Below the pieces are notes generated by a model. It was not told the DNA's origin and made no database searches. It saw nothing but the letters and a program-made list of their open reading frames with translations. Source: Limisphaerales bacterium (GTDB lineage: Bacteria; Verrucomicrobiota; Verrucomicrobiia; Limisphaerales; CAIMTB01). From it: a stretch of 64,000 nucleotides of DNA. A program made the translations under genes and the position numbers. Numbering within the stretch: position 1 is the first letter of the stretch; each line of letters starts with the position of its first letter. Positions 1 to 64,000 of this stretch are shown one piece after another. Location: the NCBI GenBank assembly GCA_050250555.1, contig JBFWOK010000004.1, forward strand, positions 17,526 to 81,525, read 5' to 3'.

Positions 1-515
1 GTGCCTTCGCTCAGCGATCGCCGACGGGACGTCCACTGGGACCTCGAAAACGTCCGTTGCATGAGCGCGGTCACGGACGCCACCAGGAACGGGCCGGCGC
101 CGTCAGCGGACCGTTTCTCCAACTCATCGAGCGCGACCAACCGATCCGAGATGACGTCGACGTGCGGGAGCTTGGGCTCGTGCGGGAGGATCTCCCAGTC
201 GGGATAGAACAGGTGGGGACGCAATCCGCGGGCGGATGAGGGAAGCCAGGTCTGGACATCCTGGAAGGCGGCCTCCTGCGCCTTGAGTCCCTCGAGGACG
301 AGAACGACGGGCCGCGATGGAAACCAGCGGCGGATCAGCGCCGCCACGAAGGCCTGAGCGCCGGAGGAAACCCCGGTCCAGGACGACACACCGCCCTCCT
401 CCAATCGCGACCGGAAGCGCTGGAACGCGGGAGCATCGGCGACGGAGGCAACGAGGGAACCCGTTCCCTCCGCAAGAGGTCGTTCGCCCAAAGCGCCAGC
501 ATACTGGCTTCGCAC
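1..515 (-). CDS. mfd: transcription-repair coupling factor Mfd, N-terminal part. The gene runs off the left edge and is absent from the ORF track because no stop codon lies in the window.
   Basis: Own minus-strand translation has no stops: VRSQYAG...GVSSGAQAFVAALIRRWFPSRPVVLVLEGLKAQEAAFQDVQTWL...HLFYPDWEILPHEPKLPHVDVISDRLVALDELEKRS...FLVASVTALMQRT. This is the conserved Mfd N-terminal pattern (W-E-x-L-P...P-H-x-D-[IV]-I-S-x-R-L ... T-L-M-Q-R). The GTG start at 515 is tentative. Confidence 0.7.
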   Translation of the reverse strand, partial: MRSQYAGALGERPLAEGTGSLVASVADAPAFQRFRSRLEEGGVSSWTGVSSGAQAFVAALIRRWFPSRPVVLVLEGLKAQEAAFQDVQTWLPSSARGLRPHLFYPDWEILPHEPKLPHVDVISDRLVALDELEKRSADGAGPFLVASVTALMQRTFSRSQWTSRRRSLSEG

Positions 516-617
516 CCTCCCGGCTTGAAGTGCGAAATCGTCGTCGCCAGGTCGCCGCGCCGCGCCGCGTCTCGCCGTCCAGACCGTCGCTCGCGTCCCC
601 GACGATACCGACGTAGG

Positions 618-845
618 ATGGACGCCATGGACTGGCAACAGATCGCGGCGCTCGCGCTGGTCGGAGTCGTCCTCGGCACCGCCCTTTTCATCCGAAACCG
701 CCAACGGCGGTCCGGGCGCTGTGGAGCGGGCTGCTGCCCGACGACGCCACGAGCCGAGCTTCGCAATGCCGGATACGATGCCTCGTCCAAGGCTCACCCA
801 CACCCGGAACCCCAGTCCGTCCGACCGTCCGAAACCCGGAATTGA
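618..845 (+). CDS. small membrane protein with a Cys-rich tail (resembles the FeoB-associated Cys-rich membrane protein family)
   Basis: ATG at 618. MDAMDWQQIAALALVGVVLGTALFIRNRQRRSGRCGAGCC has one TM helix, a basic stretch and a CGxGCC motif. It is divergent from mfd. The C-terminal extension is atypical for the family. Confidence 0.4.
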   Translation: MDAMDWQQIAALALVGVVLGTALFIRNRQRRSGRCGAGCCPTTPRAELRNAGYDASSKAHPHPEPQSVRPSETRN

Positions 846-946
846 TCGAGCGGATCTCCGAATCACTCGAAATCCAACTGTTTTCGCGACCGGTTTCCGT
901 GTCTTGCGTGCTTCCACCCGGTGGCGTAGCCTACCGGCACTTGGGC

Positions 947-1360
947 ATGGCATCTTCGAAGATCAGCACCGCGGTCCATTTTGTGACGACGCGTCCGCAA
1001 TCCCCCATGAAGGCCACCGGGAGTGGAGTTTCCTGGGTGCCCAACATGGACGTCTTCACCCACGAAGGCGGAGTCGTCGTCAAAGCGGAACTCGCCGGAA
1101 TCCGTCGTGAGGACCTGACCCTCACGGTCGATGGCAAATGCCTCCGGATCCGGGGAATCCGTCGCGACTCGCCCCGCTCCTCGGAGACCCGATTCCTCAT
1201 GATGGAGATCGACTACGGCGCTTTCGAAGCCGCCGTCGAACTCCCCCCCGGCCTCGACATGGGAAGCGCCCGCGCCGCGTACCTGAATGGATTTCTCCGG
1301 GTCGAATTCTCCCGGGAAAACGCCGGTTCCTCGGGACCGCATCGGATCGAAGTCGGCTGA
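947..1360 (+). CDS. Hsp20/alpha-crystallin family small heat-shock protein
   Basis: Alpha-crystallin domain: WVPNMDVFTHEGGVVVKAELAGIRREDLTLTVDGKCLRIRGIRR...EIDYGAFEAAVELPPGLDMGSARAAYLNGFLRVEF. The start is ambiguous (ATG at 947 or 1007). Confidence 0.85.
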   Translation: MASSKISTAVHFVTTRPQSPMKATGSGVSWVPNMDVFTHEGGVVVKAELAGIRREDLTLTVDGKCLRIRGIRRDSPRSSETRFLMMEIDYGAFEAAVELPPGLDMGSARAAYLNGFLRVEFSRENAGSSGPHRIEVG

Positions 1361-1420
1361 TCCCGTTCTCTAGTCCTTCGCGCCCTCCCAAAACGACCCG
1401 ACACGCGGTCAAGATCCTGA

Positions 1421-3832
1421 ATGGGAGGCCTCGACACCGAGTTCATCAGTCTCGTCAAGGCCGGCGGCCTCGATGGTTCCGAGGAGGTCCGTCCCTCCGA
1501 TCTCCCGCCCGAACTCCCGGTCCTCGGTCTGACCGACATCGTCATCTTTCCAGGGAACGTCACTCCCCTCCTCGTCGATTCCGGTCCAAGCACGAAACTC
1601 GTTGATGACGTCGTTGCGGGCGATCGCTTCCTCTGTCTCACGCTTCAGAAGTCCCAGGAGATCAGCGAACCCGCCCCCGACGATCTCTTCGGCGTCGGCT
1701 GCGCGGCGAGGGTCCTCAAGATGCTCAAGTACCCGGACGGTGCCGCGCGCATCCTGGTCGAGGGCCTTCAACGGGTCCGGCTCGGCCGCTTCGCCACCCG
1801 GTCGCCCTACCTCCGGGCCCACGTCGCCGGGATGCCCGATCAAAGCGCCTCGACCCCCCGCGCCCAGGCCCGTTCCCGGGCCCTTTCCTCCCGGTTCCAG
1901 GAATTCCTGAAGGTGGCGCCTCCGGTCGGCGACCACATCAAGATGGCCGCCGCGAACGTCACGGAACCCGGGCGCCTGACGGACCTGATCTCGGGCGCGA
2001 TGAATTTTTCGCTACCCGAGAAGCAGCGCCTTCTCGAGACGGCTTCGGTCCTCGAACGTCTGTCGATCCTGGCCCCCCTGCTCGAGCGCGAGTTCGAGCT
2101 CACGTCGCTCGGGGCGAAGATCCAAGGGGAAGTCACCGGGACCCTCGCGAAAAGCCAGCGCGACTACTTCCTGCGGGAACAGATCCGAGTGATCCGCCGC
2201 GAGCTCGGCGAATCGGACCCGACGCAGGCCGAGTCGAACGCCCTCCGCGAACGCCTCGAAGAGGCGGACCTTCCGGAGGATGTCGCGCGAGTTGCCCGGC
2301 GCGAGTTTGATCGTCTGGCCTCCATCCCCGCGGCGGTCGCGGAACACACCGTCGTTCGGAACTACCTCGAGTGGATCCTGGATCTCCCCTGGAAAACCAC
2401 GACTCCCGACCGCCTCGATCTCGACGCCGCCTCGGCGCTCCTGGACCGGCACCACCACGGACTTCAGCACATCAAGGATCGACTGCTGGAATTCCTCGCG
2501 GTCATGCGGCTCAAGCCCGATTCACGGGCCCCGATCCTCTGCCTCGTGGGGCCTCCCGGCGTCGGCAAGACCTCGCTCGGCCGCAGCCTCGCGGAAGCGC
2601 TCGGCCGCAAGTTTGTCCGCATCGCCCTCGGAGGACTCCGTGATGAGGCCGAGATCCGCGGTCATCGCCGCACGTACGTCGCCGCCATGCCGGGGCGGAT
2701 CCTCCAGGCGTTCCGCCGCGCCGGAAGCCGCAACCCCGTCGTCCTTCTCGACGAAATCGACAAACTCGGCAGCGATTTCCGCGGCGACCCTTCCTCGGCC
2801 CTCCTGGAGGTGCTCGACCCCGAGCAGAACTCCGGCTTCGTCGACCATTACCTCGAGATTCCGTTCGACCTGTCCCGGGCGCTGTTCGTCACGACGGCGA
2901 ACTGGATGGAACCCGTTCCCCCGGCCCTCCGCGACCGCCTCGAAGTCATCGAAATCCCGAGTTACAGCGTCGACGAAAAGGTCCGCATCGCCCGCCGACA
3001 CCTTCTGCCCCGCCAGTTGAAGGAGCACGCGCTCTCGCCGAGGGACCTTTATATCAGCGCGGCCGCGGTCCGGCGCATCATCGAGGACTACACGAGGGAG
3101 GCGGGTGTCCGACAACTCGACCGCGAACTCGCCGCCATCCTCCGCAAGGCCGCGCGTCGGCTCGCCGGAAGCCGGAAGAGCCCCGGCGGAAAGGCCGGTG
3201 CCCGCATGGAAATCGACGAGGATTCCCTGCCCTCCCTCCTCGGCCCTCCGCGTTTCATCCGCGAGGACGCCACGGAGATCGGCCAGCCGGGTATCGCCCT
3301 CGGCCTGGCGTGGACTCCCGTTGGCGGCGAACTCCTCCACATCGAGGCGAGCCGGATGCCGGGTTCCGGCAAACTCCTTCTCACCGGTTCCCTCGGTGAA
3401 GTCATGAAAGAGAGCGCGCAAGCCGCCCTGAGTTTCCTCCGCAGCCAGCCCGCCTCCTCGAGAATCTCCCCCACCGACCACGAACGGTACGATCTCCACG
3501 TCCATGTCCCCTCCGGCGGCGTTCCGAAGGACGGACCCAGCGCCGGGCTGGCGGTCTGCATCGCCCTCGCTTCTCTTTTCACCGGCCGACACGCCCGCTC
3601 GCACACGGCGGTCACCGGGGAGATCAGCCTTCGCGGCCGGGTCCTGCCCGTGGGCGGCATCAAGGAAAAGATCCTCGCCGGCCATCGCCTCGGCATCCGC
3701 CGGATCATTCTCCCGGTCGGAAACCGGAAGGACCTCCCCGATCTCCCTCCGGAAGCCCTCGAACACATTCAACTCCTTTTTGTCCGAAACGTGGACGAAG
3801 CTCTCGATCAAGCCCTTTCCCCAGCACCGTGA
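1421..3832 (+). CDS. lon: ATP-dependent Lon protease (LonA type)
   Basis: Has an N-terminal LON domain, Walker A GPPGVGKTSLGRSLA, RGHRRTYVAAMPGRI, and a protease domain with PKDGPSAGLA (catalytic Ser) and GGIKEK. Confidence 0.97.
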   Translation: MGGLDTEFISLVKAGGLDGSEEVRPSDLPPELPVLGLTDIVIFPGNVTPLLVDSGPSTKLVDDVVAGDRFLCLTLQKSQEISEPAPDDLFGVGCAARVLKMLKYPDGAARILVEGLQRVRLGRFATRSPYLRAHVAGMPDQSASTPRAQARSRALSSRFQEFLKVAPPVGDHIKMAAANVTEPGRLTDLISGAMNFSLPEKQRLLETASVLERLSILAPLLEREFELTSLGAKIQGEVTGTLAKSQRDYFLREQIRVIRRELGESDPTQAESNALRERLEEADLPEDVARVARREFDRLASIPAAVAEHTVVRNYLEWILDLPWKTTTPDRLDLDAASALLDRHHHGLQHIKDRLLEFLAVMRLKPDSRAPILCLVGPPGVGKTSLGRSLAEALGRKFVRIALGGLRDEAEIRGHRRTYVAAMPGRILQAFRRAGSRNPVVLLDEIDKLGSDFRGDPSSALLEVLDPEQNSGFVDHYLEIPFDLSRALFVTTANWMEPVPPALRDRLEVIEIPSYSVDEKVRIARRHLLPRQLKEHALSPRDLYISAAAVRRIIEDYTREAGVRQLDRELAAILRKAARRLAGSRKSPGGKAGARMEIDEDSLPSLLGPPRFIREDATEIGQPGIALGLAWTPVGGELLHIEASRMPGSGKLLLTGSLGEVMKESAQAALSFLRSQPASSRISPTDHERYDLHVHVPSGGVPKDGPSAGLAVCIALASLFTGRHARSHTAVTGEISLRGRVLPVGGIKEKILAGHRLGIRRIILPVGNRKDLPDLPPEALEHIQLLFVRNVDEALDQALSPAP

Positions 3833-4659
3833 CACCCTCTTTCCTCCCACATCGCCCGTCCGCAAGCCGCTATCTCGCAGGCGCCCTCGCCATCCTCGCC
3901 GTCGCCGGATCCGCCCTTCGCGCCCCGGGCGCCGATCGTCGAGCCGAAAAAGCCGCGCAGGAAGGCCGCGCCCTCGCCGCCGCCATCCGGGACCAGCGCC
4001 CCGCGCAACCCACGGTGTCGAAGGGCAATCTGAAGGTCCGTCATGCCGACGGTCGCCGCCTTTCCGTTCCCGTCGAAGTCCGAGCCGAACTCGGCACCAA
4101 TTCCTTCCCTTGGACCACCGTCTACGAGGCGCGCTTCCCGGACGGACGCCGCGAAACCCTGCGCGTCGTCAATCTCTCGGACGCGATGCCCCATTTCATC
4201 CTCCATCGCGCCGGCGGCGACGGAAACGTCACCGAAATCCGGCCCCAGCGGCCCGACGAAATGTTCATCGCCTTCGCGGGAACGGATTTCTGGTTCGTCG
4301 ACCTCGGGATGACGTTCCTTCACTGGCCTGACCAGAAGGTCACCGGGCGCGAAACGCGGCGCACCCGCCGGTGCCAGGTCCTCGAAAGCCTCAACCCGCT
4401 TCCCGCCCCAGGCGCCTACAAACGCGTGGTGACCTGGGTTGACGAGGAAACGGGCGGGATCGTCCGCGCCGAGGCCTACGACGCGAACGACAAGCCGCTC
4501 AAGGAGTTTTCCCCCGGCAGTTTCGCCCGGGTCGGCGCCCGCTACGAACTCCGGGATATGGAGATCCGGAACGTCCAGACCGACTCCCGTACGACGCTCC
4601 AGTTCGAAGTCGATGACCCGGAGAAACTGGGCGTGAAACACCTTCCCACCAGCCGCTGA
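3829..4659 (+). CDS. outer-membrane lipoprotein-sorting (LolA-like) family protein, secreted
   Basis: The GTG start overlaps the lon stop (GTGA). Has a signal peptide (LAGALAILAVAGSALRA). The FAGTDFWFVDLGMTFLHW and YELRDMEIRN pattern is typical of LolA-like fold proteins encoded next to ABC exporters. Confidence 0.55.
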   Translation: MTPSFLPHRPSASRYLAGALAILAVAGSALRAPGADRRAEKAAQEGRALAAAIRDQRPAQPTVSKGNLKVRHADGRRLSVPVEVRAELGTNSFPWTTVYEARFPDGRRETLRVVNLSDAMPHFILHRAGGDGNVTEIRPQRPDEMFIAFAGTDFWFVDLGMTFLHWPDQKVTGRETRRTRRCQVLESLNPLPAPGAYKRVVTWVDEETGGIVRAEAYDANDKPLKEFSPGSFARVGARYELRDMEIRNVQTDSRTTLQFEVDDPEKLGVKHLPTSR

Positions 4660-4682
4660 CCCGGCCCCGCTGTTTCGTTCCC

Positions 4683-5582
4683 ATGAACGCCGTCGAACTC
4701 GACGAAGTCACGAAGGCGTTCCGGAACAACATCGCCGTCGACAACCTCAGTCTCGGCGTCCCCGCGCAATCCATTTACGGCTTCATCGGACCCAACGGCT
4801 CCGGCAAGACCACGACGCTCCGGATGATTCTCCGGATCCTCCCGCCCGATCGCGGCACGATCCGCGTCCTGGGATGTGAACAACGCGACGCCGTCTCGGG
4901 CCAGATCGGTTACCTCCCGGAGGAACGCGGACTCTACAAGCGCATGCGGGTCCGGCCCATGCTCCGATTCTACGGCGAGTTGAAGTCCGGTCGCCGGGTC
5001 GACACCGAAATCGAAACCTGGCTTCGCCGTCTCGACCTCGTCGAGCACGCCGACAAAAAGATCGAGGCGCTCAGCAAGGGCAGCGCCCAGCGCGTCCAGT
5101 TCATCGCCGCCGTCCTCGCCAGCCCGGATCTTGTCATTCTCGACGAACCGTTCAGCGGTCTCGACCCGGTCCACGCCGAACTCCTCCGCGCCGCCATCCT
5201 CGACCTGCGCCGCCAGGGAACCACTGTGATCCTGAGCACCCACGACATGGCCCTGGCCGAGCAGATGTGCGATTTCGTGTTCATGATCTTCCGCGGCCGC
5301 AAGGTCCTCGACGGCACGCTCGCGTCGATCCAAGCCCACTACGGCTCCGACACCATCCGCGTCCGAACACCCGTCGAAGCCGCCGCACTGGCGCTCCTCC
5401 CGGGCGTCGAGTCCGTGCGGGACCTGGGTCAACGGAGCGAACTCCGTCTCCAACCCGGGGCGGATCCCCAGTCGATCCTGCGGAGCCTCTTCGCCGCGGG
5501 CCGCGTCGACAGCTTCGAGGTCGCCCAACCCTCCCTCCACGACATCTTCGTCCGCATCGCCGGCTGTCCCCAATCCAACTGA
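4683..5582 (+). CDS. ABC transporter ATP-binding protein (ABC-2 exporter type)
   Basis: Walker A GPNGSGKTTTLRM, signature LSKGSAQRV, Walker B VILDEPFSGLDP. Confidence 0.9.
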   Translation: MNAVELDEVTKAFRNNIAVDNLSLGVPAQSIYGFIGPNGSGKTTTLRMILRILPPDRGTIRVLGCEQRDAVSGQIGYLPEERGLYKRMRVRPMLRFYGELKSGRRVDTEIETWLRRLDLVEHADKKIEALSKGSAQRVQFIAAVLASPDLVILDEPFSGLDPVHAELLRAAILDLRRQGTTVILSTHDMALAEQMCDFVFMIFRGRKVLDGTLASIQAHYGSDTIRVRTPVEAAALALLPGVESVRDLGQRSELRLQPGADPQSILRSLFAAGRVDSFEVAQPSLHDIFVRIAGCPQSN

Positions 5583-5586
5583 ATCG

Positions 5587-6894
5587 ATGATCGGCCGAAT
5601 CCTCCGCATCGCCCGCCGGGACTACATCGCGGCCGTGTTCACCAAGGGCTTCCTGATTGGCCTGGTCCTCGCACCCCTCCTCATGGGTGGCGGCCTCTTG
5701 GCAATACCCTTGATGAAACACACGGAGCCCGCGGAGCGCCGGCTCGTGATCCTTGATCCTTCCGGAACCCTCGCGGAGCCCCTGACCCAGGCGGCCGCGC
5801 AGCGGGTCGGTTCCGGCCCCGGAGGCTCCCGCAAAGGTCCCGAACTGAAGCTCGAATTCCTTTCCCCGGAAACCAACGATGCCCCGGACCGCCAGCGCCT
5901 GACGCTCGCCGACCGCGTCCGCTCGGGCTCGGTCCACGCCTTCGTCGAGGTCTCACCCGAGGTCTTTCAGGCATCGTCGGGTTCCTCCCGGACGTCCATT
6001 CAGTACTTCGCCCGGAGTTCGGTCATGGACGAAACCCGGGGTTGGATCGAGCAGACTCTCAACCAGGAACTCCGCAGGCGGCGTTTCGATGCCGCCGGCA
6101 TTGGCGCCGACCAACGCAAAGCGCTCGAAGCCTGGTTCAACGTCCAGGGGATGACGCTCCCATCCCGGGACCAGGCCACCGGCGAAGTGAAGGCGGCCCG
6201 CAGGGAGAACGAATTGGCCACCGTCGGCGTCCCCATGGCGGCCATCCTCGCCATGATGATGCTCGTGATGATGGGCGCGCTGCCGCTCCTCCAGAGCGTG
6301 CTCGAGGAGAAATCCCAGCGCATCGCCGAAGTCCTCCTCGGCTGCGCGTCGCCCTGGGAAATCATGGCCGGCAAACTCCTCGGCGGCGTCGGCGTCACCC
6401 TCACGGCCATGGTGTTCTACGGAGGAGCCGGCGGCCTCGCCCTCGGATCCCTCGCCGTCTCCGGTGTCGTTCCCCTGGGGGTCCTTCCCTGGTTCCTCGT
6501 GTACGGAATTTCGGCGGTGCTTCTCTACGGATCCGCCGCCGTCGCCCTCGGATCCGCCTGCAGCGACGCCAAGGACGCGCAGCATCTTCAGATGCCCGTG
6601 ATGATGCCCCTCCTGATCCCCGTCATGGTGATGATGCCCATTCTCAAGGAACCCCACAGCACCCTCGCCACCGCGCTGTCCCTCTTCCCCCCGTTCACTC
6701 CCCTGGTCATGGTCCTCCGCCTCGCAGCACCCGGCGGCGTCCCCGCCTGGCAGAATTGGATTGGAGTGGTCGGCGTCCTCGTCACAACCGCGTTCACGCT
6801 GTGGATCGCCGGCAGGATCTTCCGCGTCGGCATCCTCCTCCAGGGAAAGGCGCCGAAGTTCTCCGAGATCCTCCGATGGGGACTTCGCGGCTGA
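5587..6894 (+). CDS. ABC-2 family transporter permease
   Basis: Starts 5 nt after the ATPase gene. Has an N-terminal TM helix, a large extracytoplasmic loop and about 5 C-terminal TM helices (MAAILAMMMLVMMGALPLL..., VMMPLLIPVMVMMPIL...). Confidence 0.75.
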   Translation: MIGRILRIARRDYIAAVFTKGFLIGLVLAPLLMGGGLLAIPLMKHTEPAERRLVILDPSGTLAEPLTQAAAQRVGSGPGGSRKGPELKLEFLSPETNDAPDRQRLTLADRVRSGSVHAFVEVSPEVFQASSGSSRTSIQYFARSSVMDETRGWIEQTLNQELRRRRFDAAGIGADQRKALEAWFNVQGMTLPSRDQATGEVKAARRENELATVGVPMAAILAMMMLVMMGALPLLQSVLEEKSQRIAEVLLGCASPWEIMAGKLLGGVGVTLTAMVFYGGAGGLALGSLAVSGVVPLGVLPWFLVYGISAVLLYGSAAVALGSACSDAKDAQHLQMPVMMPLLIPVMVMMPILKEPHSTLATALSLFPPFTPLVMVLRLAAPGGVPAWQNWIGVVGVLVTTAFTLWIAGRIFRVGILLQGKAPKFSEILRWGLRG

Positions 6895-7025
6895 TCTTGA
6901 TCCACCATCGAGCCGTCCGTCAGATGGAGTCGGAACGGGACGAACGGCCGGGCTTGAAGCAGACCACGGAGGTACTTCGTGGTAAGCGTCATATTTTTCC
7001 CTGTGTGAACAACGTAAGGATCGAA

Positions 7026-8015
7026 TCAGGCCGGAATCAGTTCCTTCACCAACTCCCGTTCCTCCTTCAGTTCATTCACCGTGCCGTCGATCTTGCCCTG
7101 GGCGAATTCGTTGATCGGAAGCCCTTCGACGACTTCGAGCTTCTTGCCGTCGCTGCGGATCGGGAACGAACAGATCAGTCCCTTGTCGATGCCGTAGGCA
7201 CCCTGCGACGCGACGCAGACGCTGGTCCAATCGCCGTCGGGAGTCGGGTTCACGACCGATCGCACCGTGTCGACCACGGCGTTGGCCGCGCTGGCCGCCG
7301 AAGACGCGCCGCGCGCCTTGATGATCGCGGCGCCGCGCTGTTGGACGGTCGCGATGAATTCGCCATGGAGCCATTCGTGATGGCCGATGACGTCCGTGAC
7401 GGGTCGGCCATGAATCTTCCCGTTGTAGAAGTCCGGGTACATCGTCGAACTGTGGTTGCCCCACACCGCGAGATTCGTGACGGCCGTGATGTCGACGCCG
7501 GCTTTCTTCGCGAGCTGGGTCTTGGCGCGATTCTCGTCGAGACGCGTCATCGCGAGCCACCGATCCGCGGGGACGCTCCGCGCATTGTTCATCGCGATCA
7601 GACAGTTCGTGTTGCACGGATTTCCAACCACCAGGATGCGCACGTCGCTGGCGGCGCTGGCCTGGATGGCCTTGCCTTGCCCTGTGAAGATCTTTCCGTT
7701 GATCCCGAGCAGGTCCTTCCGCTCCATCCCTTGTTTGCGGGGAACCGACCCGACCAGGAGCGCCCAGTTCACGCCCTTGAAGCCTTCGTTCAGATCCGCC
7801 GTCGGCACGACTCCCTTCAGGAGCGGGAACGCGCAGTCGTCGAGTTCCATGACAACCCCCTGGAGCGCGGGCAGCGCCGGTTCGATCTCGATCAGGTGAA
7901 GGATCACCGGCTGGTTCGGACCGAACATCGCGCCGGATGCGATTCGGAAGAGGAGGGAATAGCCGATCTGACCGGCGGCTCCGGTGACGGCGACGCGAAG
8001 GGGGGATGGATTCAT
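7026..8015 (-). CDS. mdh: malate dehydrogenase (NAD-dependent, LDH-like type 2)
   Basis: [28 protein letters not shown] (Rossmann GxxGxxG), VVGNPCNTN and MTRLDENRA motifs. The ATG at 8015 was chosen inside the longer track ORF. Confidence 0.95.
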
Positions 8016-8196
8016 GGCGTGGCTGGATTCTGTTTCGATACGATTCGATTCGATTCTGAAAACGTCGAGCCCGAGCATGCCGGGCTTTCACCGGTCCCGG
8101 CAAGCGCGCGCCCCCGGGCATCAGGCCTCGCGACCCATCGGATAAGGCGATCTTGAGGTTCCACCCCGAACCCGGGTCGGGTAGGCTCCCCCGGCC

Positions 8197-9528
8197 ATGC
8201 GGTTTCGGTTCCTCGCCCTCGCGGTCCTGCTCGCAACGCCGGGAACCCCCGCCGCCAACCCCCCGACCGGCGCCGGCCTCCCGCTCGTCATCCTTTCCCC
8301 GCACAACGAGGCCATTCGCGAGGAGTTCGAACGCGGATTCTCCCGCTGGCACGCGGCGCGCCACGGGGAAACCGTCGACATCGACTGGCGCATCGTCGGG
8401 GGCTCGTCGGAGTCCATCCGCTTCGTTCAATCCGAGTTTTCACGCAAACCGGACGGCATCGGGATCGACCTCTTCTTCGGCGGCGGCCAGGAACCCTACT
8501 ACGAACTGGCCGACAAACGCCTCGCCGATCCTTACCGCCTCCCGCCCCCGATCCTCGACGGGCTCGCGAAGGACGTCGCCGGGATCGAACTGCGCGCGCC
8601 CGACTTCGCGTGGTACGGCGCGGCGATCTCCACCTTCGGAATCCTCCAAAACCTCCGTGTCCAGTCGCTCGCCCGGCTTCCCGCGATCGAACGTTGGGCC
8701 GACCTCGCCCGGCCCGATCTCCAGGGATGGGTCGGAGCCGGCGATCCCCGCGGCAGCGGAACCATGCTGGTGATGTTCGAGTCCTTCCTCCAGGCGCGCG
8801 GATGGGACGACGGCTGGAGCCTCCTGACCCGCCTCGCCGGTAACACCCGCCGATTCGACCGCATCTCCTCCACAACCGCCAAGGATGCCGCGGTCGGCGA
8901 AACAGCCTACGCGCTGGCGATCGATTTCTACGCGTTCACCCAGATCGCGGCGGCGGGCCGGACCAACCTGTCCTTCCTGCTCCCGCTGGATTTCGCCGCC
9001 CTCAATCCCGACGGAATCGCCATCCTCCGCGGAGCGCCCCACAGGGACCTCGCCCGGCGATTCCTCGAATACACGCTGTCCGACGACGGACAGAAGCTCT
9101 GGCTCCTGCCCAAGGGCCATCCCGAGGGCCCTTCACGACATTCCATCGAACGAATGCCCGTCCGGCCGGCCCTCTACGCCGAGTATCGCGACGTGAGCAA
9201 CATCGGCCCGTCACCCTTCCACCTCCCAGCCGGATTCCGCTACGACGCCCGCCTCGCCCAGCAACGGCGCGGCGTCGTCGCCACCCTCGCCGGCGCCATT
9301 CTCGTCGACGTCCACGACGACCTTCAGACGGCCTGGAAGTCCGTGATCCGAAGAGGCCTCCCCCCCGGCGACGTCGCGGAACTCGGCCGCGTCCCAATCA
9401 CGGAAGCCCAGGCCCGCGAACTCTCCGGAACACCCTGGCGCGACCCCGCGACCCGCCACGCTCGGAAGACCGAGTGGCAGATCTGGGCCCGCGACAAATA
9501 CCGGTCGATCGCGTCGTCCCGGCCTTGA
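8197..9528 (+). CDS. ABC transporter periplasmic substrate-binding protein (Fe3+/polyamine-type family 1)
   Basis: Signal peptide MRFRFLALAVLLATPGTPAA, followed by VILSPHNEAIREEFERGF...LFFGGGQEPY, typical of AfuA/FbpA/PotD-like binding proteins. Confidence 0.7.
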   Translation: MRFRFLALAVLLATPGTPAANPPTGAGLPLVILSPHNEAIREEFERGFSRWHAARHGETVDIDWRIVGGSSESIRFVQSEFSRKPDGIGIDLFFGGGQEPYYELADKRLADPYRLPPPILDGLAKDVAGIELRAPDFAWYGAAISTFGILQNLRVQSLARLPAIERWADLARPDLQGWVGAGDPRGSGTMLVMFESFLQARGWDDGWSLLTRLAGNTRRFDRISSTTAKDAAVGETAYALAIDFYAFTQIAAAGRTNLSFLLPLDFAALNPDGIAILRGAPHRDLARRFLEYTLSDDGQKLWLLPKGHPEGPSRHSIERMPVRPALYAEYRDVSNIGPSPFHLPAGFRYDARLAQQRRGVVATLAGAILVDVHDDLQTAWKSVIRRGLPPGDVAELGRVPITEAQARELSGTPWRDPATRHARKTEWQIWARDKYRSIASSRP

Positions 9529-9569
9529 GCCCGACCTCCCACTGCCGGATCCTCACCCCACGACACGCC

Positions 9570-10706
9570 ATGGACCTCCGAATTCGGAATCTTGAGAAGC
9601 AATTCGGAAACACCCCCGTGCTTCGAAGCATCTCCCTGGATGTCCGGGATCGGGAATTCTTCTTCCTTCTCGGTCCCTCCGGCTGCGGGAAGACCACCCT
9701 CCTGAGGATCCTCGCCGGCTTCTACCAACCGGACGCCGGCGAACTGTGGTTCGGGGACCGCCGGATGAACGCGGTCGAACCCCACCACCGCAACACGGGC
9801 ATGGTGTTCCAGAACTACGCCCTCTGGCCCCACCTGACGGTCGCCGACAACGTCGCTTACGGCCTGGAAGTCCGGTCCGTTCCCACCGCTGAAAAACGGG
9901 AACGCGTCGCCGACGCCCTCCGCATGGTCCGGATGGAATCCCTCGCCGACCGGCTCCCCAATCAGCTTTCCGGCGGGCAACAGCAGCGGGTCGCCCTCGC
10001 CCGAGCGCTCGTCATCCGGCCGGATGTCCTCCTCCTCGACGAACCGCTGTCCAACCTCGACGCCCGGCTCCGCCTCGAAATGCGCGACGAACTCCGCCGG
10101 ATCCACGAGGAAACCCGCCTCACCACGGTCTACGTCACGCACGATCAGAAGGAGGCCCTGTCCATGGCCGACCGCATGGCGGTCCTCCGCGACGGATCCG
10201 TCGAACAACTCGGCCAACCCAGGGAGGTCTACCGCGCCCCCGCCAACCGGTTCGTCGCCGAGTTCATCGGTGAAGCCAACTGGCTCCCCGGCATCGTCCG
10301 ATCCCGCGACTCTTCGTCCATCGTTCTCGACACACCCGCCGGAACCCTCGTCGCCCAACCCGCGCCCGCCCCCACCGCGGCCACCGCTCCCACCGACTCC
10401 AACACCTTCCCACCGGGCACTCACGCGGAGGTCGGTTTCCGGCCGGAGGCGGTCCGGTTTCGTCCGGACGGGCCTCTCAACCGGATCGAAGCAACGCTCG
10501 AACGCGTCACCTACCTCGGCGAGATCGAACAGTATCAGCTCCGATCGACGGGCGGTTTCGTGCTCAAGGCGTTTGAACAGAATCCCGAGACGATGAGGAC
10601 CGTCGGCACCCCCGTCGTCTGCCAGGTGGCTCCCGGAGATCTCTTTGTTATTCCCGCCCGCCCGCCGCAGGAGCCACCGCGTGCAGACTCGACCCCGTCC
10701 GGATGA
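9570..10706 (+). CDS. ABC transporter ATP-binding protein (importer type, PotA/FbpC-like with C-terminal TOBE-like region)
   Basis: Walker A GPSGCGKTTLLR, Q-loop MVFQNYALWPHLTV, signature LSGGQQQRVALARAL, Walker B LLLDEPLSNLD. Confidence 0.9.
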   Translation: MDLRIRNLEKQFGNTPVLRSISLDVRDREFFFLLGPSGCGKTTLLRILAGFYQPDAGELWFGDRRMNAVEPHHRNTGMVFQNYALWPHLTVADNVAYGLEVRSVPTAEKRERVADALRMVRMESLADRLPNQLSGGQQQRVALARALVIRPDVLLLDEPLSNLDARLRLEMRDELRRIHEETRLTTVYVTHDQKEALSMADRMAVLRDGSVEQLGQPREVYRAPANRFVAEFIGEANWLPGIVRSRDSSSIVLDTPAGTLVAQPAPAPTAATAPTDSNTFPPGTHAEVGFRPEAVRFRPDGPLNRIEATLERVTYLGEIEQYQLRSTGGFVLKAFEQNPETMRTVGTPVVCQVAPGDLFVIPARPPQEPPRADSTPSG

Positions 10707-11991
10707 ACAGCTGCCCGTGCGCGATAGCGATCGAGGAACGATCGTCCCGGTCCCCTTCGTCACCCATGGACGTCGTGTGCAGCACTTCGAAACGGTCACC
10801 CGTGCCGACGACCGCGACATCCCCCGCCATGCTCATCGCGTAGATCTTCCCGTCACCCGCCGTCGGCGAGGCCTCGTATTTGGTCGCGCCCGGGAGTTCC
10901 CCCTTCCAAACCACTTTGCCCGTCTCCGGCTCGACACAAAGCATCAGGCGGCGGTCGCTGTTCAGGACGAAGAACCGCCCCTGGTAGAACAGGGGCGTCG
11001 ACACGTCGGACGACAGTTCACGATCGCCGCTCTTCCACGCGTAACCCGTTTCCGACAGGGTCCCGTTCTGCCCCAGCTTGAACGCGTAGATCGGTTCCCG
11101 CTTCGGAGCGCAGGCGAGAACGATCCCCGCGCCCGCCACCGGCGACGGCACCAGCCGCCAGTGCGTAATCCTCGCCGGATTCCACGTGCCCCATCGCCAC
11201 AGCTCCTTTCCAGTGGCCGGATCGTGGCCCGTGATGCAGTCCCCTCCCGTGACCAGCAGTTCCGCACGACCCCCGTGGACATGCGGCACCGGGGACGTGA
11301 ACGCCTCCAGCGACTCCTCCCGCGCGTCCGCCGGCCGGATGTGCCGCCACAGGTCCTTCCCGGTCGCCGGGTCCATCGCCAGCAGGTAGGAGTCGTTCGG
11401 TCCGTCCTTCCGGCCCCTGCCCTGCGCCGGCACGTTGCGCTGGAGGACCTGCAGGTAAAGCCGTCCGTCGTACAACAGGGGCGTCGACGAAAACGTCCAC
11501 CCGAAGGCGAACTCACCATGGTCCTTCTGGATGTTCCGCCGCCAGACTTCCTTTCCGTCCACCGTGCAGGCGATGAGGTCCCCCTGCCCGAAGAAAAACC
11601 AGACGTGCTTCCCATCCGTCACGGGAGAAGGCGACGCAAAATTGCTGCGGTCATCCTTGCGATCCCCTTCCGCCACCTTGTGGCGCCAAAGTTCCTTCCC
11701 GGTCTTCCGGTCGTACGCGAGCACGACCAGGGCCCGGGTCGCCGCATCCGCCGACGTCAGGAAGACCCGGTCACCGGCGACCACCGGCGTCGACGCCCCC
11801 GCGCCGGGCAGGGCGATGGACCAGGAGAGCCCCTCGGTCTTGCTGAACTTCGACGAAAGCCCCTTGGCTTCCGGCGAAGATCCGTCGAAACGCGGACCCC
11901 GCCATTGGAGCCAATCCTGAGAGCGAACACTCTGAACCGCGAGAACGCAGACGGCCGCGACCGCCAGGGAGACAATGGGGGAGGTCTTCAT
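10648..11991 (-). CDS. PQQ-like beta-propeller repeat protein, secreted
   Basis: Signal peptide MKTSPIVSLAVAAVCVLAVQS, then DWLQWRGP and repeated blades (G.V...D..L.A.D..TGKELW). Confidence 0.8.
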   Translation of the reverse strand: MKTSPIVSLAVAAVCVLAVQSVRSQDWLQWRGPRFDGSSPEAKGLSSKFSKTEGLSWSIALPGAGASTPVVAGDRVFLTSADAATRALVVLAYDRKTGKELWRHKVAEGDRKDDRSNFASPSPVTDGKHVWFFFGQGDLIACTVDGKEVWRRNIQKDHGEFAFGWTFSSTPLLYDGRLYLQVLQRNVPAQGRGRKDGPNDSYLLAMDPATGKDLWRHIRPADAREESLEAFTSPVPHVHGGRAELLVTGGDCITGHDPATGKELWRWGTWNPARITHWRLVPSPVAGAGIVLACAPKREPIYAFKLGQNGTLSETGYAWKSGDRELSSDVSTPLFYQGRFFVLNSDRRLMLCVEPETGKVVWKGELPGATKYEASPTAGDGKIYAMSMAGDVAVVGTGDRFEVLHTTSMGDEGDRDDRSSIAIAHGQLFIRTGSSLHAVAPAAGGRE

Positions 11992-12301
11992 GAAGAAAGG
12001 GGGGAAATGGTCCCGACGAAAATGCCGATTCCGGGGGCCTTGTCAAAGTCGCAAGTCCTCCCCAAAACCCCGCGTAAGAAACCACGAAGCGCACGAAGAG
12101 CACGAAGGGAGAGGCGGAAGCGAGTCCCTGATCAGGATTGACCTGTAGCGGATTGCCGAGGCCGGAACGAATCATGCTTCCTTCGTGTCCTTCGTGCCTT
12201 CGTGGTGGGATCGCTTTCTCCCAGGCGCCCCTATCCGGAGATCAGGGTCCTCCAAAGGGGGGTGGCGCATCGGCCCGCGTGATGGCACGGTGGCGGGCTC
12301 T

Positions 12302-14284
12302 ATGAGGTTTTCGAGGATTGGGATGTTCGGAGTGCTGACGCTGGCCTGGCTCGCCCTGCCCTGGGTTTCAAGAGCCGCGACCGTCACCGGGTTCAGTCCG
12401 GCGGCCGCCGGTCCAGGCACCGAGGTCAACGTCTTTGGAACGGGCCTCCAGAACACGTTCTTCGTCTACTTCGGTTCCACCGAGGCGTCGGGCGATATCC
12501 TCTCCCGAAGCGCGAACAGCGTCGTCGCCAGGGTCCCCGCCAACGCGCTCACCGGTCAGATCTCCGTTTTCATCAACGGCGGCGGCTTCGCCACGAGTCT
12601 CGGAATCTTCGTCACCACCCCCCGGTTCAGTGAGTTCACCCCACTCACCGGCGGACCCGGCACGCTCGTGACCATTTCCGGCGAGAACTTCGGGACCGGC
12701 CAATTCGGCAGCCGCGGCAACGTCACCAGCGTCCTGTTCAACGGGCAACCCGCCCAGTTCGAGATCAGCGGGATCAACCAACTGCTCGCCCTGGTCCCCC
12801 CTAACGCCACCACCGGACCCATCACCCTCGCCAACGAAGCCGGCTCCACCAGTTCGTTCGTTCCGTTCAATGTCGCGCCCCTCATCACGTCGGTGACCCC
12901 GGCAAGTGGCCAGCCCGGCGAGGCCGTCACGATCGTCGGCTCCAACATCGGAACCGCCTCCCGGGTCGAGTTCGGCCTCGAACGCGCCGAATTCTCGGCC
13001 CTCTCCTCCTCCAATCTCGTCGTTCGCGTCCCCACCAACGCCGTCAATTCCCGCATCCAGATCACAACTCCCGCGGGCACCATCGCCACCGCGTCCCCGT
13101 TCGTCGTCCTCCCCCGCATCATCCAGTTCTCCCCAGCCTTCGGAAACACCGGCACCAATGTCGTCCTGAGCGGCGGCGGATTTCACGGCGTCACCGCCGT
13201 CGAGTTCAACGGCACCCGCGCGAGTTTCACGTTCCAGTCCCCCACCCAGGTCAGTTCGATCGTTCCCTCAGGCGCCTCCACCGGCCCCATCCGGATCGTC
13301 ACCACCAATGGAACCTTCACCTCGACCGCATTCTTCCACCTCCCCGCGCGCGTCACCACCTTCAACCCCGGCTCCGGCAAACGCGACGACGTCATCACCA
13401 TCGATGGCCAGAATCTCTCCGGAACAACCCGCGTCCTCCTGAACGGCGTCGACGCCGACTTCACCGTCGTCTCCCCAACCCGCCTCACCGCCGTCGTCCC
13501 CGCCAACGCCACCACCGGCCGGTTCACCGTCCTCACTCCCGCCGGCTCAGTCCTCAGTTCCGGCACCTTCAATGTCATCCCGGTTCTCGACGGGTTTGCC
13601 CCGGACCACGCCACCATCGGCACCCCCCTCACGCTCTCGGGAGCCGGCCTCACCAACATCGTCTGGGTCCGCCTCGGCGGTCTCGACATGAGTTTCACCG
13701 TGCTCAACCCCACCACCCTCCGCGCCATCGTTCCCCTCGACGCCTTCAGCGGCACGCTCCGCCTCCGCAATCTCAGCGGCGTCGAAGTCCAGGCTCCCGG
13801 CACCTTCGTCGTCGACGGCGCCCGGCCCATCCTCACGTCGTTCTCCCCAACCCAAGGCGCCCCCGGCACCGTCGTTCAGATCGGCGGAAACGGCCTCGCC
13901 ACCACTTCGCGAATCCAATTCAACGGCCGTGACGCCGTTTTCGCGTCCCCCACCCTCACCTCCGTCCAGGCCACCGTTCCCGCCGACGCAACCACCGGCC
14001 CCATCGCCATCACCACCCTCGACGGAATTGTCGTCAGCACTTCCGACTTCACGGTGCGAGTGCCCGAGGTCGCCCTCTCCATCGAACCAGGCATCGCCAG
14101 TGACGAAGTGGTCCTCCGCTGGGACGCGTCAGCGACCGGGTACGTCCTCCAAAGTTCTTCCCGACTGAGCCCGAATCCCACCTGGTCCAATGTTCCGGTC
14201 ACCCCGGTCACCGAGGGAAACAAGTTCCGGGTCACCCTCGTCATCGCCCCCGACGGCGCCACCTACTACCGGCTCCGAAAGTAG
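12302..14284 (+). CDS. IPT/TIG domain repeat surface protein
   Basis: Signal peptide, then about 7 divergent ~85-aa repeats of the form I(T/S)xFxPxxGxPGTxVxIxGxxLxxxxxVxFNGxxAxF...PxxAxTGxI. Confidence 0.8.
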   Translation: MRFSRIGMFGVLTLAWLALPWVSRAATVTGFSPAAAGPGTEVNVFGTGLQNTFFVYFGSTEASGDILSRSANSVVARVPANALTGQISVFINGGGFATSLGIFVTTPRFSEFTPLTGGPGTLVTISGENFGTGQFGSRGNVTSVLFNGQPAQFEISGINQLLALVPPNATTGPITLANEAGSTSSFVPFNVAPLITSVTPASGQPGEAVTIVGSNIGTASRVEFGLERAEFSALSSSNLVVRVPTNAVNSRIQITTPAGTIATASPFVVLPRIIQFSPAFGNTGTNVVLSGGGFHGVTAVEFNGTRASFTFQSPTQVSSIVPSGASTGPIRIVTTNGTFTSTAFFHLPARVTTFNPGSGKRDDVITIDGQNLSGTTRVLLNGVDADFTVVSPTRLTAVVPANATTGRFTVLTPAGSVLSSGTFNVIPVLDGFAPDHATIGTPLTLSGAGLTNIVWVRLGGLDMSFTVLNPTTLRAIVPLDAFSGTLRLRNLSGVEVQAPGTFVVDGARPILTSFSPTQGAPGTVVQIGGNGLATTSRIQFNGRDAVFASPTLTSVQATVPADATTGPIAITTLDGIVVSTSDFTVRVPEVALSIEPGIASDEVVLRWDASATGYVLQSSSRLSPNPTWSNVPVTPVTEGNKFRVTLVIAPDGATYYRLRK

Positions 14285-14298
14285 GATGGCGCGCGCAA

Positions 14299-14508
14299 CT
14301 AGCGACGCCCACCCGCGCGCAGGAGTATCAGCCCCACCGCCACCGCCGCGAAAAAGTCCGCGGCCACGATCAATGCCCGCAGGCGCGGCTCCAACGGCAC
14401 CATCACCGCCGTGACCACCCCGCCCAGGATGAGCAAGGCCGGAATCAGGACCACGTTCCATTTCACGGAGCGAAGGTAAATGACGCCTTCCCCCCTTTGG
14501 AAGACCAA
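14299..14508 (-). CDS. small hydrophobic protein (two predicted TM helices), function unknown
   Basis: VKWNVVLIPALLILGGVVTAVMVPLEPRLRALIVAADFFAAVAVGLILL. The call rests on composition only. The start is probably an internal GTG. Confidence 0.3.
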   Translation of the reverse strand: MVFQRGEGVIYLRSVKWNVVLIPALLILGGVVTAVMVPLEPRLRALIVAADFFAAVAVGLILLRAGGRR

Positions 14509-14550
14509 GCCCAGCCCCCATCAAATCCTCGGCCAACCCCTTCGCAGATC

Positions 14551-14586
14551 CGTCCCATCCGTCTCATTCGTCCCATCCGTCCCATT
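14551..14586 (+). repeat. 4 x 9-bp tandem repeat (cgtcccatc / cgtctcatt)
   Basis: Read directly. Intergenic, 62 nt upstream of the CRTAC1-like gene start. Confidence 0.85.
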
Positions 14587-14647
14587 CCCCACCCCCTCGC
14601 CATTGCCGGCTCGACCTCCCCCCTGAGTTCTCCGCAAGATTTCCCCC

Positions 14648-17600
14648 GTGCCCCCCAGAAGGTCCCATTCGGCGGTCTCCGTTGTCCTGTTCCTGTCTTT
14701 TCAAAGTAGTTCCTTGCTCGGCGCCTCCCGCCCAATCCCGGTGTCCCCATCTCCAACCGAGGGCTTCTCCGCGGTGCCTCCCTCCCAGACCGGAATCCAC
14801 TTCACCAACCGCCTTCCCCCTTCCCTCGCCACCCAGAACCAGAATCTCATGAACGGCTCCGGCGTCGCCGCCGGCGACTTCGACGGCGACGGCCGCTGCG
14901 ACCTCTATTTCTGCGCCATCAACGGAACCAACACCCTCTATCGAAATCTCGGCAACTGGCGCTTTGAGGAGGTCGCCCGGACCGCCGGCGTCACCGGAAG
15001 AAACTGGGCCTCCACCGGCGCCGTCTTCGCCGACCTCGACGGCGACGGCGACAACGATCTCCTGGTGTCCACGCTCGGCGCTGGAGTCCAGGGTTTCCGA
15101 AACCTCGGCCAAGGACGGTTCGAACTCGCGACCACCGAATCCGGCCTCGCATCCACGTCCGGCGCCACGTCCCTCGCCCTCGGTGATGTCGACGGGGACG
15201 GCGACCTCGACCTGTACGCCGTCAACTACGGCGCCGAGTCGGTCCTCCGCTCGGGAGGCCGCGCCGAGATCAAAAAGGTGAACGGCGAATGGGTCTTCAC
15301 CGGCCCCAACGCCCACCGACTGCGCTACCGGGACGGACAGGTCGAAGAGGTCGGCGAAGCCGGATTCCTCTACCTCAACGACGGAAAAGGGCGCTTCAAA
15401 GCCCTGCCCTGGAGTTCCCAGTACTTCACCGGCATCGATGGCCTGCCGAAACCTCCGCCCCTCGACTACGGCCTCGGCGCCCAAATGCGGGACGTCAATG
15501 GAGACGGCGCACCCGATCTCTACATCTGCAACGATTTTCAGATGCCCGACCGCCTCTGGATCAACGACGGCCGCGGCCGCTTCCGCGAAGCCCCCTTCCA
15601 GGCCCTCCGCAAGTTCCCGTTCTCATCCATGGGCGTCGACTTCGGAGACCTCGACCGCGACGGGCACCTCGACTTTTTCGCCGTGGAAATGGCCAGCCGC
15701 GAACAGGCGCGCGCCCAACGCCAGGTTTCCGGTCTCACCCCCTCGCCCAACATCCCCGGAAGGTTCGACGCGCGCCCCCAGGTCGGACGCAACACACTGT
15801 TCCGCTCCAACGGCGACGGGTCGTGGTCCGAAATCGCCGAATTCTCCGGCCTCGCCGCCACCGATTGGTCCTGGCAACCCGTCTTCCTCGACGTCGATCT
15901 GGACGGCTTCGAGGACGTCCTTGTCGCCAACGGAATGATGTTCGACACCCAGGACCGCGACACACTCGCCCGAATTCAGTCGTTCGGCCGCCAGGCACCC
16001 ACCAACGCCCGTACCAACCTCCTTCTCTACCCCCCGTTCAACTCACCCAACGTCGCCTTCCGAAACCTCGGCGCCTTCCAATTCCAGGACGCATCGACCC
16101 GTTGGCACTTCGATTCCCCCAGCGTCTCCCAGGGCGTCGCTCTCGCCGACCTCGACGACGACGGGGACGCCGATGTGATCATCAATTGCCTCAACGACCC
16201 GCCCCTTCTCTACCGCAATGAAGGCTCCGCCCCCCGATTGGCCGTCCGCCTCCGCGGCACCGCTCCGAACACGTTCGGCATCGGCGCCCAGATCCGCGTC
16301 GAAGGCGGTCCCGTCCCCCAATTCCAGGAAATGATCGCCGGCGGCCGATACTTGTCCGGGGACGATCCGTTCCGATCCTTCGCCTGCGGCACCGCCACTC
16401 AACTCACGGTCCGCGTCACCTGGCGCTCCGGCCGCACCACCGTCGTGACCAATGCCGCGCCCAACACCCTCCTCACCCTCTCCGAAAACCCGGAGGCACC
16501 CGTCGAACCAAGACCGTCGACCCAGCCCAAACCCGACCTGCCCCGCTTCGTCGACGCCTCCCCCACCCTTCGTCATCAACATCACGAAGTGTTGTTCGAC
16601 GACTTCGCCCGCCAACCCCTCCTCCATCGCCAACTCAGCGCCCTCGGTCCGGGCCTCGCCTGGACGGACCTCGACCTCGATGGCCGCGACGAACTCGTCA
16701 TCGGAACGGGACGTGGCGGCAAGCTCGGCGCGCGACGATTCTCCACGGACGGCACCGCTTCGGACATTCCCACGGATTGGATCGCCCCAGGAGACGTGAC
16801 CGGGATCACCGGCTGGCGGACTCGGGAAGGCCGTCCCGCGCTGCTCGCCGCCGTTTCGGCGTACGAAGAGTCGTCCCCGAGGAACGGTGAGTTGGTCGAA
16901 GTCACGCTCGATCCCGCCGGGCAACGGCTTCAAGTCAGCCCCGCCCTTCAGTTCAATCCCGGAACCGGAACAACGACGATCCCCGCCTACCCAGGCCCGC
17001 TGGCGGCCGCCGATTTCGACGGGGACGGCGATCTCGATCTCTTCATCGGATCCAGGGTGATCCCCGGATCCTACCCGCGGGCCACGCCCTCCCTCCTCCT
17101 GCGCCGCGACAACAATAGCAACAACACCACCACCACGTGGACCCCGGACCCGAAAGCGGCGGCCCTCCTCGAACGAGCCGGAATGGTCTCCGCCGCGGTC
17201 TGGAGCGATCTCGAAAACGACGGTTTTCCGGAACTGATCCTCGCGTGCGAGTGGGGGCCCCTCAGGATCCTCCGGAATCAGCAAGGCAAGTTCACGAACT
17301 GGAACCCCCAGATCGCACCGGAGCTTCCCGGGGCGGCGCCGCGCCTGCTGTCCGAACTCACAGGATGGTGGAACGTCATCACCGCCGGGGATTTCAACAA
17401 CGATGGTCGCCTCGACCTCGTCGCCGCCAACTGGGGTCTCAACACCGGTTATCGGGCGACACCGCTCCAACCCCTCCGGATCCACTTCGCCCGACTGAGC
17501 AGCCCGACCGGCGAGGATCTCATCGAGTCCTACTTCGCCGCCGACTCCGGAAAAGAGGTGCCGCGAAGGAGCTTGAACGCTCTCGGCCGGGCGTTCCCTT

Positions 17601-18364
17601 TTCTGGCCGGACGTTTCCCCACGCACCGGGCCTACGGGAATGCGGGAATCCAGGACATCCTTTCGGCCCTTCCTTTTCCCCCCGCCACGGTCGCCGCCAC
17701 CACGCTCGCCAGCACGTTGTTCCTCAACACTCCGACCGGTTGGACAGCCGTCCCCCTGCCGGCGGAAGCCCAATACGCTCCCGCGTTCGGAATAAGCGTC
17801 ATGGACCTGGACTCCGACGGAGACCTGGACCTGTTCCTGGCCCAAAACTTCTTCGGCACACGAATCGAATGGCCCCGATGCGACGCGGGTCGCGGTCTCT
17901 TTCTGAGCAACGACGGCACGGGCAGGTTCGTTCCACTGACTTCATCGGAGTCCGGTCTCGTCATCCTCGGAGAACAACGCGGCGCCGCTGTCGCCGACTT
18001 CAACAACGACGGCAAACCCGACCTCGCCGTGGCCCAGAATGGCGCGCCAACAACCCTGTGGAAGCACTCGACCGACCAACCGCAACTCCGCATCCGACTG
18101 ACTGGCCCCGCCGGCAACCCCGACGGCTTCGGAACCACGCTCCGTCCCCGATTCGGCACGAACGACGGGCCGATCCACGAAATCCGCGCCTCCACGGGCT
18201 ACTGGTCCAAGGATTCGGCCACTCTCTTCCTTCCCGGAACCCCCCGCCCCACGGAACTACTTGTCCGCTGGCCCGGCGGCCAACTCCAGACCGTCGCCGT
18301 ACCACCCACCGGCGACCCGATCGTCATCGCCTCGCCAAACCCGAATCCGGCCGAACGCCAATAA
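14648..18364 (+). CDS. FG-GAP/VCBS repeat protein with two ASPIC/UnbV-like modules (CRTAC1 family)
   Basis: Many GDFDGDGxxDLY / DLDGDGDxDL / DFNNDGxxDL repeats. RxxGxxPNxFGIGAQIRV and GYWSxDS motifs are typical of the ASPIC/UnbV C-terminal domains. Confidence 0.85.
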   Translation: MPPRRSHSAVSVVLFLSFQSSSLLGASRPIPVSPSPTEGFSAVPPSQTGIHFTNRLPPSLATQNQNLMNGSGVAAGDFDGDGRCDLYFCAINGTNTLYRNLGNWRFEEVARTAGVTGRNWASTGAVFADLDGDGDNDLLVSTLGAGVQGFRNLGQGRFELATTESGLASTSGATSLALGDVDGDGDLDLYAVNYGAESVLRSGGRAEIKKVNGEWVFTGPNAHRLRYRDGQVEEVGEAGFLYLNDGKGRFKALPWSSQYFTGIDGLPKPPPLDYGLGAQMRDVNGDGAPDLYICNDFQMPDRLWINDGRGRFREAPFQALRKFPFSSMGVDFGDLDRDGHLDFFAVEMASREQARAQRQVSGLTPSPNIPGRFDARPQVGRNTLFRSNGDGSWSEIAEFSGLAATDWSWQPVFLDVDLDGFEDVLVANGMMFDTQDRDTLARIQSFGRQAPTNARTNLLLYPPFNSPNVAFRNLGAFQFQDASTRWHFDSPSVSQGVALADLDDDGDADVIINCLNDPPLLYRNEGSAPRLAVRLRGTAPNTFGIGAQIRVEGGPVPQFQEMIAGGRYLSGDDPFRSFACGTATQLTVRVTWRSGRTTVVTNAAPNTLLTLSENPEAPVEPRPSTQPKPDLPRFVDASPTLRHQHHEVLFDDFARQPLLHRQLSALGPGLAWTDLDLDGRDELVIGTGRGGKLGARRFSTDGTASDIPTDWIAPGDVTGITGWRTREGRPALLAAVSAYEESSPRNGELVEVTLDPAGQRLQVSPALQFNPGTGTTTIPAYPGPLAAADFDGDGDLDLFIGSRVIPGSYPRATPSLLLRRDNNSNNTTTTWTPDPKAAALLERAGMVSAAVWSDLENDGFPELILACEWGPLRILRNQQGKFTNWNPQIAPELPGAAPRLLSELTGWWNVITAGDFNNDGRLDLVAANWGLNTGYRATPLQPLRIHFARLSSPTGEDLIESYFAADSGKEVPRRSLNALGRAFPFLAGRFPTHRAYGNAGIQDILSALPFPPATVAATTLASTLFLNTPTGWTAVPLPAEAQYAPAFGISVMDLDSDGDLDLFLAQNFFGTRIEWPRCDAGRGLFLSNDGTGRFVPLTSSESGLVILGEQRGAAVADFNNDGKPDLAVAQNGAPTTLWKHSTDQPQLRIRLTGPAGNPDGFGTTLRPRFGTNDGPIHEIRASTGYWSKDSATLFLPGTPRPTELLVRWPGGQLQTVAVPPTGDPIVIASPNPNPAERQ

Positions 18365-18432
18365 CCGAATCGACCTCGATTCGATGCCCGGACCCCGTTC
18401 TCCCTCATTGCCCAAGAACTGTATTTCACCGC

Positions 18433-20922
18433 GTGAATGATTTATTTCATGCCGTGAACCCGATCCGACCGCGTTGGTTCGTCCGGAACCTGGAATCCGC
18501 CCGCAAGGTCCTGCCCGTGGCCCTCCCGCCGCATCCCCATCGCCGCAGCCGTGCCGCCAACGGACTCCGCCTGCTCGTCCTCCTTCCCCTCCTGCTCGCC
18601 GGCGCTCCACCCGCTCCCGCCGCCGCCGACCAGAACTTCCTCGGCCAACCCAACACCGCCCGCGCCCACCCGGCCGACACACCCACCGCGACCACTCCCC
18701 GAACCCGCCGGATCCTGTACAACCTCGACGGCGATTCCTGCATGACCCTCCGGGCCGGACGCACCGGACCCGGCCCGATCACCGCCGCCGATCTCACCAA
18801 CCTCGTCGCCGAAATCACCCGGCCCGGCAGCCAACTCGACACCGTTCTGGTCTGCGTCAACGCCCAGGTGATGTACTACCCCACCGCCGTGGGCACCCTT
18901 CGCGGCACCCGTTCCACCCCCGAGGAACGCGCCCGCTGGTCCTCCCACGAGCGCCAGCGCTTCGCCAATCTCGACGCCTTCTTCGCCCAGGGACTCGATC
19001 CCTACGCCGTTCTCTTCGCCGAAGCCCGGCGCTGCGGACTCGAGACTCTCCTCACGTTCCGCATGAACGACGCCCACGGGAATGATTTTCTCCGAACCGC
19101 GTTCTGGGAACGCCATCCCGGGTTCCGCCTCGGCAAAGGCGCCCTCGATTTCGCCCATGACGCGGTCCGCGACCATGTGTTCGAACTCATCCGGGAGACG
19201 GTCCGCCGCTACGATGTCGACGGCCTCGAACTGGACTTCCTGCGGTTCCCCACGTTCTTCAAGGCCGGCGACCCCGCGGAGAACAAAGCGAGAATGAACG
19301 GTCTCGTCCGCCGCGTCCGGGAGTTCCTCGACGCCGAAAGCGCCCGCCGCGGACGCCCGCTGGTGCTCGGAGTGCGCGCGCCCTCCGATTACGGTCGGAC
19401 CCGCCCGACCTACGCCCATTCCGTCGCCGCACCGAGAGCCTGCGATGTCGCCGAATGGACCCGAAGCGGCTGGATCGATTTCCTCACTGTCAGCGACTGG
19501 CTCTTCAACGGCGACACCCTCGACCTCGCCGACTGGCGCCGTCATGTGCCCGGAATCCCGATCTACGCCGCCATCCAGCCCGAAACCCGGCCCTCGTCGA
19601 ATCCGACCCGTTGCGAGCATTGCCTGGGCGCGGACGGATATCGCCTCGCCGCCCGCGAACGCTGGGCGGACGGCGCCGATGGCATCTACCTGTTCAATTT
19701 CTTCACCGCCCGCGAGTGGCCCGAACCCGCCGAACCGCCCTTCGAGGTGCTCTCCGAGATCGGCGAACCCCGCGGGATCACCGAACGCATCCCCATCCTC
19801 GGCTGGCACAGCATCCCCGAACGCGAGTTGTCCCTGGAACGGTTCCAGGAACTCGCCGGCATGGGCCTGACCCTCAGCCTCATGCACTACAGCCCCGAAG
19901 GAAACCTGAAGGCCCTCGACCTCGCCGCCCGGACCGGGGTCCGCCTTTTCATCGGCGATTCCCGATTCCGCCAACCCGGCCCCGAGCTGGACGAAGCCGT
20001 CCGCACCTACCGCCAACACCCCGCGCTCGCCGGGTACACACTCAAGGACGAACCCAGCCTCGCCGAGTTTCCAACCCTCGCCGCCGCCCGCGATGCGCTC
20101 GCCGCCGCCGACCCGGACCCGGCCCACGGGAGCTACGTGAACCTCTTTCCCACTTACGCCAGCCCCGCCCAACTCGGCTGCCCCACCTACCCGGAACACC
20201 TGCGCCGCTTCGTCCTCGAATTCCGCCCTCAGGTCCTGAGCTTCGATCACTACCCGATCCTCGACGGCGGTGCCGTCCGCCCCGATTACTACCAGAACCT
20301 CGAGTGGATCCGCCGCGCCGCCCTCGACGCCGGCGTGCCCTTCTGGGCCTTCGCCCTCGCCTGCCCCCACAAGCCCTATCCCACCCCCACCGCCGGTCAT
20401 GTCCGCCTCCAGGCCTGGAGCAACTTCGCCTACGGCGCCCGCGCCCTGCAGTACTTCACCTACTGGACTCCCAACCCGGGAACCTGGGACTTCCACGACG
20501 CCCCCATCCGCCTCGACGGCTCCCGCAGCCCGACCTACGACCTGCTCCGCGCCTTCAACCGGGACGTCCAGGCCTGCGCCGACGTCCTCCTCCGCAGCCG
20601 CGTGACCGCCGTCTTCCACACCGAACCCCTCCCCGCCGGCACCACCGCCGCGGATGCCGCCTGCCCCTTCCAAACCATCGAAGGCGGACCGGCGCTCGTC
20701 GGACTGCATGTCCTCCCCGACGACCGCCGCTATGCCCTCGTCGTCAACCGTTCCCCCACCGAACCCGCCACGCTTCGACTCACGCTTCGCGATGAGGTCC
20801 GGCGCGTTTCCTGGGAGCATCCCGTCGCCGGGGCGCGCCTCCACGAATCGACGAACCGCGTCGCCACCCTCGCCCTCGAACCCGGCGCCGCCGCCCTCCT
20901 CCGCATCCATCCCGCACCATGA
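18433..20922 (+). CDS. secreted two-domain glycoside-hydrolase-like protein (TIM-barrel-like modules)
   Basis: This is the real gene inside track ORF 17137..20922; the 5' part of that ORF overlaps the CRTAC1-like gene out of frame. Signal peptide RLLVLLPLLLAGAPPAPAAA. FRMNDAHGNDF...VDGLELDFLRFP resembles GH-like family 10 proteins. The C-terminal half (YTLKDEPS...FDHYPI) resembles GH42-type barrels. Candidate starts are GTG at 18433, 18454 or 18517. Confidence 0.55.
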   Translation: MNDLFHAVNPIRPRWFVRNLESARKVLPVALPPHPHRRSRAANGLRLLVLLPLLLAGAPPAPAAADQNFLGQPNTARAHPADTPTATTPRTRRILYNLDGDSCMTLRAGRTGPGPITAADLTNLVAEITRPGSQLDTVLVCVNAQVMYYPTAVGTLRGTRSTPEERARWSSHERQRFANLDAFFAQGLDPYAVLFAEARRCGLETLLTFRMNDAHGNDFLRTAFWERHPGFRLGKGALDFAHDAVRDHVFELIRETVRRYDVDGLELDFLRFPTFFKAGDPAENKARMNGLVRRVREFLDAESARRGRPLVLGVRAPSDYGRTRPTYAHSVAAPRACDVAEWTRSGWIDFLTVSDWLFNGDTLDLADWRRHVPGIPIYAAIQPETRPSSNPTRCEHCLGADGYRLAARERWADGADGIYLFNFFTAREWPEPAEPPFEVLSEIGEPRGITERIPILGWHSIPERELSLERFQELAGMGLTLSLMHYSPEGNLKALDLAARTGVRLFIGDSRFRQPGPELDEAVRTYRQHPALAGYTLKDEPSLAEFPTLAAARDALAAADPDPAHGSYVNLFPTYASPAQLGCPTYPEHLRRFVLEFRPQVLSFDHYPILDGGAVRPDYYQNLEWIRRAALDAGVPFWAFALACPHKPYPTPTAGHVRLQAWSNFAYGARALQYFTYWTPNPGTWDFHDAPIRLDGSRSPTYDLLRAFNRDVQACADVLLRSRVTAVFHTEPLPAGTTAADAACPFQTIEGGPALVGLHVLPDDRRYALVVNRSPTEPATLRLTLRDEVRRVSWEHPVAGARLHESTNRVATLALEPGAAALLRIHPAP

Positions 20923-20955
20923 ACAACAACCCGCATAGGTCGCCGCACCGTCGAC
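20867..20955. repeat. left copy of an ~89-bp direct repeat flanking the vapBC cassette
   Basis: ccctcgccctcgaacccggcgccgccgccctcctccgcatccatcccgcaccatgaacaacaaccc... The first 64 nt are identical to 21842-21905. There are 5 mismatches overall. Confidence 0.9.
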
Positions 20956-21037
20956 GGGGACCGTTTTGAACGCGCCCGGCATCAACATAGGTGTCGACCA
21001 AAACGCACAAGGATGCTTTGATGCGTTTGGTGATTTG

Positions 21038-21322
21038 ATGAGAACTACAATCGATTTGCCGGAGGATCTTCTGAGGCAGGCCAAGGCTCGGGCCGCTCTC
21101 GACGGGAAGAAGTTGAAGGACCTCCTCACCGTGTTCATTCAAGAAGGTCTTCGTAGACGCGATTCGAGCCGAACAGACGCACGCGGGAGATCGCTCGGAC
21201 GCCGATCTCCGCCGCCCGTGCTCGTTCCACGCCGCGGAGTCCCCATCCCGGCGGTTTCGCCCGACGCGCTCCGCCAACTGGAGGACCAGGAAGACGAAGC
21301 CCGACATGCGCGACCTGCTTGA
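21038..21322 (+). CDS. vapB: VapB-type antitoxin
   Basis: MRTTIDLPEDLLRQAKARAALDGKKLKDLLTVFIQEGL is a typical antitoxin N-terminus. The gene overlaps the downstream PIN gene by 17 nt. Confidence 0.65.
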   Translation: MRTTIDLPEDLLRQAKARAALDGKKLKDLLTVFIQEGLRRRDSSRTDARGRSLGRRSPPPVLVPRRGVPIPAVSPDALRQLEDQEDEARHARPA

Positions 21323-21734
21323 CTCCAGTGTGTGGCTCCCGCTCTCGGCCCCGGATCATGTCCACTACTCACGCGCCAGAGCGTACTGGACCAAAGAAGC
21401 GGACGAGGAACTCGCGTTTTGTCGAGTCACAGCGTTGGCTCTGCTCCGCCACCTGACCCATCCGCGAATCATGGGCGCGGCAGCTCTTGATGGCGCGGCC
21501 TCATGGACAGCGCTCGGGAAGTGGCTGGCCACGCCGCGCATCCATCTCATTCCGGAGCCGGCTGGAATCGACGAGTGGTTGCGTCGATGGAGCGTCCACC
21601 TGGATCTTCGAGGCGGCGCATGGACGGACGCGTACCTCGCCGCTTTCGCCATGGCCTCCGATTGCCGCCTGGTCGCATTCGACGCGGGATACAGCCGCTA
21701 CCCCGGACTTCGCTTCCTGCATCTCCAGCCATAG
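21306..21734 (+). CDS. vapC: PIN-domain toxin VapC
   Basis: LLDSSVWL (first acidic residue), FCRVTALALLRHLT, WTDAYLAAFA and LVAFDAGY are canonical PIN motifs. Confidence 0.8.
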   Translation: MRDLLDSSVWLPLSAPDHVHYSRARAYWTKEADEELAFCRVTALALLRHLTHPRIMGAAALDGAASWTALGKWLATPRIHLIPEPAGIDEWLRRWSVHLDLRGGAWTDAYLAAFAMASDCRLVAFDAGYSRYPGLRFLHLQP

Positions 21735-21841
21735 TTCAACCTCTGGTTCCGATTGAAATGGAAGATCGGCTCAATTCTGAGCCGGCAGCCTCACAATGGT
21801 CGCTTGTGGATGTTTTATACCCATTGTCTTTCACCGCACCG

Positions 21842-21930
21842 CCCTCGCCCTCGAACCCGGCGCCGCCGCCCTCCTCCGCATCCATCCCGCACCATGAACA
21901 ACAACCCACACGGGCCACCGCACCGTCGAC
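21842..21930. repeat. right copy of the ~89-bp direct repeat flanking the vapBC cassette
   Basis: See 20867-20955. This copy carries the functional ATG (21894) of the downstream gene, plus a dead copy of the upstream gene's 3' end (..ALEPGAAALLRIHPAP*). Confidence 0.9.
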
Positions 21931-23399
21931 CAGGACCCTTTGCCTCGGCGCTCGGCCTGTTCCTCTTCCTCCTGACACCCGTCCTCGAACCGCCCTCGTC
22001 CGCCCTTGCCGCGCCTCCCCCACTCCCCGCGCCCCGGATGACCTACCTCGACAACGGCAAGGTCCGCATCGGTATGGACCTCGCCCTCGGCGGCGCCGTC
22101 ACTTTCCTCTCCAGCCCCGACCACGCCGGCAACCTCATCAACAGCGCCGATCTCGGCCGCCAGATCCAGATGTCCCACTACTCCGGCCCCTGGCCCTTCG
22201 TCGCCGGAGACAAACAACCCGCCCCCCAATGGGCCGGCCTCGGCTGGAATCCGATCCAAACCGGCGACTGCCACCACAATCCCTCAACGGTCACCGACCA
22301 CCGCAACGACGGCCGCGAGCTCTACATCCGTTGCGTCCCCATGCAGTGGCCCCACGACAACGTCCCCGGCGACTGCGTCTTCGAAACCTGGACCACCCTC
22401 GACGGCCCCGTCGCCCGCCTGCGCTTCCGCTGCACCAACCGGCGCGCCGACACCACCCGCTACCGGCCCTGCCCCCAGGAACTCCCCGCCGTCTACACCA
22501 TCTCCCGCCTCTCCCGCCTTATGGCCTACACCGGCGACCAACCGTTCACCGGCGCCCCCCTCACCCACGTCCGCAACGACTGGAAACAACCCTGGCCCTG
22601 GACCCGCTTCACCGCCACCGAACGCTGGGCCGCCCTCGTCGATGACTCCGATTTCGGCCTCGGTGTCTTCAAGGACGACGGCGGTGAGTTCCACGGCGGC
22701 ATCCATGGCGAAGGCCGGTCCGACGACCCGAAACACGGCTCCACCGCCTACGTCGCCCCCATCCACCGCGAGAACTTCGATCACAACATCGTCTACGAAC
22801 ACCGCACCGACCTCATGGTCGGCCGCCTCGACGACATCCGACACCGGTTCAACGCCCTCGCCACCCGCACGCCCCCGGACTGGCGCTTCGACACCGACCG
22901 CCAGCACTGGACCCTCGTCGGGGCCACCGACGACGGCTTCCCCTGGAAGGGCGAGTGGCGCCTCCGCTTCGACACCCGGAAACCCCGCCTCGAAGGCCCC
23001 ACCCAATGCTGGCGCGCCGAACACGGCCCGATCCTCGAAATCGAGGCCGCCCGCCACGGTCGCGCCATCCAAGCCCGCGTGTTCTGGAAACGCCTCGACG
23101 ATGACGGGTTCGACGCCTCGAAGAGCCTCCCGTTCGAACTCCCCGCCGACGGCACCTTCCACACGCTCCGGGTGGACCTCGCCGTTTCCCCCGAATACCG
23201 CGGGCTCCTCACCGGCCTCGCCCTCGAACCCGTCGCCGATCATCCCCGGGGCCGGGCGGACGGCGAACTGATCCTCCGACGCATCACCCTGCGCGAACGC
23301 GATGCCCCGGCGCCCGCCGCGGCCCCGCGCGCGGCTACGCAGCCCCAGCCCCAGCCCCAGCCCCAGCTCACCCTACCCCTTCCGGCCCCCGGGGCATGA
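21894..23399 (+). CDS. secreted hypothetical protein with a C-terminal (PQ)n tail
   Basis: ATG at 21894 and signal peptide FASALGLFLFLLTPVLEP. The ORF is long, with normal composition. No domain was recognised. Confidence 0.7.
   Translation: MNNNPHGPPHRRPGPFASALGLFLFLLTPVLEPPSSALAAPPPLPAPRMTYLDNGKVRIGMDLALGGAVTFLSSPDHAGNLINSADLGRQIQMSHYSGPWPFVAGDKQPAPQWAGLGWNPIQTGDCHHNPSTVTDHRNDGRELYIRCVPMQWPHDNVPGDCVFETWTTLDGPVARLRFRCTNRRADTTRYRPCPQELPAVYTISRLSRLMAYTGDQPFTGAPLTHVRNDWKQPWPWTRFTATERWAALVDDSDFGLGVFKDDGGEFHGGIHGEGRSDDPKHGSTAYVAPIHRENFDHNIVYEHRTDLMVGRLDDIRHRFNALATRTPPDWRFDTDRQHWTLVGATDDGFPWKGEWRLRFDTRKPRLEGPTQCWRAEHGPILEIEAARHGRAIQARVFWKRLDDDGFDASKSLPFELPADGTFHTLRVDLAVSPEYRGLLTGLALEPVADHPRGRADGELILRRITLRERDAPAPAAAPRAATQPQPQPQPQLTLPLPAPGA
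23340..23369 (+). repeat. hexanucleotide repeat (cagccc) x4, plus one imperfect unit
   Basis: Encodes QPQPQPQPQL at the C-terminus of the preceding CDS. Confidence 0.9.
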
Positions 23400-23780
23400 C
23401 AGGCCAGCACTTACGAGGTGTCACGCCAGCTCCCACCCCGGTCCACGGGGCGGCCATGAGGTGTGGAATACGCACCTCCGTACCCCGTTGTTCATTTTCT
23501 GGCCCGAGAATCCCAAAGGGATTTCGCCCCCAAGCCTAGGGTTGAATCGCACAGCGGGCTTACCCTGAGTTACGCATCATCCGAGCCACCAACACCAACG
23601 GTGTTGCGTCCGACGGCCATAATCCCGATGGAGTTGCAGGAACTCCGAGGCCTATTCGACGGATCCGTCCTGGCCCGAATAGAGGTACCCAGTCCCATTG
23701 TCTCCTGCTATCGCACCTCCAAATCAACCACCATGCCCATGTCGGAAGTCGCATTTCCGAGGCATGTCACTCGAATCGAT

Positions 23781-24263
23781 TTACCGCCGTTCCTCGGGGA
23801 AATCCAAGACTTCCAGACCCTCGGCCCGAGCGATCTTCGACTGCCGGTGGTCGAAGGTGAGAAACTGTTCGACGCCAAGGTGAAGGGCCGCCGCCACGTG
23901 AAGCACATCGCTCGCTCGAGCGCCGAGACGTTGGGTATGCTCTGCGGACAATTGAAGTGATCGAACGACGACCGCTTCCACATCCATCGCCACGCTTGTC
24001 AGCCCTCGCCGTCGCAGCAATTGGGCAAGACGAGCAACAGATGCGTCCATCTCTTCCTGGATGCGCTTACGTTCGCGTGCTGGCCGGACCTGGGACTCGT
24101 GGAAGGCGCGCTGTCGCAGGGCGTTCTCGACCTCGAGCTGATGAACCCATAGGTAAGGAAGAATGGGACGGCCAGCGTGCCGGTACGCGCCGATCGCCGC
24201 CTCGCTGTCGGCCTCACCCACGACCAACCGTAAAATGAAACTACTGTCGGCGTATGCGGTCAT
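23781..24263 (-). CDS. vapC: PIN-domain toxin (VapC family)
   Basis: MTAYADSSFILRLV..., SDVLHVAAALHLG, FLTFDHRQ. The ATG overlaps the antitoxin stop (ATGA). Confidence 0.8.
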   Translation of the reverse strand: MTAYADSSFILRLVVGEADSEAAIGAYRHAGRPILPYLWVHQLEVENALRQRAFHESQVRPARERKRIQEEMDASVARLAQLLRRRGLTSVAMDVEAVVVRSLQLSAEHTQRLGARASDVLHVAAALHLGVEQFLTFDHRQSKIARAEGLEVLDFPEERR

Positions 24264-24502
24264 CGTCGCGATTCGTCCAGGAGACGGGCAGCGCTGACGT
24301 TGCTGCAAGGCGCGGAAAGCGTCGCATCGAGGATCTCGTCGATGACCCGATCACGGCTCGGGTCGGATTCGACGGCCTCGGCAGCGCGAAGGACCCAGAG
24401 GGGCTCCTTGGCATCGGTGATTACGACCGTCTCACCCGCGCGGGTCCACTGCTTCACCTGACCAGGATCGCGCAGGAGGCGGCGAAGCGGGATCGTCTTC
24501 AT
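24260..24502 (-). CDS. Phd/YefM-like antitoxin
   Basis: MKTIPLRRLLRDPGQVKQWTRAGETVVITDAKEPLWVLR. Lies immediately upstream of the PIN gene and is translationally coupled to it. Confidence 0.6.
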   Translation of the reverse strand: MKTIPLRRLLRDPGQVKQWTRAGETVVITDAKEPLWVLRAAEAVESDPSRDRVIDEILDATLSAPCSNVSAARLLDESRR

Positions 24503-24612
24503 GCGTCAGACGCTACCGGCTGACGTTTGGACGGTCAACGTACCGGAAGAACCGGCCGGAAGAACCGGCTTGCGGCCCACCTGATTTCGGAGCGAGGGTT
24601 CGTCCGACGTGG

Positions 24613-24689
24613 GCGGCCGTAGCTCAATTGGCTAGAGCTTCTGACTTCGGATCAGAAGGTTGCAGGTTCGAGCCCTGCCGGCCGTACCA
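24613..24689 (+). tRNA. tRNA-Arg (anticodon UCG), with CCA encoded
   Basis: Cloverleaf folded by hand. Acceptor gcggccg/cggccgt (G1-U72 wobble). D arm gctc-aattggcta-gagc. Anticodon arm tctga-ctTCGga-tcaga. Variable loop aggtt. T arm gcagg-ttcgagc-cctgc. Discriminator a, then cca. Confidence 0.9.
24667..24689 (+). repeat. proximal att-like repeat (tRNA-Arg 3' end)
   Basis: ttcgagccctgccggccgtacca matches 28752-28774 at 22 of 23 positions. Confidence 0.9.
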
Positions 24690-24890
24690 TTCAGGATCAA
24701 CGTGTTACACCGATTCCTCAAGGGCCCATGGAGGAACGCTTCGTCAAAACTTGGCCACTTTCTGCGGGAATCGTGCGGCGCTGCCGGCTCTTGCCGCCCT
24801 GCATCCCAGGTCGGTTTGTCCCTTGACCGATAGGGGCGCCGGAATCCCGAAGAGGAATCCAACATCTAGACCCCGAACTCCCGAGGTTTC

Positions 24891-25424
24891 ATGCACGCCC
24901 TCAAGTCCGCAGCCGTTGCTGCACTCCTCGTTCTAGCCTTTCCCACCGGAGTCCATGCCCAAGACCCCGTGGCCAACGGCCTCGTGGCGTATTACCCGTT
25001 CAACGGGAGCGCGAACGACGAGAGCGGGAAGGGCAACCACGGCGCGATCATTGGGTACGACTGGAAATTCTCCTTCGACCGATTTGGCGGTGCGAACAGC
25101 CTTTACCTCAACACGACCTCGAACCCCACTTCGACTTTTGACGGAACCTACGTCGTCGTCCCCAGAAGTGCCTCCCTCGATTTCACCGCCGACTTCACTC
25201 TGAGCGTCTGGGTTAATCTGCCGAGCGGACTCATTTACCACGTCCACAACCTGATTTCCAACGGCCGCGATGACAGTGGAGCCAACCTTCGAATCGTGTC
25301 CCATGCGGCAACCGACGGACGAGATTACTTTCAGTATATCCACTCGCGCCGCCGGCAACACTCCAAGGCATTCCGCAAAATGCGGTGCCGGGATCCAAGG
25401 TCTGGCCCAGTTGACGTGACGTGA
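24891..25424 (+). pseudogene. LamG/concanavalin-A-like lectin domain protein, apparently truncated
   Basis: Signal peptide, then LVAYYPFNGSANDESGKGNHG...SLDFTADFTLSVWV (typical LamG N-terminal half). The sequence then degenerates (..HSRRRQHSKAFRKMRCRD*). About 420 nt of noncoding sequence follows. Confidence 0.45.
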
Positions 25425-25844
25425 CGCGACGCTCGGGTGTCTTTCCGCCCGCTCCCGTCCCTTCAACTTCTCCATTCAAGACCCCAAGTCCGAGGAGTCC
25501 CGCGGGCAAGGGTTCCCTTTTCGTGCCCCGACCGTCCCGGCACCTCCCAACCCCCAACCTCCAGCGTAGAACGACGGGCCCCACCGTGGGGCGCTCCTCA
25601 CGTGCAAGCCAGCATTCGCTTCCAGGTCATCGGGGCGATCCGATCCTTGCCGAGGTGCGGTCGGCAATTCACCGATTCCACGCAGCAACCACCAAGTTTC
25701 CAGGGCGTTTAACGTTTTTGACCTTCCGGCTCCGTAAGTTGCACGAGCATAGCGCATTGGAAGTATTTGACGCCACGCGATTCATCTGATGCCGCGCCGC
25801 AGTTCGGCATTGCTGCAGCTCTGCAATTCAGTAATGCTGCCGGG

Positions 25845-26066
25845 GTGAGCACTGTGGTCCAGATCAACCAGCGTGGGACGTTCACGATCCCCAAGGAACT
25901 TCGGGAGAAGTATGGCTTGGATCGTCAGGCGATTCTCGAGGAAACGCCCGACGGTCTCATCCTGCGTCCGGCAGCCACCTACCCGGTCGAGATCTATTCC
26001 GCTGAGCGTTTGGCCGAGTTCCAGAGGATGAACGAGGACGGTCTCCAAGGATTCGCCCTCAAGTGA
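25845..26066 (+). CDS. AbrB/MazE/SpoVT-family antitoxin
   Basis: VQINQRGTFTIPKELREKYGL is a swapped-hairpin motif. The stop overlaps the GTG of the PIN gene (GTGA). The GTG start at 25845 is tentative. Confidence 0.65.
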   Translation: MSTVVQINQRGTFTIPKELREKYGLDRQAILEETPDGLILRPAATYPVEIYSAERLAEFQRMNEDGLQGFALK

Positions 26067-26491
26067 AGGTCTTCCTCGACGCCAACGTGTTGTTCTCCGC
26101 CGCGTTGCCAGTAAGTCGGATGGGCGAATTTGTACGCTGCATGAGGAAGCATGCCGAACTGGCGAGCAGCCCCGCCGCCGTGGATGAAGCCCTGCGGAAT
26201 GTGGAACGAAAGCTCACCGACGCCACGGTGGTGGCCCGCAATCTTCAGGAACTACTGAAGGGCGTCAGCCTTTCCTCATCGGTGGTCGAATTGCCGGGCG
26301 TTGTACTGGTGGAAAAAGACCAACACATTTTGGGAGCCGCGGTGGCCTCCGCATGCTCGCACCTCCTGACCGGGGACCAGCGTCATTTCCAACACCTCTT
26401 CGGAAACGTCGTGGGTGGCGTACGGTTAGTCCACGCTGCCCAGCTGGCTGAGGAACTGGGGTTCCAACGGTCGCAACCCAACAACGGCTGA
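26063..26491 (+). CDS. PIN-domain toxin
   Basis: MKVFLDANVLFSAAL..., DQHILGAAVASACSHLLTGDQRHF. Confidence 0.75.
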   Translation: MKVFLDANVLFSAALPVSRMGEFVRCMRKHAELASSPAAVDEALRNVERKLTDATVVARNLQELLKGVSLSSSVVELPGVVLVEKDQHILGAAVASACSHLLTGDQRHFQHLFGNVVGGVRLVHAAQLAEELGFQRSQPNNG

Positions 26492-26721
26492 AACGCCCAC
26501 GACCATCCTCGGTCACCGGGCGGGAGCAAGCCGCGGTTCTGACTCATCATGCACCGGGCTTCTCAATTCCCGATGTAAGCTTCCATTGAAAACGCCCTGC
26601 GATCCGGGGCGACAGTCTGCGAGGAATCCAAGGATACGACAAACCTTCGGGCTCCGAGCCCCTTCAGATCGACCGGCCGAATGGGCGAGGAGTCGTTTGT
26701 TTGTTCGCACCTCGCCTGAGC

Positions 26722-27171
26722 TCAAACGCGCCCCGCCCGCATCGGAACTACAAAGGCACTTGGGATTCCTGTGTCCAACGTTGCGAGCTCAGACTGGTGC
26801 GCCTTCGCGAGAGCCAGCAGGTGCGCGTCCGTCGCTTGACTGGCACTTCGGCACCACTCGGGCCAGACCGTCGCCCATTGGTCGTCGGGCAGGAATTGGT
26901 GAACGGACCCCAGACTCGTCAGCATACCCGCCAGGGTTGTCCCCGCATCCGCGGGAGTGACCTGTCACTCGCACGGGACGCGCCCAATCCGTCTCGGTCG
27001 GTCCGCCTCGGGCTGCGCCCGCCTCCGCAGGTATTCCGAGACCGACAACTTCTGGCGCCGTGCCAACGGTGAACAACTCGGACGCCGGGCGATCAAACCC
27101 AATTCTTCGTCCCAGTGCTCGGCGAATCCTTGAACCACCGACAGCGACCACGACCACCCGATAGCCCCCAA
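26722..27171 (-). pseudogene. degenerate toxin-antitoxin locus: an RHH-like antitoxin ORF and a VapC C-terminal fragment in the same frame, separated by a TGA
   Basis: ..ARRQKLSVSEYLRRRAQ.. is like an RHH helix. It ends at the TGA at 26965-26967. The same frame continues as QVTPADAG...FLPDDQWATVWPEW...TDAHLLALAKAHQSELATLDTG, which is the C-terminal half of a PIN domain. The N-terminal acidic motif is absent. Confidence 0.4.
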
Positions 27172-27318
27172 TCGGCTTGCAGCGGCTCCCAGCCCCCTTC
27201 GCGCCCATCAAGCTCCTCGTGATTTCGGTTCTTCGGAGAATTGGGACCGCATCCGAAGCGGCATTCAAACATGGCACCAGATCTTTCGCGGCCGAAATGG
27301 TAAAAGGGCCCGGCCTCG

Positions 27319-28620
27319 TTAGCCCTTCAGTCCTTTGCTGGGCCATTGTCGGTCCGGCTGGAGGGTGGCGCTGTTATTCCAGCCTTGCACCATCTCATGC
27401 CACTTGGTGTAGGGCTGGATGGCCACCGAGTTGCTGAAGTGGCCCCAGAATCTCTTCAAACCCAAGTAGATGATGTTCTCCCCTTCAAGCCCGGCAGCGG
27501 TGCCGTCCCACCCGTCGTTCTTGATGAAACCGCCGTCACCGGGCACCCAGTCCTTATCGTCGCCGGTTGTACCGGAGACCTGCTTTGCCCCGCCTCCGCC
27601 CTCGATGGTGACCTTGGAAGCCGCGGCGCAACCAATCCTGTACTCCTCCGGGTGCTCGTTGATGTCCCGGTGAGCCTCGTCCCATTCCACGCCCTCCTTC
27701 TTCCAGAACTTCCCGCGCTCCTTGTCGAGCTCCCAATACTTGGGGTTCATCTTGAAGTCGTGGCGTCCCCCGGTGAAGGAGTACTGCTTCTTTCCGGCGA
27801 AATCGACCACGCCTCGGCGGGCCTCCATGTGGCGCATGAGGTGGTACTCCGCCGTACTCCCATTGTCGCCTTGAAGCCGAAAGATCCTCGGCGAGTGGAA
27901 CAAAGATGTGAACACTTCGAGACTGAGGTCCTTCGTTCGGTCGAGATGGGGGTAGCTGTAGATATCCCCCGCCTTGATGAGAAATTCGTGGAAGCTCGGG
28001 AGATCGGAATTGGGCGGCATCTGGACCTTCCGCTGAACCACTCCTTGGGACGCGCCCCCGGCCAGGACCTGATGCAGTCGGTCCTCAAGGCCTTCGGTTG
28101 AGGCGGATTCCCCGCCATCGTGGGTGTTCGTGTCCGAGATGTCCTGGGCGGCCTGTTGTCCCAATCGATCCGCCTCGGCCTCGAGTGCAGGATCGTCGTC
28201 GATGGCGCCGCCCATGGCCTGGGCTGTGGCGCGAACCCGGCCGGAGGCTTGCTGGGTTACGTGGGCCAGTTCGTGGCCCAGCAGCGCCCGACCGCTCACC
28301 GTGTGGGGCGCATACTCGCCCGGGGCGAAATGAACGTCGACACCCCGCGTGTACGCGCGGGCTCCGATGCTCGCGGCGCGCTGGTCCTGATGGACCCGAA
28401 CGGCGGAGAAATCCCACCCGAAGGAATGCTCCATTCCGGCCCGGACCCCTTCCGGCAGGCAAGCTCCCGGGGAGGACGGGGGTTGGGTCGCCAGAGATTG
28501 CCACAATGCGTTGACGGGGTGTCGTGCGGGGTCCAACTCGCCACGGGACGCCTGAGCACGTCCGACCGCCGAGGCGGTTACCGCTGCCTTGGACCGCGGT
28601 GCATCGAAGGCCTGGCTCAT
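27319..28620 (-). CDS. DUF4157 (zincin-like) N-terminal domain polymorphic-toxin-type protein with an unassigned C-terminal domain
   Basis: FGWDFSAVRVHQDQRAASIGARAYTRGVDVHFAPGEYAPHTVSGRALLGHELAHVTQQ is the DUF4157 signature and includes HExxH. This is followed by ALEAEADRLG and a ~250-aa Lys/Trp-rich C-terminal domain (..EEYRIGCAAASKV..KRFWGHFS..). Confidence 0.8.
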   Translation of the reverse strand: MSQAFDAPRSKAAVTASAVGRAQASRGELDPARHPVNALWQSLATQPPSSPGACLPEGVRAGMEHSFGWDFSAVRVHQDQRAASIGARAYTRGVDVHFAPGEYAPHTVSGRALLGHELAHVTQQASGRVRATAQAMGGAIDDDPALEAEADRLGQQAAQDISDTNTHDGGESASTEGLEDRLHQVLAGGASQGVVQRKVQMPPNSDLPSFHEFLIKAGDIYSYPHLDRTKDLSLEVFTSLFHSPRIFRLQGDNGSTAEYHLMRHMEARRGVVDFAGKKQYSFTGGRHDFKMNPKYWELDKERGKFWKKEGVEWDEAHRDINEHPEEYRIGCAAASKVTIEGGGGAKQVSGTTGDDKDWVPGDGGFIKNDGWDGTAAGLEGENIIYLGLKRFWGHFSNSVAIQPYTKWHEMVQGWNNSATLQPDRQWPSKGLKG

Positions 28621-28751
28621 AAATGTGAGCAAAGCGATTCCGGCGGGAGAAGCAAGGGCGGGAACAGACCCGCAAGGGTCAACGGGGGCACTTCAAAACG
28701 AATCGAGACTTCTCGTTGCGCTGCCGCGCCGCGACCCAAAGTCCCAATTCA

Positions 28752-28774
28752 TTCGAGCCCTGCCGGCCGCACCA
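28752..28774 (+). repeat. distal att-like repeat (copy of the tRNA-Arg 3' end)
   Basis: ttcgagccctgccggccgcacca. The single difference (C for T) would restore a G1-C72 pair in the tRNA. Confidence 0.9.
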
Positions 28775-28881
28775 CTTCCGAAGGCGCTACCGATCGAAGG
28801 CCCTCCGTGGATCAAAGCCCCCCTCCTCACCCGCCGGCTTCCGAATTATCGGGAAATGCCGGTTCGGGGACCCGACGACCG

Positions 28882-29397
28882 CTATGGCTGCTGGCCGACC
28901 ACCGGCATCTCGGAGGCGATCGCCACGTCGATGAACAGTCCGATCTGGTTCTCGATCTGGAGGAACTGCCCCGCCTGCAGCGGCGAAAGCGCCTTCTCGA
29001 TCTTGGCGTGGTACTGCTCGAGCAACCGGAGTCGCCGGCGCTGCCCGCTGAACCAGCGCTTGGCGATGTCCTTGGCCTTCGCGTCGTCCAAGGCGCCCCG
29101 CCCGTGCGACTGAACGAAATCGCGGATCAATTCCGCCCGGGTCACCGCCAAATCGCCCAACGCCTTCTCGTACGCCCGGTAGATGGGCCAGAACTTCTTC
29201 GCGTCCTCGTCGGACAGCTTCATGATCGAGTTGACTAGGTCGACCTTGAAGGAATTGAAATCCGATCGGAGAACTTGGAGGTAGTTGTGAAGGTTGGAGT
29301 CGGTCGACTCCGCGGCGGTGGTGGTGGCCGCGCGAGGGCTCGGATGGGCGCCAAGGGTTGCCAGAATCAGGACAGTAAGCGCTCGAAAAGCTTTCAT
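28882..29397 (-). CDS. secreted helical hypothetical protein
   Basis: ATG at 29397 and signal peptide MKAFRALTVLILATLGA. Helical, Lys/Glu-rich mature part (..SDEDAKKFWPIYRAYEKAL..). Confidence 0.6.
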   Translation of the reverse strand: MKAFRALTVLILATLGAHPSPRAATTTAAESTDSNLHNYLQVLRSDFNSFKVDLVNSIMKLSDEDAKKFWPIYRAYEKALGDLAVTRAELIRDFVQSHGRGALDDAKAKDIAKRWFSGQRRRLRLLEQYHAKIEKALSPLQAGQFLQIENQIGLFIDVAIASEMPVVGQQP

Positions 29398-29446
29398 GGA
29401 TGTCAGCGGTGAAGGGTTGGGTGGGTGTTGGAATCGGCGACGCCTG

Positions 29447-30028
29447 CTAGTTGAGGTCCTTGTCCTTCCAGTACTTCGTGCCCGCGACCGTGGCCTGGAG
29501 CGCGACGCCGGTGTCGGTGATCTGGTAGATCTCGAACACATTGCCGCCGGTGTCGGCCCCCGCCTCCTTGGCGACCGCCGCGCCCTTTTCGCCGGCCTTC
29601 GCCGTCGCGTCGGCCTCGCCGCCAAACTGCCAACCACTCTCGACGAATCGGCGCATGACGTCCGCGTTCTTGAAAATGAACACGACGCTCAGATCCTTCG
29701 CTCCCAGGCCGACGCCACCGCCCAAGGAGCCCATGGCCATGAAGGTCTCCTTGCCGGCCTTGTCCACCACCATGCCGTACCCGTGGCCGGTGCTGAGCAG
29801 GAAGAGGTTCATGTTCTTGTTGTTGAACGTGCCGTAACCAAACGCGCTTTCGATCTTCGCCCGGGCCTCCGGGTGCGCCGCGTACAGCTTCTCGAGAATC
29901 TGGTCCCGCTGCTTGCGGACCTCGGTCCGCTTCTCGTCGGCGCTTCCACCTTTCGGACCAAAGAGCGCCGCCGACGCGGAAAGCGCCAGCGCGACGGTGA
30001 GGAGGGTGATGGGAATGGTCTTTTTCAT
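29447..30028 (-). CDS. secreted SYLF/Ysc84-like (DUF500) lipid-binding domain protein
   Basis: Signal peptide MKKTIPITLLTVALALSASA. GSLGGGVGLGAKDLSVVFIFKNADVMRRFVESGWQFGGEADATA resembles the SYLF Gly-rich core. Confidence 0.5.
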   Translation of the reverse strand: MKKTIPITLLTVALALSASAALFGPKGGSADEKRTEVRKQRDQILEKLYAAHPEARAKIESAFGYGTFNNKNMNLFLLSTGHGYGMVVDKAGKETFMAMGSLGGGVGLGAKDLSVVFIFKNADVMRRFVESGWQFGGEADATAKAGEKGAAVAKEAGADTGGNVFEIYQITDTGVALQATVAGTKYWKDKDLN

Positions 30029-30328
30029 GGTATTCCTGATACGGACCGCTGGCCGCACGCTAACAGATCGGATCCGCGATGGAAGGCCGGCCTTGTGGGG
30101 GGGATCGGGCATGTCCCGAACCTGCGTGGCGGATCGGATGCCTACGGGTGCCGTGCCCCGGACCGCTCCCTCAGGGGATTGGAAACCCGCGCGACCTTGG
30201 GACATCGACATGCCGGCACCTCGGACCTCCGCTCAGAAGGAGGGATTCGACGAACGGGGTGACTTGCACGAAGCCAAGCGTTTCACGGATCCTTTGACCG
30301 GCTCATTGCCAGAAGAGAGAGTGACGCG

Positions 30329-30895
30329 ATGAAACCGGCGACCGGCGACTCAACTCCCGATCGTGGTCCGACTGATGCGGAAGGTCTGCTCGGGCAGGTT
30401 TACGGTGAATTGAGGCGGCTCGCCGCGTACCGCCTCGCGTCGGAGCCACCGGGCCAGACACTCCAAGCTACGGCCCTGGTTCATGAGGTCTGGCTGAAGC
30501 TCGGCGCCGGAAGGGAATACCCGTGGCGGGATCGGAACCACTTCCTCGCCGCCGCCTCCGAGGCCATGCGCCGCATCCTGATCGACCAGGCGCGACGACG
30601 GAAGGCAGCCCGGCACGGCGGCGGTTGGTTGCGCCTCGACTCCCCGGAACTCGATGAACTGGGAGCCGCCGAAGGTCCCGTGGATCATGATGCCCGGCTC
30701 GAACGGCTCGACGACCTGATTGGCAAACTGGCCCAGGGTCATCCCGAAAAGGCCGCCCTCGTACGACTGCGTTTCTACACCGGACTCACAATCGAGGAAG
30801 CCGCCTCGGTGATCGGAATCTCACCGGCCACGGCCAAGCGTCATTGGGCCTTCTCGCGGGCCTGGCTCTTTCGGGAACTCACTCGGGGAGCCTGA
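30329..30895 (+). CDS. ECF-type RNA polymerase sigma factor (TIGR02999-like, kinase-associated type)
   Basis: LLGQVYGELRRLAAYRL...LQATALVHEVWLKL...RNHFLAAASEAMRRILID is region 2. Region 4 HTH: GLTIEEAASVIGISPATAKRHW. Confidence 0.85.
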   Translation: MKPATGDSTPDRGPTDAEGLLGQVYGELRRLAAYRLASEPPGQTLQATALVHEVWLKLGAGREYPWRDRNHFLAAASEAMRRILIDQARRRKAARHGGGWLRLDSPELDELGAAEGPVDHDARLERLDDLIGKLAQGHPEKAALVRLRFYTGLTIEEAASVIGISPATAKRHWAFSRAWLFRELTRGA

Positions 30896-33372
30896 ACCAG
30901 ATAGAGAAACGCGAATCCGGCCACGGCGAAACCGGTGATCCCGAGTGCGAAGATGAACGGCACGCGGGGTATCAGGCCAAGATCCACCAGCAGATAACTG
31001 CCGAGCGCCAGGCCCGCCAGCGCCCCGACGAGCATCCGCCAACGCCCGCGCCAGGCTCCCAGGGCCAGGAAGACGATCGAGGCGCCGAGATAAAGGGCGA
31101 CGTCGACCCGCGCGAGGGGATCGTCCCGGTTCGCCGAGGCATTCATGAAGAGCGCTCCCTCGACGTGAAGGAGGCTTGCGACTTCGAGCAGCCGCGACAC
31201 CCGGCGAAGATCCAGGCTGGAGGAACGCTCGGCGACGAGCATGAGAATCAGGAAGACCACTCCATTGAACGCGAACGAGAGCGCCTGCAGTCGGTCCTGG
31301 GTCAGGTATTCTCCCGCCGGGAAACCCAGCAACAGCAGGGTCGGCCCGTCCTCCGCCATCACATCCAAGGATCCCAGCAACGCCAGGATCGCCACGAGAT
31401 GGAACGGAAATGACCAGCGCACCCGGCCCAACCGCTCGAGCCCCAGCCCGACAAACTCCATCGCCACGAGGGGCAAACAACCGAGCGCCTGCCGGTGCGT
31501 TGGCCAGTCCAGCCAACCCAGATTCAGCAACACGGCCCCGTAGGTTCCCGAGCCGAGCACGGCCGTTGTCCACGCGAAACCCGTCATCCTCAATCGCGCG
31601 AGCGCAGCCGCCGAGAGAAGCGTGGCGGCGAAGCACGAGGCAAGGATCTGCTGGTTGGTGAAGACGTCCCCAAGAAGTTGCTCCATTCCCGAAACCGGCA
31701 CAGAAAACCACCCGAGTTCCCTGAACACCGTGAGCGTCGCCGGGACCATTGAAAGGGATGCCGCGGCGAGAAACGAGGCCGACGCCAGCGACTCCCGACG
31801 CCGGTCCGCCAAGAGTCCTACGGCCAACAAACCCACCGATGCACCCGCCGGCGCCAACCATCGCCATGGCGGCCCCACCTCGGCGTGCGCCAGCCACACC
31901 AGGAGAGCCGCGGCCACCACCACAATCCAGGTCCCCGTGTAAAGCACCGTCTGAGCCCAGGTCAGACGCCGCGCATCGATGATCCAATGATCTTCATCCG
32001 CCAGCAGCCGCCGGTGGAGCAACTGCAATTGATCCCGTTCGTCCCGGGAAATGATGCCCTGCGCCTCCCAGTTCGCCGCCTCGGTCGAATACTCGCTGAC
32101 CCGACGCCTGAGAAGGTCGTCGTAGAGCCGGGGTTTGAGACGCACCGGCTCCCCGGCCAGAAACCGCCCCAATTCGAGAACCAGCGTCGCCGCCGTTGGA
32201 CGGTCGTCCGGATTCCACGCCATGCAGGCCAGCACGAGAGCCTGCAGATCCTCGGGAACCCCCACCGCCACATCCCGAAGAAACGGTGGAGCCGTTGTCG
32301 CAATCGCTTCCAGAACCTCTCCCACGCCACCGCCCCGAAATGGCGCCCTGCCCGTCAGCACCTTGAACATCAGGCTGCCCAGCGAGAACACATCCGAGGC
32401 GGTCGTCAGCGCTCTCCCAAGGACCTGTTCGGGCGAGGCGTAGAGCGGAGTACCCTCGAATCCCCGACCGGAGCGCCCCGCTTCGCCAAGGGACAACGCC
32501 AGCCCGAAATCAAGGATCCGCGGCCGCATTTCGGGTCCGACGAGCACATTGTCCGGCTTGAGGTCGCGGTGAACCAGTCCCCGGGCATGGGCCGCGGCAA
32601 GCCCGCGCGCCACCTCGCGAAGGAGCCGGGCCTTCTGCCCGAAGTGCAGATGCTCCGCGAATCGGTCGATCGGAAATCCTTCGACATACTCCATCACGAT
32701 TGCCGGCGGCTCCGCTTCGTCGAGCACCGAGAAAATCGTGACCACCGCCGGATCGTCGAGGCCCGCGGCGTTCCGCGCCTCTTCGAGCACCCTGCGACGC
32801 GCGACGGCGTCCCCCGCCCGTTGTCGGAGCACCTTGATCGCCACCCTCCGCCCAAGTTTCTCGTCCTGCGCGGCGTAGACGATTCCCAGCGCACCCGATC
32901 CAAACCTTCTCTCGATCCGAAATCCGGGGAGGCGGACCACCGGCTCGTCCTCGCCCGAATCCTCCGCCCGCGACGCACCGGCCATGGCACGAACCCGGAG
33001 GGCCGCTTCAATCCGTTCGCAGGCTTCGGTCCGGTCGGCCCGATGCGACCTCCCGAGCCGGGCCGCCGCGGCCATGGGCTGGCCCGCCGAGAGCGCCGCG
33101 AGGCAGTCCATGGCGCACGCGGCCGTCTCCTCCGGGTCCGGGCTCGGATCCTCGGCACCCGTGCCCAACCCGTGGCCGGCCTGACCGCGTTCCACCGCCG
33201 GGTCCAGGAATCCGCCCGCCGCATCATGCGCCGCGATCAATGAAACCACGCTCCCCAACACCGCCTCGTCACCCCGGCACTCGCGCGCGAGAAAGGAGTC
33301 GCGAGCCGGACCCGCGGGCAACTGCAGAGCCCGCACGAACAGAGTCTCGACCGAGGGTGATTCCATGCCCAT
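30841..33372 (-). CDS. Ser/Thr protein kinase with a large polytopic membrane C-terminal domain
   Basis: VAIKVL, HRDLKPDNVLV, DFGLA and SPEQ motifs, followed by about 10 or more hydrophobic helices. ATG at 33372 or 33366. Confidence 0.9.
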   Translation of the reverse strand: MGMESPSVETLFVRALQLPAGPARDSFLARECRGDEAVLGSVVSLIAAHDAAGGFLDPAVERGQAGHGLGTGAEDPSPDPEETAACAMDCLAALSAGQPMAAAARLGRSHRADRTEACERIEAALRVRAMAGASRAEDSGEDEPVVRLPGFRIERRFGSGALGIVYAAQDEKLGRRVAIKVLRQRAGDAVARRRVLEEARNAAGLDDPAVVTIFSVLDEAEPPAIVMEYVEGFPIDRFAEHLHFGQKARLLREVARGLAAAHARGLVHRDLKPDNVLVGPEMRPRILDFGLALSLGEAGRSGRGFEGTPLYASPEQVLGRALTTASDVFSLGSLMFKVLTGRAPFRGGGVGEVLEAIATTAPPFLRDVAVGVPEDLQALVLACMAWNPDDRPTAATLVLELGRFLAGEPVRLKPRLYDDLLRRRVSEYSTEAANWEAQGIISRDERDQLQLLHRRLLADEDHWIIDARRLTWAQTVLYTGTWIVVVAAALLVWLAHAEVGPPWRWLAPAGASVGLLAVGLLADRRRESLASASFLAAASLSMVPATLTVFRELGWFSVPVSGMEQLLGDVFTNQQILASCFAATLLSAAALARLRMTGFAWTTAVLGSGTYGAVLLNLGWLDWPTHRQALGCLPLVAMEFVGLGLERLGRVRWSFPFHLVAILALLGSLDVMAEDGPTLLLLGFPAGEYLTQDRLQALSFAFNGVVFLILMLVAERSSSLDLRRVSRLLEVASLLHVEGALFMNASANRDDPLARVDVALYLGASIVFLALGAWRGRWRMLVGALAGLALGSYLLVDLGLIPRVPFIFALGITGFAVAGFAFLYLVQAPRVSSRKSQAREKAQ

Positions 33373-33585
33373 GACGTCGGGAGTTTCCGGGCTGTCTCTG
33401 CCCCGCGTGAACCGGCGCGGCGAGAAAAATCCCATCGACCACGCCCGCCTCGCCACCCCAGCCCACCAGGCCACCTTGACCGACCGGCCGGTTCGACGGA
33501 CCGACGACGACCCCACCCGGCAAACTTTCGTGAGCCAATTCCCGCCGGATTCTCGCCTACAACATCGAAAGGACACGAAACGACG

Positions 33586-34209
33586 ATGAAAACCCAACAC
33601 ACCCATCAATCCACCTCACCCCTCAATCGAATTGGACGGGCGATCGCCCTGGCGGGGCTCGCCGTGGCCCTGGCGGGTTGCGATATCGCGCGGTCCCGCC
33701 AGGTGGTCGGTCGAAAGCCCGCCACGCTGGATTCGCAGGAACTCGAAGGCACCTGGCGCGACGCCGAAGGCCGCTCGTATTTCCTGCGCGTGACCGACCC
33801 GGCCGCCGCCCACCTCGAACTCGCCACCGTCGAAACCCGTTCCGACGCCTTCGAACTCACGCGAACGGAGATCTTCCTGCGGGAGCAGGATGACGTCATT
33901 CTCGCAAGCCTTCGCGGCACGGCACCCGAACCGGAGGGAGACTTCGCCTTTGGCCGGCTGGTCGTCACCGAGGGCGCGCTCGTCCTTCATCTCGCGACCG
34001 CTCCGGCGATCCGGAAACTCGCGCTCGACGGCACCATCGGCGCGGTGATCACCACGAACTCCAATTCGGAGAACGGCCCGAGATACGACGTGATCGTGAC
34101 CAACGGCTTCGACCGCCTCGCCGGCGCGCTGGCCGCCCCCACCGGACATCAGTACCTCGACATGGCCAATCCGGTCCTGCTGATGCGACAGAAACCCGGA
34201 CACGACTGA
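33586..34209 (+). CDS. lipoprotein, function unknown
   Basis: Lipobox LAVALAGC after a signal sequence. Confidence 0.6.
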   Translation: MKTQHTHQSTSPLNRIGRAIALAGLAVALAGCDIARSRQVVGRKPATLDSQELEGTWRDAEGRSYFLRVTDPAAAHLELATVETRSDAFELTRTEIFLREQDDVILASLRGTAPEPEGDFAFGRLVVTEGALVLHLATAPAIRKLALDGTIGAVITTNSNSENGPRYDVIVTNGFDRLAGALAAPTGHQYLDMANPVLLMRQKPGHD

Positions 34210-34279
34210 CCGACGCGAACGCGACGACACCGACAGCGCCCGTCGCCGGTCGACCCCGGCCTTCGGGCTTCCGGGTGAG

Positions 34280-34915
34280 TCAATGGACCGAGGCCTCGCT
34301 CACCACCTGGAACCGGTTCTCGAACCACTCCCCCGGCGTCGCCGGCACCTCCGGTCCCGGCGCTGGAAACGTGAATCGCGGCGTGATCGCGCGGACCAGG
34401 AGCCCGCTTTGAATCAAGGGCGCAAGTTTCTTGGGCGACCGGCTCACCGCCACCAACCGCGGGCCGGTCAAAAGGTTCGTCGACGGCAAATCCTCCGGGT
34501 TCGGAACACCAATGAACGACACGATCGCGGCGGCATCGGGTTCCTTTTCCACCAACCGGAGGTAACGCCGTGCCGAAAGCCCGGTACCGGGTCCGTACTT
34601 TCCACCCTGCTCCCCGTCCACTTTGTCGGTCCGAATCACCTCAAGACCCGGCCACGCCTCGAGCGCCCGGCAGAACGCCGCATGCTGCAGGTCCAGCGCC
34701 TCGCTCGTTCCCCTTTCCAGCGTGACCACCACCAACCGCCCCGTCGGGCCCACCACCGCCGCAACCTCCTCCGCCAATCGCTGACCCACACCCCGGTGCT
34801 GAACTGACCCCGCAACGCGTTCCGCGCGCATCGACCATCCCATCCAGCCCACCGCGATCACCGTTGTGATCACCGACGTGATTCCTGTCCAAAGCCGTCC
34901 AAATCGCGTTCTCAT
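34280..34915 (-). CDS. membrane-anchored hypothetical protein (last gene of the operon)
   Basis: ATG at 34915, 2 nt after the upstream stop. N-terminal TM helix GITSVITTVIAVGWMGW. Confidence 0.6.
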   Translation of the reverse strand: MRTRFGRLWTGITSVITTVIAVGWMGWSMRAERVAGSVQHRGVGQRLAEEVAAVVGPTGRLVVVTLERGTSEALDLQHAAFCRALEAWPGLEVIRTDKVDGEQGGKYGPGTGLSARRYLRLVEKEPDAAAIVSFIGVPNPEDLPSTNLLTGPRLVAVSRSPKKLAPLIQSGLLVRAITPRFTFPAPGPEVPATPGEWFENRFQVVSEASVH

Positions 34916-34917
34916 CT

Positions 34918-35757
34918 TCAGGAATTGGCCGGAAGTTTCCACCGGATGCCCCCCACGCTTCCTTCCGTGTCGACGCTCGGAATCTGAAACGTGCTCCGCG
35001 AGTGAACGCTCCCGTCCAGGAACAAAAGGTTCGACCTCCGCTGCTTGGCGTGGCGCGCGTTCACGCGTTCGTCCTTCCCGTTCAACAACCACCAACCGTC
35101 GAACACCGCCGGCATCTCCGACGCATGACCCGATACCCCCGTCAGCCTCGGCATCTCCCGCCCCCCGCGGTCCGTCGGATACCTCGCGAACGGACGTCGT
35201 TCCGTGTCCCCAAGTCCCGCGTTCAGGCCGTACCAACAATGCAGGTTGTATTTGGTCCGCGTCCCCTCCGACGTGAACGCGAACGCACGCGCGCCTTCGC
35301 GGTCATCCCTCGACACCGGGTTCACCTCGTACACCTCTGGAATTCCCGAGGGACATCGAAACACCGATTCGCCCACGGGAACCTTCCGGTACTCGCTCGA
35401 AACCGGCGCCGAAAGCAGCCCGCTGTTTCGCAACAGAGTCGGCCATCCCTCCTCGAAAGGCGCTCCGTTGCGCACGTTGAACTCCGCAGGCACCAATCGG
35501 TCCTCGTGGTCGCCCGCGTAGAGAACCACCGCCACTCCGATCTGCCGAAGGTTGTTGCCGCATGCCGCCGATCGCGCGCGTTCCTTCGCCGCCCCCAATG
35601 CCGGGAGCAGCAGCGATTGCAGGACCGCTATGATCGCGATCACCACCAGCAATTCCACCAGGGTGAACCCCCCGGCTTGCCGCGGAACCGGTCCATGCCG
35701 GTCAGCACCGCGTCCGCGAAATCCCTTTCCCATGGTTTGCTCTCGTCTGGTTTTCAT
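34918..35757 (-). CDS. prepilin-type N-terminal cleavage/methylation domain protein (DUF1559, H-X9-DG family)
   Basis: [45 protein letters not shown]. The ATG overlaps the upstream stop (ATGA). Confidence 0.85.
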
Positions 35758-38111
35758 TTGGAAATCTCCTCGCACCGCTCGATGACCCGCAACCCAAGCC
35801 GCTGCTCACAAAGCTCCAGCAGGGCCGGAAGCGTGTGACCCCGATCGCCGTACCGCGTGCTCAGGAACAGGTGCCGCGCCAGCGACAACGTCCAGTATCC
35901 GCTCAGGCGCCTTGCCGCCCCTGCCCCGACGCATTTCAGCGCCGCCACCCGATACGCCTCGACACACCCACCCGGCCCCGACAGCCGACAGCCATGTTGC
36001 AATTCCCACTCCTCCAGATGCGCCAGAAAATTGCCGTGGTCCAAACACGGATCGCCCATCGCGCAAAGGTCCAGGTCCAGCAGCCAGATCCGGCGCCCGT
36101 CCACCAGCACCTGGTCCGGATGATAATCCCGGTGCACCAGAACCCGATCCGCCCGGTCCATCGCCCCCGCCAACACCTCGCAACCGGACAGAATCCGAGC
36201 CACCCGCTCCGCATCGTCCGGGCGCTCCCGGATCAACCGGCCCAGACGATCCCTCAGAATCGCCATCTCCTGCTCAACGCCATGCTCCCTCGCCACCGTG
36301 ACCCGACTCCCGTGAAGCCGCGCCACCGCGAAAGCGCATCGAGCCGCCAGTTCCGCTCCGTTCCACCCGGTCATCAATCCCGCGCAGGGTTCTCCTCCCA
36401 CTCCGCGCTGCAGTTCCAGCAACAGTTCGGAGATCTCGCCGACGGGTTCCGGCACCGCCACATCGCCGTCCTCCCGCAATCCCGCCGCCCTCAACCCTCG
36501 CGCCGCCCGCATCCCGAGATCCCAGCCCCGACCTCGCCGCGCGCGAAGTTTGCCGATCCAGACGAATCCCGGCCCACCCTCCGTCCGCGCGAACCGATAC
36601 CGAATCAGGCATCGCCGGCCCGCCTTGTGTCGCACCACGGAAATTCCCGTCAGCGATACGCCATCCAACGCGGCCTTGAGTCGAGGCTCCTCACGCAGCC
36701 GTCGCGACATCCAATCCCCATCCAAAGCTCGGGACAGTCCCGGCAAAGCGGGATCATCCTCCCGCGCCGTCCCGTCGGCGGGATCGACGCCCGACGCACC
36801 CCCGCCCTCCCATCCCGCCACGACGCGCGCCGCGGCCGCTCCCGCCAGTTCCTCCACCCGGTCCAGAATCCGCACCACCTGCCGCGCCCAGTCGGACTGT
36901 CTCGACCGAAAACAATGCGCCGCCTGCGTCAGAAGCACGGCCGCCACACAGCCCGACAACCCCGGCATCTGCCGCCGCCCCGAAACCTCGCCGTATCCCG
37001 CCAAAAACGCCTCCGTCAAACGCTCCCGGCGCGCGGCCGGATAACGACCGCGAATCACATCGATCTCCAGATGCGCCAGGAATGTCGCCAGATCGAACCA
37101 GGCCGATCCTCGACGGGCGCCATCCATGTCCAAAAACACCACCGCGCCTTCCCGGAGAAGGATTTGTTTGCTGTAGAAATCACCGTGCACCGCGGCCGCC
37201 ATCTCCGGCGCGCCGGAAACCCCCTCCGCGAGCCGTGCGCCCAATCGCGCGGCTCGCTCGCCCACCGACGGCAGCAACCACCCCAGCATCCGTCCGTGTC
37301 CATCCACTTCGCGCACCCAATCCGTCCGATGCCAGATATCCAGCCGAACCGGATTCGAATGGAACTCGGCGAGCGCCGCACCCACCGACGCGCACGCCGT
37401 CAACCCTTCCCCGCCGTCCGCGAGAACGCCATCCAACCCTTCACCCGGCTGCCACCCCAGCACCACCGCCGCGTGGCGTTCGGATTTCCCGAGCAGCACC
37501 GGCACGGCGTACCTGAAACCCGACCGCAGTTTCCGGGCCGGATGATACGCGGGCCGAAATCCCGCGCGCGCATGCACCTTGAGAACCCCCAGCGGCACCC
37601 CGCCCTCGCACAACAACGCCGCCACCAACCGACGTTCCGGCTTGTGGTTCAACACCCGCAGACCCACCGCCCCGGCAAGCCGGTCCATCCCTCGCCGCTC
37701 CGAGAAGAAGCGAGACCGGAACTCAACATCCACCCAGCGCCGCAGCGACGGCAGTTTCTCATCCCATGGAAACGCTCCCGCAACGACGCCCTCGGACTCA
37801 TCCGCCCATCCCATCAACGCTTCCCCCTCCGCACCCATCCCTCCTCTCCGCTCCACGCGCGTCGAGGCGACTCCTCGGGTCCACGCCTTCCCATGGACGC
37901 GCGCGCGCCCCCCCTCGATCCCCACCTCGTAGGCCGCGAGGCAGTTCGTCCCGGGTTTGTACCGGAGATAACTCAGACGGGCCCAGGCCACGGCCCGCCC
38001 GGGATTCGCGCGGCGCAGCCGGTCGAGAAATTGCGCGTCATCCAGGAGCGTGCCCAGCCCGGGCAGCGACCCGTCGCGCCGAATCAGATCGCGATCAGCA
38101 TCCTCCAACAT
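35754..38111 (-). CDS. fused tandem phosphotransferase (APH/WaaP-like protein-kinase fold) protein
   Basis: Two kinase-like catalytic cores: [12 protein letters not shown]...[23 protein letters not shown] and [14 protein letters not shown]...[23 protein letters not shown]. Confidence 0.75.
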
Positions 38112-39927
38112 GATGGCTCTCCTTCCGTGCCGGTCTTTGGCCGAACCGCTCGCACCCCGTCTCGACACGTCCATCCTCCAACCCCGCCACCCTTCCCGCG
38201 TCGAGGCGCAACACTTCATCCGCCATCGCCGTCTCCCGCGGATCGTGCGTCGCCAGAATGACCACTCCCTCTTTCGCCAATCCGCGGATGCCCTCGAACA
38301 CGTCGATCGCCGACGCCTCGTCCAGCCCCGCCGTCGGCTCGTCCAGCAGCAGGATTGGCGCCCGCCGCAATGCCGCCCGCGCGATCGCCAATCGCTGCCG
38401 TTGCCCCTGCGACAGCGTCACACCGCGCTCCCCCAGGCGTGTCTCGTAACCCTGCGGAAGCGCGCGGATGAATCCGTCGGCCCGCGCCATCCGGGCGGCC
38501 GCGACGACCTCCTCCTCGGTCGCTTCGTCCCGTCCCGCACGGATGTTCTCGGCCACGCTCCCGGCGAAGAGGCCGGTGTCCTGTTGCACCACGCCGACCC
38601 GCGCCCGAAGCGAAGCCACCGTGAATTCCCGCACATCCCGCCCATTCATCAGCACCCGCCCGGCTTTCGGATCGTGCAGCCGCGAGATCAGCGACAGCAC
38701 CGTCGACTTCCCGCAACCCGACGGCCCCACAAGCGCCAGGATCCGTCCGGGCCGCGCCGCAAACGAAACCTCCTCGATCCCCCCGCCCTCGTCTCCATCG
38801 AGCGTCCGATGGCGGTAGGTCACCCGATCGAACCGCACCTCCCCAACCAACCGTGGCGCCATCTCCGCGTCCGGAGCGTCCGCGACCCCGGCCTGCTCAT
38901 CCAGAACGGCCAGCACCCGTTCGCCCGCCGCCGCGGACTTGGCGAGGCGGCCCGAGTACTTAGCCGAGTCCTGCAATGGCCGGAACGCGGTTTTCAAATA
39001 GGCCAGAAACACGAGGAGATCCCCCGGACTCATGCGCCCGGCCCAGATCATTCGCGTCCCCTGCCACAACACCAGGGCCGTCGCCGCAGCGATGAACACG
39101 TCCACCGACCTCTCCAACCTCGCCGACAACCGCTTTCCCCGCGCGTCCTCCTTCGCCGCGCGGGCGCTCTTCTCGGCGAACGCCTCGGCGAATCTCCCCT
39201 CCAACGACATGGCCTGCACCACCGACATCGCCCCGAACGATTCCGCCGCCATCGCCGCCATCTCGCCCTCCCGCCGCCGCTGGCGTCGGGACACCTCGTG
39301 AATCCCGCGGCTCAGCGCAACCCCGCGAAGCCAGTACAACGGCATCAGCGCCAGTGCGAACGCCGCGAGCCGAGGGTTCATCCACGCCATCACCCCCACC
39401 ATTCCCGCCAGCATCGCGAGACGCGTCACCAGCGGCACGACCGCCGTCACCAGCACCTCCTGCAATTGCCCCACGTCCTGAATCACCCGCATCACGAGAT
39501 CGCCCCCGCGCGACCGTTGATGAAACGACAGCGACAGACACTGGAGATGCCGGAAAAGATCGCCCCGCACCCGCGCCAGAACCCGGCTCCCGGCGCGCGC
39601 GAAACCCACCGTCCCGACATACGCCGCACCCGCGCGCAATCCCGTCAGCGCCACCAGCATTCCGCACGTCCCCAGCAACACCCCGTCCCGCCCAAGCGCG
39701 CCCACCCACGAATCGAGCCACTTCCCCCTCGCGCCCTCGACTCCCAGCAACCCATCGAACACAACCTTCAGCGCCCAGGGCTCCACCAATCGCAACCCCA
39801 CCTCCGTCACCATCGCGGCGACCGCCAGGATCAACAAACCTCGCTGAGCCCGAACCTGCGGTCCAAACCGCCGCACCACGGCCAGCAGCACCCCGAGGGT
39901 CTCGCCCGGTCGTTTACCGCCCTTCAT
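38095..39927 (-). CDS. ABC exporter, fused permease/ATPase (MsbA-like)
   Basis: Six-TM exporter domain, Walker A GPSGCGKSTVLS, signature LSQGQRQRLAIARA, Walker B ILLLDEPTAGLD. The ATG at 39927 overlaps the upstream stop. Confidence 0.9.
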   Translation of the reverse strand: MKGGKRPGETLGVLLAVVRRFGPQVRAQRGLLILAVAAMVTEVGLRLVEPWALKVVFDGLLGVEGARGKWLDSWVGALGRDGVLLGTCGMLVALTGLRAGAAYVGTVGFARAGSRVLARVRGDLFRHLQCLSLSFHQRSRGGDLVMRVIQDVGQLQEVLVTAVVPLVTRLAMLAGMVGVMAWMNPRLAAFALALMPLYWLRGVALSRGIHEVSRRQRRREGEMAAMAAESFGAMSVVQAMSLEGRFAEAFAEKSARAAKEDARGKRLSARLERSVDVFIAAATALVLWQGTRMIWAGRMSPGDLLVFLAYLKTAFRPLQDSAKYSGRLAKSAAAGERVLAVLDEQAGVADAPDAEMAPRLVGEVRFDRVTYRHRTLDGDEGGGIEEVSFAARPGRILALVGPSGCGKSTVLSLISRLHDPKAGRVLMNGRDVREFTVASLRARVGVVQQDTGLFAGSVAENIRAGRDEATEEEVVAAARMARADGFIRALPQGYETRLGERGVTLSQGQRQRLAIARAALRRAPILLLDEPTAGLDEASAIDVFEGIRGLAKEGVVILATHDPRETAMADEVLRLDAGRVAGLEDGRVETGCERFGQRPARKESHHVGGC

Positions 39928-41168
39928 GCCTCCACCCCCTCCAGGACCACGCTTGACCCAATCGTCCCGCCCCCCGTCCGCACCCCTGCAGCCTTCATCC
40001 AGTGCACGATCCGTGTCGCCACGGACAGCCACGTGTGCCGCGCCTCCACCGCCGCCCTGGCCGCCCACCCGAGTCGCTCCCGATACGCCGGGTCCGACGC
40101 CAGACACCCAATCGCCGATGCCATCTCCCGCGTGTCCCCGGGACTCACCAGCACCCCGGTGACTCCGTCGGTCAGGATCCTTTCCAATTGCCCAATCCGG
40201 CTCGCCACCACCGGCAATCCCGCCGCCATGTACTCGTACACCTTCAGCGGCGAAAAATAGAAACCGTCGAGGCTCGGGTACGGCGCCACGGCGATGTCCA
40301 TGGCTCCCAACCAATCCGGCACATCCTCCGCATCCACAGCGCCCGTAAACCTCACCCTTCCCGCCAGACCGCTCGCTTCGGCCTGCGTCTCCAGACGTTC
40401 CCGCTCCGGTCCATCGCCCACGATCAACAACCGTGACCGTCCCATGCCCCCGGAACCACCCCGGCCTCCACCCCACGCCCGGTACGCCTCCAACAGCAGG
40501 TCCGTCCCGTGCCACGGCTTCAGCGTCCCCACAAAGCCGATCACCACCTCGCCCCCCCGCCCGGCAATGCGCCTCTGGCGACGCAGCGTCAGCGCCCGTG
40601 CAAACCGACCCGCATTCACTCCGTTCGGCACCACCGCCACTTTCCCCAACGCTTCCTGGTATCCACCCAGATATGCCCCCACCTCGTCCGAGACCGCCAG
40701 CAACCCACTGGCCGCCGCCATGGACCGCCGCACGATCAATCTCGCGCCCGCCTCGTCGTCCAAGCCCCGGTGGACGACCTGTTCCTCGACCAGCGGCGCA
40801 TTCACTTCGAGCAGCGCCGGCACTCCCGTTTCCCGCGCCCACTCCAGAACCGCATGGCTCCACAGGGACTGACGCTCGTACACGGCGTCAAAGGGTCCCG
40901 AACGCGCCACGCATCCACGCCAGACCCCGTTCGAACCGGCCAGTGCGCGCTCCCGCGCCCCGCGCCCCTCCGCCGGAGCCACCGGCAGATCATGAACCAC
41001 CACGCCCGCCAGGTCCGACGGTGCCTGCCCGCCCCGGCGCACCGCGAACAGTTCGACATCCACCCCAAGCGCCCGCATCGCCCGCACCATCTCCTGCACA
41101 TGGATCGAGCAACCCTTCCGCCCGAAGACCGGCACCCCCGGATCCGCGCATATGTAAGCCACTCTCAC
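39924..41168 (-). CDS. glycosyltransferase family 4
   Basis: VAYICADPGVPVFGRKGCSIHVQE... and C-terminal SLDGFYFSPLKVYEYMAAGLPVVAS (the E-x7-E region). The GTG at 41168 overlaps the upstream stop (GTGA). Confidence 0.85.
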   Translation of the reverse strand: MRVAYICADPGVPVFGRKGCSIHVQEMVRAMRALGVDVELFAVRRGGQAPSDLAGVVVHDLPVAPAEGRGARERALAGSNGVWRGCVARSGPFDAVYERQSLWSHAVLEWARETGVPALLEVNAPLVEEQVVHRGLDDEAGARLIVRRSMAAASGLLAVSDEVGAYLGGYQEALGKVAVVPNGVNAGRFARALTLRRQRRIAGRGGEVVIGFVGTLKPWHGTDLLLEAYRAWGGGRGGSGGMGRSRLLIVGDGPERERLETQAEASGLAGRVRFTGAVDAEDVPDWLGAMDIAVAPYPSLDGFYFSPLKVYEYMAAGLPVVASRIGQLERILTDGVTGVLVSPGDTREMASAIGCLASDPAYRERLGWAARAAVEARHTWLSVATRIVHWMKAAGVRTGGGTIGSSVVLEGVEA

Positions 41169-42493
41169 CGCACACCCCCTTCCCCGCACAAATTCCGCCC
41201 ATCCATTCCACCATCGGGAACCACCCCCGTTCCCTCATCGGCTTCAAAGGTCACGGCTTCCCGGAACACCCCCCTCAACACTTCCGCGTTCCGCCGGATG
41301 TCGAACTCCGACTCCACCAACGCCCGGGCCTCCGACGCCAATCGGCTCCGCAACACCCCATCCCTCAGCAACTCCCGCAATGCATGCGCCAAGCCGTCCG
41401 CGTCCCCCTGCCGCACCAGCCACCCGGTCTCCCCCGAGCGAACCACTTCCGGAATCCCGGTCACGTCCGTCGCCACGCAGGGAGTCCCCAATGCCATGGC
41501 TTCCAGCAGCACCGTCGGCATGCCGTCCGCATTCCCATCCCGCCCCACCACGCACGGGGCCGCGAAGACCGCCGCCGACCCCACTCGTCGGATGACTTCG
41601 CCTTGCGGAAGCGCCCCGGAAAGATCCACACGATCTGCCAATCCCAGTTCGGCGACCTGCCGCCGCAGTGCCCCTTCCAACTCGCCGGACCCGATGATCT
41701 CGCAGACCGCGTCCACACCCTGTCTCCGCAGCCGATGCATCGCTTCCACCAAAACCGGGAAACCCTTCTTCTCGATCAACCGCCCCACCGCGATCACTTT
41801 GGGCGCCCTGACCCCCGGATCCCGATACCGAAACCGGTCCAGGTGAATTCCGTTGTACACCCGCCGCACCTTCCCAGCCGCCAATCCATGCTCGCGCCGC
41901 AGGGTCTCCACGTTGAAGTCGCTCACCGTGATCACCGCCGCCGCGTCCTCCATTTTCCGACGCAGGTCCCCCGCATCGACGTCCTCATGGAAGATGTCCT
42001 TCGCGTGAGCCGTGAAGGTGTAGGGAACCCCGGCAAGGCGCGCCGCCAACCTTGCCACGGTCGTCGCCGTCGTTCCGAAATGCGCGTGCAAGTGCCCGAT
42101 CCCACCCGACACCACCCGCTTGGCCATCCACACCGCCTGATACACTTCGCGCACATTCGCACCCCGGGCACTCTCCAGCCGTCCCCAAAACCCGGGCACC
42201 TCCGCCGCCGCGCCCTCCAACGCCGACCACAGCCCCGCCGCCCTCAGTCCCTCCCCGGGCACATACGTCACGCGGGAGCGCACCCTCGAAATCACATCCT
42301 GAAAATGGGCGTCGTTGGGCGGGTACAAGGAGAAGATCTCCAGAGGCCGACCCGCCTCCTCGTGCGCCAGGATCTCATTGACGATGAAGGTCTCCGAGAA
42401 CCGCGGATACCGCTTCACCACATAGCCCACCTTCTTCGGATCTCCCGTCATATTCCCGTTCGTATGAGTTCGTTTCATGTGTCTCTTCATCAC
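41165..42493 (-). CDS. glycosyltransferase family 4 (WcaL-like)
   Basis: KVGYVVKRYPRFSETFIVNEILAHEEAG and GMPTVLLEAMALGTPCVATDVTGIPEVV. Confidence 0.85.
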   Translation of the reverse strand: MMKRHMKRTHTNGNMTGDPKKVGYVVKRYPRFSETFIVNEILAHEEAGRPLEIFSLYPPNDAHFQDVISRVRSRVTYVPGEGLRAAGLWSALEGAAAEVPGFWGRLESARGANVREVYQAVWMAKRVVSGGIGHLHAHFGTTATTVARLAARLAGVPYTFTAHAKDIFHEDVDAGDLRRKMEDAAAVITVSDFNVETLRREHGLAAGKVRRVYNGIHLDRFRYRDPGVRAPKVIAVGRLIEKKGFPVLVEAMHRLRRQGVDAVCEIIGSGELEGALRRQVAELGLADRVDLSGALPQGEVIRRVGSAAVFAAPCVVGRDGNADGMPTVLLEAMALGTPCVATDVTGIPEVVRSGETGWLVRQGDADGLAHALRELLRDGVLRSRLASEARALVESEFDIRRNAEVLRGVFREAVTFEADEGTGVVPDGGMDGRNLCGEGGVR

Positions 42494-43851
42494 GCCGCCC
42501 GCTTCGCCCGCCTCTCAATCCCCACTCCGCGCCGACTCGCCTCCGCGCCCACCCCGCGCCGCTCCTCCCTGCCAGGTGTCACGCTCCGAAGCACCGCCGC
42601 CGCCCTCGAAGCCCCGTCGAGACGGATCTCCATCGCGCACCGTCGCGCCACGTCCGCCCTCTTCCGACCAAGCGCCCTCAGGATCGACTCCCGCAGCGAC
42701 GCCACCGTCAGCGCCGACGGCGGCAGGCACTCCAGCAAGCCCAGGCGTTCAAACGCCTTCGCCCGCATCAATTGCTCCCGTCTCGGATGCACCCGCGGCA
42801 CACACACCACCGGCAACCCGAGTCCCACCGCCTCCGCCAGCGTGTTGTACCCCCCCATGCAGACGAGCGCGTCGACCCCCTCCATGCGCCGGCACATGTC
42901 GGGCAGAAACCGATGCAAGACCGCCCCGGCCCGCCGCGACAATCCTTCCAGTCGCTCGTGCGTCCCTTCCGCCGCCAGCGGACCCGAAACCGCGATCGCC
43001 CGCCACGGCGCCCCGCATGACGCCTCGAGGAACACCGACACCAGGGTCGCCCCATCTTCCCCACCCCCCACGGTCGCCATCACCACCGGAAGCGATCCCC
43101 CAACCAATCCTCCCGACTCCCCAGATCCGGATTCCAGGCGCATTCCACCGACCTCACGCGCCTCCCGAGCCCCACGCGCGACATACCCGCAAAACACGCT
43201 CCTCAACACCACCTCTCCCGTCAGCCCATAGGCCGTCACAGGATCAAACACCCCCCTCTGCCCGTAAATCAGCACCCGGTCGTAGATCGACGCGATCCGA
43301 CTCCCGAGATCGTGCCGCTCCCATTCGGCGCGGACCGTCTCCGGCTCGTCCAGGATGTCCCGCAAGCCCAGCACCGCTGAACCGCCCAGTTCCCGATTCA
43401 GCGACAGCGCCTCCCGCAATTCCCCCCCCGCCCCCAGCGGATGCTTGTCGACGAGGACCACATCCGGCCGAAACGCTCCCACCACACCCGCCAACAGGCG
43501 CGCCCGAATCCGGTGGATGTCATCCGGCGAAACCAGCAGCCGGCGCGAGGCGTACGTTTCGTTCGCCACCTTCCGGAGACTCGGCAGCTTCAACACTTCC
43601 ACCCGATCCGGAATACCCAGACGCACCGCGTCATCACTCCCCGTCGCCAGCAACACCGTCGCGCTCTCGTCCTCCGAGGTGATCGCCCTCGCAATCGCCA
43701 CGTTCCGACAGGTGTGTCCCAATCCAACGCCATCGTGGGAATACAACAGGTACCGGCGCCCAAGGCCGTCCCCAGTCTTCGGCTCGCTCCGCAGACTCAG
43801 ACGGTCGCCATCGGTTCGGCCGATCGTCTCTCGCTGGAGTGTTTCTCGCAT
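42490..43851 (-). CDS. glycosyltransferase (COG4671/GT28-like, MurG-fold)
   Basis: YSHDGVGLGHTCRNVAIARAI and CMGGYNTLAEAVGLGLPVVCVPR. First gene of the operon. Confidence 0.7.
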   Translation of the reverse strand: MRETLQRETIGRTDGDRLSLRSEPKTGDGLGRRYLLYSHDGVGLGHTCRNVAIARAITSEDESATVLLATGSDDAVRLGIPDRVEVLKLPSLRKVANETYASRRLLVSPDDIHRIRARLLAGVVGAFRPDVVLVDKHPLGAGGELREALSLNRELGGSAVLGLRDILDEPETVRAEWERHDLGSRIASIYDRVLIYGQRGVFDPVTAYGLTGEVVLRSVFCGYVARGAREAREVGGMRLESGSGESGGLVGGSLPVVMATVGGGEDGATLVSVFLEASCGAPWRAIAVSGPLAAEGTHERLEGLSRRAGAVLHRFLPDMCRRMEGVDALVCMGGYNTLAEAVGLGLPVVCVPRVHPRREQLMRAKAFERLGLLECLPPSALTVASLRESILRALGRKRADVARRCAMEIRLDGASRAAAVLRSVTPGREERRGVGAEASRRGVGIERRAKRAA

Positions 43852-44153
43852 GATTCGGGTGTTCGGGGTCGGGGCACTCCGTCTTGCAGACTCCAGGCCA
43901 GCCCCCGATCCCGCTCGAACCCGGGTCCGGTCCGCGCCCGATCATCTCTCGCCGGTACGAATTCGGACCATTCTCCCGTCGATCCCGGTCCGGTCCCGGA
44001 CCAACCGGACCAGCCCACCCCTCCCGCAGGCCGTCACCCGCCCGATTCCGGGAGTCCTCCCCCCCGCCCAATTCCCGACCCAACACCCGATGTCCCGCCA
44101 TCGCGCCGGGGCTCAGGTCCCCTGACCGCCCCGCGCGAGCGGGGATCCCCGAG

Positions 44154-44169
44154 TGGCACCCCGCCTGCT
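44154..44169 (+). promoter_or_regulatory. candidate sigma-54 (-24/-12) promoter
   Basis: TGGCAC-cccgc-cTGCt has the canonical GG-N10-GC spacing. It lies 44 nt upstream of the ATG at 44213, in the divergent intergenic region. A sigma-54 activator gene lies 2.3 kb downstream. Confidence 0.4.
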
Positions 44170-44212
44170 AACCCAGTCCCGCGCCGTTCCATTCGTCGCA
44201 ACATAGATCAGC

Positions 44213-46465
44213 ATGAATCCGCCAATTCAGGTGAGTCGGGAGGTCGCCTTGTGCGACGACACCGGCTTGTTTACCGTACGCGGACCGCTGGCCCCCTTGG
44301 AAATGTCCTTTCGTACCCATGCTCCATTTCCCGTCCCAACTTCCCGGCACCCGTCCCCTCAAGGATTGCGTCGTGTCGCCCGCTGGGCCGCCGCCGCCCT
44401 CATCACCGCGTTCCTGACGTTCGTCGAAGCCAGCCCCCTCGCCCCTCTCGCGCGCGCCCAACCCAGCCTCCTCCCTTTCGCCGATGCGTTCGCCGATCGC
44501 GGCGTCCTCTCGGGCTCCTCCGGCTCCGGCTCCGGCTCCAACGTCGGCGCAACCCTCGAGCCCAACGAACCCCGCCACGGCGCCGTCCCCGGAGGCAGCT
44601 CCGTCTGGCTGACATGGACCGCACCCAGCGACGGTCTGGTGACTTTCTCCACCGCGGGCAGCGACTTCGACACGGTTCTTGCCGCTTACGCTTACGACAG
44701 CGAACTCAAGAACGACGGCTCCGGCCCGAGGGATCCCTCGCGTCCGTTCGCGGACCTTCGCGAGGTCGCAAGGCTCGACGACAGTTCCAATACGCACGAC
44801 AGCCTGATTGAGTTCGGGGTCCGCCAGGGCGTCCGCTACGCCATCGCCGTCGATGGCTTTCGGGGAGCCTCCGGCGCGATCGTCTTCTCCTGGAACCTGC
44901 TCGAAGCCGCCGACATCGTCCCCACCCTCATCACGGTCGAGCGGGACCGCTCACTTCAGGCCGGCGATACCCTCACGCTCTCCGTCGAATTGGTGGTCGA
45001 ACAAGGCGGCGACGATGACGTCGATCTCAAATGGTACCGCGACGACGAGGAACTCGAAAACGAGGAGTCGCCCACGCTCGTCATCCAACGCTTTTCCGAA
45101 GCCAACGTGGGCACCTACAGGGTCCGGGTTCGCTCCGGCCGCATCCGCTTTTTCTCTGCGCCCATCGAGATCCAACTGAATTCAGAGGGACAGATCGTGG
45201 TTCTCGCACGCGATAAACCGGCCCATGCCCTTGAATCCGCGCTGATCGGAGCGCCCGACGCCCCGGGCCTCTTCAACTCAACATCCCCCCGCGCCACCCC
45301 GATTCCACACTCCCGCGGCCCGCTCTCGGTTCGCACTTCCGCGTTCGGGGTAACTCGCGGCTTCAATGGCAGCCAAATCTTCTCGACGGCTTACGCCGGA
45401 CGCGACGCCGGGGAACCCCTCCACTGCAATATCCCCGGCGGAGCTTCCTATTGGTTCGCCTACGTCCCACCCGCCGAAGGCACTCTCACCTTCGACACCG
45501 ACAACAGCACCTTCGACACCGTTCTCGCCGTCTACACGTTCGAACCGCCGTTCTCCGGCTACTCGGATCTGATCTCCGTCGCGTGCGACGACAACGCGGG
45601 TCCCAACGCCGTCACGAGTCGTGTCGAATTCACGGCCGAGGCCGACCGCACCTATCTTGTTGTTGTCGACGGCGTCAATGGGGCCCGCGGTTTCGTCCAT
45701 CTCCAGTACCGGCTCACAACTCAGCCAAATCTCGTTCCCCCCGCGATCACTTCCCCGCCCACGCCGCTCTCCGTCACCGAGGGTGACGTCGCCCGGTTCG
45801 CCGTCGTCGCCTCGGGGTCCGAGCCCTTCTCATTTCAATGGCGGTTCAACACCCAGCCCATCCCCGATGCTCTTTCCGATTCCCTCACCCTCCATCCCGC
45901 GGCCCCCGACCTCGCCGGCCTCTACGACGTCGTCGTCGCCAATGCCGCCGGCTCCATCACCAGCGCCCCCGTCCGACTGATCGTCCTCCCTCGGCCCGTT
46001 CCCCCAGCGATCACTTCCCCGCCCACGCCGCTCACCGTCACCGAGGGTGACGCCGCCCGGTTCGCCGTCGTCGCCTCGGGGTCCGAGCCCTTCTCATTTC
46101 AATGGCGGTTCAACACCCAGCCCATCCCCGATGCTCTTTCCGATTCCCTCACCCTCCATCCCGCGGCTCCCGACCTCGCCGGCCTTTACGACGTCGTCGT
46201 CGCCAACGCCGCCGGCTCCATCACCAGCGCCCCGGTCACTCTTCGCTTTATCCATAGGATTCAGCTCAATCCGACCCACGCCGGCGGCCTCCTCCGTCTG
46301 TCGTTCCAATCCGCCCTGGGCTGGACCTATCACCTCGAGTCCTCCGAAGGCCCCGACGACGCTTGGACCCGTTCGGAATCTCGGAACGGCACCGGCGATC
46401 GACTGGTGATCGATACTCCGGTCGAGCCCTGGGTTTCGCGGATCTTCCGCGTTCGCGCCGAGTGA
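44213..46465 (+). CDS. secreted multi-domain protein with Ig-like repeats
   Basis: Two modules of the form N..ATxEPxEPxH...GGxSxW..W.AP..G.xTF.T.xSxFDTVLAxY, then Ig-like domains (FSFQWRFN..LxLxPAAPDLAGLYDVVVANAAGSITS), two of which are nearly identical. An alternative start is the ATG at 44303. Confidence 0.75.
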   Translation: MNPPIQVSREVALCDDTGLFTVRGPLAPLEMSFRTHAPFPVPTSRHPSPQGLRRVARWAAAALITAFLTFVEASPLAPLARAQPSLLPFADAFADRGVLSGSSGSGSGSNVGATLEPNEPRHGAVPGGSSVWLTWTAPSDGLVTFSTAGSDFDTVLAAYAYDSELKNDGSGPRDPSRPFADLREVARLDDSSNTHDSLIEFGVRQGVRYAIAVDGFRGASGAIVFSWNLLEAADIVPTLITVERDRSLQAGDTLTLSVELVVEQGGDDDVDLKWYRDDEELENEESPTLVIQRFSEANVGTYRVRVRSGRIRFFSAPIEIQLNSEGQIVVLARDKPAHALESALIGAPDAPGLFNSTSPRATPIPHSRGPLSVRTSAFGVTRGFNGSQIFSTAYAGRDAGEPLHCNIPGGASYWFAYVPPAEGTLTFDTDNSTFDTVLAVYTFEPPFSGYSDLISVACDDNAGPNAVTSRVEFTAEADRTYLVVVDGVNGARGFVHLQYRLTTQPNLVPPAITSPPTPLSVTEGDVARFAVVASGSEPFSFQWRFNTQPIPDALSDSLTLHPAAPDLAGLYDVVVANAAGSITSAPVRLIVLPRPVPPAITSPPTPLTVTEGDAARFAVVASGSEPFSFQWRFNTQPIPDALSDSLTLHPAAPDLAGLYDVVVANAAGSITSAPVTLRFIHRIQLNPTHAGGLLRLSFQSALGWTYHLESSEGPDDAWTRSESRNGTGDRLVIDTPVEPWVSRIFRVRAE
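45734..46237 (+). repeat. near-perfect tandem duplication with a 264-bp period (one 88-aa Ig-like domain)
   Basis: 45734-45973 aligns with 45998-46237 with about 7 substitutions by eye. Confidence 0.9.
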
Positions 46466-46474
46466 TTCCGCTCC

Positions 46475-47995
46475 ATGCCACGCGCCACCGAAACATCCTC
46501 CATGACGCCCCCGATCTCGCATCCTCAACAGGACCTCCGTTGCCTCCTCGTGGAAGATGATCCCGGCTTCGCCTCCATGATCCGCGATCTTCTCAGCGAA
46601 GAGGGCTTTCACGTCACTTTGGTCGACAACCTTCGACAGGCGCGCGGCCTCGCGGGTGTCCATTCGTACGAGTTGATCGTTCTCGACAACCATCTCCCGG
46701 ACGGCAAGGGCTTTGATTTCTATCTCGAGATCGCCGGCGGCGACCCCGCGAAGACCGTCATCGTGCTTACTGGGCTTCCCGAACTTTCGCACGCCGTCGA
46801 ACTGACCCGCCGCGGCCTGTTCGACTACCTCGCCAAGCCGGTCTCGCGCGACGCGTTCATCGACTGCATCCGCCGGGCTCGCGCGCGCCTCGAAAGGATC
46901 CGGATCCCACTGAACGCCGATTCCCTCGTGGCGACCGCTCCGGCCATGCGGGAGATCTCGCTTGCGCTTGATCAAGCCTCCCGTCATCCCACCGCCACCG
47001 TTCTTTTCACGGGCGAAACCGGCTCCGGAAAAGACGCCGCCGCCCGCGCCCTCCACCAACGCACCCATCCCAGGGAAACGGCCGCCACCCCGTTTGTGCC
47101 GGTGAATTGCGCCGCCATACCGGGCGAGATCTTCGAGGCCGAACTCTTCGGAGCGGAACGCGGCGCCTACACCGGGGCCGATCGGACCCGGGAAGGACTC
47201 GCCACCGCGGCACGCCAGGGGACGCTGTTCCTCGACGAAATCAGCGAAATACCACTCCCTCTCCAGGCGAAGCTCCTGCGTTTCCTCGAGGCCCGCGAAT
47301 ACCGTCCCCTCGGGGCCACCGTCACCCGGCGTTTCCAGGCCCGCCTCGTCGCCGCCACCAACCGCTCCCTCGCGGATGAAGTCGCCGTCGGCCGATTCCG
47401 AGAGGACCTCCTCTACCGTCTTGACGTCTTCACCGTCCAGCTTCCACCCCTGCGCCATCGCACGGACGAGATCCCGGTTCTCGCCGAACAACTCCTGGTC
47501 GACCTCGCCGCCAAATACGTGCGCCCCGCACCGCGACTTCTTCAATCCGACATCGACGCCCTCGTCACCTATCCTTTCCCGGGCAACGTCCGCGAACTCC
47601 GCAACCTTCTCGAACGCTCCCTCCTCCGGACGCCCCACGATGCCGCGTCCCTCGCCCTTGACCACCTATGGCTCAACCGACCCTCGGCATCGAATCAGGT
47701 CGCCATCACCAGTGCATCCCACGCTCCCGACCCCTTGGCTACGACGGCGCAAGCGTTGAAGTCCCAGCATCCCCAGGTTCCCTTGGCCGACGATTCGAGT
47801 CCCGACGGCGGATGCCGTCCGCTCGGACCACTCGAACGCCGTGAATATGAGGCGATTCGGGAAGCCCTGTTGGCCGCCCAGGGTGGTATCCGCCGCGCCG
47901 CCGCCCGACTCGGCATCACCCACCAGGCGCTCCTGCGGCGCCTCGAAAAATGGCCCGAACTACGCCAGGCCGCCACGAAGCCGGGCCCACCATGA
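46475..47995 (+). CDS. sigma-54-dependent response regulator (NtrC family: REC, AAA+, Fis HTH)
   Basis: REC (LLVEDDPG...LIVLDNHLPDGKG), Walker A GETGSGKD, GAFTGA-type loop (GAERGAYTGA), RFREDLLYRL, and C-terminal HTH AAARLGITHQALLRRL. Confidence 0.9.
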   Translation: MPRATETSSMTPPISHPQQDLRCLLVEDDPGFASMIRDLLSEEGFHVTLVDNLRQARGLAGVHSYELIVLDNHLPDGKGFDFYLEIAGGDPAKTVIVLTGLPELSHAVELTRRGLFDYLAKPVSRDAFIDCIRRARARLERIRIPLNADSLVATAPAMREISLALDQASRHPTATVLFTGETGSGKDAAARALHQRTHPRETAATPFVPVNCAAIPGEIFEAELFGAERGAYTGADRTREGLATAARQGTLFLDEISEIPLPLQAKLLRFLEAREYRPLGATVTRRFQARLVAATNRSLADEVAVGRFREDLLYRLDVFTVQLPPLRHRTDEIPVLAEQLLVDLAAKYVRPAPRLLQSDIDALVTYPFPGNVRELRNLLERSLLRTPHDAASLALDHLWLNRPSASNQVAITSASHAPDPLATTAQALKSQHPQVPLADDSSPDGGCRPLGPLERREYEAIREALLAAQGGIRRAAARLGITHQALLRRLEKWPELRQAATKPGPP

Positions 47996-50900
47996 ACCAC
48001 TCCCCCGCGCCGGACGTTTTCCAGTCCCCGCGCCGTGGCCCGCGCGGCGACGTCAGGCCGGGTGATGGCCGACCTCCGGGCCATGGCCCCATCGGTAAGC
48101 CCTGGGCCAACGAATGCCGGGGTCGTTCGTCATCCATCCCCACCTTTCCGACGATCTTTCTCCTGATCCTTTTCCTGGGGCTTGGAGGTTCCCTCCATTC
48201 CCAGACGGCTTCACCGACTTCACCCTCCGCGAAGCCCGCGCCCGCGATGACTCCGCCCACCACCGCCACCAGCCGGCTCGTGGGGTTCTCGGGACACGTC
48301 CAGATTTCACTCCCGTCTCAGGATACCTGGATGCCGGCCCAGCCCAATCTGGACCTCCCCGCCGGGTCCCGCATCCAGACCCACAAAGAGAGCCGCGCCA
48401 TCATCCAGTTCTCCGACCGCAGCGTTTTGCGACTGGGTCCCAACACGCTCATCGTCATTCAGCGACCCGCGGCCCCGCCCGCCACCAAACGATTCCGGCT
48501 CGACCTCGGCCGACTGTTCTTTCTCGACCGCGAGTCCCCGTCCGACATCGAGTTCGAAACACCCGTCGCCTCGGGCGCGATCCGCGGAACGGAGTTCGTG
48601 CTCGCCAGCGAGCCTCGAGGCGACGTTTCGTCCCTCGCCCTTATCGAGGGCCGGGTCACGATCTTCCAGGACGGCAACTCCCTCGAGGTGGACCCCGGCC
48701 ATCGGGTCGAGGTCCGTCGCGGGCAGGCCCCCGTCCACTCCCCAATCCTCATCACGGCCAATCTTGTCCAATGGTGCCTCTACTACCCGCAGGTTCTCAG
48801 CCCCGACGACCTCACCCTCACAGAATCTGAATCGCTCCTTCTCGCGCCATCGATCACCGCCTGGAATCGCGGAGCGGCCCGCGAAGCGCTCGATCTCTTT
48901 CCCGATGATCCCCCACCCGGAACCGACGTCCGCGCCTACCACGCCGCCCTCATTCTCTCCGCGGGCAACGTCGAGGCCGCCGACGAACTCCTGAACGCCC
49001 TGAACCCCGCCCATCCCCTGGTGGCGGCGCTCCGTGAGGTCATCGCCGCCGTCCGTTTCCAGCCTCTCGACACTCCGTCCACACCCACACGGGCCACCGG
49101 CTGGCTCGCGCGCTCCTATCTTCTCCAATCGCAGGCCCGCCTCGATCTCGCGCTCGACGCCGCCCGAACCGCTCGAGAACTCGCCCCCCTCTTCGGCCCC
49201 GCTGCGCTCCGCGTCGCGGAACTCGAACTCGCCCACGAAAATCGGCGCCTCGCCCTGGCCGCCCTCGACAGCGGCCTCTCCCTCGCTCCGGACAGCGCTC
49301 CTGGTCATGCCCTGCGCGGCTTCGTCGCGCTCGCCACCTTCCAACCCCGCGACGCCGTGCCCGCATTCGACCACGCCATCGAGCTCGATAGCAGCCTCGG
49401 CCAGGCATGGCTCGGCCGCGCCCTCGCGTTCGGTCAACTCGGTCGACCTGAACAGGCCCGTCGCGAACTCCAGATCGCCGCCGCCCTCGAACCGCTCCGC
49501 GCCGAAATCCGCGCCTACCTCGGCAAGGCCTGGGCCGCAGCCAACGACCCCGTCCGCGCCCGCGCGGAGCTCGACCTCGCCAAATCGCTCGACTCCGGTG
49601 ATCCCACACCCCGCCTTTACTCCGGCCTCGAATACTTCCAGTCCAACCGCCTGAACGACGCCGTCCGCGACCTCGAACGCGCCTTCGACCTCAACGGGAA
49701 TCGGGCCATCTTCCGTTCCCGCTTCCTGCTCGAACAGGACCAGGCCACCCGCAATGCCGACCTTGCCGCCTTGTTCCAGACCCTGGGTCTCACCGCCCCC
49801 GCCCGCCAACTCGCCTCACGCGCGGTCCTCGAGGATTTCTCCAACGACGCCGCCCACCTGCTCCTCGCCCGCACCCTCCAGGCGCGCGAGGACCCGCTCC
49901 ACGCCAATCTCCGCTACGAAACCCCGCGCCAAAGCGAACTGCTTCTCGCCAACCTCTTCGCCCCGCCCGGCGGCGGCAACCTGTCCCAGCAACTGTCCCA
50001 GCAGGACCACCTCCGGTATTTCGGACCGCAATCCCTCGCCTGGAGCTCCCTTTCCACCTACTTCAGCCGCGGCGATTGGGAACATCTCTCCACCGCCTTC
50101 GGCTCCGTCGAAGGCCTGGCCTATGCCCTCGATCTCCAAATGCTCTCGGTTGAAGGCGATCATCCCAACGCCGACCTCGAACGCACGCAGGTTTCCCTGC
50201 AACTCAAACAACGCGTCGGATCGGCCGACGAATTCTACCTCCAAACCGGAACCCTGCGCTCCGACGGCGGGGACACGTTCACCCGGACCGATCCCGCCTC
50301 CACCGACCCCGACCTCCGCGCCGTCGAACGGCAGGAACCGCATCTCTATCTCGGTTGGCACCACACCTGGGCCCCGGGCCATCACAGCCTCCTGCTCGCT
50401 TCGTGGCTCCGCGACCATCTCTCCCTCGACGACGCCGCGCGCCCCATCCTCTTTCTACGACAGTCCGACGGCATCATCACCCACGTCGAACCAACCCGAG
50501 CCCGCTTCGACCTCCATCAGGACTCCACGTTTGACCTCCGCTCCCTCGAATACCTCCACCTTTGGGAATCGTCCCGATACGGCTTCATGACCGGCGCGCG
50601 TTATCAATCCGGCTCGATCGATTCCGAGGCCACACTCGCAGGCCCGCTGCCACCTCCGTTCTCCGTCCAGCGCGTCGAATCCGCCCTCGAACGCTTCAAC
50701 GCGTACGCCGACCTCTTTTGGCGACCCCTTCCAGAGCTTCGCCTGAGTTCCGGTCTCGGATTCCATCACCTCCGCCATCCCGCCAACGCCGATCTCCCTC
50801 CGCTCTCAACCGAAACCGCCTCCAGCTCCCTCTGGGGACCGCGCCTCGGCCTGTCCTGGTCCCCGCTCCCCCGCACCCAGATCCGCGCCGCCCACGCGTC

Positions 50901-51648
50901 CACTCTCGGCGGGCTTTATTTCGACGACAGCCTCCGCCTCGAGCCCACCCAGGTCGCGGGCTTCACCACCGCCCCCCGCGGTCTCGTCCCCGAATCCGTC
51001 GCCGGCCTCGTCCCCGCCACCGAGATCTCCACCACCGGCCTCGGCCTCGACCACGCGTTCGGCGGCAATCTGTACACGGGCGTCGAGGTCCAGTGGCGCG
51101 TTTCCGACGGGGAACGCCGGGCCGGCGCCGCCTCCAATTCCCTTCCCGTTCCCCTTCCGGATTCCCCCGCGTCCACGCTCCAAACCCTCGACGCCGAGGA
51201 ACGCGTCCTGATCGCCTACGCGACCCTGCTCCTCGATCGCGACTGGTCCCTCGGGCTCGACTATCAGTTCGTCGACGCCGATCTCCACACCCGGTTCCCG
51301 GAAGTCCCCGACACCGCCCTCGGCCTCGACGAAGTCGAACAGGACATCGAATCCCGACTCCACACTCTGCGCCTCGCCCTTCGCTTCAACCATCCGTCCG
51401 GCTGGTTCGCTGAGTGGCGTTCGGCCTGGTTTCTTCAGGAATCCGGCGGAGACCTCCCCGATCCCGCCGTCGAAGACCTCTGGCAACACCACCTCTTCGC
51501 CGGGTACCGTTTCCCAAGACGCCGCGCCGAAATCCGCCTCGGCATTCTCAATCTCACCGACACGGACCATCGACTCCAGCCCTTGACCCTCGATCTCTCC
51601 CCACCCCGCGAACGCACGTTCACCGCCTCCGTTCGCCTCAATTTCTAA
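47992..51648 (+). CDS. FecR-domain, TPR and C-terminal beta-barrel-like protein
   Basis: The ATG overlaps the activator stop (ATGA). FecR domain (GHVQISLP...AGSRIQTHKESRAIIQFSDRSVLRLGPNT), central TPR-like repeats, and a beta-rich C-terminal ~500 aa ending in ..SVRLNF*. Confidence 0.75.
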   Translation: MNHSPAPDVFQSPRRGPRGDVRPGDGRPPGHGPIGKPWANECRGRSSSIPTFPTIFLLILFLGLGGSLHSQTASPTSPSAKPAPAMTPPTTATSRLVGFSGHVQISLPSQDTWMPAQPNLDLPAGSRIQTHKESRAIIQFSDRSVLRLGPNTLIVIQRPAAPPATKRFRLDLGRLFFLDRESPSDIEFETPVASGAIRGTEFVLASEPRGDVSSLALIEGRVTIFQDGNSLEVDPGHRVEVRRGQAPVHSPILITANLVQWCLYYPQVLSPDDLTLTESESLLLAPSITAWNRGAAREALDLFPDDPPPGTDVRAYHAALILSAGNVEAADELLNALNPAHPLVAALREVIAAVRFQPLDTPSTPTRATGWLARSYLLQSQARLDLALDAARTARELAPLFGPAALRVAELELAHENRRLALAALDSGLSLAPDSAPGHALRGFVALATFQPRDAVPAFDHAIELDSSLGQAWLGRALAFGQLGRPEQARRELQIAAALEPLRAEIRAYLGKAWAAANDPVRARAELDLAKSLDSGDPTPRLYSGLEYFQSNRLNDAVRDLERAFDLNGNRAIFRSRFLLEQDQATRNADLAALFQTLGLTAPARQLASRAVLEDFSNDAAHLLLARTLQAREDPLHANLRYETPRQSELLLANLFAPPGGGNLSQQLSQQDHLRYFGPQSLAWSSLSTYFSRGDWEHLSTAFGSVEGLAYALDLQMLSVEGDHPNADLERTQVSLQLKQRVGSADEFYLQTGTLRSDGGDTFTRTDPASTDPDLRAVERQEPHLYLGWHHTWAPGHHSLLLASWLRDHLSLDDAARPILFLRQSDGIITHVEPTRARFDLHQDSTFDLRSLEYLHLWESSRYGFMTGARYQSGSIDSEATLAGPLPPPFSVQRVESALERFNAYADLFWRPLPELRLSSGLGFHHLRHPANADLPPLSTETASSSLWGPRLGLSWSPLPRTQIRAAHASTLGGLYFDDSLRLEPTQVAGFTTAPRGLVPESVAGLVPATEISTTGLGLDHAFGGNLYTGVEVQWRVSDGERRAGAASNSLPVPLPDSPASTLQTLDAEERVLIAYATLLLDRDWSLGLDYQFVDADLHTRFPEVPDTALGLDEVEQDIESRLHTLRLALRFNHPSGWFAEWRSAWFLQESGGDLPDPAVEDLWQHHLFAGYRFPRRRAEIRLGILNLTDTDHRLQPLTLDLSPPRERTFTASVRLNF

Positions 51649-51666
51649 GTCCAGGATCGCGGCACC

Positions 51667-54492
51667 ATGCCCCGGGAACGTCACCCTCAACCCGGAATCC
51701 ATTCCCGGCGCGGCCAGAGGCCGGGTCACCTGCGTTCCATCGTCGCCCCCACCCTCATCGGCGTATTCATCGCCCTCGTTTCGCTCTTCCTTCTCCATCC
51801 TTCGTCCATCCCAGGTTCCAGCCTCTCCCGCGCCAGCTACGACCTCACACTCCGCGTGCTCGACCACCCCAGTCCGCCCACGACCGACACCTCGCCCCTC
51901 CTCGTGGTCTACGTCGACCGACGCACGTTCGACACGCTCGGCCTGGCCCCCTCCAAACCCCTTGATCGCTCGTGGCACGCTCGTCTTCTCCAACGCCTCC
52001 GTCGCGCCCGCTCTTCCATCGTGCTCTTCGACATTGTGTTCGATCAGCCCGCGCCCAATCGCGAAGCCGACCAACTCCTCGCCCAGGCCATCCGTGATCA
52101 CGGCCAGGTCATCCTCGGCGCCGAATGGCACAGCTCCGATCTCACGCTTCCCAATTCACCAAAAGTCGCCATCCGGAGCCTCAGTTATCCCACGTCCAAC
52201 CTCCTCGCCGCCGCCAGCGGCCACGGCTTCGTCTTCTCCCTCGTCGACCCCGATTTCACCGTCCGCCGTCACTTCTCCGGCTTCCGGGATCGCGCCATTC
52301 CCAGCCTTTCGTGGGAAGCCGCACGGCGCCTCGAACTTCCCGTCACCACGGATCCCCGGCTCACCGACCTTCCCCGGTGGATGAACTATTACGGTCCCCC
52401 GCTCGCACTCCCGCACGTCAGCTTCGCCGATGCCCTCGACCCTGCCATCACCCCCGACGCGCTCTTTCGCGATCGGATCATCCTCGTCGGCGCCCGTCCC
52501 ACGATCGGTGGCTTCGATGAACGTCGGGACGAATGGCGCAACCCGCTCTCCCGCCTCGGCCGCGGCTCTCCCTTCATGCCCGCCGCCGAAGTCCACGCCA
52601 CCGAACTCCTCAACCTCGTCCGCTCTGACTGGCTGTGGCGCCTCTCCCCAGCAACCGAGTCGACCGCCGCGTGCCTCATCGCCGTTGCCCTCGCCTTCCT
52701 CGTCGTTCCCCTCAGGCCCCCACGCCTCGCCGCCGCCGCCGTCGCCGCCGAAATCTCCCTCCTTTTCGGCGTCGCCTACGTCGCCAACGCGCACCGCCTC
52801 TGGATCCCCTGGCTGATTCCAGCCGCGATCCAAATCCCCGCCGCCATCAGCGGATCGTTCCTCGTCCACTCGGTCTCCTGGTATCGCCAGCGCCGACGGT
52901 TCCTCGCCAGCATCCGGGAGCAGGCGGCGCTTCTCGACAAGGCCCAGGATGCCATTCTCGTTCTTGACCACGAAGGCGTGCCCACCTACGCCAATCCGCG
53001 CGCCCGTGCCCTCTACGGTTGGACCCATGCCCTCCCGGGCGAACCTGGCCCGCGGGAACCCACCCCGCCCGGTGACCGCAACCCCGCGATTTCGCAGCCT
53101 GACACCGGCCAACAACCCGGCTCACCTCTCCAGGTCGAAGCGCCTCCCTCCCCCACTCCCTCCCTCCGCGAGGTCCTCCTCGCCACCCGCCACGACGGGG
53201 AATGGACGGGCGAACTCCACCAGCGCAATGCCCAGGGCCAACCCATCGTCGTCGAATGCAGGGCCACCCTCATCCGCAACCCAGGCGACCCCGACCCCCA
53301 CCCCCGTTTCCTCTTCATCAACACCGACGTCACCGAGCGCAAACGGCTCCAGGAACAGTTCCTCCGCACCCAGCGCCGCGAATCCATCGGCGCCCTCGCC
53401 GGAGGCATGGCCCATGATCTCAACAACGCCCTCGCGCCGATTCTCATGGGGATCCAGACCCTCCGCGCACGCTCCCAGGACGCCGCCACACGCCGCATGC
53501 TCGACATCATGGAGAATCACACCCAACGCGGAGCCGGCATGGTCCGCCAGGTTCTCCTCTTCGCCCGCGGACAGGCCACCGCCAGCTCCCCATTGCAAAT
53601 CCGCACGCTCCTCAACGAACTCCACGATCTTCTCCGACATTCCCTACCCCGCGACATCACTCTGACCGTGCTCGCACCCGACGACCTCTGGCCCATTCAA
53701 GCCAACCCCGTCCAACTCCAACAGGTCCTCCTCAACCTCTGCCTCAACGCCCGCGACGCCATGCCCCACGGCGGACGTCTCACGCTCGCCGCCGACAATG
53801 CCGAACTGGATCACTCCGAAATCTCCGACCTCCCGGCGCTCCGCCCGGGCCGGCATGTCATGATCCTCGTGTCGGACACGGGAACCGGAATGCCCCCGGA
53901 GGTTCTTTCCCACCTCTTCGAGCCGTTTTTCACCACCAAACCCCCCGGGGCCGGCACAGGACTCGGCCTTGCCACCGTCGCCTCCCTCGTCAAAGCCCAC
54001 GGCGGCGACCTCCGCGTCAACTCCCATCCGGGACAGGGCTCCACGTTCGAGATCTACCTGCCCGTCCCAGCGCCCGCCTCGCCCCAATCCCCAGCGGAAC
54101 CCGCCCGCGGCCGCGGAGAATTCGTACTCGTCGTCGATGATGAACTCTCCATCCGCGACCTCCTCCGAGAAGGACTCCTCGCCCACGGATACCGGGTCCT
54201 CACGGCCAGCCATCCGATGGAGGCCCTCTCCCTGGCGCGGCGGCACGCTGAACGCCTCAGCCTCGTCATCACAGGTCCGGGGCCAGGCCCCACCCCGGGT
54301 CTCAGCCTCGCCGCCATCCTCCGTCGCGAATACCCGAGCCTCCCCCTCGTGATCGTCACGGAACGTGCCGACGCGGCCCACCCACTGGACGATGGCCCCG
54401 GCCCCACCCCGCCCGTACTCACCAAGCCGTTCCGGCTCGAAGACCTCCTGGCCCAAGTCCATCGCGTCCTCAATGCCCAACCGGATCCATAG
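51667..54492 (+). CDS. CHASE2-domain hybrid sensor histidine kinase (CHASE2, TM, PAS, HisKA, HATPase, REC-like)
   Basis: CHASE2 (VVYVDRRTFDTLG...IVLFDIVFDQP), H-box GGMAHDLNNAL, N/G boxes (LNLCLNARDAM, DTGTGM, GTGLGLA), and a C-terminal REC-like domain. Confidence 0.9.
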   Translation: MPRERHPQPGIHSRRGQRPGHLRSIVAPTLIGVFIALVSLFLLHPSSIPGSSLSRASYDLTLRVLDHPSPPTTDTSPLLVVYVDRRTFDTLGLAPSKPLDRSWHARLLQRLRRARSSIVLFDIVFDQPAPNREADQLLAQAIRDHGQVILGAEWHSSDLTLPNSPKVAIRSLSYPTSNLLAAASGHGFVFSLVDPDFTVRRHFSGFRDRAIPSLSWEAARRLELPVTTDPRLTDLPRWMNYYGPPLALPHVSFADALDPAITPDALFRDRIILVGARPTIGGFDERRDEWRNPLSRLGRGSPFMPAAEVHATELLNLVRSDWLWRLSPATESTAACLIAVALAFLVVPLRPPRLAAAAVAAEISLLFGVAYVANAHRLWIPWLIPAAIQIPAAISGSFLVHSVSWYRQRRRFLASIREQAALLDKAQDAILVLDHEGVPTYANPRARALYGWTHALPGEPGPREPTPPGDRNPAISQPDTGQQPGSPLQVEAPPSPTPSLREVLLATRHDGEWTGELHQRNAQGQPIVVECRATLIRNPGDPDPHPRFLFINTDVTERKRLQEQFLRTQRRESIGALAGGMAHDLNNALAPILMGIQTLRARSQDAATRRMLDIMENHTQRGAGMVRQVLLFARGQATASSPLQIRTLLNELHDLLRHSLPRDITLTVLAPDDLWPIQANPVQLQQVLLNLCLNARDAMPHGGRLTLAADNAELDHSEISDLPALRPGRHVMILVSDTGTGMPPEVLSHLFEPFFTTKPPGAGTGLGLATVASLVKAHGGDLRVNSHPGQGSTFEIYLPVPAPASPQSPAEPARGRGEFVLVVDDELSIRDLLREGLLAHGYRVLTASHPMEALSLARRHAERLSLVITGPGPGPTPGLSLAAILRREYPSLPLVIVTERADAAHPLDDGPGPTPPVLTKPFRLEDLLAQVHRVLNAQPDP

Positions 54493-54646
54493 ATCAACGA
54501 ACCCCGCGTCCCTCCGTATCCTGAATCAAGGTCCGAAGGACCGGCCTGTTGATAGCCAACGCCCAGCAAGGCGCCCAAAGTCCGCGGAAACGTCTCTTCT
54601 GGCGCGGCAGTCTGGCCGCCTCGGCCGTTGCCCAAAGCTCTCCCAC

Positions 54647-55294
54647 TCACAACTCACTTCGATGCTCGATGGCGAACTGGAGCAGGCGGTGGTCGCCCCT
54701 CAGATCCAGCTTGCGGGCGATGTTGTTCCGATGGGTCTCCACCGTCCGGTGGCTGATCGACATCTCCGCCGCGATCTCCTTGCAGCTCATCCCCGCCGCC
54801 GTGAATCGCAGAACCCGACGTTCGGTCCCGGTCAGCATCTCGAGCGCCGGTCGTTCCTGTTCCAACTGCTCCCGACGATTCCGGCGCTTCATCAGGTACC
54901 CCGAGATCGCCGGGCTCAGATACGTCTCCCCGCGCGCCACGGACCGAACCGCCTCCAACAGTTCCGTCACCGCCTTGTCCTTCACGACGTAACCCTTCAC
55001 CCCGGCGTCCAACGCGGCGTTCACCATGGACTCCTGCTTGAACATCGTCATCACGATCACCGACAAACCCCGCTTCGCCCGCTCCCATTCGCGCGCGAGC
55101 GTCAGCCCATCGCCGCCCGGGATCTCGATGTCGAGCACCACGATGTCCGGCCGCGTTTCCCCAACCACCCGCCGGGCGCCATCCGCGTCCCCCGCCTCAC
55201 CGACCACCTTCATCGACGGTTCGCCCGCTAGAACCGCGCGAAGGCCAGCCCGAAAGATCGGGTGATCGTCCACGATGCAGAGCGTCGTCGTCAT
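54647..55294 (-). CDS. LuxR/NarL-family response regulator
   Basis: IVDDHPIFRAGL, DIVVLDIEIPGGDG, and HTH LTGTERRVLRFTAAGMSCKEIAAEMSISHRTVETHRNNI. Confidence 0.9.
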   Translation of the reverse strand: MTTTLCIVDDHPIFRAGLRAVLAGEPSMKVVGEAGDADGARRVVGETRPDIVVLDIEIPGGDGLTLAREWERAKRGLSVIVMTMFKQESMVNAALDAGVKGYVVKDKAVTELLEAVRSVARGETYLSPAISGYLMKRRNRREQLEQERPALEMLTGTERRVLRFTAAGMSCKEIAAEMSISHRTVETHRNNIARKLDLRGDHRLLQFAIEHRSEL

Positions 55295-55306
55295 CCCTCC
55301 ACGTTC

Positions 55307-56734
55307 TCAGGGTCCCGAAGGTTTCGGATCAACGGTCCACCCGACGGGTTGGGTCCATGCCCGCTTGAACCCGAATTCCGTGCTGGGAACCTCCGGCGCT
55401 CCGGTTGAGGTCACCACCGCTCGGACGTAAAGCTCGTCGCCCGTCATCCGGTACTTGGGTTCCACACCGGAAACCTCCGCCAACACCTCCCCGATCCGAG
55501 GACCGTCTTCCGTCCGGTAATCCAACGACGTCTCGATCACCTTCCCATCCGGACCCAACCGGGGCCGCCCGACGACGTTCACGCCTCGGCGGGTTCCGAT
55601 GAACCGCGTGACAAAGGTCTCGTCGTCCTTCGGCCGGATTCGGACCGAGAGCGTCTTTTCCGCGGCGTCGAAGCGAACGTCGTCCAACTCCACTCCCGTG
55701 CTGGCATAGAAATCGCCGGCTCGCATGGCGCGGATCAGGTGCTCGGGCGTGAGAAAACGGGACCGGACCATGACCCACGCGCGACCGGGTTTGGCCCGCA
55801 CCTTGTTGCCCTGGTAGTGATGCGAATCGTCGGTGGCCAAGGCCCGGAGCGGGGCCGCGTTGAACACCGCCAGTCGAAGCGTGTTCGCGATGTCCCAGAT
55901 CTCGTCGGTCGACGGATGCAGCGCGTCCCCGGGATCGTTGTCGCCGTCGACGCCGTTCCAGATCTCGAAGAAATCCTCGTCCACGACGGCGGCGAGATCC
56001 TCGGCGGTCACGCCCCACTTGTAGTTGGGATGATTCACGTGGATGAGAACCTGCCTTTTCGCGCGCGCCGCCGAATCCGCGACGACGCGAAGGGTTCGGG
56101 ACATGACCTCCTGGACATTGGCGCCGGGCTGGGTGGCGATCCATTCGTGGATGTTGACGGCTCCGATGTGGATGGCGCGCCCGTTGGTGGCGTTCGTGGT
56201 GATCTCCTCGGCCTGGATCAGGAGGAACCGTCCGGCCTCCTCCACGCGGGTCCTGTATTCATCGAGGGGCTTCAGACGGACCTGTTCCTGTCCGTTGGTC
56301 GGGTTCAGGCGCGTTTCCACCCAGTGGTGCCCGAAGCGCTCCAGGTAGCCGGCGACCGCGTCCCGCGGGGTGAAAGATTCGCCGCGCCAGGGTTCGCCCT
56401 TCGCCCTTTCACGCACACCGACGACCGGCATCCAACGGTCGCCCTGACTGAGGACGTTATGATCCGACAGCGCCAGAAAATGGTAGCCTCGGTCCTTGTA
56501 CCATTCCGCGACGACCTCCGGGAACTCATCGCCATCGGACCAGAGGGTGTGGGTATGAAGGTTGCCCTTCCACCAGCGGGGATCGTCCGAGGCGTCCACG
56601 GCGCCGCCGAAGACCAGAACGATCAGGAATCTCGTCAGCCAACGCACGTCGTCGAGGCAACGCGATGACACCCGCCACTTCAAGTCAAAGAGCCGTGTCA
56701 AAGAGCCGCGTCGACCGGGACACGGGCCGGACAC
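55307..56734 (-). CDS. PHP/CehA-McbA-type metal-dependent phosphoesterase, probably secreted
   Basis: WWKGNLHTHTLWSDGDEFPEVVAEWYKDRGYHFLALSDHN. The likely true start is the GTG at 56647, which gives signal peptide RWLTRFLIVLVFGGAVDA. Confidence 0.75.
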   Translation of the reverse strand: MSGPCPGRRGSLTRLFDLKWRVSSRCLDDVRWLTRFLIVLVFGGAVDASDDPRWWKGNLHTHTLWSDGDEFPEVVAEWYKDRGYHFLALSDHNVLSQGDRWMPVVGVRERAKGEPWRGESFTPRDAVAGYLERFGHHWVETRLNPTNGQEQVRLKPLDEYRTRVEEAGRFLLIQAEEITTNATNGRAIHIGAVNIHEWIATQPGANVQEVMSRTLRVVADSAARAKRQVLIHVNHPNYKWGVTAEDLAAVVDEDFFEIWNGVDGDNDPGDALHPSTDEIWDIANTLRLAVFNAAPLRALATDDSHHYQGNKVRAKPGRAWVMVRSRFLTPEHLIRAMRAGDFYASTGVELDDVRFDAAEKTLSVRIRPKDDETFVTRFIGTRRGVNVVGRPRLGPDGKVIETSLDYRTEDGPRIGEVLAEVSGVEPKYRMTGDELYVRAVVTSTGAPEVPSTEFGFKRAWTQPVGWTVDPKPSGP

Positions 56735-56781
56735 GGCGGAATGGCTTGCCTGCCGGACGTGGGATCGGATTAGGTCGCTCC

Positions 56782-59700
56782 ATGGCGCTCAAGAGCCCGC
56801 GATTTCGCCCCCCTCCCGGCCGGCACTTCGGAGCGCTGGCGGCGCTGATTCTACTGGTCGGCGGCGCCACCCCCGGTTCGCGCGCGGCGGAACCCACCGA
56901 GGCCCCCGCGGGCGTGCGTCTCCTTCCTCCCGAGCCCGGGCCGGGTGGCTGGCGCATCGCGTGGATCAGCGCGCCCGGCGGTGTGTACGAACTCCAACGC
57001 TGGGATGGCCTCGAAGTGGATCCCTCCCAACGTCCCGTCTGGCAGCCGGCCGGTCGCATCCAGGCCACCGACTCCGTCGCGTTCGTCGACGAACCCGCCG
57101 CGCTCACGGGCCGGCGCTTCTACCGCATTGCGCGGATCGACTCCGGGCCCGCGCCGGATGTTTCCCCACCCCTGCTTTCAGCGTTTCGGGCCGAACTCCT
57201 GGGGGTGACGGCAACCTCGAGGGTACGACTCTCGGTCTCGGCCAGCGACGTTTCCGGTGTCCGCGAAGTCCGCTTCCTGGCGAACGACAGCCCGCTTGGC
57301 GCCGCCCAATTCCTCGCCGGGCTTTGGTCGCTCGAAGTCCCGCTGGACCGCATCAACGCCGCAACCCATCTCACGGTCCGCGCCTCGGACAATGCGGGCA
57401 ACGTCGCATCCGCGCGCATCGACCCGCCTCGAATCTCGGACACAAACCGTCGCTTCGTCGCGCTCGACGCCAGCGGTCGTCCCGTCCCGAACAACCCGGT
57501 CGCCCTCGCACCCGGTCCGCTTCCGCCCTTGCGGTACCTCCCAGGGGGCGCCGTCGGCCCGCGGGGATCCCTGGTGGTGGACCTTCCCCAAGGCGCCCAA
57601 CTCATCACCGATGATGACCGCGACGTGCTCCGGTTCAACCAGGCCGAGATCCGGCTCGGTCGTGGAACAGCGCTCCAATTCGACACCCGCTCCCTGGCGC
57701 CCGCCGCGCCGGCCCTCCACGCCCCTCCCACCGGCCGCACGCTCACACCGATCGACGGCGGCATCCGCGTCACCAGCGCCAATGTCCTCGAACTTCCCAT
57801 CGGTGAACTCACCGCTTCGGACCTCGAATCGCTGCTCGGTCTCGCGCCCGGGGAAGGTGTTCCGCTCCGCGTCTTCGAGCAATTCGACCTGCGCTGGCAT
57901 TCGGGCGTTCTCGACGACACGGGCATCCGTGGAGGGCGGTTCGCCTTCGCGGGCCTTCCCGTGCCAGCCCTTTCGGGCGACTACCCGGATCACGTGCTTC
58001 CGTTCGGGGAGATCGACGAAATCCGGCTTCCCTTCCACGGGCGTTACACCTGGCCCGGGGGCGGCGCCGAATCGCCGCAACTCCAGGTTGGCCCCGCCGA
58101 CCCGGGATGGCTGACGCTGCGCCCCGACGGTTCGATGGGGTGGCACAACCGGAGCGAAATCCGTTTCCCCGGCGGCGGCCGGCTCCGCGTCGACATCGGA
58201 CTCGACGATCCGCTGTATCGCTTCGGCGTTTTCGCCGATAGCGTCCAGGTGCCGTTGATCGGCAACCTGGCGGACCTGATCCTGCCGGACAATCCCGCGG
58301 CCTGTCTCGACCCCGGGTTGGACGCCGCGGCCTTGACGCGGGCCACCGGCTGCCTCGAAGCCCTCGGGTTGGCCTATTTCAACGTCAGCGCCAGCGCCGT
58401 CGCGGCCGCTCCGATTCCCGAGAACCCAGACGTCGGGGGACTGCCACTCCCTCCGGACGACCTCGACACTTCCGTCAGCGTGCTCAACGCCTGGGGCCAC
58501 CGGGCCGTGGCGGCGGTCGGCGCGGCGCTCCCCATGGCCCCGCAGCGGGAACTCTTCGCGCACACCGGCCAGTCCGCCGCGGCCGCCACCGATCTCGCTT
58601 CCGCGGCGCGGCATCGGGCCGCGCTGGCGAGAGCCACCGTGGCCCTTCACAAGGGTGGACTCTCCGGTTCCGCGGACGACACCGCGGCTCTCGAAGCCGC
58701 GCTCGAAGAAGCGACCGCAGCCGCGCTGCATCGAACCCGGTCGGCCTCGGGTGTGGCGAGTTACTCCGCCCTTCTCGAAACCCTGGAAGCCCTTGTCGAA
58801 ACACAGACCCTGCTCGCCGAAGCCGACAGGCCGCCCGACCAGAACCTGCACGCCGCGGTCGGCGAACGTCTCCAGGAGTTTCTTTCGGCGCGCCTGGAAT
58901 CGCTCGAGATCCTTCCCAGCCAATTCTCCGCCGCGACGGACTCGCCCGTGGCGCGGATGAACCGATTTACCCTGTTCCAACATCTCCACGAACTGCTCGA
59001 TGCGCTCGCCCAGGCGGCCGTCCTCGAGATCGAGGAGATCATCCATGTTCCCTCGGACGAGGCGCTGACCCAGTTCGCTCAACGACTCTGGGTCCTGATC
59101 GAAGCCGCCCTCGCGGAATCCGAAGCCGCGGACGACATCCACGGATTCCTCTTCGCGTTCGAAGATCTCCTCGACCTTCAGGCCTCCCGGCAGCTTTCGA
59201 TTTTCCCCGACCGCCCCGAGCTGAGTGGCATCCCCATGCCGGGTACGGCCGGGTTCGCCGCCATTGTGTCCCGTCTCGACGCCTTGTTCGTCGCCGATCT
59301 CGCCCGGCCGTATCCCGAGCGCACCCTCAATAACGAACGCGTCGAACTTCGCCGACTCGCGCGGATCCTTCGTGAGATCCCGGCCGACGTCACCCTTGCG
59401 GCCGCGCCCTTCGAGAGGGCCCACGAACGCGTCAACGAGAAGCTCGCCGATGCGGCGCAACAACCTGCTTCCATCCATTCGGTCGGCCACCTCGTGGCCC
59501 TCGTCGAAATCGGAATCCTCAACGAACAGCTCCGGCGACGGATGGATCTTCCCGAGGCGGCCGACTGGGACGGGACCCAGCTTCCGACCTTGATCGCGCT
59601 GCTGGCCGAGGTCGGCACGGTTCAACGCGCGTGGTCGGAACTGAACCGGATGCGGGTGATCCTGCTCGACGAATCCCGCCGTCTGGCCCAGGCCGGCGAC

Positions 59701-62700
59701 GCCCAACGACGCCGGCTTCACCTTGAAACGGCCTTCCCGATACTCGTCGCCGCCCGCGACGTCGCGGTGGCGCTCTGGGAGTCGGAAAGGGATCGCCGCA
59801 ACCTTTCCCCGTTGGGTGTCGCCGATCTCTTCCTTCCGGGGGATCTCGTCATCGACCACGCGGCGGGAGCCGCCATGGGCGACCGCCACGCGGGTTGGAT
59901 CACCGGCGGATTCCGCGGACGCCTCGGCCTTCCGAAATTCGACGGGCGCCTCGAAGTCCTGAACGCCTCGTTCGATCAGTCCGGCGCCTTCGACCTCGCC
60001 GTTTACGGTTCGGCCGGCTTCCGCGGCGCCACGTTCGGCATCTCCAGCCGCCAACCGCTCACCGTCTCCCACCGCGCGCCCGGACCGATCCGTTTCCAAG
60101 GAGAGAGCTTTCTCACCCTGCCCAATGGGATGAGCTTCTTCGCGCGCATGGTGTCCGACGACCCGACCTACGGGTTCCGATTCGAAGCGCGGGACCTACG
60201 GTTCGAGCTCGTTCGCGAACTCGCGCTTCTTCGACCGACCTTGAACCTTGCCGAGGTCAGCCAGTCGGCGGACGCGCTGGGACAAGCCTACCTGGACTAT
60301 TTTGGTTCCCTGAACGCGGGCCTCGAAGGGCTCGCGCGCCAGGCCGGCGATCTTCCCGAGATTGATCCCGCGACCGTCGGGCAGCCGCCGACCTACCGGG
60401 CGCCCCAGATCAACCTGCCCTTTTCCGAACTCAACGCCTGGTCCGCGAGCGTCCTGCTCACGGTCGAACAGAACGCGAACCGCAGCCACGCGCTCACGGC
60501 CACGAGTCTTCGGCAGGTCTTTCAGACCCTTCACGACGACGCCCAACTCGCGGCTGAAACGCTTGAGACCGAGCGGCAGTTTCTCGAACTCCAACTCGAT
60601 CGCCTCGCCGTCATCCGCCGAAGCGCCGAAGCCTTTCAGGCGGCCGACGCGGACCTGCTTCTCGGTCAGGAACCCGACGTCGCCGCGCTCACCGAGTCCG
60701 CCAGGACGTCGGTCCGCGCCGAGGCGAAACTCCACCAGCAACACCTCGCAGCGCGCCCGCCGAAGGACCTCGCCGAGGCGTCGCGCCACATCACGGTCCT
60801 CCTGGACATCACCGCTTCGGGCGAAGTCTTCGGCGCCTCATTCGACGACCTCGACGAGGATGGATTCCCGAACGAGACGGACAACTGCCCCGCGCTCTGG
60901 AGCGACGCGCCTCTTCCCGACGCCGACTCCGACGGACTCGGCGACGCTTGCGATCCCGCGCCGCAGGACTCCGGGGTTCCGAGCCTCGGCGCCTGTCGCG
61001 ATGCCGCGCGTCTGGCCGGCCGTCCACGCGACCAGGCCGCGGCTCTCCTGGCCTGCCAGGTGGATGCCGAACTCCGGCGGCTCGGACTGGATCCCGCGAA
61101 CGGATCGGTCGCCGTTCCGGCCTTGTTCGAGAGTTTTCCGGCCGAGGAGCTCGACTATCGGATGATTCAGATGCTCGACCTGCGGGCCGCGGCCACGACG
61201 CTCGGCGTGAACGAGGACGCGCTTGCCGCAGCGCGCATCCGACTTCGCGATCGTCTGCTGGCGCAGTGGGCCGGAGAGCTGTCCGCGGAGCCCGGGCCGA
61301 CGCCGCTTCGTCAGTACGAACTCGTTCTCCGGATCACCGAACTGGGAAGCCTGGAAGGGGCGCCCCCCGCAGGCCTGTGGACCGAGGTCCTGCGCGAAAA
61401 CGCGCCGGCGGTTCGCGAACTCTCGGATGCCGAGATCGAACGCCTGGGTGAAACGATCGAGAAACGGCGGATCGAGCGGGAGAAGCGCCTGGCCCGCCGC
61501 CTGGATCGGGCGTTTGGAAGGAATCTGGATCCCACGACCGATCGGATCGAGAACTCGCGCCGCCGCGGGGTCGTCGGGGATTCCCTGGTCCTGCTTCAGA
61601 GTTTCCTCGGTGGATTGACCCCTTCCAACGCCGCGTTCCGAACCCGGATCGACGACTTCGTCCGCCACCAGGTCGAGACCCTGCGCGAAGGCCTCGTCGA
61701 TCCGCAGTTCCTCGGCGCCCGACTGGGCGAGGCCGAATCGATGGCTCGGACTCTCGCGGACGCCGCCGCCTGGGTGGTCACGACGTTGCCGGCGGGGGAT
61801 CCTTTGGTGGAGGACCTGCGGCTGACGCTGAACGATTTCACGGTCCAACTCACCCCCGTCGCGGAAGCCCGTCGCGCCTGGTGGCTGTTGAACCGTTACG
61901 GCCGGGTGCTGGACCAGACTCTCCGAGCCCACGGCTCAACGATGAACAGCGCTCTCCGAGCCTCGTTCCAGGACGCCTTCGCCGCCACGGTCCTGGCCTC
62001 CGATCGGATTGCGACCGCGTTCTCGACCCTGATCAACGCCGCGGACGTCGAGGCCTTCAAGGTCCGGTTGCCCGGTGATCTCCGCGTGCGCCAGGTCTTC
62101 GGTGGCATCGGCTACGATCGTGCCTCCGAGGTGTGGACCGGAGACTTCGGGGGGCGCCTGGAATTCCCGGAGTTCGACAAGGCCTTCTTCGAAATCTCAC
62201 GCGCGACGATCGCGACGGACGGTTCGTTTCAGATCTCCGCCGCGACGGGTGGGCCGTTGCCGTTCGGGCGCCTTCGACTCACAACCTCGCTGCAGGTCGC
62301 CGGCGCCATCGGCGGGCTTCAGTCGATTTCGGGCACCGGTCTGCTGGCCGTCCCGTTCAACACCGCGACCAATCTCTACGGGGTCAGTGTCGGGTATGAT
62401 TTCTCGGAACACAGGTTCCGGTTCGACACCCAGGCCGATGGGATCGAGTGGCGGCTCGACGACGATTTCGTGCTGTTCGACGGCGGATTCGGGTTGGAAT
62501 TCTCGACTGCGGAACCCGATGGGGCCCTGACGTTCCGGGGTTCCGCGGGCCTTTTCGCCCGCCAGACCCCGCTTCCGACGTCGCTTCAGCGAACCAATTT
62601 CCACCTGCTGGTCACCAACGCCGCCATCCGGCTCGCCGCGACGACCAACTCACTCGGCGTGGCGCTCACGAACGGCACGCTCATTCTTCCCGAGTTCTTC

Positions 62701-64000
62701 AGAACCAGCCTTTGCGCGACGAACCGGATCCTCACCAACTTCCTCGCCTCGCCCCAGGGTTCGACCAGCCAGCTCCAGGCGGTCTCCCTCGCGACCCCGC
62801 CGGGACTCCCCGGTCAGGTCGGCGCCGCCATCTCCCTGTCGCCCACGAATCCGGTCGCGGTGACGTTCCAGTTCGAGCCCGCGTCCACCACGTTCAGTGG
62901 CGAGCTGCGATTCCGGGACCTGGGCTACCGCGTGCCCGGCTTCGAGGCCCTCGAGTTCGCGGTGTGCCAGGCCCGCCTCGTATTCCCGGCCCAACAGGTG
63001 CCCTACCTGACGAACATCGCCGCCGCGCTCCAATTTCCGCTCCCCCACCAGACGAACATCATCGAAGTCACCGACGGCGCCGCCTCGTTCGCCCTCGATG
63101 GACTGCCCACGGGCACGGTCCGACTACGGACAAATCTCGATTTGTACCGCGAAGGGGACTGGCGCTTTTCGCTGCTCGGAACCGAGAGCGGAATCTGTCC
63201 CGCTGGAACCGGCTTCACCCTCAAACCGGATCCGGCCTTCGACAACCGTCTGACTCTGCGCTTCGACGCGGGCTTCGCCTTCGCCATTCCCGCCAACGTT
63301 CTCTCCGACGCCGCGGGCGGAGCCCTGACCACCGCGGCCTGCGGCTCCCTCTCCGTTCCCGTCGATCGCCCACCTTTCCTCGGGGTCGACTCCCTGGGTC
63401 TGGCGCTCTCCAGCGCGCGCCTCGGCGGAAGCCAGGGTGTCGCTCTCACCAACGTCTCGCTTCAACTGCGCGGTCTCACCAACGTCTTCTCGCCTTCACC
63501 CACCCACCCCTTCGAAGCCCGCCTCGGCGGGACAATCCTCGTGAACGGTGCCGGCCTCGGACTGAGCAATGCCGTCTATCACTTCGAAGGCGACCCTCTC
63601 CCTCGCTTCACGGTCTCCGAACTCGCTGTGATCCAGCCCGGCACCCTCCTCGGGCTGGCCACCGATCTGCCCCTCCAACTGGACGAGGGCCGGGTCCGCT
63701 TCCTCCGCGACGACCTCCCGGTCCCCGCTCTGTTCGCCGCCACGAACCTCGTTCTCACCGTCAGCGGCGGCGTCGCCCTGCCTTCCCGGGACAACCCCGT
63801 CCTCGCCAGTCGCGTCCGGGACCTCGTCATCACCCACCTTCCCAATGGCCAACCCCAGTTCAGCATCGATGGAATCGGTTTCACCGTCGATCTCACCGGC
63901 GTGCTCGGTGACTCCCTCCCGCTCCAGCTGGGCGGCGAACTCTACGTCGGCGGCCTCAATCACCCTCCCAACTACCTCTTCGCCGGCAAACTCAAGGGCA
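56782..64000 (+). CDS. giant secreted/surface protein (over 2,400 aa within the window, 3' end beyond the window). Not in the ORF track because it has no stop in the window.
   Basis: ATG at 56782 and signal peptide FGALAALILLVGGATPGSRAA. Own codon-by-codon reading found no in-frame stop to position 64000. The track lists no + strand ORF in this frame after 56782. Has an Ig-like domain (VRLSVSASDVSGVREVRFL...VRASDNAGNV), a long helical middle, a thrombospondin type-3-like motif at 60841-60954, and a beta-rich distal part. Confidence 0.8.
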   Translation, partial: MALKSPRFRPPPGRHFGALAALILLVGGATPGSRAAEPTEAPAGVRLLPPEPGPGGWRIAWISAPGGVYELQRWDGLEVDPSQRPVWQPAGRIQATDSVAFVDEPAALTGRRFYRIARIDSGPAPDVSPPLLSAFRAELLGVTATSRVRLSVSASDVSGVREVRFLANDSPLGAAQFLAGLWSLEVPLDRINAATHLTVRASDNAGNVASARIDPPRISDTNRRFVALDASGRPVPNNPVALAPGPLPPLRYLPGGAVGPRGSLVVDLPQGAQLITDDDRDVLRFNQAEIRLGRGTALQFDTRSLAPAAPALHAPPTGRTLTPIDGGIRVTSANVLELPIGELTASDLESLLGLAPGEGVPLRVFEQFDLRWHSGVLDDTGIRGGRFAFAGLPVPALSGDYPDHVLPFGEIDEIRLPFHGRYTWPGGGAESPQLQVGPADPGWLTLRPDGSMGWHNRSEIRFPGGGRLRVDIGLDDPLYRFGVFADSVQVPLIGNLADLILPDNPAACLDPGLDAAALTRATGCLEALGLAYFNVSASAVAAAPIPENPDVGGLPLPPDDLDTSVSVLNAWGHRAVAAVGAALPMAPQRELFAHTGQSAAAATDLASAARHRAALARATVALHKGGLSGSADDTAALEAALEEATAAALHRTRSASGVASYSALLETLEALVETQTLLAEADRPPDQNLHAAVGERLQEFLSARLESLEILPSQFSAATDSPVARMNRFTLFQHLHELLDALAQAAVLEIEEIIHVPSDEALTQFAQRLWVLIEAALAESEAADDIHGFLFAFEDLLDLQASRQLSIFPDRPELSGIPMPGTAGFAAIVSRLDALFVADLARPYPERTLNNERVELRRLARILREIPADVTLAAAPFERAHERVNEKLADAAQQPASIHSVGHLVALVEIGILNEQLRRRMDLPEAADWDGTQLPTLIALLAEVGTVQRAWSELNRMRVILLDESRRLAQAGDAQRRRLHLETAFPILVAARDVAVALWESERDRRNLSPLGVADLFLPGDLVIDHAAGAAMGDRHAGWITGGFRGRLGLPKFDGRLEVLNASFDQSGAFDLAVYGSAGFRGATFGISSRQPLTVSHRAPGPIRFQGESFLTLPNGMSFFARMVSDDPTYGFRFEARDLRFELVRELALLRPTLNLAEVSQSADALGQAYLDYFGSLNAGLEGLARQAGDLPEIDPATVGQPPTYRAPQINLPFSELNAWSASVLLTVEQNANRSHALTATSLRQVFQTLHDDAQLAAETLETERQFLELQLDRLAVIRRSAEAFQAADADLLLGQEPDVAALTESARTSVRAEAKLHQQHLAARPPKDLAEASRHITVLLDITASGEVFGASFDDLDEDGFPNETDNCPALWSDAPLPDADSDGLGDACDPAPQDSGVPSLGACRDAARLAGRPRDQAAALLACQVDAELRRLGLDPANGSVAVPALFESFPAEELDYRMIQMLDLRAAATTLGVNEDALAAARIRLRDRLLAQWAGELSAEPGPTPLRQYELVLRITELGSLEGAPPAGLWTEVLRENAPAVRELSDAEIERLGETIEKRRIEREKRLARRLDRAFGRNLDPTTDRIENSRRRGVVGDSLVLLQSFLGGLTPSNAAFRTRIDDFVRHQVETLREGLVDPQFLGARLGEAESMARTLADAAAWVVTTLPAGDPLVEDLRLTLNDFTVQLTPVAEARRAWWLLNRYGRVLDQTLRAHGSTMNSALRASFQDAFAATVLASDRIATAFSTLINAADVEAFKVRLPGDLRVRQVFGGIGYDRASEVWTGDFGGRLEFPEFDKAFFEISRATIATDGSFQISAATGGPLPFGRLRLTTSLQVAGAIGGLQSISGTGLLAVPFNTATNLYGVSVGYDFSEHRFRFDTQADGIEWRLDDDFVLFDGGFGLEFSTAEPDGALTFRGSAGLFARQTPLPTSLQRTNFHLLVTNAAIRLAATTNSLGVALTNGTLILPEFFRTSLCATNRILTNFLASPQGSTSQLQAVSLATPPGLPGQVGAAISLSPTNPVAVTFQFEPASTTFSGELRFRDLGYRVPGFEALEFAVCQARLVFPAQQVPYLTNIAAALQFPLPHQTNIIEVTDGAASFALDGLPTGTVRLRTNLDLYREGDWRFSLLGTESGICPAGTGFTLKPDPAFDNRLTLRFDAGFAFAIPANVLSDAAGGALTTAACGSLSVPVDRPPFLGVDSLGLALSSARLGGSQGVALTNVSLQLRGLTNVFSPSPTHPFEARLGGTILVNGAGLGLSNAVYHFEGDPLPRFTVSELAVIQPGTLLGLATDLPLQLDEGRVRFLRDDLPVPALFAATNLVLTVSGGVALPSRDNPVLASRVRDLVITHLPNGQPQFSIDGIGFTVDLTGVLGDSLPLQLGGELYVGGLNHPPNYLFAGKLKG

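Follow-up and report, generated by a model that had tools for sequence, protein, structure and literature searches.

A vapBC toxin-antitoxin cassette lies exactly at the overlapping stop/start junction of two co-oriented genes in the 64-kb stretch of DNA analysed here (the window), between two long direct repeats that leave both neighbours complete. [quoted passage not shown] Judged from its sequence, the pair is best explained as a type II toxin-antitoxin cassette gained by horizontal transfer, which now sits inside an operon in the same orientation as its neighbours. The VapBC proteins are ordinary, and the notable feature is the mode of insertion only.

The direct repeat and the genes it joins

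Direct comparison of positions 20867-20955 with 21842-21930 gives 84 matches over 89 positions at an offset of 975 nt, with mismatches at 20933, 20936, 20937, 20940 and 20942. The exact block comprises 66 nt (Table 1), and past it follow ~30 nt of diverged similarity; a repeat finder extends the pair to 103 nt at 91% identity. Mismatches are thus distributed very unevenly along the repeat (0/66 and then 8/34, p=1e-4). This is the sole repeat pair of such kind around a gene in the window, and the metagenome graphs contain the repeat in two contexts only.

The motif ccATGAac is present in each of the two copies. In the left one the upstream ORF finishes with TLALEPGAAALLRIHPAP and its stop codon, the TGA at 20920-20922 overlapping the ATG at 20919, from which only a dead stub of the downstream gene can be read. 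The right copy holds a dead tail of the upstream gene, ALALEPGAAALLRIHPAP followed by the stop, together with the live start of the downstream gene at 21894. Homologues of the upstream gene (in L006, L007 and L011) share the terminal motif ..L.(L/V)EPG.A..L(R/Q)(I/L). directly before the stop and terminate at the same point as the left copy, which identifies the right copy as the dead duplicate. The repeat and cassette are therefore confirmed to be arranged as an earlier note on this DNA had described them: the repeat is where it had been placed, except that the exact block is 66 and not 64 nt; translation bears out the ATGA junction in both copies, the 16-codon stub on the left and the live start on the right; and both neighbours are indeed kept intact by a duplication much longer than the target duplications of insertion sequences.

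The upstream protein matches the Pfam families GH42 and GHL10 weakly, under the cut-off. Homologues of the downstream gene were found in three Verrucomicrobiota MAGs (59-81% amino-acid identity), where none of the three adjoins a homologue of the upstream gene; their N-termini are strongly divergent. A tRNA-Arg gene and two further PIN modules are located 2.7-4.5 kb downstream.

Table 1. Features of the vapBC insertion and its surroundings (positions in the window)
Feature	Position	Strand	Remarks
Upstream gene, two-part glycoside-hydrolase-like protein	18433-20922	+	frame closes at 20922; 829-aa gene on NCBI contig
Left repeat copy	20864-20966	+	exact core 20867-20932, then diverged part 20933-~20962
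Dead 16-codon stub of downstream gene, MNNNPHRSPHRRRGPF and stop	20919-20969	+	translation; three-way alignment with L071 and L129; enters cassette DNA at GGACC(N)TTT microhomology, 20957-20966
Cassette core common with another genome (promoter/operator region, vapB, vapC, 37 nt of 3' sequence)	20957-21771	+	91.2% identity over 815 nt, gapless, to L071 1033-1847
Inverted repeat AAACGCA-N14-TGCGTTT, candidate VapB operator	21001-21028	+	10 nt before vapB ATG; kept in L071 and L129
vapB antitoxin, 94 aa, N-terminus MRTTIDLPEDLL	21038-21322	+	PF09957 residues 1-25, 18 bits, under 23.4 cut-off
vapC PIN-domain ribonuclease toxin, 142 aa	21306-21734	+	TIGR00028 and PF01850; start overlaps vapB end by 17 nt
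3' tail of insert, 70 nt	21772-21841	+	absent from L071-type cassette
Right repeat copy	21839-21941	+	exact core 21842-21907; 21842-21896 is dead duplicate of upstream gene tail and stop
Downstream gene, 501-aa secreted protein, unknown family	21894-23399	+	live start inside right repeat copy

The vapBC cassette

The ~0.9 kb between the repeat copies encode only vapB and vapC and have a GC content of 0.61, compared with 0.69-0.70 in the flanks. The assignment to VapBC is based on family scores above the curated thresholds, conserved acidic residues and a co-oriented, overlapping antitoxin gene upstream. Against TIGR00028 VapC reaches 94.2 bits (cut-off 73.6), and against PF01850 37.8 bits (cut-off 23.6); among solved structures the nearest is VapC43 of M. 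tuberculosis (7vwo, E=1.4e-4). Its acidic residues D6 and D126 do not vary among 31 homologues, and D108 hardly varies. In at least 16 other loci a VapB homologue stands ahead of that of VapC, and we infer that the palindrome in front of vapB is a candidate operator for this protein. A σ70 promoter or terminator was not found on the + strand of the insert. The 111 nt of non-coding sequence at the 3' side have no significant fold relative to shuffles (z=-0.93), and the 70-nt tail within them has no match among the related loci compared.

Related cassettes at other loci

The earlier note had suggested that copies of the cassette be sought in different contexts, and such copies were found. A Verrucomicrobiota MAG contig (L071) carries the cassette at 91% DNA identity between unrelated flanks, with no homologue of either flanking gene, and the cassette of L129, 96% identical to that of L071, has yet another left flank. 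A copy so similar in unrelated surroundings indicates that the cassette is mobile. The left boundary varies between the window, L071 and L129, and since the ends differ between copies there are no fixed termini. The sequence GGACC(N)TTT occurs at the left end of the cassette in L071 and L129 and also in the chromosomal target of the window (21932-21941). The motif TTGACCCCATTG, repeated around the cassette of L071, was considered as a recombination site and dropped, being confined to that genome and missing from the window.

Among 107 distinct vapBC loci related to this one, 6 have direct repeats of 42-253 nt on their two sides, mutually unrelated in sequence. Random 700-nt segments used as a control had flanking repeats in 5 of 315 cases, so that the enrichment (computed as 6/111 vs 5/315, p=0.04) is modest. 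The control pairs are internal protein repeats or conserved termini of paralogues, and the background is therefore overestimated for a geometry in which a gene junction is duplicated. At L074 a 66-nt repeat includes a gene's 3' end together with the ATG of the following gene, and at L217 a repeat of ~230 nt spans a convergent intergenic region and the 3' end of a gene. Of these six loci, three are ambiguous, namely, L071, where the repeat consists of the 5' part of an IS200/RAYT-like gene and a locally repeated motif, L155, where it corresponds to the C-termini of two paralogous genes, and L213, where the repeat pattern is more complex. Loci with flanking repeats are concentrated in Verrucomicrobiota (4/13 loci vs 2/65 elsewhere), a difference noticed post hoc.

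Probable mode of insertion

Under the explanation that we favour, the cassette would have inserted exactly at the 4-nt ATGA overlap of the two co-oriented genes, with ~92 nt of the target copied so that one copy came to lie on each side. The left copy completes the upstream gene, and the downstream gene takes its start and its ribosome-binding context from the right copy, which makes the insertion harmless to both. Most likely, a linear or circular DNA fragment was joined illegitimately at microhomologies: two joints formed at staggered positions of the target, or on two sister chromosomes, would automatically duplicate the interval between them. Microhomology is readable at one of the two joints only. 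VapC, a PIN-domain RNase, would outlast VapB and thereby penalise loss of the pair, an established property of the family, and this would account for retention of the cassette after insertion.

The insertion is deduced rather than directly shown, because an empty site was found in no relative. The uninterrupted ATGA junction, which the earlier note had proposed to look for in relatives, was not encountered: searches with the upstream and the downstream gene found no relative with both genes adjacent among representative genomes of 185,579 species, and a 37-mer of the junction had no exact match in JGI metagenome contigs. A relative of ~93% identity in a sludge run (X3), at ~2x depth, has zero coverage at the junction. 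Moreover, the 66-nt core is longer than k=31, and contigs are hence unable to reveal empty-site joins. As the available relatives lack the two genes side by side, the pre-insertion state can be reconstructed only from the duplicate halves.

The abrupt change from 0/66 to 8/34 mismatches is unlike a simple recent duplication in place and therefore calls for an additional recombination step. The present copy may have arrived by homologous recombination from a related strain already bearing the insertion, the stub then representing the donor allele. Taken as a complete explanation, this amounts to first insertion at the same junction in a related strain and subsequent RecA-dependent entry, either of an excised circle (a single repeat plus cassette) in the manner of Campbell via the 66-nt block or by linear allele replacement. 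Identity over 66 nt is long enough for RecA-type recombination, and the mismatch pattern fits a crossover in the identical block with a stub derived from the fast-evolving N-terminus of the downstream gene. We nevertheless consider this the sole explanation only with some reserve, as a possible but clearly less probable one: no donor-type allele or second strain was seen in either landfill run, both of which have a single path with equal depths, and the original insertion as well as the cassettes at other targets would be left unexplained, so that insertion with long duplication would still be required elsewhere.

It is unlikely that the repeats predate the cassette, that is, that a tandem duplication of the junction came first and the cassette landed between the copies by chance. 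Such a class does exist for restriction-modification genes (PMC2853133), and the flanking repeats of L155 and L071 are paralogue or repeat-family sequences. Within the window, however, the repeat is unique, and its halves are the dead and the live part of a single junction, exactly complementing each other. A 92-nt duplication and an insertion precisely at its join would be two rare events where one suffices, and at the left joint the end of the cassette and the target share microhomology.

Neither an integrase nor a transposase is present among the genes called or tested within ~10 kb, no inverted repeats pair the two ends of the cassette, and an Rfam search of the sequence returned nothing besides the tRNA. 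PADLOC defence models gave no match. An insertion sequence, transposon or MITE was rejected on the grounds of lacking terminal inverted repeats, a duplication of at least 66 nt and boundaries that vary between copies. An integron gene cassette was likewise rejected: there is no attC-like fold (z=-0.93), no intI among the neighbours and no attC-like repeat family in the window. Gene calls and profile matches thus agree with the earlier view of a self-contained vapBC without a recombinase in or near the insert.

That note had further likened the repeats to those of tRNA-targeting islands and proposed movement by homology or site-specific capture. The analogy and the site-specific part do not hold, as related cassettes occupy different targets, with unrelated repeats of 42-253 nt and no constant ends; capture by homology is possible only as a secondary step of spreading. 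Integrase-mediated islands typically have direct repeats of tens to ~100 nt by which the target gene is restored (class b in PMC2853133). The present repeats and the tRNA-Arg gene and two PIN modules downstream would suit a remnant of a site-specific integrative element (CIME-like or tRNA-island-like) with attL and attR kept and the integrase lost or acting in trans. Such an origin is very improbable, given that no integrase was found among the genes called or tested, that merely 0.9 kb separate the repeats, that the repeat is not at a tRNA, and that targets, repeats and boundaries differ from copy to copy. The likeness to integrase islands and to cis-mobilisable elements with a surrogate target end is that the repeats restore the interrupted gene and leave the neighbours functional; the insertion differs from them in having no integrase, no conserved att core, no fixed ends and different targets in different copies.

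Assembly, read depth and fixation

This DNA is present in three runs only, two landfill metagenomes (X1 and X2) and the sludge run X3. Logan unitigs of X1 and X2 comprise a left flank up to 20896, the core 20867-20932, the cassette 20903-21871 and a right flank from 21878 onwards. They break at the exact k=31 limits of the repeat, other branches are absent, and the diverged ends of the two repeat copies fall in different unitigs. Depths of flank, cassette and flank are 8.99/8.70/8.42 in one run and 7.49/7.01/9.85 in the other. The core has depths of 23.3 and 20.3, 2.6-2.8x the flank, and the excess is probably within sampling noise. No form of the DNA that we considered would raise the depth of the core alone. 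These break points, together with a cassette as deep as its flanks, show that the insert is fixed in both samples and is not an artefact of contig joining; the heterogeneity or excision that the earlier note had thought worth checking by read depth was not seen in either run. A separate NCBI MAG contig (JBFWWF010000169.1), which spans window positions 12121-25665, has the identical arrangement at 100% identity. A mis-joined or duplicated contig end, a concern in that the source is a metagenome-assembled genome and the NCBI contig covers only part of the window, has a negligible probability, since the unitigs of two separate runs end exactly where a k=31 graph has to break at a genuine 66-nt repeat, the diverged ends are separated, the core is at ~2x flank depth and there is no alternative branch.

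Comparison with known systems

Movement of chromosomal toxin-antitoxin loci has so far been explained mostly by plasmids, phages, integrons and islands, and we found no report of a long target duplication for such a locus in the literature searched. As a VapBC module, the cassette resembles members of TIGR00028 ('Mtu_PIN_fam') and VapC43 (7vwo) in its PIN acidic residues, the overlapping antitoxin gene upstream and the palindrome before the operon, whereas it has little sequence identity with the characterised members (VapC43, E=1.4e-4). A ParDE-like module of Microcystis aeruginosa PCC 7806 has identical 152-bp direct repeats on both sides (PMC7935541). It is similar in that a toxin-antitoxin pair lies between long direct repeats with no recombinase mentioned; by contrast, the Microcystis repeats are non-coding, contain an inverted repeat and were not read as a target duplication, and no link to the end of a neighbouring gene was reported (PMC7935541).

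The closest precedent comes from restriction-modification genes, for which insertion with long and variable (46-423 bp) target duplications and no other mobile element has been described (PMC2853133; Furuta, Abe & Kobayashi 2010, NAR 38:2428); Nobusato et al. 2000 (Gene 259:99) is cited there for restriction-modification insertion with long target duplication. Double-strand breakage by the restriction-modification cargo was proposed as the common cause (PMC2853133), and a 2014 review credits self-contained movement with long target duplication to restriction-modification systems only (PMC3874152). Furuta et al. 2010 looked for a complete addiction gene set of <20 kb, a repeat of >30 bp that is not multi-copy, no mobility gene and an empty site in a relative. 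The present insert amounts to ~0.9 kb with vapB and vapC only, has an exact repeat of 66 nt in two copies in the window, and has no mobility gene among those called or tested within ~10 kb.

The cargo here is an RNase toxin pair, so that DNA breakage made by the cargo cannot apply. New, too, are Verrucomicrobiota as the host phylum and a 4-nt overlapping stop/start as the target. A vapBC without DNA-cleaving activity bears the same scar here, with further examples in related loci. Tentatively, type II toxin-antitoxin cassettes might share with restriction-modification genes a host-driven, recombinase-independent movement that leaves long target duplications of variable length, and survive preferentially at junctions that keep the neighbours intact. 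Homologous recombination could later use the repeats to excise or amplify the cassette or to bring it in again, and such movement would seem especially frequent in Verrucomicrobiota. With an RNase as the toxin, the shared cause would then lie in addiction or in break repair by the host and not in cleavage of DNA by the cargo. If this is true, the process is governed by the host, or by selection for addiction modules, and not by the cargo, and long flanking duplications could serve generally to mark recent gene gains that needed no recombinase. The case also illustrates how a translationally coupled gene pair can take up an insertion that is neutral to selection.

The likeness to the restriction-modification insertions extends over several features. 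Both are small units of post-segregational killing without a transposase or integrase, flanked by repeats of tens to hundreds of bp derived from a unique target. [quoted passage not shown]

Structure of the cassette and of the duplicated junction

The cassette lying between the glycoside-hydrolase-like gene and the gene for a secreted protein is an ordinary VapBC pair, and its interest lies in the scar of its insertion. VapC matches a family defined as 'TA system VapC family ribonuclease toxin', reaches 37.8 bits with the Pfam PIN model and retains acidic residues D6, D108 and D126, which are invariant or nearly so across 31 homologues; its nearest solved structure is that of M. tuberculosis VapC43 (7vwo, E=1.4e-4). 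VapB (MRTTIDLPEDLL..) has a sub-threshold Pfam match, but in at least 16 other loci a homologue of it lies ahead of a VapC homologue; vapB and vapC overlap by 17 nt. The inverted repeat AAACGCA-N14-TGCGTTT, located 10 nt 5' of vapB and kept in the closest cassettes, is a plausible candidate operator. In the insert, Rfam retrieved nothing but the nearby tRNA, PADLOC models produced no match, and neither an attC-like fold nor a plus-strand terminator was found. Since such a terminator is absent and the cassette points the same way as the genes on either side, transcription could still pass through it into the downstream gene.

Sequence reading and a repeat scan define a direct-repeat pair of 103 nt (91% identity, offset 975 nt). 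The repeat anatomy in the earlier note is accurate: 84 of its 89 positions match, with mismatches at 20933, 20936, 20937, 20940 and 20942, and its peptides are reproduced by translation. The identical leading block it described stands as well, except that the block is 66 nt long rather than 64. On the 3' side of this block, similarity stops after a further 30 nt or so, 8 of 34 positions being mismatched. Both copies contain the junction ccATGAac. In the left copy, translation has the upstream ORF terminating with TLALEPGAAALLRIHPAP and a 16-codon stub, MNNNPHRSPHRRRGPF, opening. The right copy repeats the upstream-gene tail, here dead, and provides the live downstream start, at 21894 (MNNNPHGPPHRRPGPFASALG..). 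Upstream-gene homologues in three other genomes end with SLEPGSAAWLQIE, LELEPGAGAFLRLH and LDAGAGMFLRLQ; these C-termini agree with the left copy, which is thus the native gene end, the right copy being the duplicate. A 66-nt exact repeat inside 1 kb far exceeds chance, and according to the repeat scan it is the only such pair flanking a gene within the 64-kb window.

Features of the locus and flanking repeats at related vapBC loci (positions in the window)
Feature	Position	Strand	Details
Direct repeat, left copy	20864-20966		103 nt; 20867-20955 in the earlier note
Direct repeat, right copy	21839-21941		103 nt; 21842-21930 in the earlier note
Exact repeat block	20867-20932		66 nt
VapB	21038-21322		94 aa
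VapC	21306-21734		142 aa; NCBIfam TIGR00028, 94.2 bits (cut-off 73.6)
PIN module	23781-24502	-	one side of tRNA-Arg
tRNA-Arg(TCG)	24613-24689	+	
PIN module	25767-26491	+	other side of tRNA-Arg
437-aa ORF	27319-28632	-	eCIS core domain (PF13699, 94 bits) and protein-glutamine gamma-glutamyltransferase (TGL) domain
TIG-domain protein; FG-GAP/ASPIC protein			neighbours of locus
eCIS-core/transglutaminase protein; ECF sigma factor; Ser/Thr kinase			neighbours of locus
Unitig, left flank	ends 20896		Logan k=31, X1 and X2
Unitig, core	20867-20932		66 nt; Logan k=31, X1 and X2
Unitig, cassette piece	20903-21871		969 nt; Logan k=31, X1 and X2
Unitig, right flank	starts 21878		Logan k=31, X1 and X2
L074 (Terriglobia)			66-nt repeat, first half exact, second half 5 mismatches; clearer case
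L217 (Luteolibacter)			repeats of about 230 nt, 87%, tight around 760-nt cassette; clearer case
L189 (Verrucomicrobiales)			42-nt repeat, 95%; clearer case
L071 (Verrucomicrobiota MAG)			187 nt, 5' region of IS200/RAYT-like gene and locally repeated motif; ambiguous
L155			253 nt, C-termini of two paralogous genes; ambiguous
L213			149 nt, more complex repeat pattern; ambiguous

Relatives of the cassette and its neighbourhood

The insert has a GC content of 61% versus 69-70% in both flanks. That the cassette is mobile and occurs in other contexts, as had been proposed from the sequence, is borne out by the Verrucomicrobiota MAG contig JBBQIU010000508.1 (L071), whose positions 1033-1847 align without gaps to the cassette core (20957-21771) at 91.2% DNA identity and which contains homologues of neither flanking gene; the best relatives of those genes reach only 59-81% protein identity. 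A third copy, in the metagenomic locus L129, is 96% identical to that of L071 and has yet another left flank. The DNA common to L071 and L129 runs about 55 nt further left than that of the window, and the window's 70-nt tail (21772-21841) matches nothing in the compared loci. As the common DNA stops at different points in each copy, the cassette has no fixed termini. The motif GGACC(N)TTT occurs both at the left end of the L071 and L129 cassettes and in the chromosomal target (21932-21941); at the left joint it is a microhomology such as illegitimate joining leaves.

Both related contigs have further peculiarities. In L129 (Ga0105046_10001248, 2230-2240) the vapB start ATG is changed to ATT, and the contig stops within vapC, with a 23-nt overlap with contig L127, so that this metagenome may contain strain variants or a copy in decay. 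L071 (1-3668) has, besides the cassette, an IS200/RAYT-like gene on the minus strand (414-929) and another antitoxin-PIN pair at about 2400-3061. It has six intergenic occurrences of a 32-nt motif ending in GACCCCATTG, absent from the window, and at its end 62-nt units repeat perfectly in tandem (3509-3668). The contig resembles a small series of toxin-antitoxin cassettes with a repeat family as spacer.

Neither integrase nor transposase was found among the NCBI contig's called genes or in ten downstream ORFs that were tested, and no inverted repeat pairs the cassette ends. Two further PIN pairs, a PIN gene preceded by an 80-aa partner and a MazE/AbrB-like antitoxin with a PIN_3 toxin, lie beside tRNA-Arg in a stretch of lower GC (0.57-0.64, about 23450-27500); no direct repeats of at least 30 nt flank them. 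The upstream protein (18433-20922) has only two Pfam matches, GH42 and GHL10, both sub-threshold. Its residues ~50-430 and ~422-798 match separate stretches in most relatives, with L006 alone matching both halves in a single 66%-identical alignment, so that it looks like a fusion of two modules. Elsewhere in the window, a 241-nt segment is tandemly repeated at 45733-46237 (97% identity, spacing 264 nt), probably reflecting a repeated protein domain.

Possible route of insertion

The duplication probably arose by joining of a DNA fragment to two target positions staggered by about 92 nt, either within a single duplex that had broken and been filled in, or on a pair of sister chromosomes, with at least one joint formed through microhomology. 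Insertions would survive preferentially where the duplication leaves both neighbours intact, and addiction to VapBC might afterwards hinder loss of the cassette.

Simple joining does not account for the distribution of mismatches. The switch at the edge of the identical block is abrupt (p=1e-4), and of the two dead halves, the right-copy tail is unchanged over 52 nt while the left-copy stub has 7 changes in 40 (p=0.002). Decay in place should hit both dead halves alike, and the uneven counts therefore call for a further step. The simplest account has the present copy arriving, by homologous recombination, from a related strain in which the insertion already existed; the crossover would sit at the edge of the identical block, and the stub would then be the donor allele of the fast-evolving signal-peptide region of the downstream gene. 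As the proximate event we consider this rather unlikely; it is likely a secondary step, compatible with staggered joining as the main explanation.

Flanking repeats at related vapBC loci

We collected loci with relatives of the window VapC from representative genomes and JGI metagenomes and compared the 1.2 kb to the left of each vapBC pair with the 1.2 kb to its right. Direct repeats of at least 42 nt flank six of the 107 distinct loci having enough flank, three being clearer cases and three ambiguous. In L074 the geometry is that of the window, with the repeat taking in the 3' end of the acetyltransferase-like gene upstream and the start ATG of the peptidase gene downstream. In L217 the repeats span a convergent intergenic region together with the 3' end of an adjacent gene. 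For the control, 315 segments of 700 nt were drawn at random from 63 unrelated loci; five were positive, all of them internal protein repeats or conserved paralogue termini. The enrichment over this control is modest (as computed, 6/111 vs 5/315, Fisher p=0.04). A higher frequency of repeat-positive loci in Verrucomicrobiota (4/13 vs 2/65 in other phyla, p=0.006) was noticed post hoc.

Repeats at different loci are unrelated in sequence and variable in length, which rules out a common attachment site. The site-specific mode of insertion suggested in the earlier note by analogy with tRNA-targeting islands is not supported: the repeats are unrelated, the cassette ends vary, and no recombinase occurs among the genes called or tested.

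The arrangement in assemblies and reads

An identical arrangement is present on the NCBI MAG contig JBFWWF010000169.1 (GCA_050246335.1), 100% identical over the fetched part to window positions 13894-25665. The region occurs in two landfill-metagenome runs, X1 and X2, in each of which Logan k=31 unitigs represent it by exactly four pieces, with no further branch at 97% likeness or above. Their breaks are exactly those that a true 66-nt repeat with diverged borders forces on a k=31 graph. An assembly artefact is rejected on the grounds of this MAG contig and of the unitig breaks in both runs.

Depth across flank, cassette and flank is 8.99/8.70/8.42 in X1 and 7.49/7.01/9.85 in X2. With the cassette as abundant as its flanks, the coverage check proposed earlier reveals no measurable empty-site or free-circle population in either run. 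The 66-nt core has a depth of 23.3 (X1) and 20.3 (X2), that is, 2.6-2.8 times the flank depth instead of 2.0, a deviation of the same sign in each run. Flank or cassette depth would rise too if an empty site, a circle or amplification were responsible, and no such rise is seen in X1 or X2; the excess is judged, not computed, to be sampling noise. The public MAG contig with the locus is 13,545 bp long and corresponds to window positions 12121-25665 only, so the 64-kb window is either a longer assembly of the same population or consists of contigs joined at 12121 and 25665.

Relation to insertion with long target duplication

The name 'insertion with long target duplication' was given by the Kobayashi laboratory to a process known for restriction-modification genes (PMC2853133), which was first described by Nobusato et al. 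(2000). Furuta et al. 2010 added cases among Type I-IV systems from many phyla, where the repeats measure 46-423 bp and frequently overlap the 3' end of an adjacent gene; double-strand breakage by the cargo was their suggested mechanism, and in their proposed life cycle the repeats serve at a later stage for amplification and release (PMC2853133). A 2014 review states that some restriction-modification systems move in this way but does not state the same for toxin-antitoxin systems (PMC3874152), and our literature search retrieved no report of long target duplication at a toxin-antitoxin locus. A ParDE-like pair with flanking 152-bp repeats has been described in Microcystis, without interpretation as target duplication (PMC7935541).

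The window shares with the restriction-modification case a small addiction unit, the lack of a mobility gene, and long direct repeats derived from unique target sequence, with a length that varies between loci. In its size and completeness, in the length and uniqueness of its repeat and in having no mobility gene, it agrees with insertions of the Furuta type; its main weakness as a case is that no empty site was found in the relatives searched. The locus is best filed as a new example of a known, mechanistically unsolved process, with a new kind of cargo and in a new host phylum.

Follow-up and report, generated by a model that had tools for sequence, protein, structure and literature searches.

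A 4.1-kb islet between a tRNA-Arg(UCG) gene and its displaced 3′ end in a Limisphaerales genome is probably a decayed, mosaic island remnant

In a Limisphaerales bacterium, the 3′ end of a tRNA-Arg(UCG) gene recurs about 4 kb downstream of the gene, and the DNA between the two copies carries accessory genes. Is this islet what is left of an integrated element, an element that can still move, or ordinary chromosome that happens to lie beside a second tRNA relic? We examined it within a window of 64 kb, the whole stretch of DNA that was analysed and to which all coordinates refer. With a probability of roughly 0.77, the 4.1 kb between the tRNA gene and its displaced 3′ end represent an eroded patchwork remnant of at least one site-specific integrative element.

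The tRNA gene, which forms the left boundary (attL side), was called as tRNA-Arg(TCG) at 24613–24689 on the + strand by ARAGORN and Rfam alike (RF00005, 70 bits); it is intact and has a G1-U72 wobble. Its last 23 nt (24667–24689, + strand; TTCGAGCCCTGCCGGCCGTACCA) span T54, the first base of the 7-nt T-loop, to A76 of the CCA end, as read from the tRNA sequence. They recur in direct orientation at 28752–28774 (+ strand, attR side; TTCGAGCCCTGCCGGCCGCACCA), with 22 of 23 positions equal and position 72 as the sole mismatch, T in the tRNA gene and C in the distal copy, the putative displaced 3′ end. Allowing up to three mismatches, the 64 kb contain no further copy, and 100 shuffles gave none extra; the claim of an earlier, sequence-only reading that the tRNA 3′ end is repeated here is thus borne out, and the 23-mer is not dispersed in the window. 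Repeat identity ends at 23 nt, as the 80-nt flanks on each side align locally no better than shuffled sequence. The remaining tRNA 3′ half is absent elsewhere in the window, and a window search and local alignment found nothing tRNA-like to the left of the distal copy. The sequence at that position (AATTCA) is unlike the T-stem (TGCAGG), a likeness that is expected of an intact T-loop-type core site. Because the distal repeat lacks T-stem symmetry on its left, both classes of att site come into consideration, and the repeat may be a T-loop-class site or a shortened anticodon-class one. Furthermore, the two ends have no arm-type repeats in common, and an inverted-repeat left half cannot be recognised at attR. 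The ~30 nt right after the tRNA (24690–24719, + strand) resemble, in blastn and multiple alignments, what comes after the tRNA in relatives, be the copy full or displaced (TTCAGGATCAA....GTTA...), with blastn alignments extending through 24719 for L003 and L005 and through 24718 for L008. An element arm (P′ side) probably left this stretch behind.

Contigs that were assembled independently from the same population (GCA_050246335.1 and the Logan contigs of SRR27751815 and SRR27751816) match both repeat junctions with 100% identity. Since three independent assemblies reproduce them, the junctions are not an assembly artefact. All same-population contigs are identical, with no alternative junction among them. 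Short-read contigs from the same samples end within the islet, at 25493, 25665, 26881 and 27678.

An exact copy of the tRNA occurs in 6 other Verrucomicrobiota contigs, and exact matches over 77 nt were counted in 5 MAG contigs. A tyrosine-integrase gene lies ~215 nt after it in two of them (L002 and L003), a truncated integrase follows it in a third (L005), and in L008 an integrase abuts a displaced tRNA copy. Displaced tRNA 3′ halves of 45–47 nt number six, five of them on other contigs of three of the same MAGs and one (L010) binned differently. Each of the six begins in the anticodon loop; three open with the first base of that loop (CTTCGGA), and the other three start a few bases 5′ of it. 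All are longer than the 23-nt distal repeat of the window. In KLAP45 and LOGT_bin.0235, elements seem to have accreted in tandem, as each of these MAGs has several displaced copies. The exact tRNA, the adjoining tyrosine integrases and the displaced 3′ fragments together mark the gene as an integration hotspot, in keeping with the earlier interpretation of the two repeats as attL and attR. Moreover, the three closest relatives by lon locus (LOGT_bin.0235, KLAP45 and Co_metawrap_794) have C72 in all full and partial copies, which supports the proposal that the ancestral end is the distal copy; T72 was seen on an attP-like contig and in further MAGs from which no lon locus was recovered.

Composition also sets the islet apart, as the sequence-only reading had suggested checking. 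Its GC content (0.617 vs 0.667 ± 0.009) is the lowest in the window, none of 100 other 4.1-kb windows being as low, and its tetranucleotide distance is the largest among 4.1-kb windows. In GC3, the islet genes overlap with some genes of the flanks. The low-GC tract starts ~1.2 kb upstream of the tRNA and takes in an intact toxin-antitoxin (TA) pair that lies directly upstream of the tRNA, outside the repeats (23781–24502, − strand), with a Phd-like antitoxin (24260–24502) and a PIN toxin (23781–24263; Pfam PIN, 2e-07). Composition therefore outlines the islet only inexactly.

Pfam searches returned the gene content that had been listed before: a truncated LamG gene, an AbrB/PIN_3 pair, an RHH/PIN remnant and a DUF4157 gene. 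The first, a 177-aa ORF for a secreted LamG-like protein (24891–25424, + strand), matches weakly positions 4–47 of the 151-position Laminin_G_3 profile, whereas its homologues are 240–303 aa long and share up to 64% identity over 72–86% of the query. Next to it lies a cassette with sharp homology edges (25667–26588, + strand), in which an AbrB/MazE-type antitoxin gene (25845–26066; MazE_antitoxin, 2.3e-4, below the Pfam cut-off) stands directly upstream of a PIN_3 toxin gene (26063–26491; 5.6e-08, above the cut-off), overlapping it by 4 nt at 26063–26066. The pair is an intact, predicted type II toxin-antitoxin module. A second antitoxin/toxin pair, on the − strand (26722–27171), is degenerate: an RHH-like fragment with a weak NikA-like match (26965–27171) is separated by a stop codon from the C-terminal third of a PIN toxin (26722–26925; profile positions 65–114 of 120), whose N-terminus is missing. 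The last cassette (27271–28698, − strand) contains an intact gene for a 433-aa protein (27319–28620) with a HELAH zincin motif, an eCIS_core (DUF4157) domain at residues 55–127 (Pfam, 1.3e-27) and a transglutaminase-like TGL domain at residues 260–337 (4.5e-12), the predicted architecture of an eCIS-associated toxin.

The AbrB/PIN_3 and DUF4157-TGL cassettes are far closer to cassettes of other species than housekeeping DNA is. The former matches KLAP45 at 91.0% nucleotide identity (L006, 6983–7328) and 92.6% (L012, 6166–6858), and the latter matches LOGT_bin.0235 contig 44 (L037) at 93.0% over 1433 nt, with unrelated flanks; at the lon locus, identity to the window is 78.3% for KLAP45 and 84.3% for LOGT_bin.0235. 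In KLAP45, a distance of 266 nt separates the matching TA cassette from the tRNA fragment that terminates another islet without an integrase. The islet is a mosaic of cassettes exchanged separately, rather than a single decayed element.

Neither a tyrosine nor a serine recombinase was detected, in agreement with the sequence-only reading: six-frame Pfam searches of the islet at E ≤ 1 gave no match to PF00589 or PF00239, and tblastn with three types of integrase from relatives (L003, L008 and L010) found nothing in the 64-kb window. An integron cassette array was considered and rejected, as there is no PF00589 match, the genes lie on both strands, and the four cassette boundaries, where attC sites would be expected, share no motif or structured repeat.

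Beyond the distal repeat begins what we regard as the native right flank, a pair of − strand genes outside the repeats (28882–30028) encoding Spy/CpxP-like (28882–29397) and Ysc84/SYLF-like (29447–30028) proteins. This pair is kept in 11 Verrucomicrobiota loci, never beside tRNA-Arg. Relatives of the downstream flank gene have at most 77% amino acid identity, are not syntenic and in no case adjoin a tRNA. No genome or metagenome contig joins the tRNA to the right flank; an empty site was not found because the flanks are shared by no available genome. The lack of an observed empty site and of relatives sharing the flanks speaks against an integrative account, as do the length of the distal repeat, 23 nt vs 45–47 nt in relatives, its left side without T-stem likeness, the start of the low-GC tract upstream of the tRNA and the GC3 overlap with flank genes.

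We favour the interpretation that the islet is a decayed, mosaic, CIME-like remnant of a tRNA island. An element attP would have recombined with the tRNA gene through a tyrosine integrase, bringing a new 3′ end (T72) and shifting the ancestral end (C72) ~4 kb downstream. Deletion would later have removed the integrase and probably part of attR, while the AbrB/PIN_3 and DUF4157-TGL cassettes would have been swapped in from a common island gene pool. The islet would no longer be self-mobile, and the intact AbrB/PIN_3 module may hold the remnant in place via addiction. Of the two earlier options, a decayed island and a minimal element mobilised in trans, decay is the favoured one, with the truncated LamG and RHH/PIN genes as evidence, but the idea of one element gives way to that of exchanged cassettes.

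The foremost alternative, although unlikely, is a minimal, CIME-like element that is still mobile, with usable attL and attR, and is moved by an integrase encoded elsewhere, or in cis after adjacent integration. The CIME concept is established (PMC5704250), and an absent integrase together with two retained repeat copies fits it. So does the position at which the repeat starts, precisely the first base of the T-loop, as expected of a T-loop-class crossover (for the classes, see 10.1101/2020.11.02.365908). The integrase-less islet of KLAP45 lies at the same tRNA and shares the TA cassette at 92.6% identity despite genomes at ~78%, and the several displaced copies per MAG hint at tandem element arrays in relatives. 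However, two of the genes are truncated, relatives share cassettes and not the whole islet, each with unrelated flanks, the att ends lack arm-type repeats and an inverted-repeat left half at attR, the same-population contigs show no alternative junction, and no integrase was found in 64 kb. A more specific proposal, which we consider quite improbable, is that of a TA-stabilised, integrase-less ‘cargo shuttle’ with a T-loop-class att site, moved between Verrucomicrobiota species in trans or in cis by integrases of tRNA-Arg(UCG) elements. If true, it would explain how two species (lon ~78%) have come to carry the same AbrB/PIN_3 cassette, in each case in an islet that lacks an integrase and lies at this tRNA.

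There is still less reason to regard the distal 23-mer as what remains of a decayed second tRNA gene or of a local duplication, with ordinary variable chromosome in between and no att site at all. The 23-mer is not peculiar to tRNA-Arg(UCG), since in an unrelated MAG (L011) a tRNA-Arg(ACG) ends with it too, and only 23 nt survive, the left side not being tRNA-like. Yet integration better accounts for a repeat that is direct and starts exactly at a loop boundary, for the unusual composition and the TA and toxin genes of the islet, and for the cassettes common to tRNA-Arg islands of relatives; it is also seen operating at this very tRNA in relatives. The idea that the repeat is due to chance or to chimeric assembly is effectively refuted by the shuffles and by the three assemblies that span both junctions, and we found nothing in its support, although short-read contigs do break in the islet at the four positions given above.

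If the islet is a decayed tRNA-island remnant, as we favour, it offers a clear example of how islands erode to integrase-less patchworks that still trade TA and toxin cassettes across species. The data show that integration at tRNA-Arg(UCG) recurs, making the gene a hotspot in this uncultured lineage of Verrucomicrobiota, and help to annotate these MAGs, whose contigs tend to break at the site. Functional tests could be directed at the orphan DUF4157-TGL protein and at the AbrB/PIN_3 module. Overall, the islet serves as a modest case study of how islands decay, which leaves current understanding unchanged.

How does the islet compare with known systems? Toxins associated with eCIS have an N-terminal DUF4157 domain (PMC8213781), and the islet protein likewise combines an N-terminal DUF4157/eCIS_core domain with HExxH and a C-terminal enzymatic TGL domain. 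Unlike these toxins, its gene sits alone in the islet, with no eCIS structural genes (sheath, tube or baseplate) among the window ORFs scanned or annotated. Integration sites within tRNA genes fall into anticodon-loop, T-loop and 3′-end classes (Williams 2002, as summarised in 10.1101/2020.11.02.365908). By that scheme, the window's copy begins at the first T-loop base, whereas the six copies of relatives, which start in the anticodon loop, belong to another class; given its left side without T-stem symmetry, the window repeat may be a truncated form of a longer site. CIMEs are cis-mobilizable elements, decayed remnants of ICEs or IMEs that keep attL and attR, and were defined in Firmicutes (PMC5704250). 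Unlike them, the islet has a doubtful candidate attR (23 nt) and no functional element adjacent to it in the window, but like them it has lost integration and transfer genes and kept both repeat copies, and tandem accretion appears at the same tRNA in related genomes. Finally, tRNA-gene islands of the tyrosine-integrase type are catalogued by Islander (PMC4383910). The islet departs from typical members in its missing integrase, its size of only 4.1 kb, its truncated genes, its mosaic make-up and the lack of a recovered empty site. It shares with them an intact, regenerated tRNA at one end and a displaced 3′-end direct repeat at the other, atypical composition, accessory, TA and toxin cargo, and reuse of the same tRNA in relatives; an integrase-less leftover of tRNA-targeting mobile elements is a well-known kind of feature.

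The only tRNA gene in the window, and its only RNA family match in Rfam, is tRNA-Arg(UCG) (24613-24689, plus strand; called by ARAGORN, 70 bits in Rfam). A direct repeat of its final 23 nt (24667-24689, TTCGAGCCCTGCCGGCCGTACCA) lies at 28752-28774 and differs by one T-to-C change. The sequence-only reading had reported this 22/23 repeat of the tRNA 3' end, and it is confirmed: just these two copies are found in the 64 kb at ≤3 mismatches, and 100 shuffles yielded none. In the cloverleaf the repeat runs from T54, where the 7-nt T-loop begins, to A76, and its variable base is position 72, which forms a G1-U72 pair in the gene and is a C in the distal copy. A search for extended att homology found none beyond the 23 nt on either side of the copies, and neither the rest of the tRNA 3' half nor a second remnant of a 45-nt block is present elsewhere in the window. 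We interpret the locus, with a probability of about three in four, as a decayed, mosaic genomic islet that persists as a fixed remnant at a tRNA-Arg(UCG) integration hotspot.

The gene content proposed earlier for the islet was borne out by ORF calls and Pfam. A LamG-like secreted ORF of 177 aa (24891-25424) is truncated: its Laminin_G_3 match is confined to the beginning of the profile, and homologous proteins have 240-303 aa; no tRNA lies near these homologues in the contexts inspected. It is followed by an intact AbrB/MazE-type antitoxin gene (25845-26066, assigned by Pfam), which overlaps by 4 nt a predicted PIN_3 toxin gene (26063-26491), and by the decayed remains of a minus-strand RHH/PIN pair (26722-27171), whose PIN domain is reduced to its C-terminal third. 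The last gene, also on the minus strand (27319-28620), is intact and encodes a 433-aa protein whose N-terminal part is a DUF4157/eCIS_core zincin domain and whose C-terminal part is transglutaminase-like (TGL). DUF4157 combined with a C-terminal enzymatic domain is known from eCIS-associated toxins (PMC8213781). Searches of viral contigs and of phage and plasmid databases gave weak DUF4157-domain matches and nothing more. The reported lack of an integrase also holds: neither a tyrosine nor a serine recombinase was detected by six-frame Pfam searches of 24690-28774 (E≤1), and three types of integrase from relatives, used as tblastn queries, matched nothing in the whole 64-kb window. No repeats or attC-like motifs occur at the cassette edges. 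An integron is ruled out, with IntI and attC both absent and genes on both strands.

The idea that the islet is atypical in composition stands for bulk measures. Its GC content is 0.617 versus 0.667 ± 0.009 in 100 other 4.1-kb windows, none of which is equally low, and in tetranucleotide composition it is the most distant of the 4.1-kb windows from the remaining sequence. However, the low-GC tract begins near 23400, upstream of the tRNA, and GC3 does not cleanly separate islet genes from all flank genes. Immediately 5' of the tRNA and beyond the repeats there is an intact pair of a Phd-like antitoxin and a PIN toxin (23781-24502) that matches the islet in its low GC; thus, the compositionally foreign tract exceeds the repeat-bounded islet. 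Further upstream, an orphan PIN-domain gene (21306-21734, plus strand) is enclosed by two copies of a 103-nt direct repeat (20864-20966 and 21839-21941; 91% identity, spacing 975 nt), of which one overlaps an 829-aa gene at its 3' end and the other a 501-aa gene at its 5' end. A further small insertion or duplication may account for this segment.

In relatives, tRNA-Arg(UCG) is an integration hotspot. The host belongs to the Verrucomicrobiota, and five MAG contigs and a metagenome contig carry the exact 77-nt tRNA as well. In two relatives (L002, L003) a tyrosine-integrase gene follows about 215 nt after the tRNA, with PF00589 confirmed in L003, and in L004 an excisionase-type HTH_17 gene follows. 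In L005, a contig of LOGT_bin.0235, the integrase gene after the tRNA (5659-6714) aligns only with residues 12-288 of its 428-aa counterpart in L003 and with positions 3-71 of the 172-position Pfam profile; it is truncated, so integrase decay is recurrent at this hotspot. Scanning with the 23-mer revealed six further copies outside tRNA genes (L006, L007, L008, L009, L010, L012), five on other contigs of three hotspot MAGs and one (L010) on a contig binned as Gammaproteobacteria. All six are tRNA 3' halves of 45-47 nt that start in the anticodon loop: three of them open with its first base (CTTCGGA), and the other three begin a few bases before that. They match the anticodon-loop class, one known att sublocation class (10.1101/2020.11.02.365908). 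In L008, 65 nt separate the copy from the start of a PF00589 integrase. In L010 (2588-3954) a 45-nt 3' half with T72 directly borders the stop codon of an integrase-like ORF (437 aa) that has HxxR...Y motifs and no Pfam match at 1e-3, with a 1306-aa ORF adjoining; this copy may represent the attP of a free, mis-binned element. The first ~30 nt behind the window's tRNA are similar to sequence that follows full and displaced copies in relatives, which fits element-derived DNA starting directly after the tRNA. In LOGT_bin.0235, the displaced copy of L007 (1-680) is preceded by ~570 nt that are 91% identical to sequence upstream of the real tRNA in L005 (6937-7603); the tRNA 5' half there is degenerate, ARAGORN calls no tRNA, and the upstream copy could be a flank captured by imprecise excision or a strain variant.

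The displaced copy in the window is 23 nt long versus 45-47 nt in the six copies of relatives, which allows two readings. The islet may have been made by an integrase of the T-loop class, since the repeat starts exactly at the T-loop. Alternatively, a longer attR may have been cut back by the same kind of deletion that took the integrase: the sequence left of the repeat (AATTCA) has no symmetry to the T-stem (TGCAGG), whereas anticodon-class copies do have partial symmetry with the anticodon stem, and the tRNA-proximal arm resembles that of elements from genomes with displaced copies of 45-47 nt throughout. On both readings, attR does not look complete as a recombination site. That the islet is a still-mobilisable minimal element, whose excised circle would carry the junction ...AAAGTCCCAATTCATTCGAGCCCTGCCGGCCG[C/T]ACCATTCAGGATCAACGTG..., is a minor contender and, in our view, unlikely.

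Position 72 bears on the direction of the exchange. C72 is present in every full and displaced copy of the three nearest relatives (LOGT_bin.0235, KLAP45 and Co_metawrap_794), whereas T72 occurs in L002, L003, L009 and L033, for which lon was not recovered, and in the attP-like contig L010; only the window has two copies that differ at this position. The distribution supports the proposal that the distal copy, with its C, preserves the ancestral end and that the tRNA in use received its T end from an element, although T72 in the tRNA gene may instead be a later point mutation. A non-integrative origin of the repeat is very improbable.

Two cassettes connect the islet to its relatives. The AbrB/PIN_3 cassette with its flanks (25667-26588) shares 91.0-92.6% identity with two KLAP45 contigs that overlap each other (L006, L012), and there the terminal displaced tRNA copy follows 266 nt downstream of the cassette; the KLAP45 islet (~7 kb) encodes an IrrE-like peptidase, a NACHT-FGE protein and a TA pair, and likewise lacks an integrase. 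The DUF4157-TGL gene with ~50-80 nt on each side (27271-28698) is 93.0% identical to LOGT_bin.0235 contig 44 (L037), where the flanks are unrelated. As a yardstick of genome divergence, the lon locus (~3.4 kb with flanks) is 84.3% identical between the window and LOGT_bin.0235, 78.3% for KLAP45 and 75.9% for Co_metawrap_794; thus, the cassettes, at 91-93%, are clearly more alike than vertically inherited DNA. Their boundaries are sharp and their contexts differ in each genome. Judged from sequence comparison, both evidently belong to a shared, horizontally exchanged pool of island genes. Contig 44 also carries two tRNA-Leu(TAG) genes on the same strand (1815-1898 and 2715-2798; 900 nt apart), with a small SEC-C-domain ORF between them and secA adjoining.

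An empty site would read ...GGTTGCAGGTTCGAGCCCTGCCGGCCG[C/T]ACCACTTCCGAAGGCGCTACC..., and the 23-mer joined to the sequence after 28774, common to occupied and empty sites, had no match in an exact scan of metagenome contigs. The 47-nt tRNA 3' half matched one metagenome contig, another occupied tRNA. The Spy/CpxP-like gene of the right flank (28882-29397) has a best non-self relative at 77% amino acid identity among genome contigs and a set of 5.8 billion proteins; across 11 Verrucomicrobiota loci and the best-match contig, the Spy-like/Ysc84-like pair alone is conserved, with no tRNA or wider synteny around it. A chance repeat or an assembly artefact can be set aside, the latter being ruled out by contigs of three independent same-population assemblies (GCA_050246335.1; Logan SRR27751815 and SRR27751816) that cover both junctions at 100% identity. 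These contigs are all identical to the window, end within the islet and contain no alternative junction. Short-read contigs of this population stop in or near the islet at 25493, 25665, 26881, 27678 and 29601, and two assemblies stop at exactly 27678, inside the DUF4157-TGL gene, which suggests low coverage or a graph branch, e.g. a second cassette copy in the community.

Overall, the tRNA-anchored integrative islet recognized in the sequence-only reading is real and was correctly read, and it is a feature of a well-known kind. Islands at tRNA genes (PMC4383910) form the general class that contains it. Within it, the islet most resembles CIMEs, cis-mobilizable elements (PMC5704250), as an integrase-less remnant of integrative elements; CIMEs keep attL and attR, and the islet keeps both copies of the repeat.

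Follow-up and report, generated by a model that had tools for sequence, protein, structure and literature searches.

An orphan DUF4157-led protein with a Tgl-type transglutaminase-like domain on a tRNA-Arg-flanked island of a Limisphaerales bacterium: a candidate contractile-injection-system effector

The DNA considered here, a 64-kb stretch from a Limisphaerales bacterium that is referred to throughout as the window, carries on the minus strand at 27319..28620 a complete gene (stop codon 27319-27321) for a protein of 433 aa, in which a DUF4157 domain is followed by a Tgl-type transglutaminase-like (TGL) domain, based on the ORF list and Pfam. Because an alternative TTG at 28632 is not kept in the 93%-identical copy found at L008, a Verrucomicrobiota MAG locus, the ATG is the likely start of this ORF. 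The L008 orthologue is 94% identical to the window protein, both lineages keep the reading frame intact at 7% nucleotide divergence, and dN/dS between them is 0.26 for the entire gene and 0.19 for its TGL part; the gene is real and under purifying selection. Scanning upstream of the gene for sigma-70-like promoters was uninformative, giving 0 promoters, and a terminator scan returned terminator-like sites only at chance level. An anti-phage defence system was considered and rejected, since PADLOC had no match for the gene or four of its neighbours.

Within the N-terminal half, residues 1-54 (28459..28620, minus strand) are predicted by AF2 to be disordered, with pLDDT <50 for residues 1-35, and no hydrophobic (Sec) signal peptide is present at the N-terminus. 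By analogy with AlgoCIS, this region is a candidate eCIS loading sequence. [quoted passage not shown] 2022, PMC8894135; PROCIS preprint 2026); they and the window protein have in common the layout of a disordered NTD (predicted, in the window protein), a central DUF4157 and a variable CTD. The DUF4157, or eCIS_core (PVC-metallopeptidase), domain occupies residues 55-127 (28240..28458, minus strand) and matches PF13699 at 96.2 bits (cut-off 22; E 1.3e-27; profile positions 2-78 of 79). It includes a HELAH zinc motif at residues 116-120 (28261-28275, minus strand; coordinates checked by translation), of which H116, E117 and H120 are invariant in the alignment of DUF4157-TGL proteins (A1), and, judged by its sequence, this part of the protein is a metallopeptidase-like domain with the HExxH intact. 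An earlier note on this DNA had already read the protein as a DUF4157-led one of polymorphic-toxin type, and that reading holds. The helix that comes after the HExxH helix (28126..28191, minus strand; residues 144-165 in the AF2 model) contains LEAEAD at residues 146-151, with E147 and E149, and is the probable third zinc-ligand helix. The PVC-metallopeptidases are described as having a Glu on the third helix (Zhang 2012, PMC3482391), and in 119 of the 120 closest DUF4157 relatives the motif [LYF]ExEA[DE] follows HExxH at a distance of 20-39 residues.

Residues 166-197 (28030..28125, minus strand) form a low-confidence linker (AF2 pLDDT <50) that ends in a VQRK junction motif. Although Q196 and R197 are nearly invariant among DUF4157-TGL proteins, VQRK was rejected as a general DUF4157 processing motif, being present in 17 of 120 DUF4157 relatives with a chance fraction of 0.115, and it is absent from the RHS-TGL proteins. 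In a paralogue test, VNPLWQxLA, a motif of the NTD, proved confined to the TGL clade and is no common signature of other DUF4157 cargo. The closest DUF4157 cores, at 58-67% identity, bear other C-termini, GNAT domains or none; the window core is as similar to these proteins lacking TGL as it is to its own TGL clade, whereas it is only 41-57% identical to the cores of other TGL clades.

The C-terminal domain, which begins at the VVQRKV junction, is a Tgl-type transglutaminase-like domain covering residues 198-433 (27322..28029, minus strand), an assignment made with PF20085, profile-to-PDB comparison and Foldseek. The Pfam TGL model PF20085 scores 46.2 bits against a gathering score of 23.7, in a match composed of two partial stretches of the domain, and NCBIfam PRK03187 gives a partial match. 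A profile of the family retrieves from the PDB the Geobacillus stearothermophilus structure 7c9j (E 4e-16) and the Bacillus subtilis structure 4p8i (E 1e-10). The AF2 model of the domain (pLDDT 81, pTM 0.81) finds the same two structures by Foldseek at probability 1.0, with E 2.5e-8 and TMt 0.65 for 7c9j and E 1.1e-7 and TM 0.62 for 4p8i; Tgl structures are the only confident matches, and the next are NlpC/P60 enzymes at E >0.1 and TM about 0.3. By profile and predicted structure, then, the domain is related to Tgl, the transglutaminase of the Bacillus spore coat. In B. subtilis, Tgl is a self-directed cross-linker with an NlpC/P60 catalytic core, the smallest known transglutaminase, and active without processing (PMC6490927). 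Homology of fold to B. subtilis Tgl (4P8I/4PA5) and 7C9J extends across the whole ~240-aa domain at an identity of about 17-21%, and the motifs NxxYW, DW, GD..(Y/F).KN, GEN and (F/W)(A/G)H are common to both sides. The earlier note had regarded the C-terminal domain as matching nothing recognizable, a view that the HMMER-type, AlphaFold and Foldseek comparisons it had proposed have overturned.

Residue roles are established for B. subtilis Tgl, including those of the catalytic Cys116 and Glu187 (PMC6490927), and alignment to it places C331 at Cys116, E381 at Glu187 and H394 at His200, the corresponding codons lying on the minus strand at 27628-27630, 27478-27480 and 27439-27441. Among the residues of the substrate tunnel, W358 aligns with Trp149, F365 with Tyr171, N382 with Asn188 and F282 with Phe69; four of the six tunnel residues are conserved, while L378 and E379 stand in place of Trp184 and Arg185, yielding the 'EGEN' motif of the window-type family. 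Across 155 family representatives, the catalytic Cys is retained in 154, the Glu in 136, the His in 132, the Trp in 144 and the Asn in 151. The position of Glu115, whose change to Ala (E115A) abolishes the activity of B. subtilis Tgl in vitro (PMC6490927), is different: it is Gly330 in the window protein and Ala, Gly or Ser in the family. Because it is never Glu in the family, the domain would represent a divergent Tgl-like subfamily and not a Tgl orthologue. The domain, in which Cys, Glu and His are retained, may be enzymatically active. The Cys...His pair that had been picked out on speculation from the sequence (RIGCAAAS and FWGHFS) aligns exactly with Cys116 and His200 of Tgl, and the guess of a papain/transglutaminase-like fold was therefore correct.

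The C-terminal domain is rich in Lys and Trp, as the earlier note remarked (K 7.9% vs 0.5% and W 3.7% vs 1.0% in the N half), and its DNA has the lower GC content that was noted, the raw value falling from 0.69 over residues 1-190 to 0.60 over residues 191-433. The inference of a swapped toxin cassette does not follow. The drop lies wholly in GC1 (0.76 to 0.57) and GC2 (0.56 to 0.42), and GC3 is uniform and host-like (N half 0.75, C half 0.80, other genes of the window 0.72-0.85), so GC gives no evidence for a foreign cassette; the lower 3' GC stems from amino-acid composition. Thus, the comparison of composition on either side of the junction, which had been suggested as a check, removes the argument from GC, and the earlier interpretation as a whole is partly supported. 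Module shuffling and horizontal transfer are nevertheless real on other sequence evidence: the domain is fused to RHS proteins, the N- and C-terminal modules have discordant relatives, the gene lies on an island flanked by tRNA sequence, and a second genome has a block of this one gene in common with the window.

That island is bounded by copies of a tRNA 3' end. A tRNA-Arg(TCG) gene found by ARAGORN lies at 24613..24689 on the plus strand, and its 3' 23 nt (24667-24689, plus strand) recur at 28752..28774 (plus strand) with 22 of 23 positions identical, making the right copy an attR-like boundary; no other match with up to three mismatches exists on either strand of the 64-kb window. The 4.1-kb segment between them (24690..28751) holds a LamG-like fragment (24891-25424), a MazE/AbrB-PIN_3 toxin-antitoxin pair (25767-26491) and, on the minus strand, a PIN fragment (about 26725-26964), all recognized by Pfam in ORFs and six-frame segments, and its distal end is taken up by the DUF4157-TGL gene. 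Its GC content is 0.616 compared with 0.665 for the remainder of the window, and it is situated in the lowest-GC stretch of the window (4-kb minimum 0.608 at 23501). Because the six-frame segments of 24650-27420 gave no integrase and no recombinase family, the island is interpreted as decayed. When the 20.7-kb L008 locus was compared with the whole window by blastn, the sole shared DNA was a 1.43-kb block at 93% nucleotide identity (27271..28698, minus strand), which consists of the gene flanked by 78 bp on its upstream and 48 bp on its downstream side. The right repeat copy starts 54 bp beyond this block, and no repeats at the block edges are common to the window and L008 copies. Elsewhere, the related gene for P0002 in L001 adjoins tRNA-Thr, with no tRNA-derived repeat around it. 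Judged from these boundaries and synteny breaks, horizontal transfer is the best explanation for the arrival of the gene, which lies at the far end of a decayed island integrated at tRNA-Arg.

Delivery genes are missing from the vicinity, as the earlier note had observed. Searches with Pfam families and TMP/AAA homologues found no eCIS, T6SS, RHS or other delivery gene in the 64-kb window, and the 10 kb around each of the five closest homologues are likewise free of eCIS, T6SS and RHS delivery genes, so that a delivery route finds no support in the neighbourhoods of this clade. The six orphan loci (the window, L008, L009/L001, L010/L004, L011 and L031) all lie among housekeeping genes and have no common neighbour within 3 kb save an antisense artefact of the gene itself. 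Matters are different in Bacteroidota and other phyla, where DUF4157-TGL genes come directly after CIS tape-measure and AAA+ genes inside eCIS loci, those of Bacteroidota thereby taking the Cgo position after the AAA+ gene, and where further DUF4157 toxins (e.g. Ntox1) follow them. The same TGL domain also forms the extreme C-terminus of the RHS proteins P0082 and P0124, directly after a DPxGL-type core end; it follows at least two DUF4157 subtypes as well as RHS repeats. Of known eCIS-associated toxins (EATs), 88% are encoded within ten genes of an eCIS operon and about 12% farther away; in its 64-kb surroundings, the window gene has no such operon near it.

No clean immunity ORF follows the gene, which agrees with the earlier note, but the candidate that the note had offered, ORF 26789-27346 or its first 60 codons, was rejected: its GC1/2/3 values of 0.68/0.64/0.59 are non-coding in pattern, it has no Pfam match, and L008 does not share it, homology there ending 48 bp past the stop codon of the gene and covering only 25 codons of this overlapping or abutting ORF. 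In 13 other loci, a ~92-aa partner ORF adjoins the TGL gene in what would be the immunity position, and at the RHS locus L032 a small ORF with an N-terminal hydrophobic, lipoprotein-like leader begins 2 nt after the RHS-TGL gene, likewise in the immunity position. At the eCIS locus L006 of Chitinophaga sp. GbtcB8, for example, a TGL gene at 8421-9662 has its ~92-aa ORF at 9674-9973. When all six frames of the window were searched with a profile of the ~92-aa family, there was no match at E up to 10, and neither a relative of this family nor a homologue of the L032 ORF was found in the window or the orphan loci; the partner is absent from some clades only, that of the window among them. The lack of an immunity gene would be unexpected if the toxin were antibacterial. 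Adjacent immunity genes are often missing for PVC/eCIS toxins (including those in PMC3482391).

Among known systems, the closest functional precedent is EAT14 of Chitinophaga rupis (Danov et al. 2024, PMC11297309), a toxin encoded with an eCIS that combines DUF4157 with a transglutaminase fold and is toxic to both E. coli and yeast in a manner dependent on the catalytic Cys. The payload of EAT14 differs from the window domain in being a Transglut_prok domain of the Streptomyces/Kutzneria type (PF09017; Cys-Asp-His triad, model 5M6Q) accompanied by a LysM domain, and its gene adjoins its eCIS operon, unlike the window gene. Membership of the window protein in the EAT14/Transglut_prok group was rejected, as there was no PF09017 match at E up to 1; 5M6Q and MTG structures were absent among the top Foldseek matches. 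Polymorphic toxins that join a PVC-metallopeptidase to Tox-TGase were catalogued in 2012, with immunity genes frequently absent (Zhang et al., PMC3482391). As in the window protein, a constant N-terminal PVC-metallopeptidase (i.e. DUF4157) precedes a papain-fold transglutaminase toxin domain in that type; however, Tox-TGase has a classical Cys-His-Asp core (AvrPphE-like), whereas the window payload resembles the Cys-Glu enzymes of the Tgl/NlpC-P60 type. RHS polymorphic toxins (P0082 and P0124) carry the same TGL-type domain at their C-terminal tip, the window protein being distinguished from them by the lack of RHS repeats and of an adjacent small ORF. In contrast to Tgl itself, which is a stand-alone Firmicutes sporulation enzyme, window-type domains are C-terminal modules behind DUF4157 or RHS in Gram-negative phyla and one archaeon, and at many loci they have a dedicated ~92-aa partner ORF. 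The window protein is a further member of a known toxin class, and its gene stands alone on a small, decayed mobile island.

Taken together, the window gene probably encodes an orphan contractile-injection-system effector of the DUF4157 class, with the Tgl-type transglutaminase domain as its toxic payload. From domain content and precedent, we infer its toxicity, delivery route and target as follows. An eCIS-type particle whose genes lie in another part of the genome would take up the protein by its N-terminus, or the protein would be released otherwise, and it would then be delivered into a foreign cell. There, Cys331, helped by Glu381 and with His394 at the exit of a Tgl-like tunnel, would form a thioester with glutamine side chains of proteins, which lysine (giving a cross-link), an amine or water (giving deamidation) would resolve, damaging the target proteins. 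Processing or release of the payload close to the conserved VQRK junction may be the task of the DUF4157 domain. An effector with the same role and another chemistry, i.e. an NlpC/P60-like or papain-like hydrolase that acts as a cell-wall amidase/endopeptidase or as a protease, is an unlikely alternative, for which the NlpC/P60 core of Tgl, the rank of NlpC/P60 enzymes as next structural neighbours and the missing Glu115, required for Tgl transferase activity in vitro, can be cited; the lipoprotein-like leader at L032 would fit a periplasmic target, and the authors of the EAT14 study could not rule out protease activity for their transglutaminase-like toxin either (PMC11297309). Yet similarity to Tgl is far stronger (E 1e-8 vs >0.1; TM 0.62-0.65 vs about 0.3), residues at both mouths of the Tgl tunnel (Trp149, Tyr171, Asn188, Phe69 and His200) are kept family-wide, and signal peptides are absent from the small partner proteins of eCIS loci.

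There is also some small chance that the window clade has been domesticated, having lost eCIS linkage and partner ORF to become a stand-alone enzyme that modifies the producer's own proteins, for example by cross-linking under particular conditions. Such a change would agree with the location of the window gene and its five closest homologues amid housekeeping genes, with neither eCIS genes nor a common neighbour, with a ~92-aa partner that is missing only from some clades, with purifying selection, and with the habit of Tgl itself of cross-linking material of its producer. Against this, the clade retains the full cargo layout of disordered NTD, DUF4157 and linker, needless for a domesticated enzyme, and the gene acts as a mobile single-gene cassette on islands beside toxin-antitoxin modules and tRNA genes; moreover, missing adjacent immunity genes are common among PVC/eCIS toxins, and toxins are often encoded far from the eCIS locus (more than ten genes away for about 12% of known EATs). 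That the gene is a decaying passenger without current function on a dead genomic island is very improbable: although the island lacks an integrase and holds gene fragments (LamG and PIN), and no sigma-70-like promoter was found upstream, the intact ORF in lineages 7% apart and its dN/dS speak against decay, as do the retention of the catalytic residues C331 and E381, of H394 and of the tunnel residues W358, F365, N382 and F282, and the conservation of 78 bp of upstream DNA along with the gene.

A wider proposal is made tentatively. Tgl-type domains, hitherto described only as spore-coat cross-linkers of Firmicutes, might constitute a widely transferred toxin module on eCIS and RHS scaffolds in at least 10 phyla, with the ~92-aa partners as an inhibitor or immunity family that has no Pfam model, and with the window clade as an offshoot devoid of partner ORF and eCIS linkage. 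If so, the window clade may target non-bacteria, or its members may be kept inactive by their own DUF4157 module. For annotation, the locus teaches that a GC drop within a high-GC gene can be purely an effect of amino-acid composition, and that transfer is better judged from repeat boundaries derived from tRNA 3' ends and from breaks of synteny between genomes. DUF4157-led toxins are the main reservoir of eCIS payloads of unknown nature: DUF4157 occurs in about half of the predicted eCIS toxins, most of them with no effector domain annotated. One payload family can now be tied to a defined enzyme fold, and, with its active site mapped, its mechanism is open to direct test; these diverse Tgl-like domains, which may come with a small natural inhibitor protein, could also be of interest for cross-linking biotechnology and engineered eCIS payloads.

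The open reading frame at 27319-28620 (- strand; 433 aa from its ATG) is a real gene, and an unremarkable but clearly defined addition to the class of toxins led by DUF4157, with a Tgl-type payload. The third-position GC content (GC3) of its frame, 0.78, gives it the same codon signature as the window's other genes (0.72-0.85), and homologues of the protein are spread over many phyla. An orthologue in a Verrucomicrobiota MAG (locus L008) is 94 % identical, with a dN/dS of 0.26 against the window gene and 0.19 within the C-terminal domain; it keeps the ATG start codon and lacks the alternative TTG at 28632.

The N-terminal half carries the DUF4157 leader that the earlier note had recognized, as Pfam places eCIS_core/DUF4157 (PF13699) on residues 55-127 with 96 bits and the HELAH at 116-120 is invariant in the family alignment. 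Formerly called PVC-metallopeptidase, DUF4157 is a core or marker domain of extracellular contractile injection systems (eCIS) that stands N-terminal to toxins, many of which have no immunity gene (Geller 2021; Zhang 2012, PMC3482391). Of the 120 closest DUF4157 relatives, 119 have the motif [LYF]ExEA[DE] 20-39 residues past HExxH, and in the window protein the next predicted helix after HExxH (residues 144-165) carries LEAEAD, which fits the description of PVC-metallopeptidases as having two His in one helix and a Glu in the following one (Zhang 2012, PMC3482391). [quoted passage not shown] This is also the layout of Cgo1 and Cgo2, the tube-lumen cargo of AlgoCIS, whose loading signal is their NTD (PMC8894135). 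Within an eCIS-embedded Bacteroidota clade of homologues (P0011, P0013, P0014 and others; columns 1-100 of family alignment A1), the ExEAD helix lies 110-210 residues ahead of HExxH, with additional QRK motifs and a CxHCEEEE motif beside it, a sequence pattern that suggests a permuted or split metallopeptidase.

The C-terminal domain, previously left unassigned, can now be placed. It matches TGL (PF20085), the Pfam family of the Bacillus spore-coat protein-glutamine gamma-glutamyltransferase (Tgl), with 46.2 bits (gathering score 23.7). Single-sequence searches gave partial matches to NCBIfam PRK03187 and PDB 7C9J, and a 12-member family profile retrieved from the PDB both 7C9J (E 4e-16) and B. 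subtilis Tgl, 4P8I (E 1e-10). AlphaFold modelled the whole protein with pLDDT 76 and the C-terminal domain alone with pLDDT 81 and pTM 0.81. The only confident Foldseek matches were again 7C9J and 4P8I (probability 1.0, E 1e-7 to 1e-8, TM 0.62-0.65 over 211-249 columns), the next neighbours being NlpC/P60 hydrolases with E >0.1 and TM ~0.3. In the HMMER alignment, C331, E381 and H394 correspond to catalytic Cys116, Glu187 and His200 of B. subtilis Tgl, so that the Cys and His motifs singled out in the earlier note are exactly those of the Tgl type. W358, F365, N382 and F282 likewise correspond to the tunnel-mouth residues Trp149, Tyr171, Asn188 and Phe69, whose roles were set by mutagenesis (PMC6490927). 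Among 155 family representatives, the Cys is conserved in 154, the Glu in 136 (with Gln in 15 more), the His in 132, the Trp in 144 and the Asn in 151. However, the position of Glu115, whose replacement (E115A) renders Tgl inactive in vitro (PMC6490927), is Gly in the window protein and never Glu across those representatives, and neither Trp184 nor Arg185 of Tgl is conserved. By alignment, the domain therefore belongs to a divergent Tgl-like subfamily and is not a Tgl orthologue; with Glu115 absent, its chemistry could be either transamidation or hydrolysis.

Transglutaminase payloads behind this leader have precedents. A classical Cys-His-Asp 'Tox-TGase' fused to the PVC-metallopeptidase has already been catalogued (Zhang 2012, PMC3482391), and the eCIS-associated toxin EAT14, consisting of DUF4157, LysM and Transglut_prok (PF09017), is toxic to E. 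coli and yeast via a Cys-Asp-His triad (Danov 2024, PMC11297309). Unlike EAT14, the window protein matches neither PF09017 nor, structurally, 5M6Q, and thus belongs to a different transglutaminase family. In the literature searched, the only role described for PF20085 is that of the spore-coat enzyme, and PF13699 and PF20085 tags on homologues are already present in public databases.

The earlier note had read an apparently lower GC of the C-terminal half as fitting a swapped cassette. Raw GC is indeed lower in the 3' part of the gene (0.60) than in the 5' part (0.69), but the whole drop is confined to codon positions 1 (0.76 to 0.57) and 2 (0.56 to 0.42), whereas GC3 rises slightly from the N- to the C-terminal half (0.75 to 0.80). 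The drop arises because an Ala/Arg/Gly-rich leader gives way to a Lys/Trp/Phe/Tyr/Asn-rich enzyme domain, and with GC3 not lowered the compositional case for a swap fails by the note's own reckoning. The broader proposal that one leader is combined with differing payloads nonetheless holds at the pan-genomic level, for reasons other than the GC drop, namely an island, a single-gene block and discordant modules. The final 23 nt (24667-24689) of tRNA-Arg(TCG) (24613-24689) are repeated at 28752-28774 with 22/23 identity, and the window has no third match. The 4.1 kb between them has a GC of 0.616 vs 0.665 elsewhere, falls within the window's lowest-GC stretch and has the DUF4157-TGL gene at its distal end, besides a LamG fragment, a MazE/AbrB-PIN pair and a PIN fragment; no integrase was found in it. 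Together, these features mark a decayed island integrated at a tRNA, on which the gene is an orphan. The only DNA that L008 has in common with the 64-kb window is a 1,433-bp block (93 % identity) comprising the gene with 78 bp on its upstream and 48 bp on its downstream side. In L008 the orthologue lies in another variable region, flanked by a 394-aa IS/transposase-like ORF (6488-7672 (-)) and an RHH-antitoxin/MazF-like (MazEF-like) pair (11191-11795 (+)). The window's DUF4157 core is 58-67 % identical to DUF4157 proteins without TGL and 57-68 % to its own TGL clade, yet only 41-57 % to TGL proteins of other clades, many of which have the ExEAD helix N-terminal to HExxH, not after it. A further homologue (P0002, locus L001) adjoins a tRNA-Thr (11732-11807 (-)).

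Several side observations concern these regions. Within 6 kb to either side of the tRNA, four genes or gene fragments with a PIN domain (21306-21734 (+), 23781-24502 (-), 25767-26491 (+) and ~26725-26964 (-)) form a VapBC-type toxin-antitoxin cluster, two of the four with small upstream antitoxin-like ORFs (24260-24502, no Pfam match; 25767-26066, MazE/AbrB-like). Just upstream of this tRNA/toxin-antitoxin region lie two large (+) ORFs, 17137-20922 (1261 aa) and 21753-23399 (548 aa), neither matched by PADLOC; like a third, 57178-60099 (-; 973 aa), they have coding-type GC3 and no Pfam match at E up to 1e-4. L008 has two tRNA-Leu(TAG) copies 7-8 kb upstream of the orthologue. In L001, a perfect 21-bp inverted repeat (11311-11331 / 11561-11581) with a second nested one surrounds ~230 bp between the P0002 gene and tRNA-Thr, and could be a MITE-like element or structured RNA.

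As the earlier note had observed, delivery genes are absent locally: the 64-kb window has no injection-system genes, its contents being Lon, an ABC transporter, a sigma-54 activator, a histidine kinase, an ECF sigma factor accompanied by a Ser/Thr kinase, and the like. The two genes next upstream of the toxin gene share its strand and lie outside the island: 28882-29394 (-) encodes a 170-aa secreted protein without a Pfam match, and 29447-30211 (-) a 254-aa lipoprotein-like protein that matches Ysc84 weakly; no link of either to the toxin gene was found. The ECF sigma factor gene (PF07638; 30329-30895 (+)) converges with a 922-aa ORF (30841-33609 (-)) whose sequence resembles that of membrane Ser/Thr protein kinases, with a 55-bp overlap between the two 3' ends. 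The closest relatives (55-94 % domain identity), from MAGs labelled Verrucomicrobiota, Bryobacterales, Planctomycetota, Alphaproteobacteria and Longimicrobiaceae, have within 10 kb no eCIS genes, no common neighbour and no counterpart of the ~92-aa partner found elsewhere in the family.

HMMER, run exhaustively with the C-terminal domain as query, yielded homologues in 256 clusters (50 % identity); TGL lies at or near the C-terminus of the proteins listed, and DUF4157 precedes it in 8/10 long representatives. By custom TMP/AAA profiles, 8 of the 22 distinct genome loci contain eCIS genes. In Chitinophaga (where this holds for the first of two copies), two Bacteroidota MAGs and one JGI contig, the DUF4157-TGL gene directly follows CIS_TMP and an AAA+ ATPase, and behind it come further DUF4157 toxins, e.g. 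Ntox1, and a Tle1-like lipase gene. A second scaffold is RHS: P0082 has RHS repeats by Pfam, and P0124, without an RHS match at E ≤0.01, has the same RHS-core-type terminal sequence, TGL starting in both immediately past the conserved core end. In 13 loci, which come from several phyla and include one archaeon, the TGL gene is followed at once by a ~92-aa ORF (L006 9674-9973, L007 11302-11583, L030 11292-11570, and in L014, L015, L017-L022, L025 and L027), a family without a Pfam match that has in common the motifs I.W...Y.v.G...G, GG and LPF..R..EL. A 150-aa ORF with a hydrophobic leader (L032 12337-12789), 2 nt after an RHS-TGL gene, scores weakly against the profile of that ~92-aa family (14.8 bits). 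Pairing on two delivery scaffolds suggests that the small ORF encodes a cognate immunity or inhibitor protein, though it may instead be a chaperone.

For the window protein, the likeliest mechanism, held with somewhat better than even confidence, is that an injection system encoded elsewhere would deliver it into the target, where acyl transfer on the glutamines of target proteins would depend on Cys331. The wider family, in which a Tgl-like toxin module paired with a conserved small partner occurs on eCIS as well as RHS scaffolds, may outweigh the locus itself in value.
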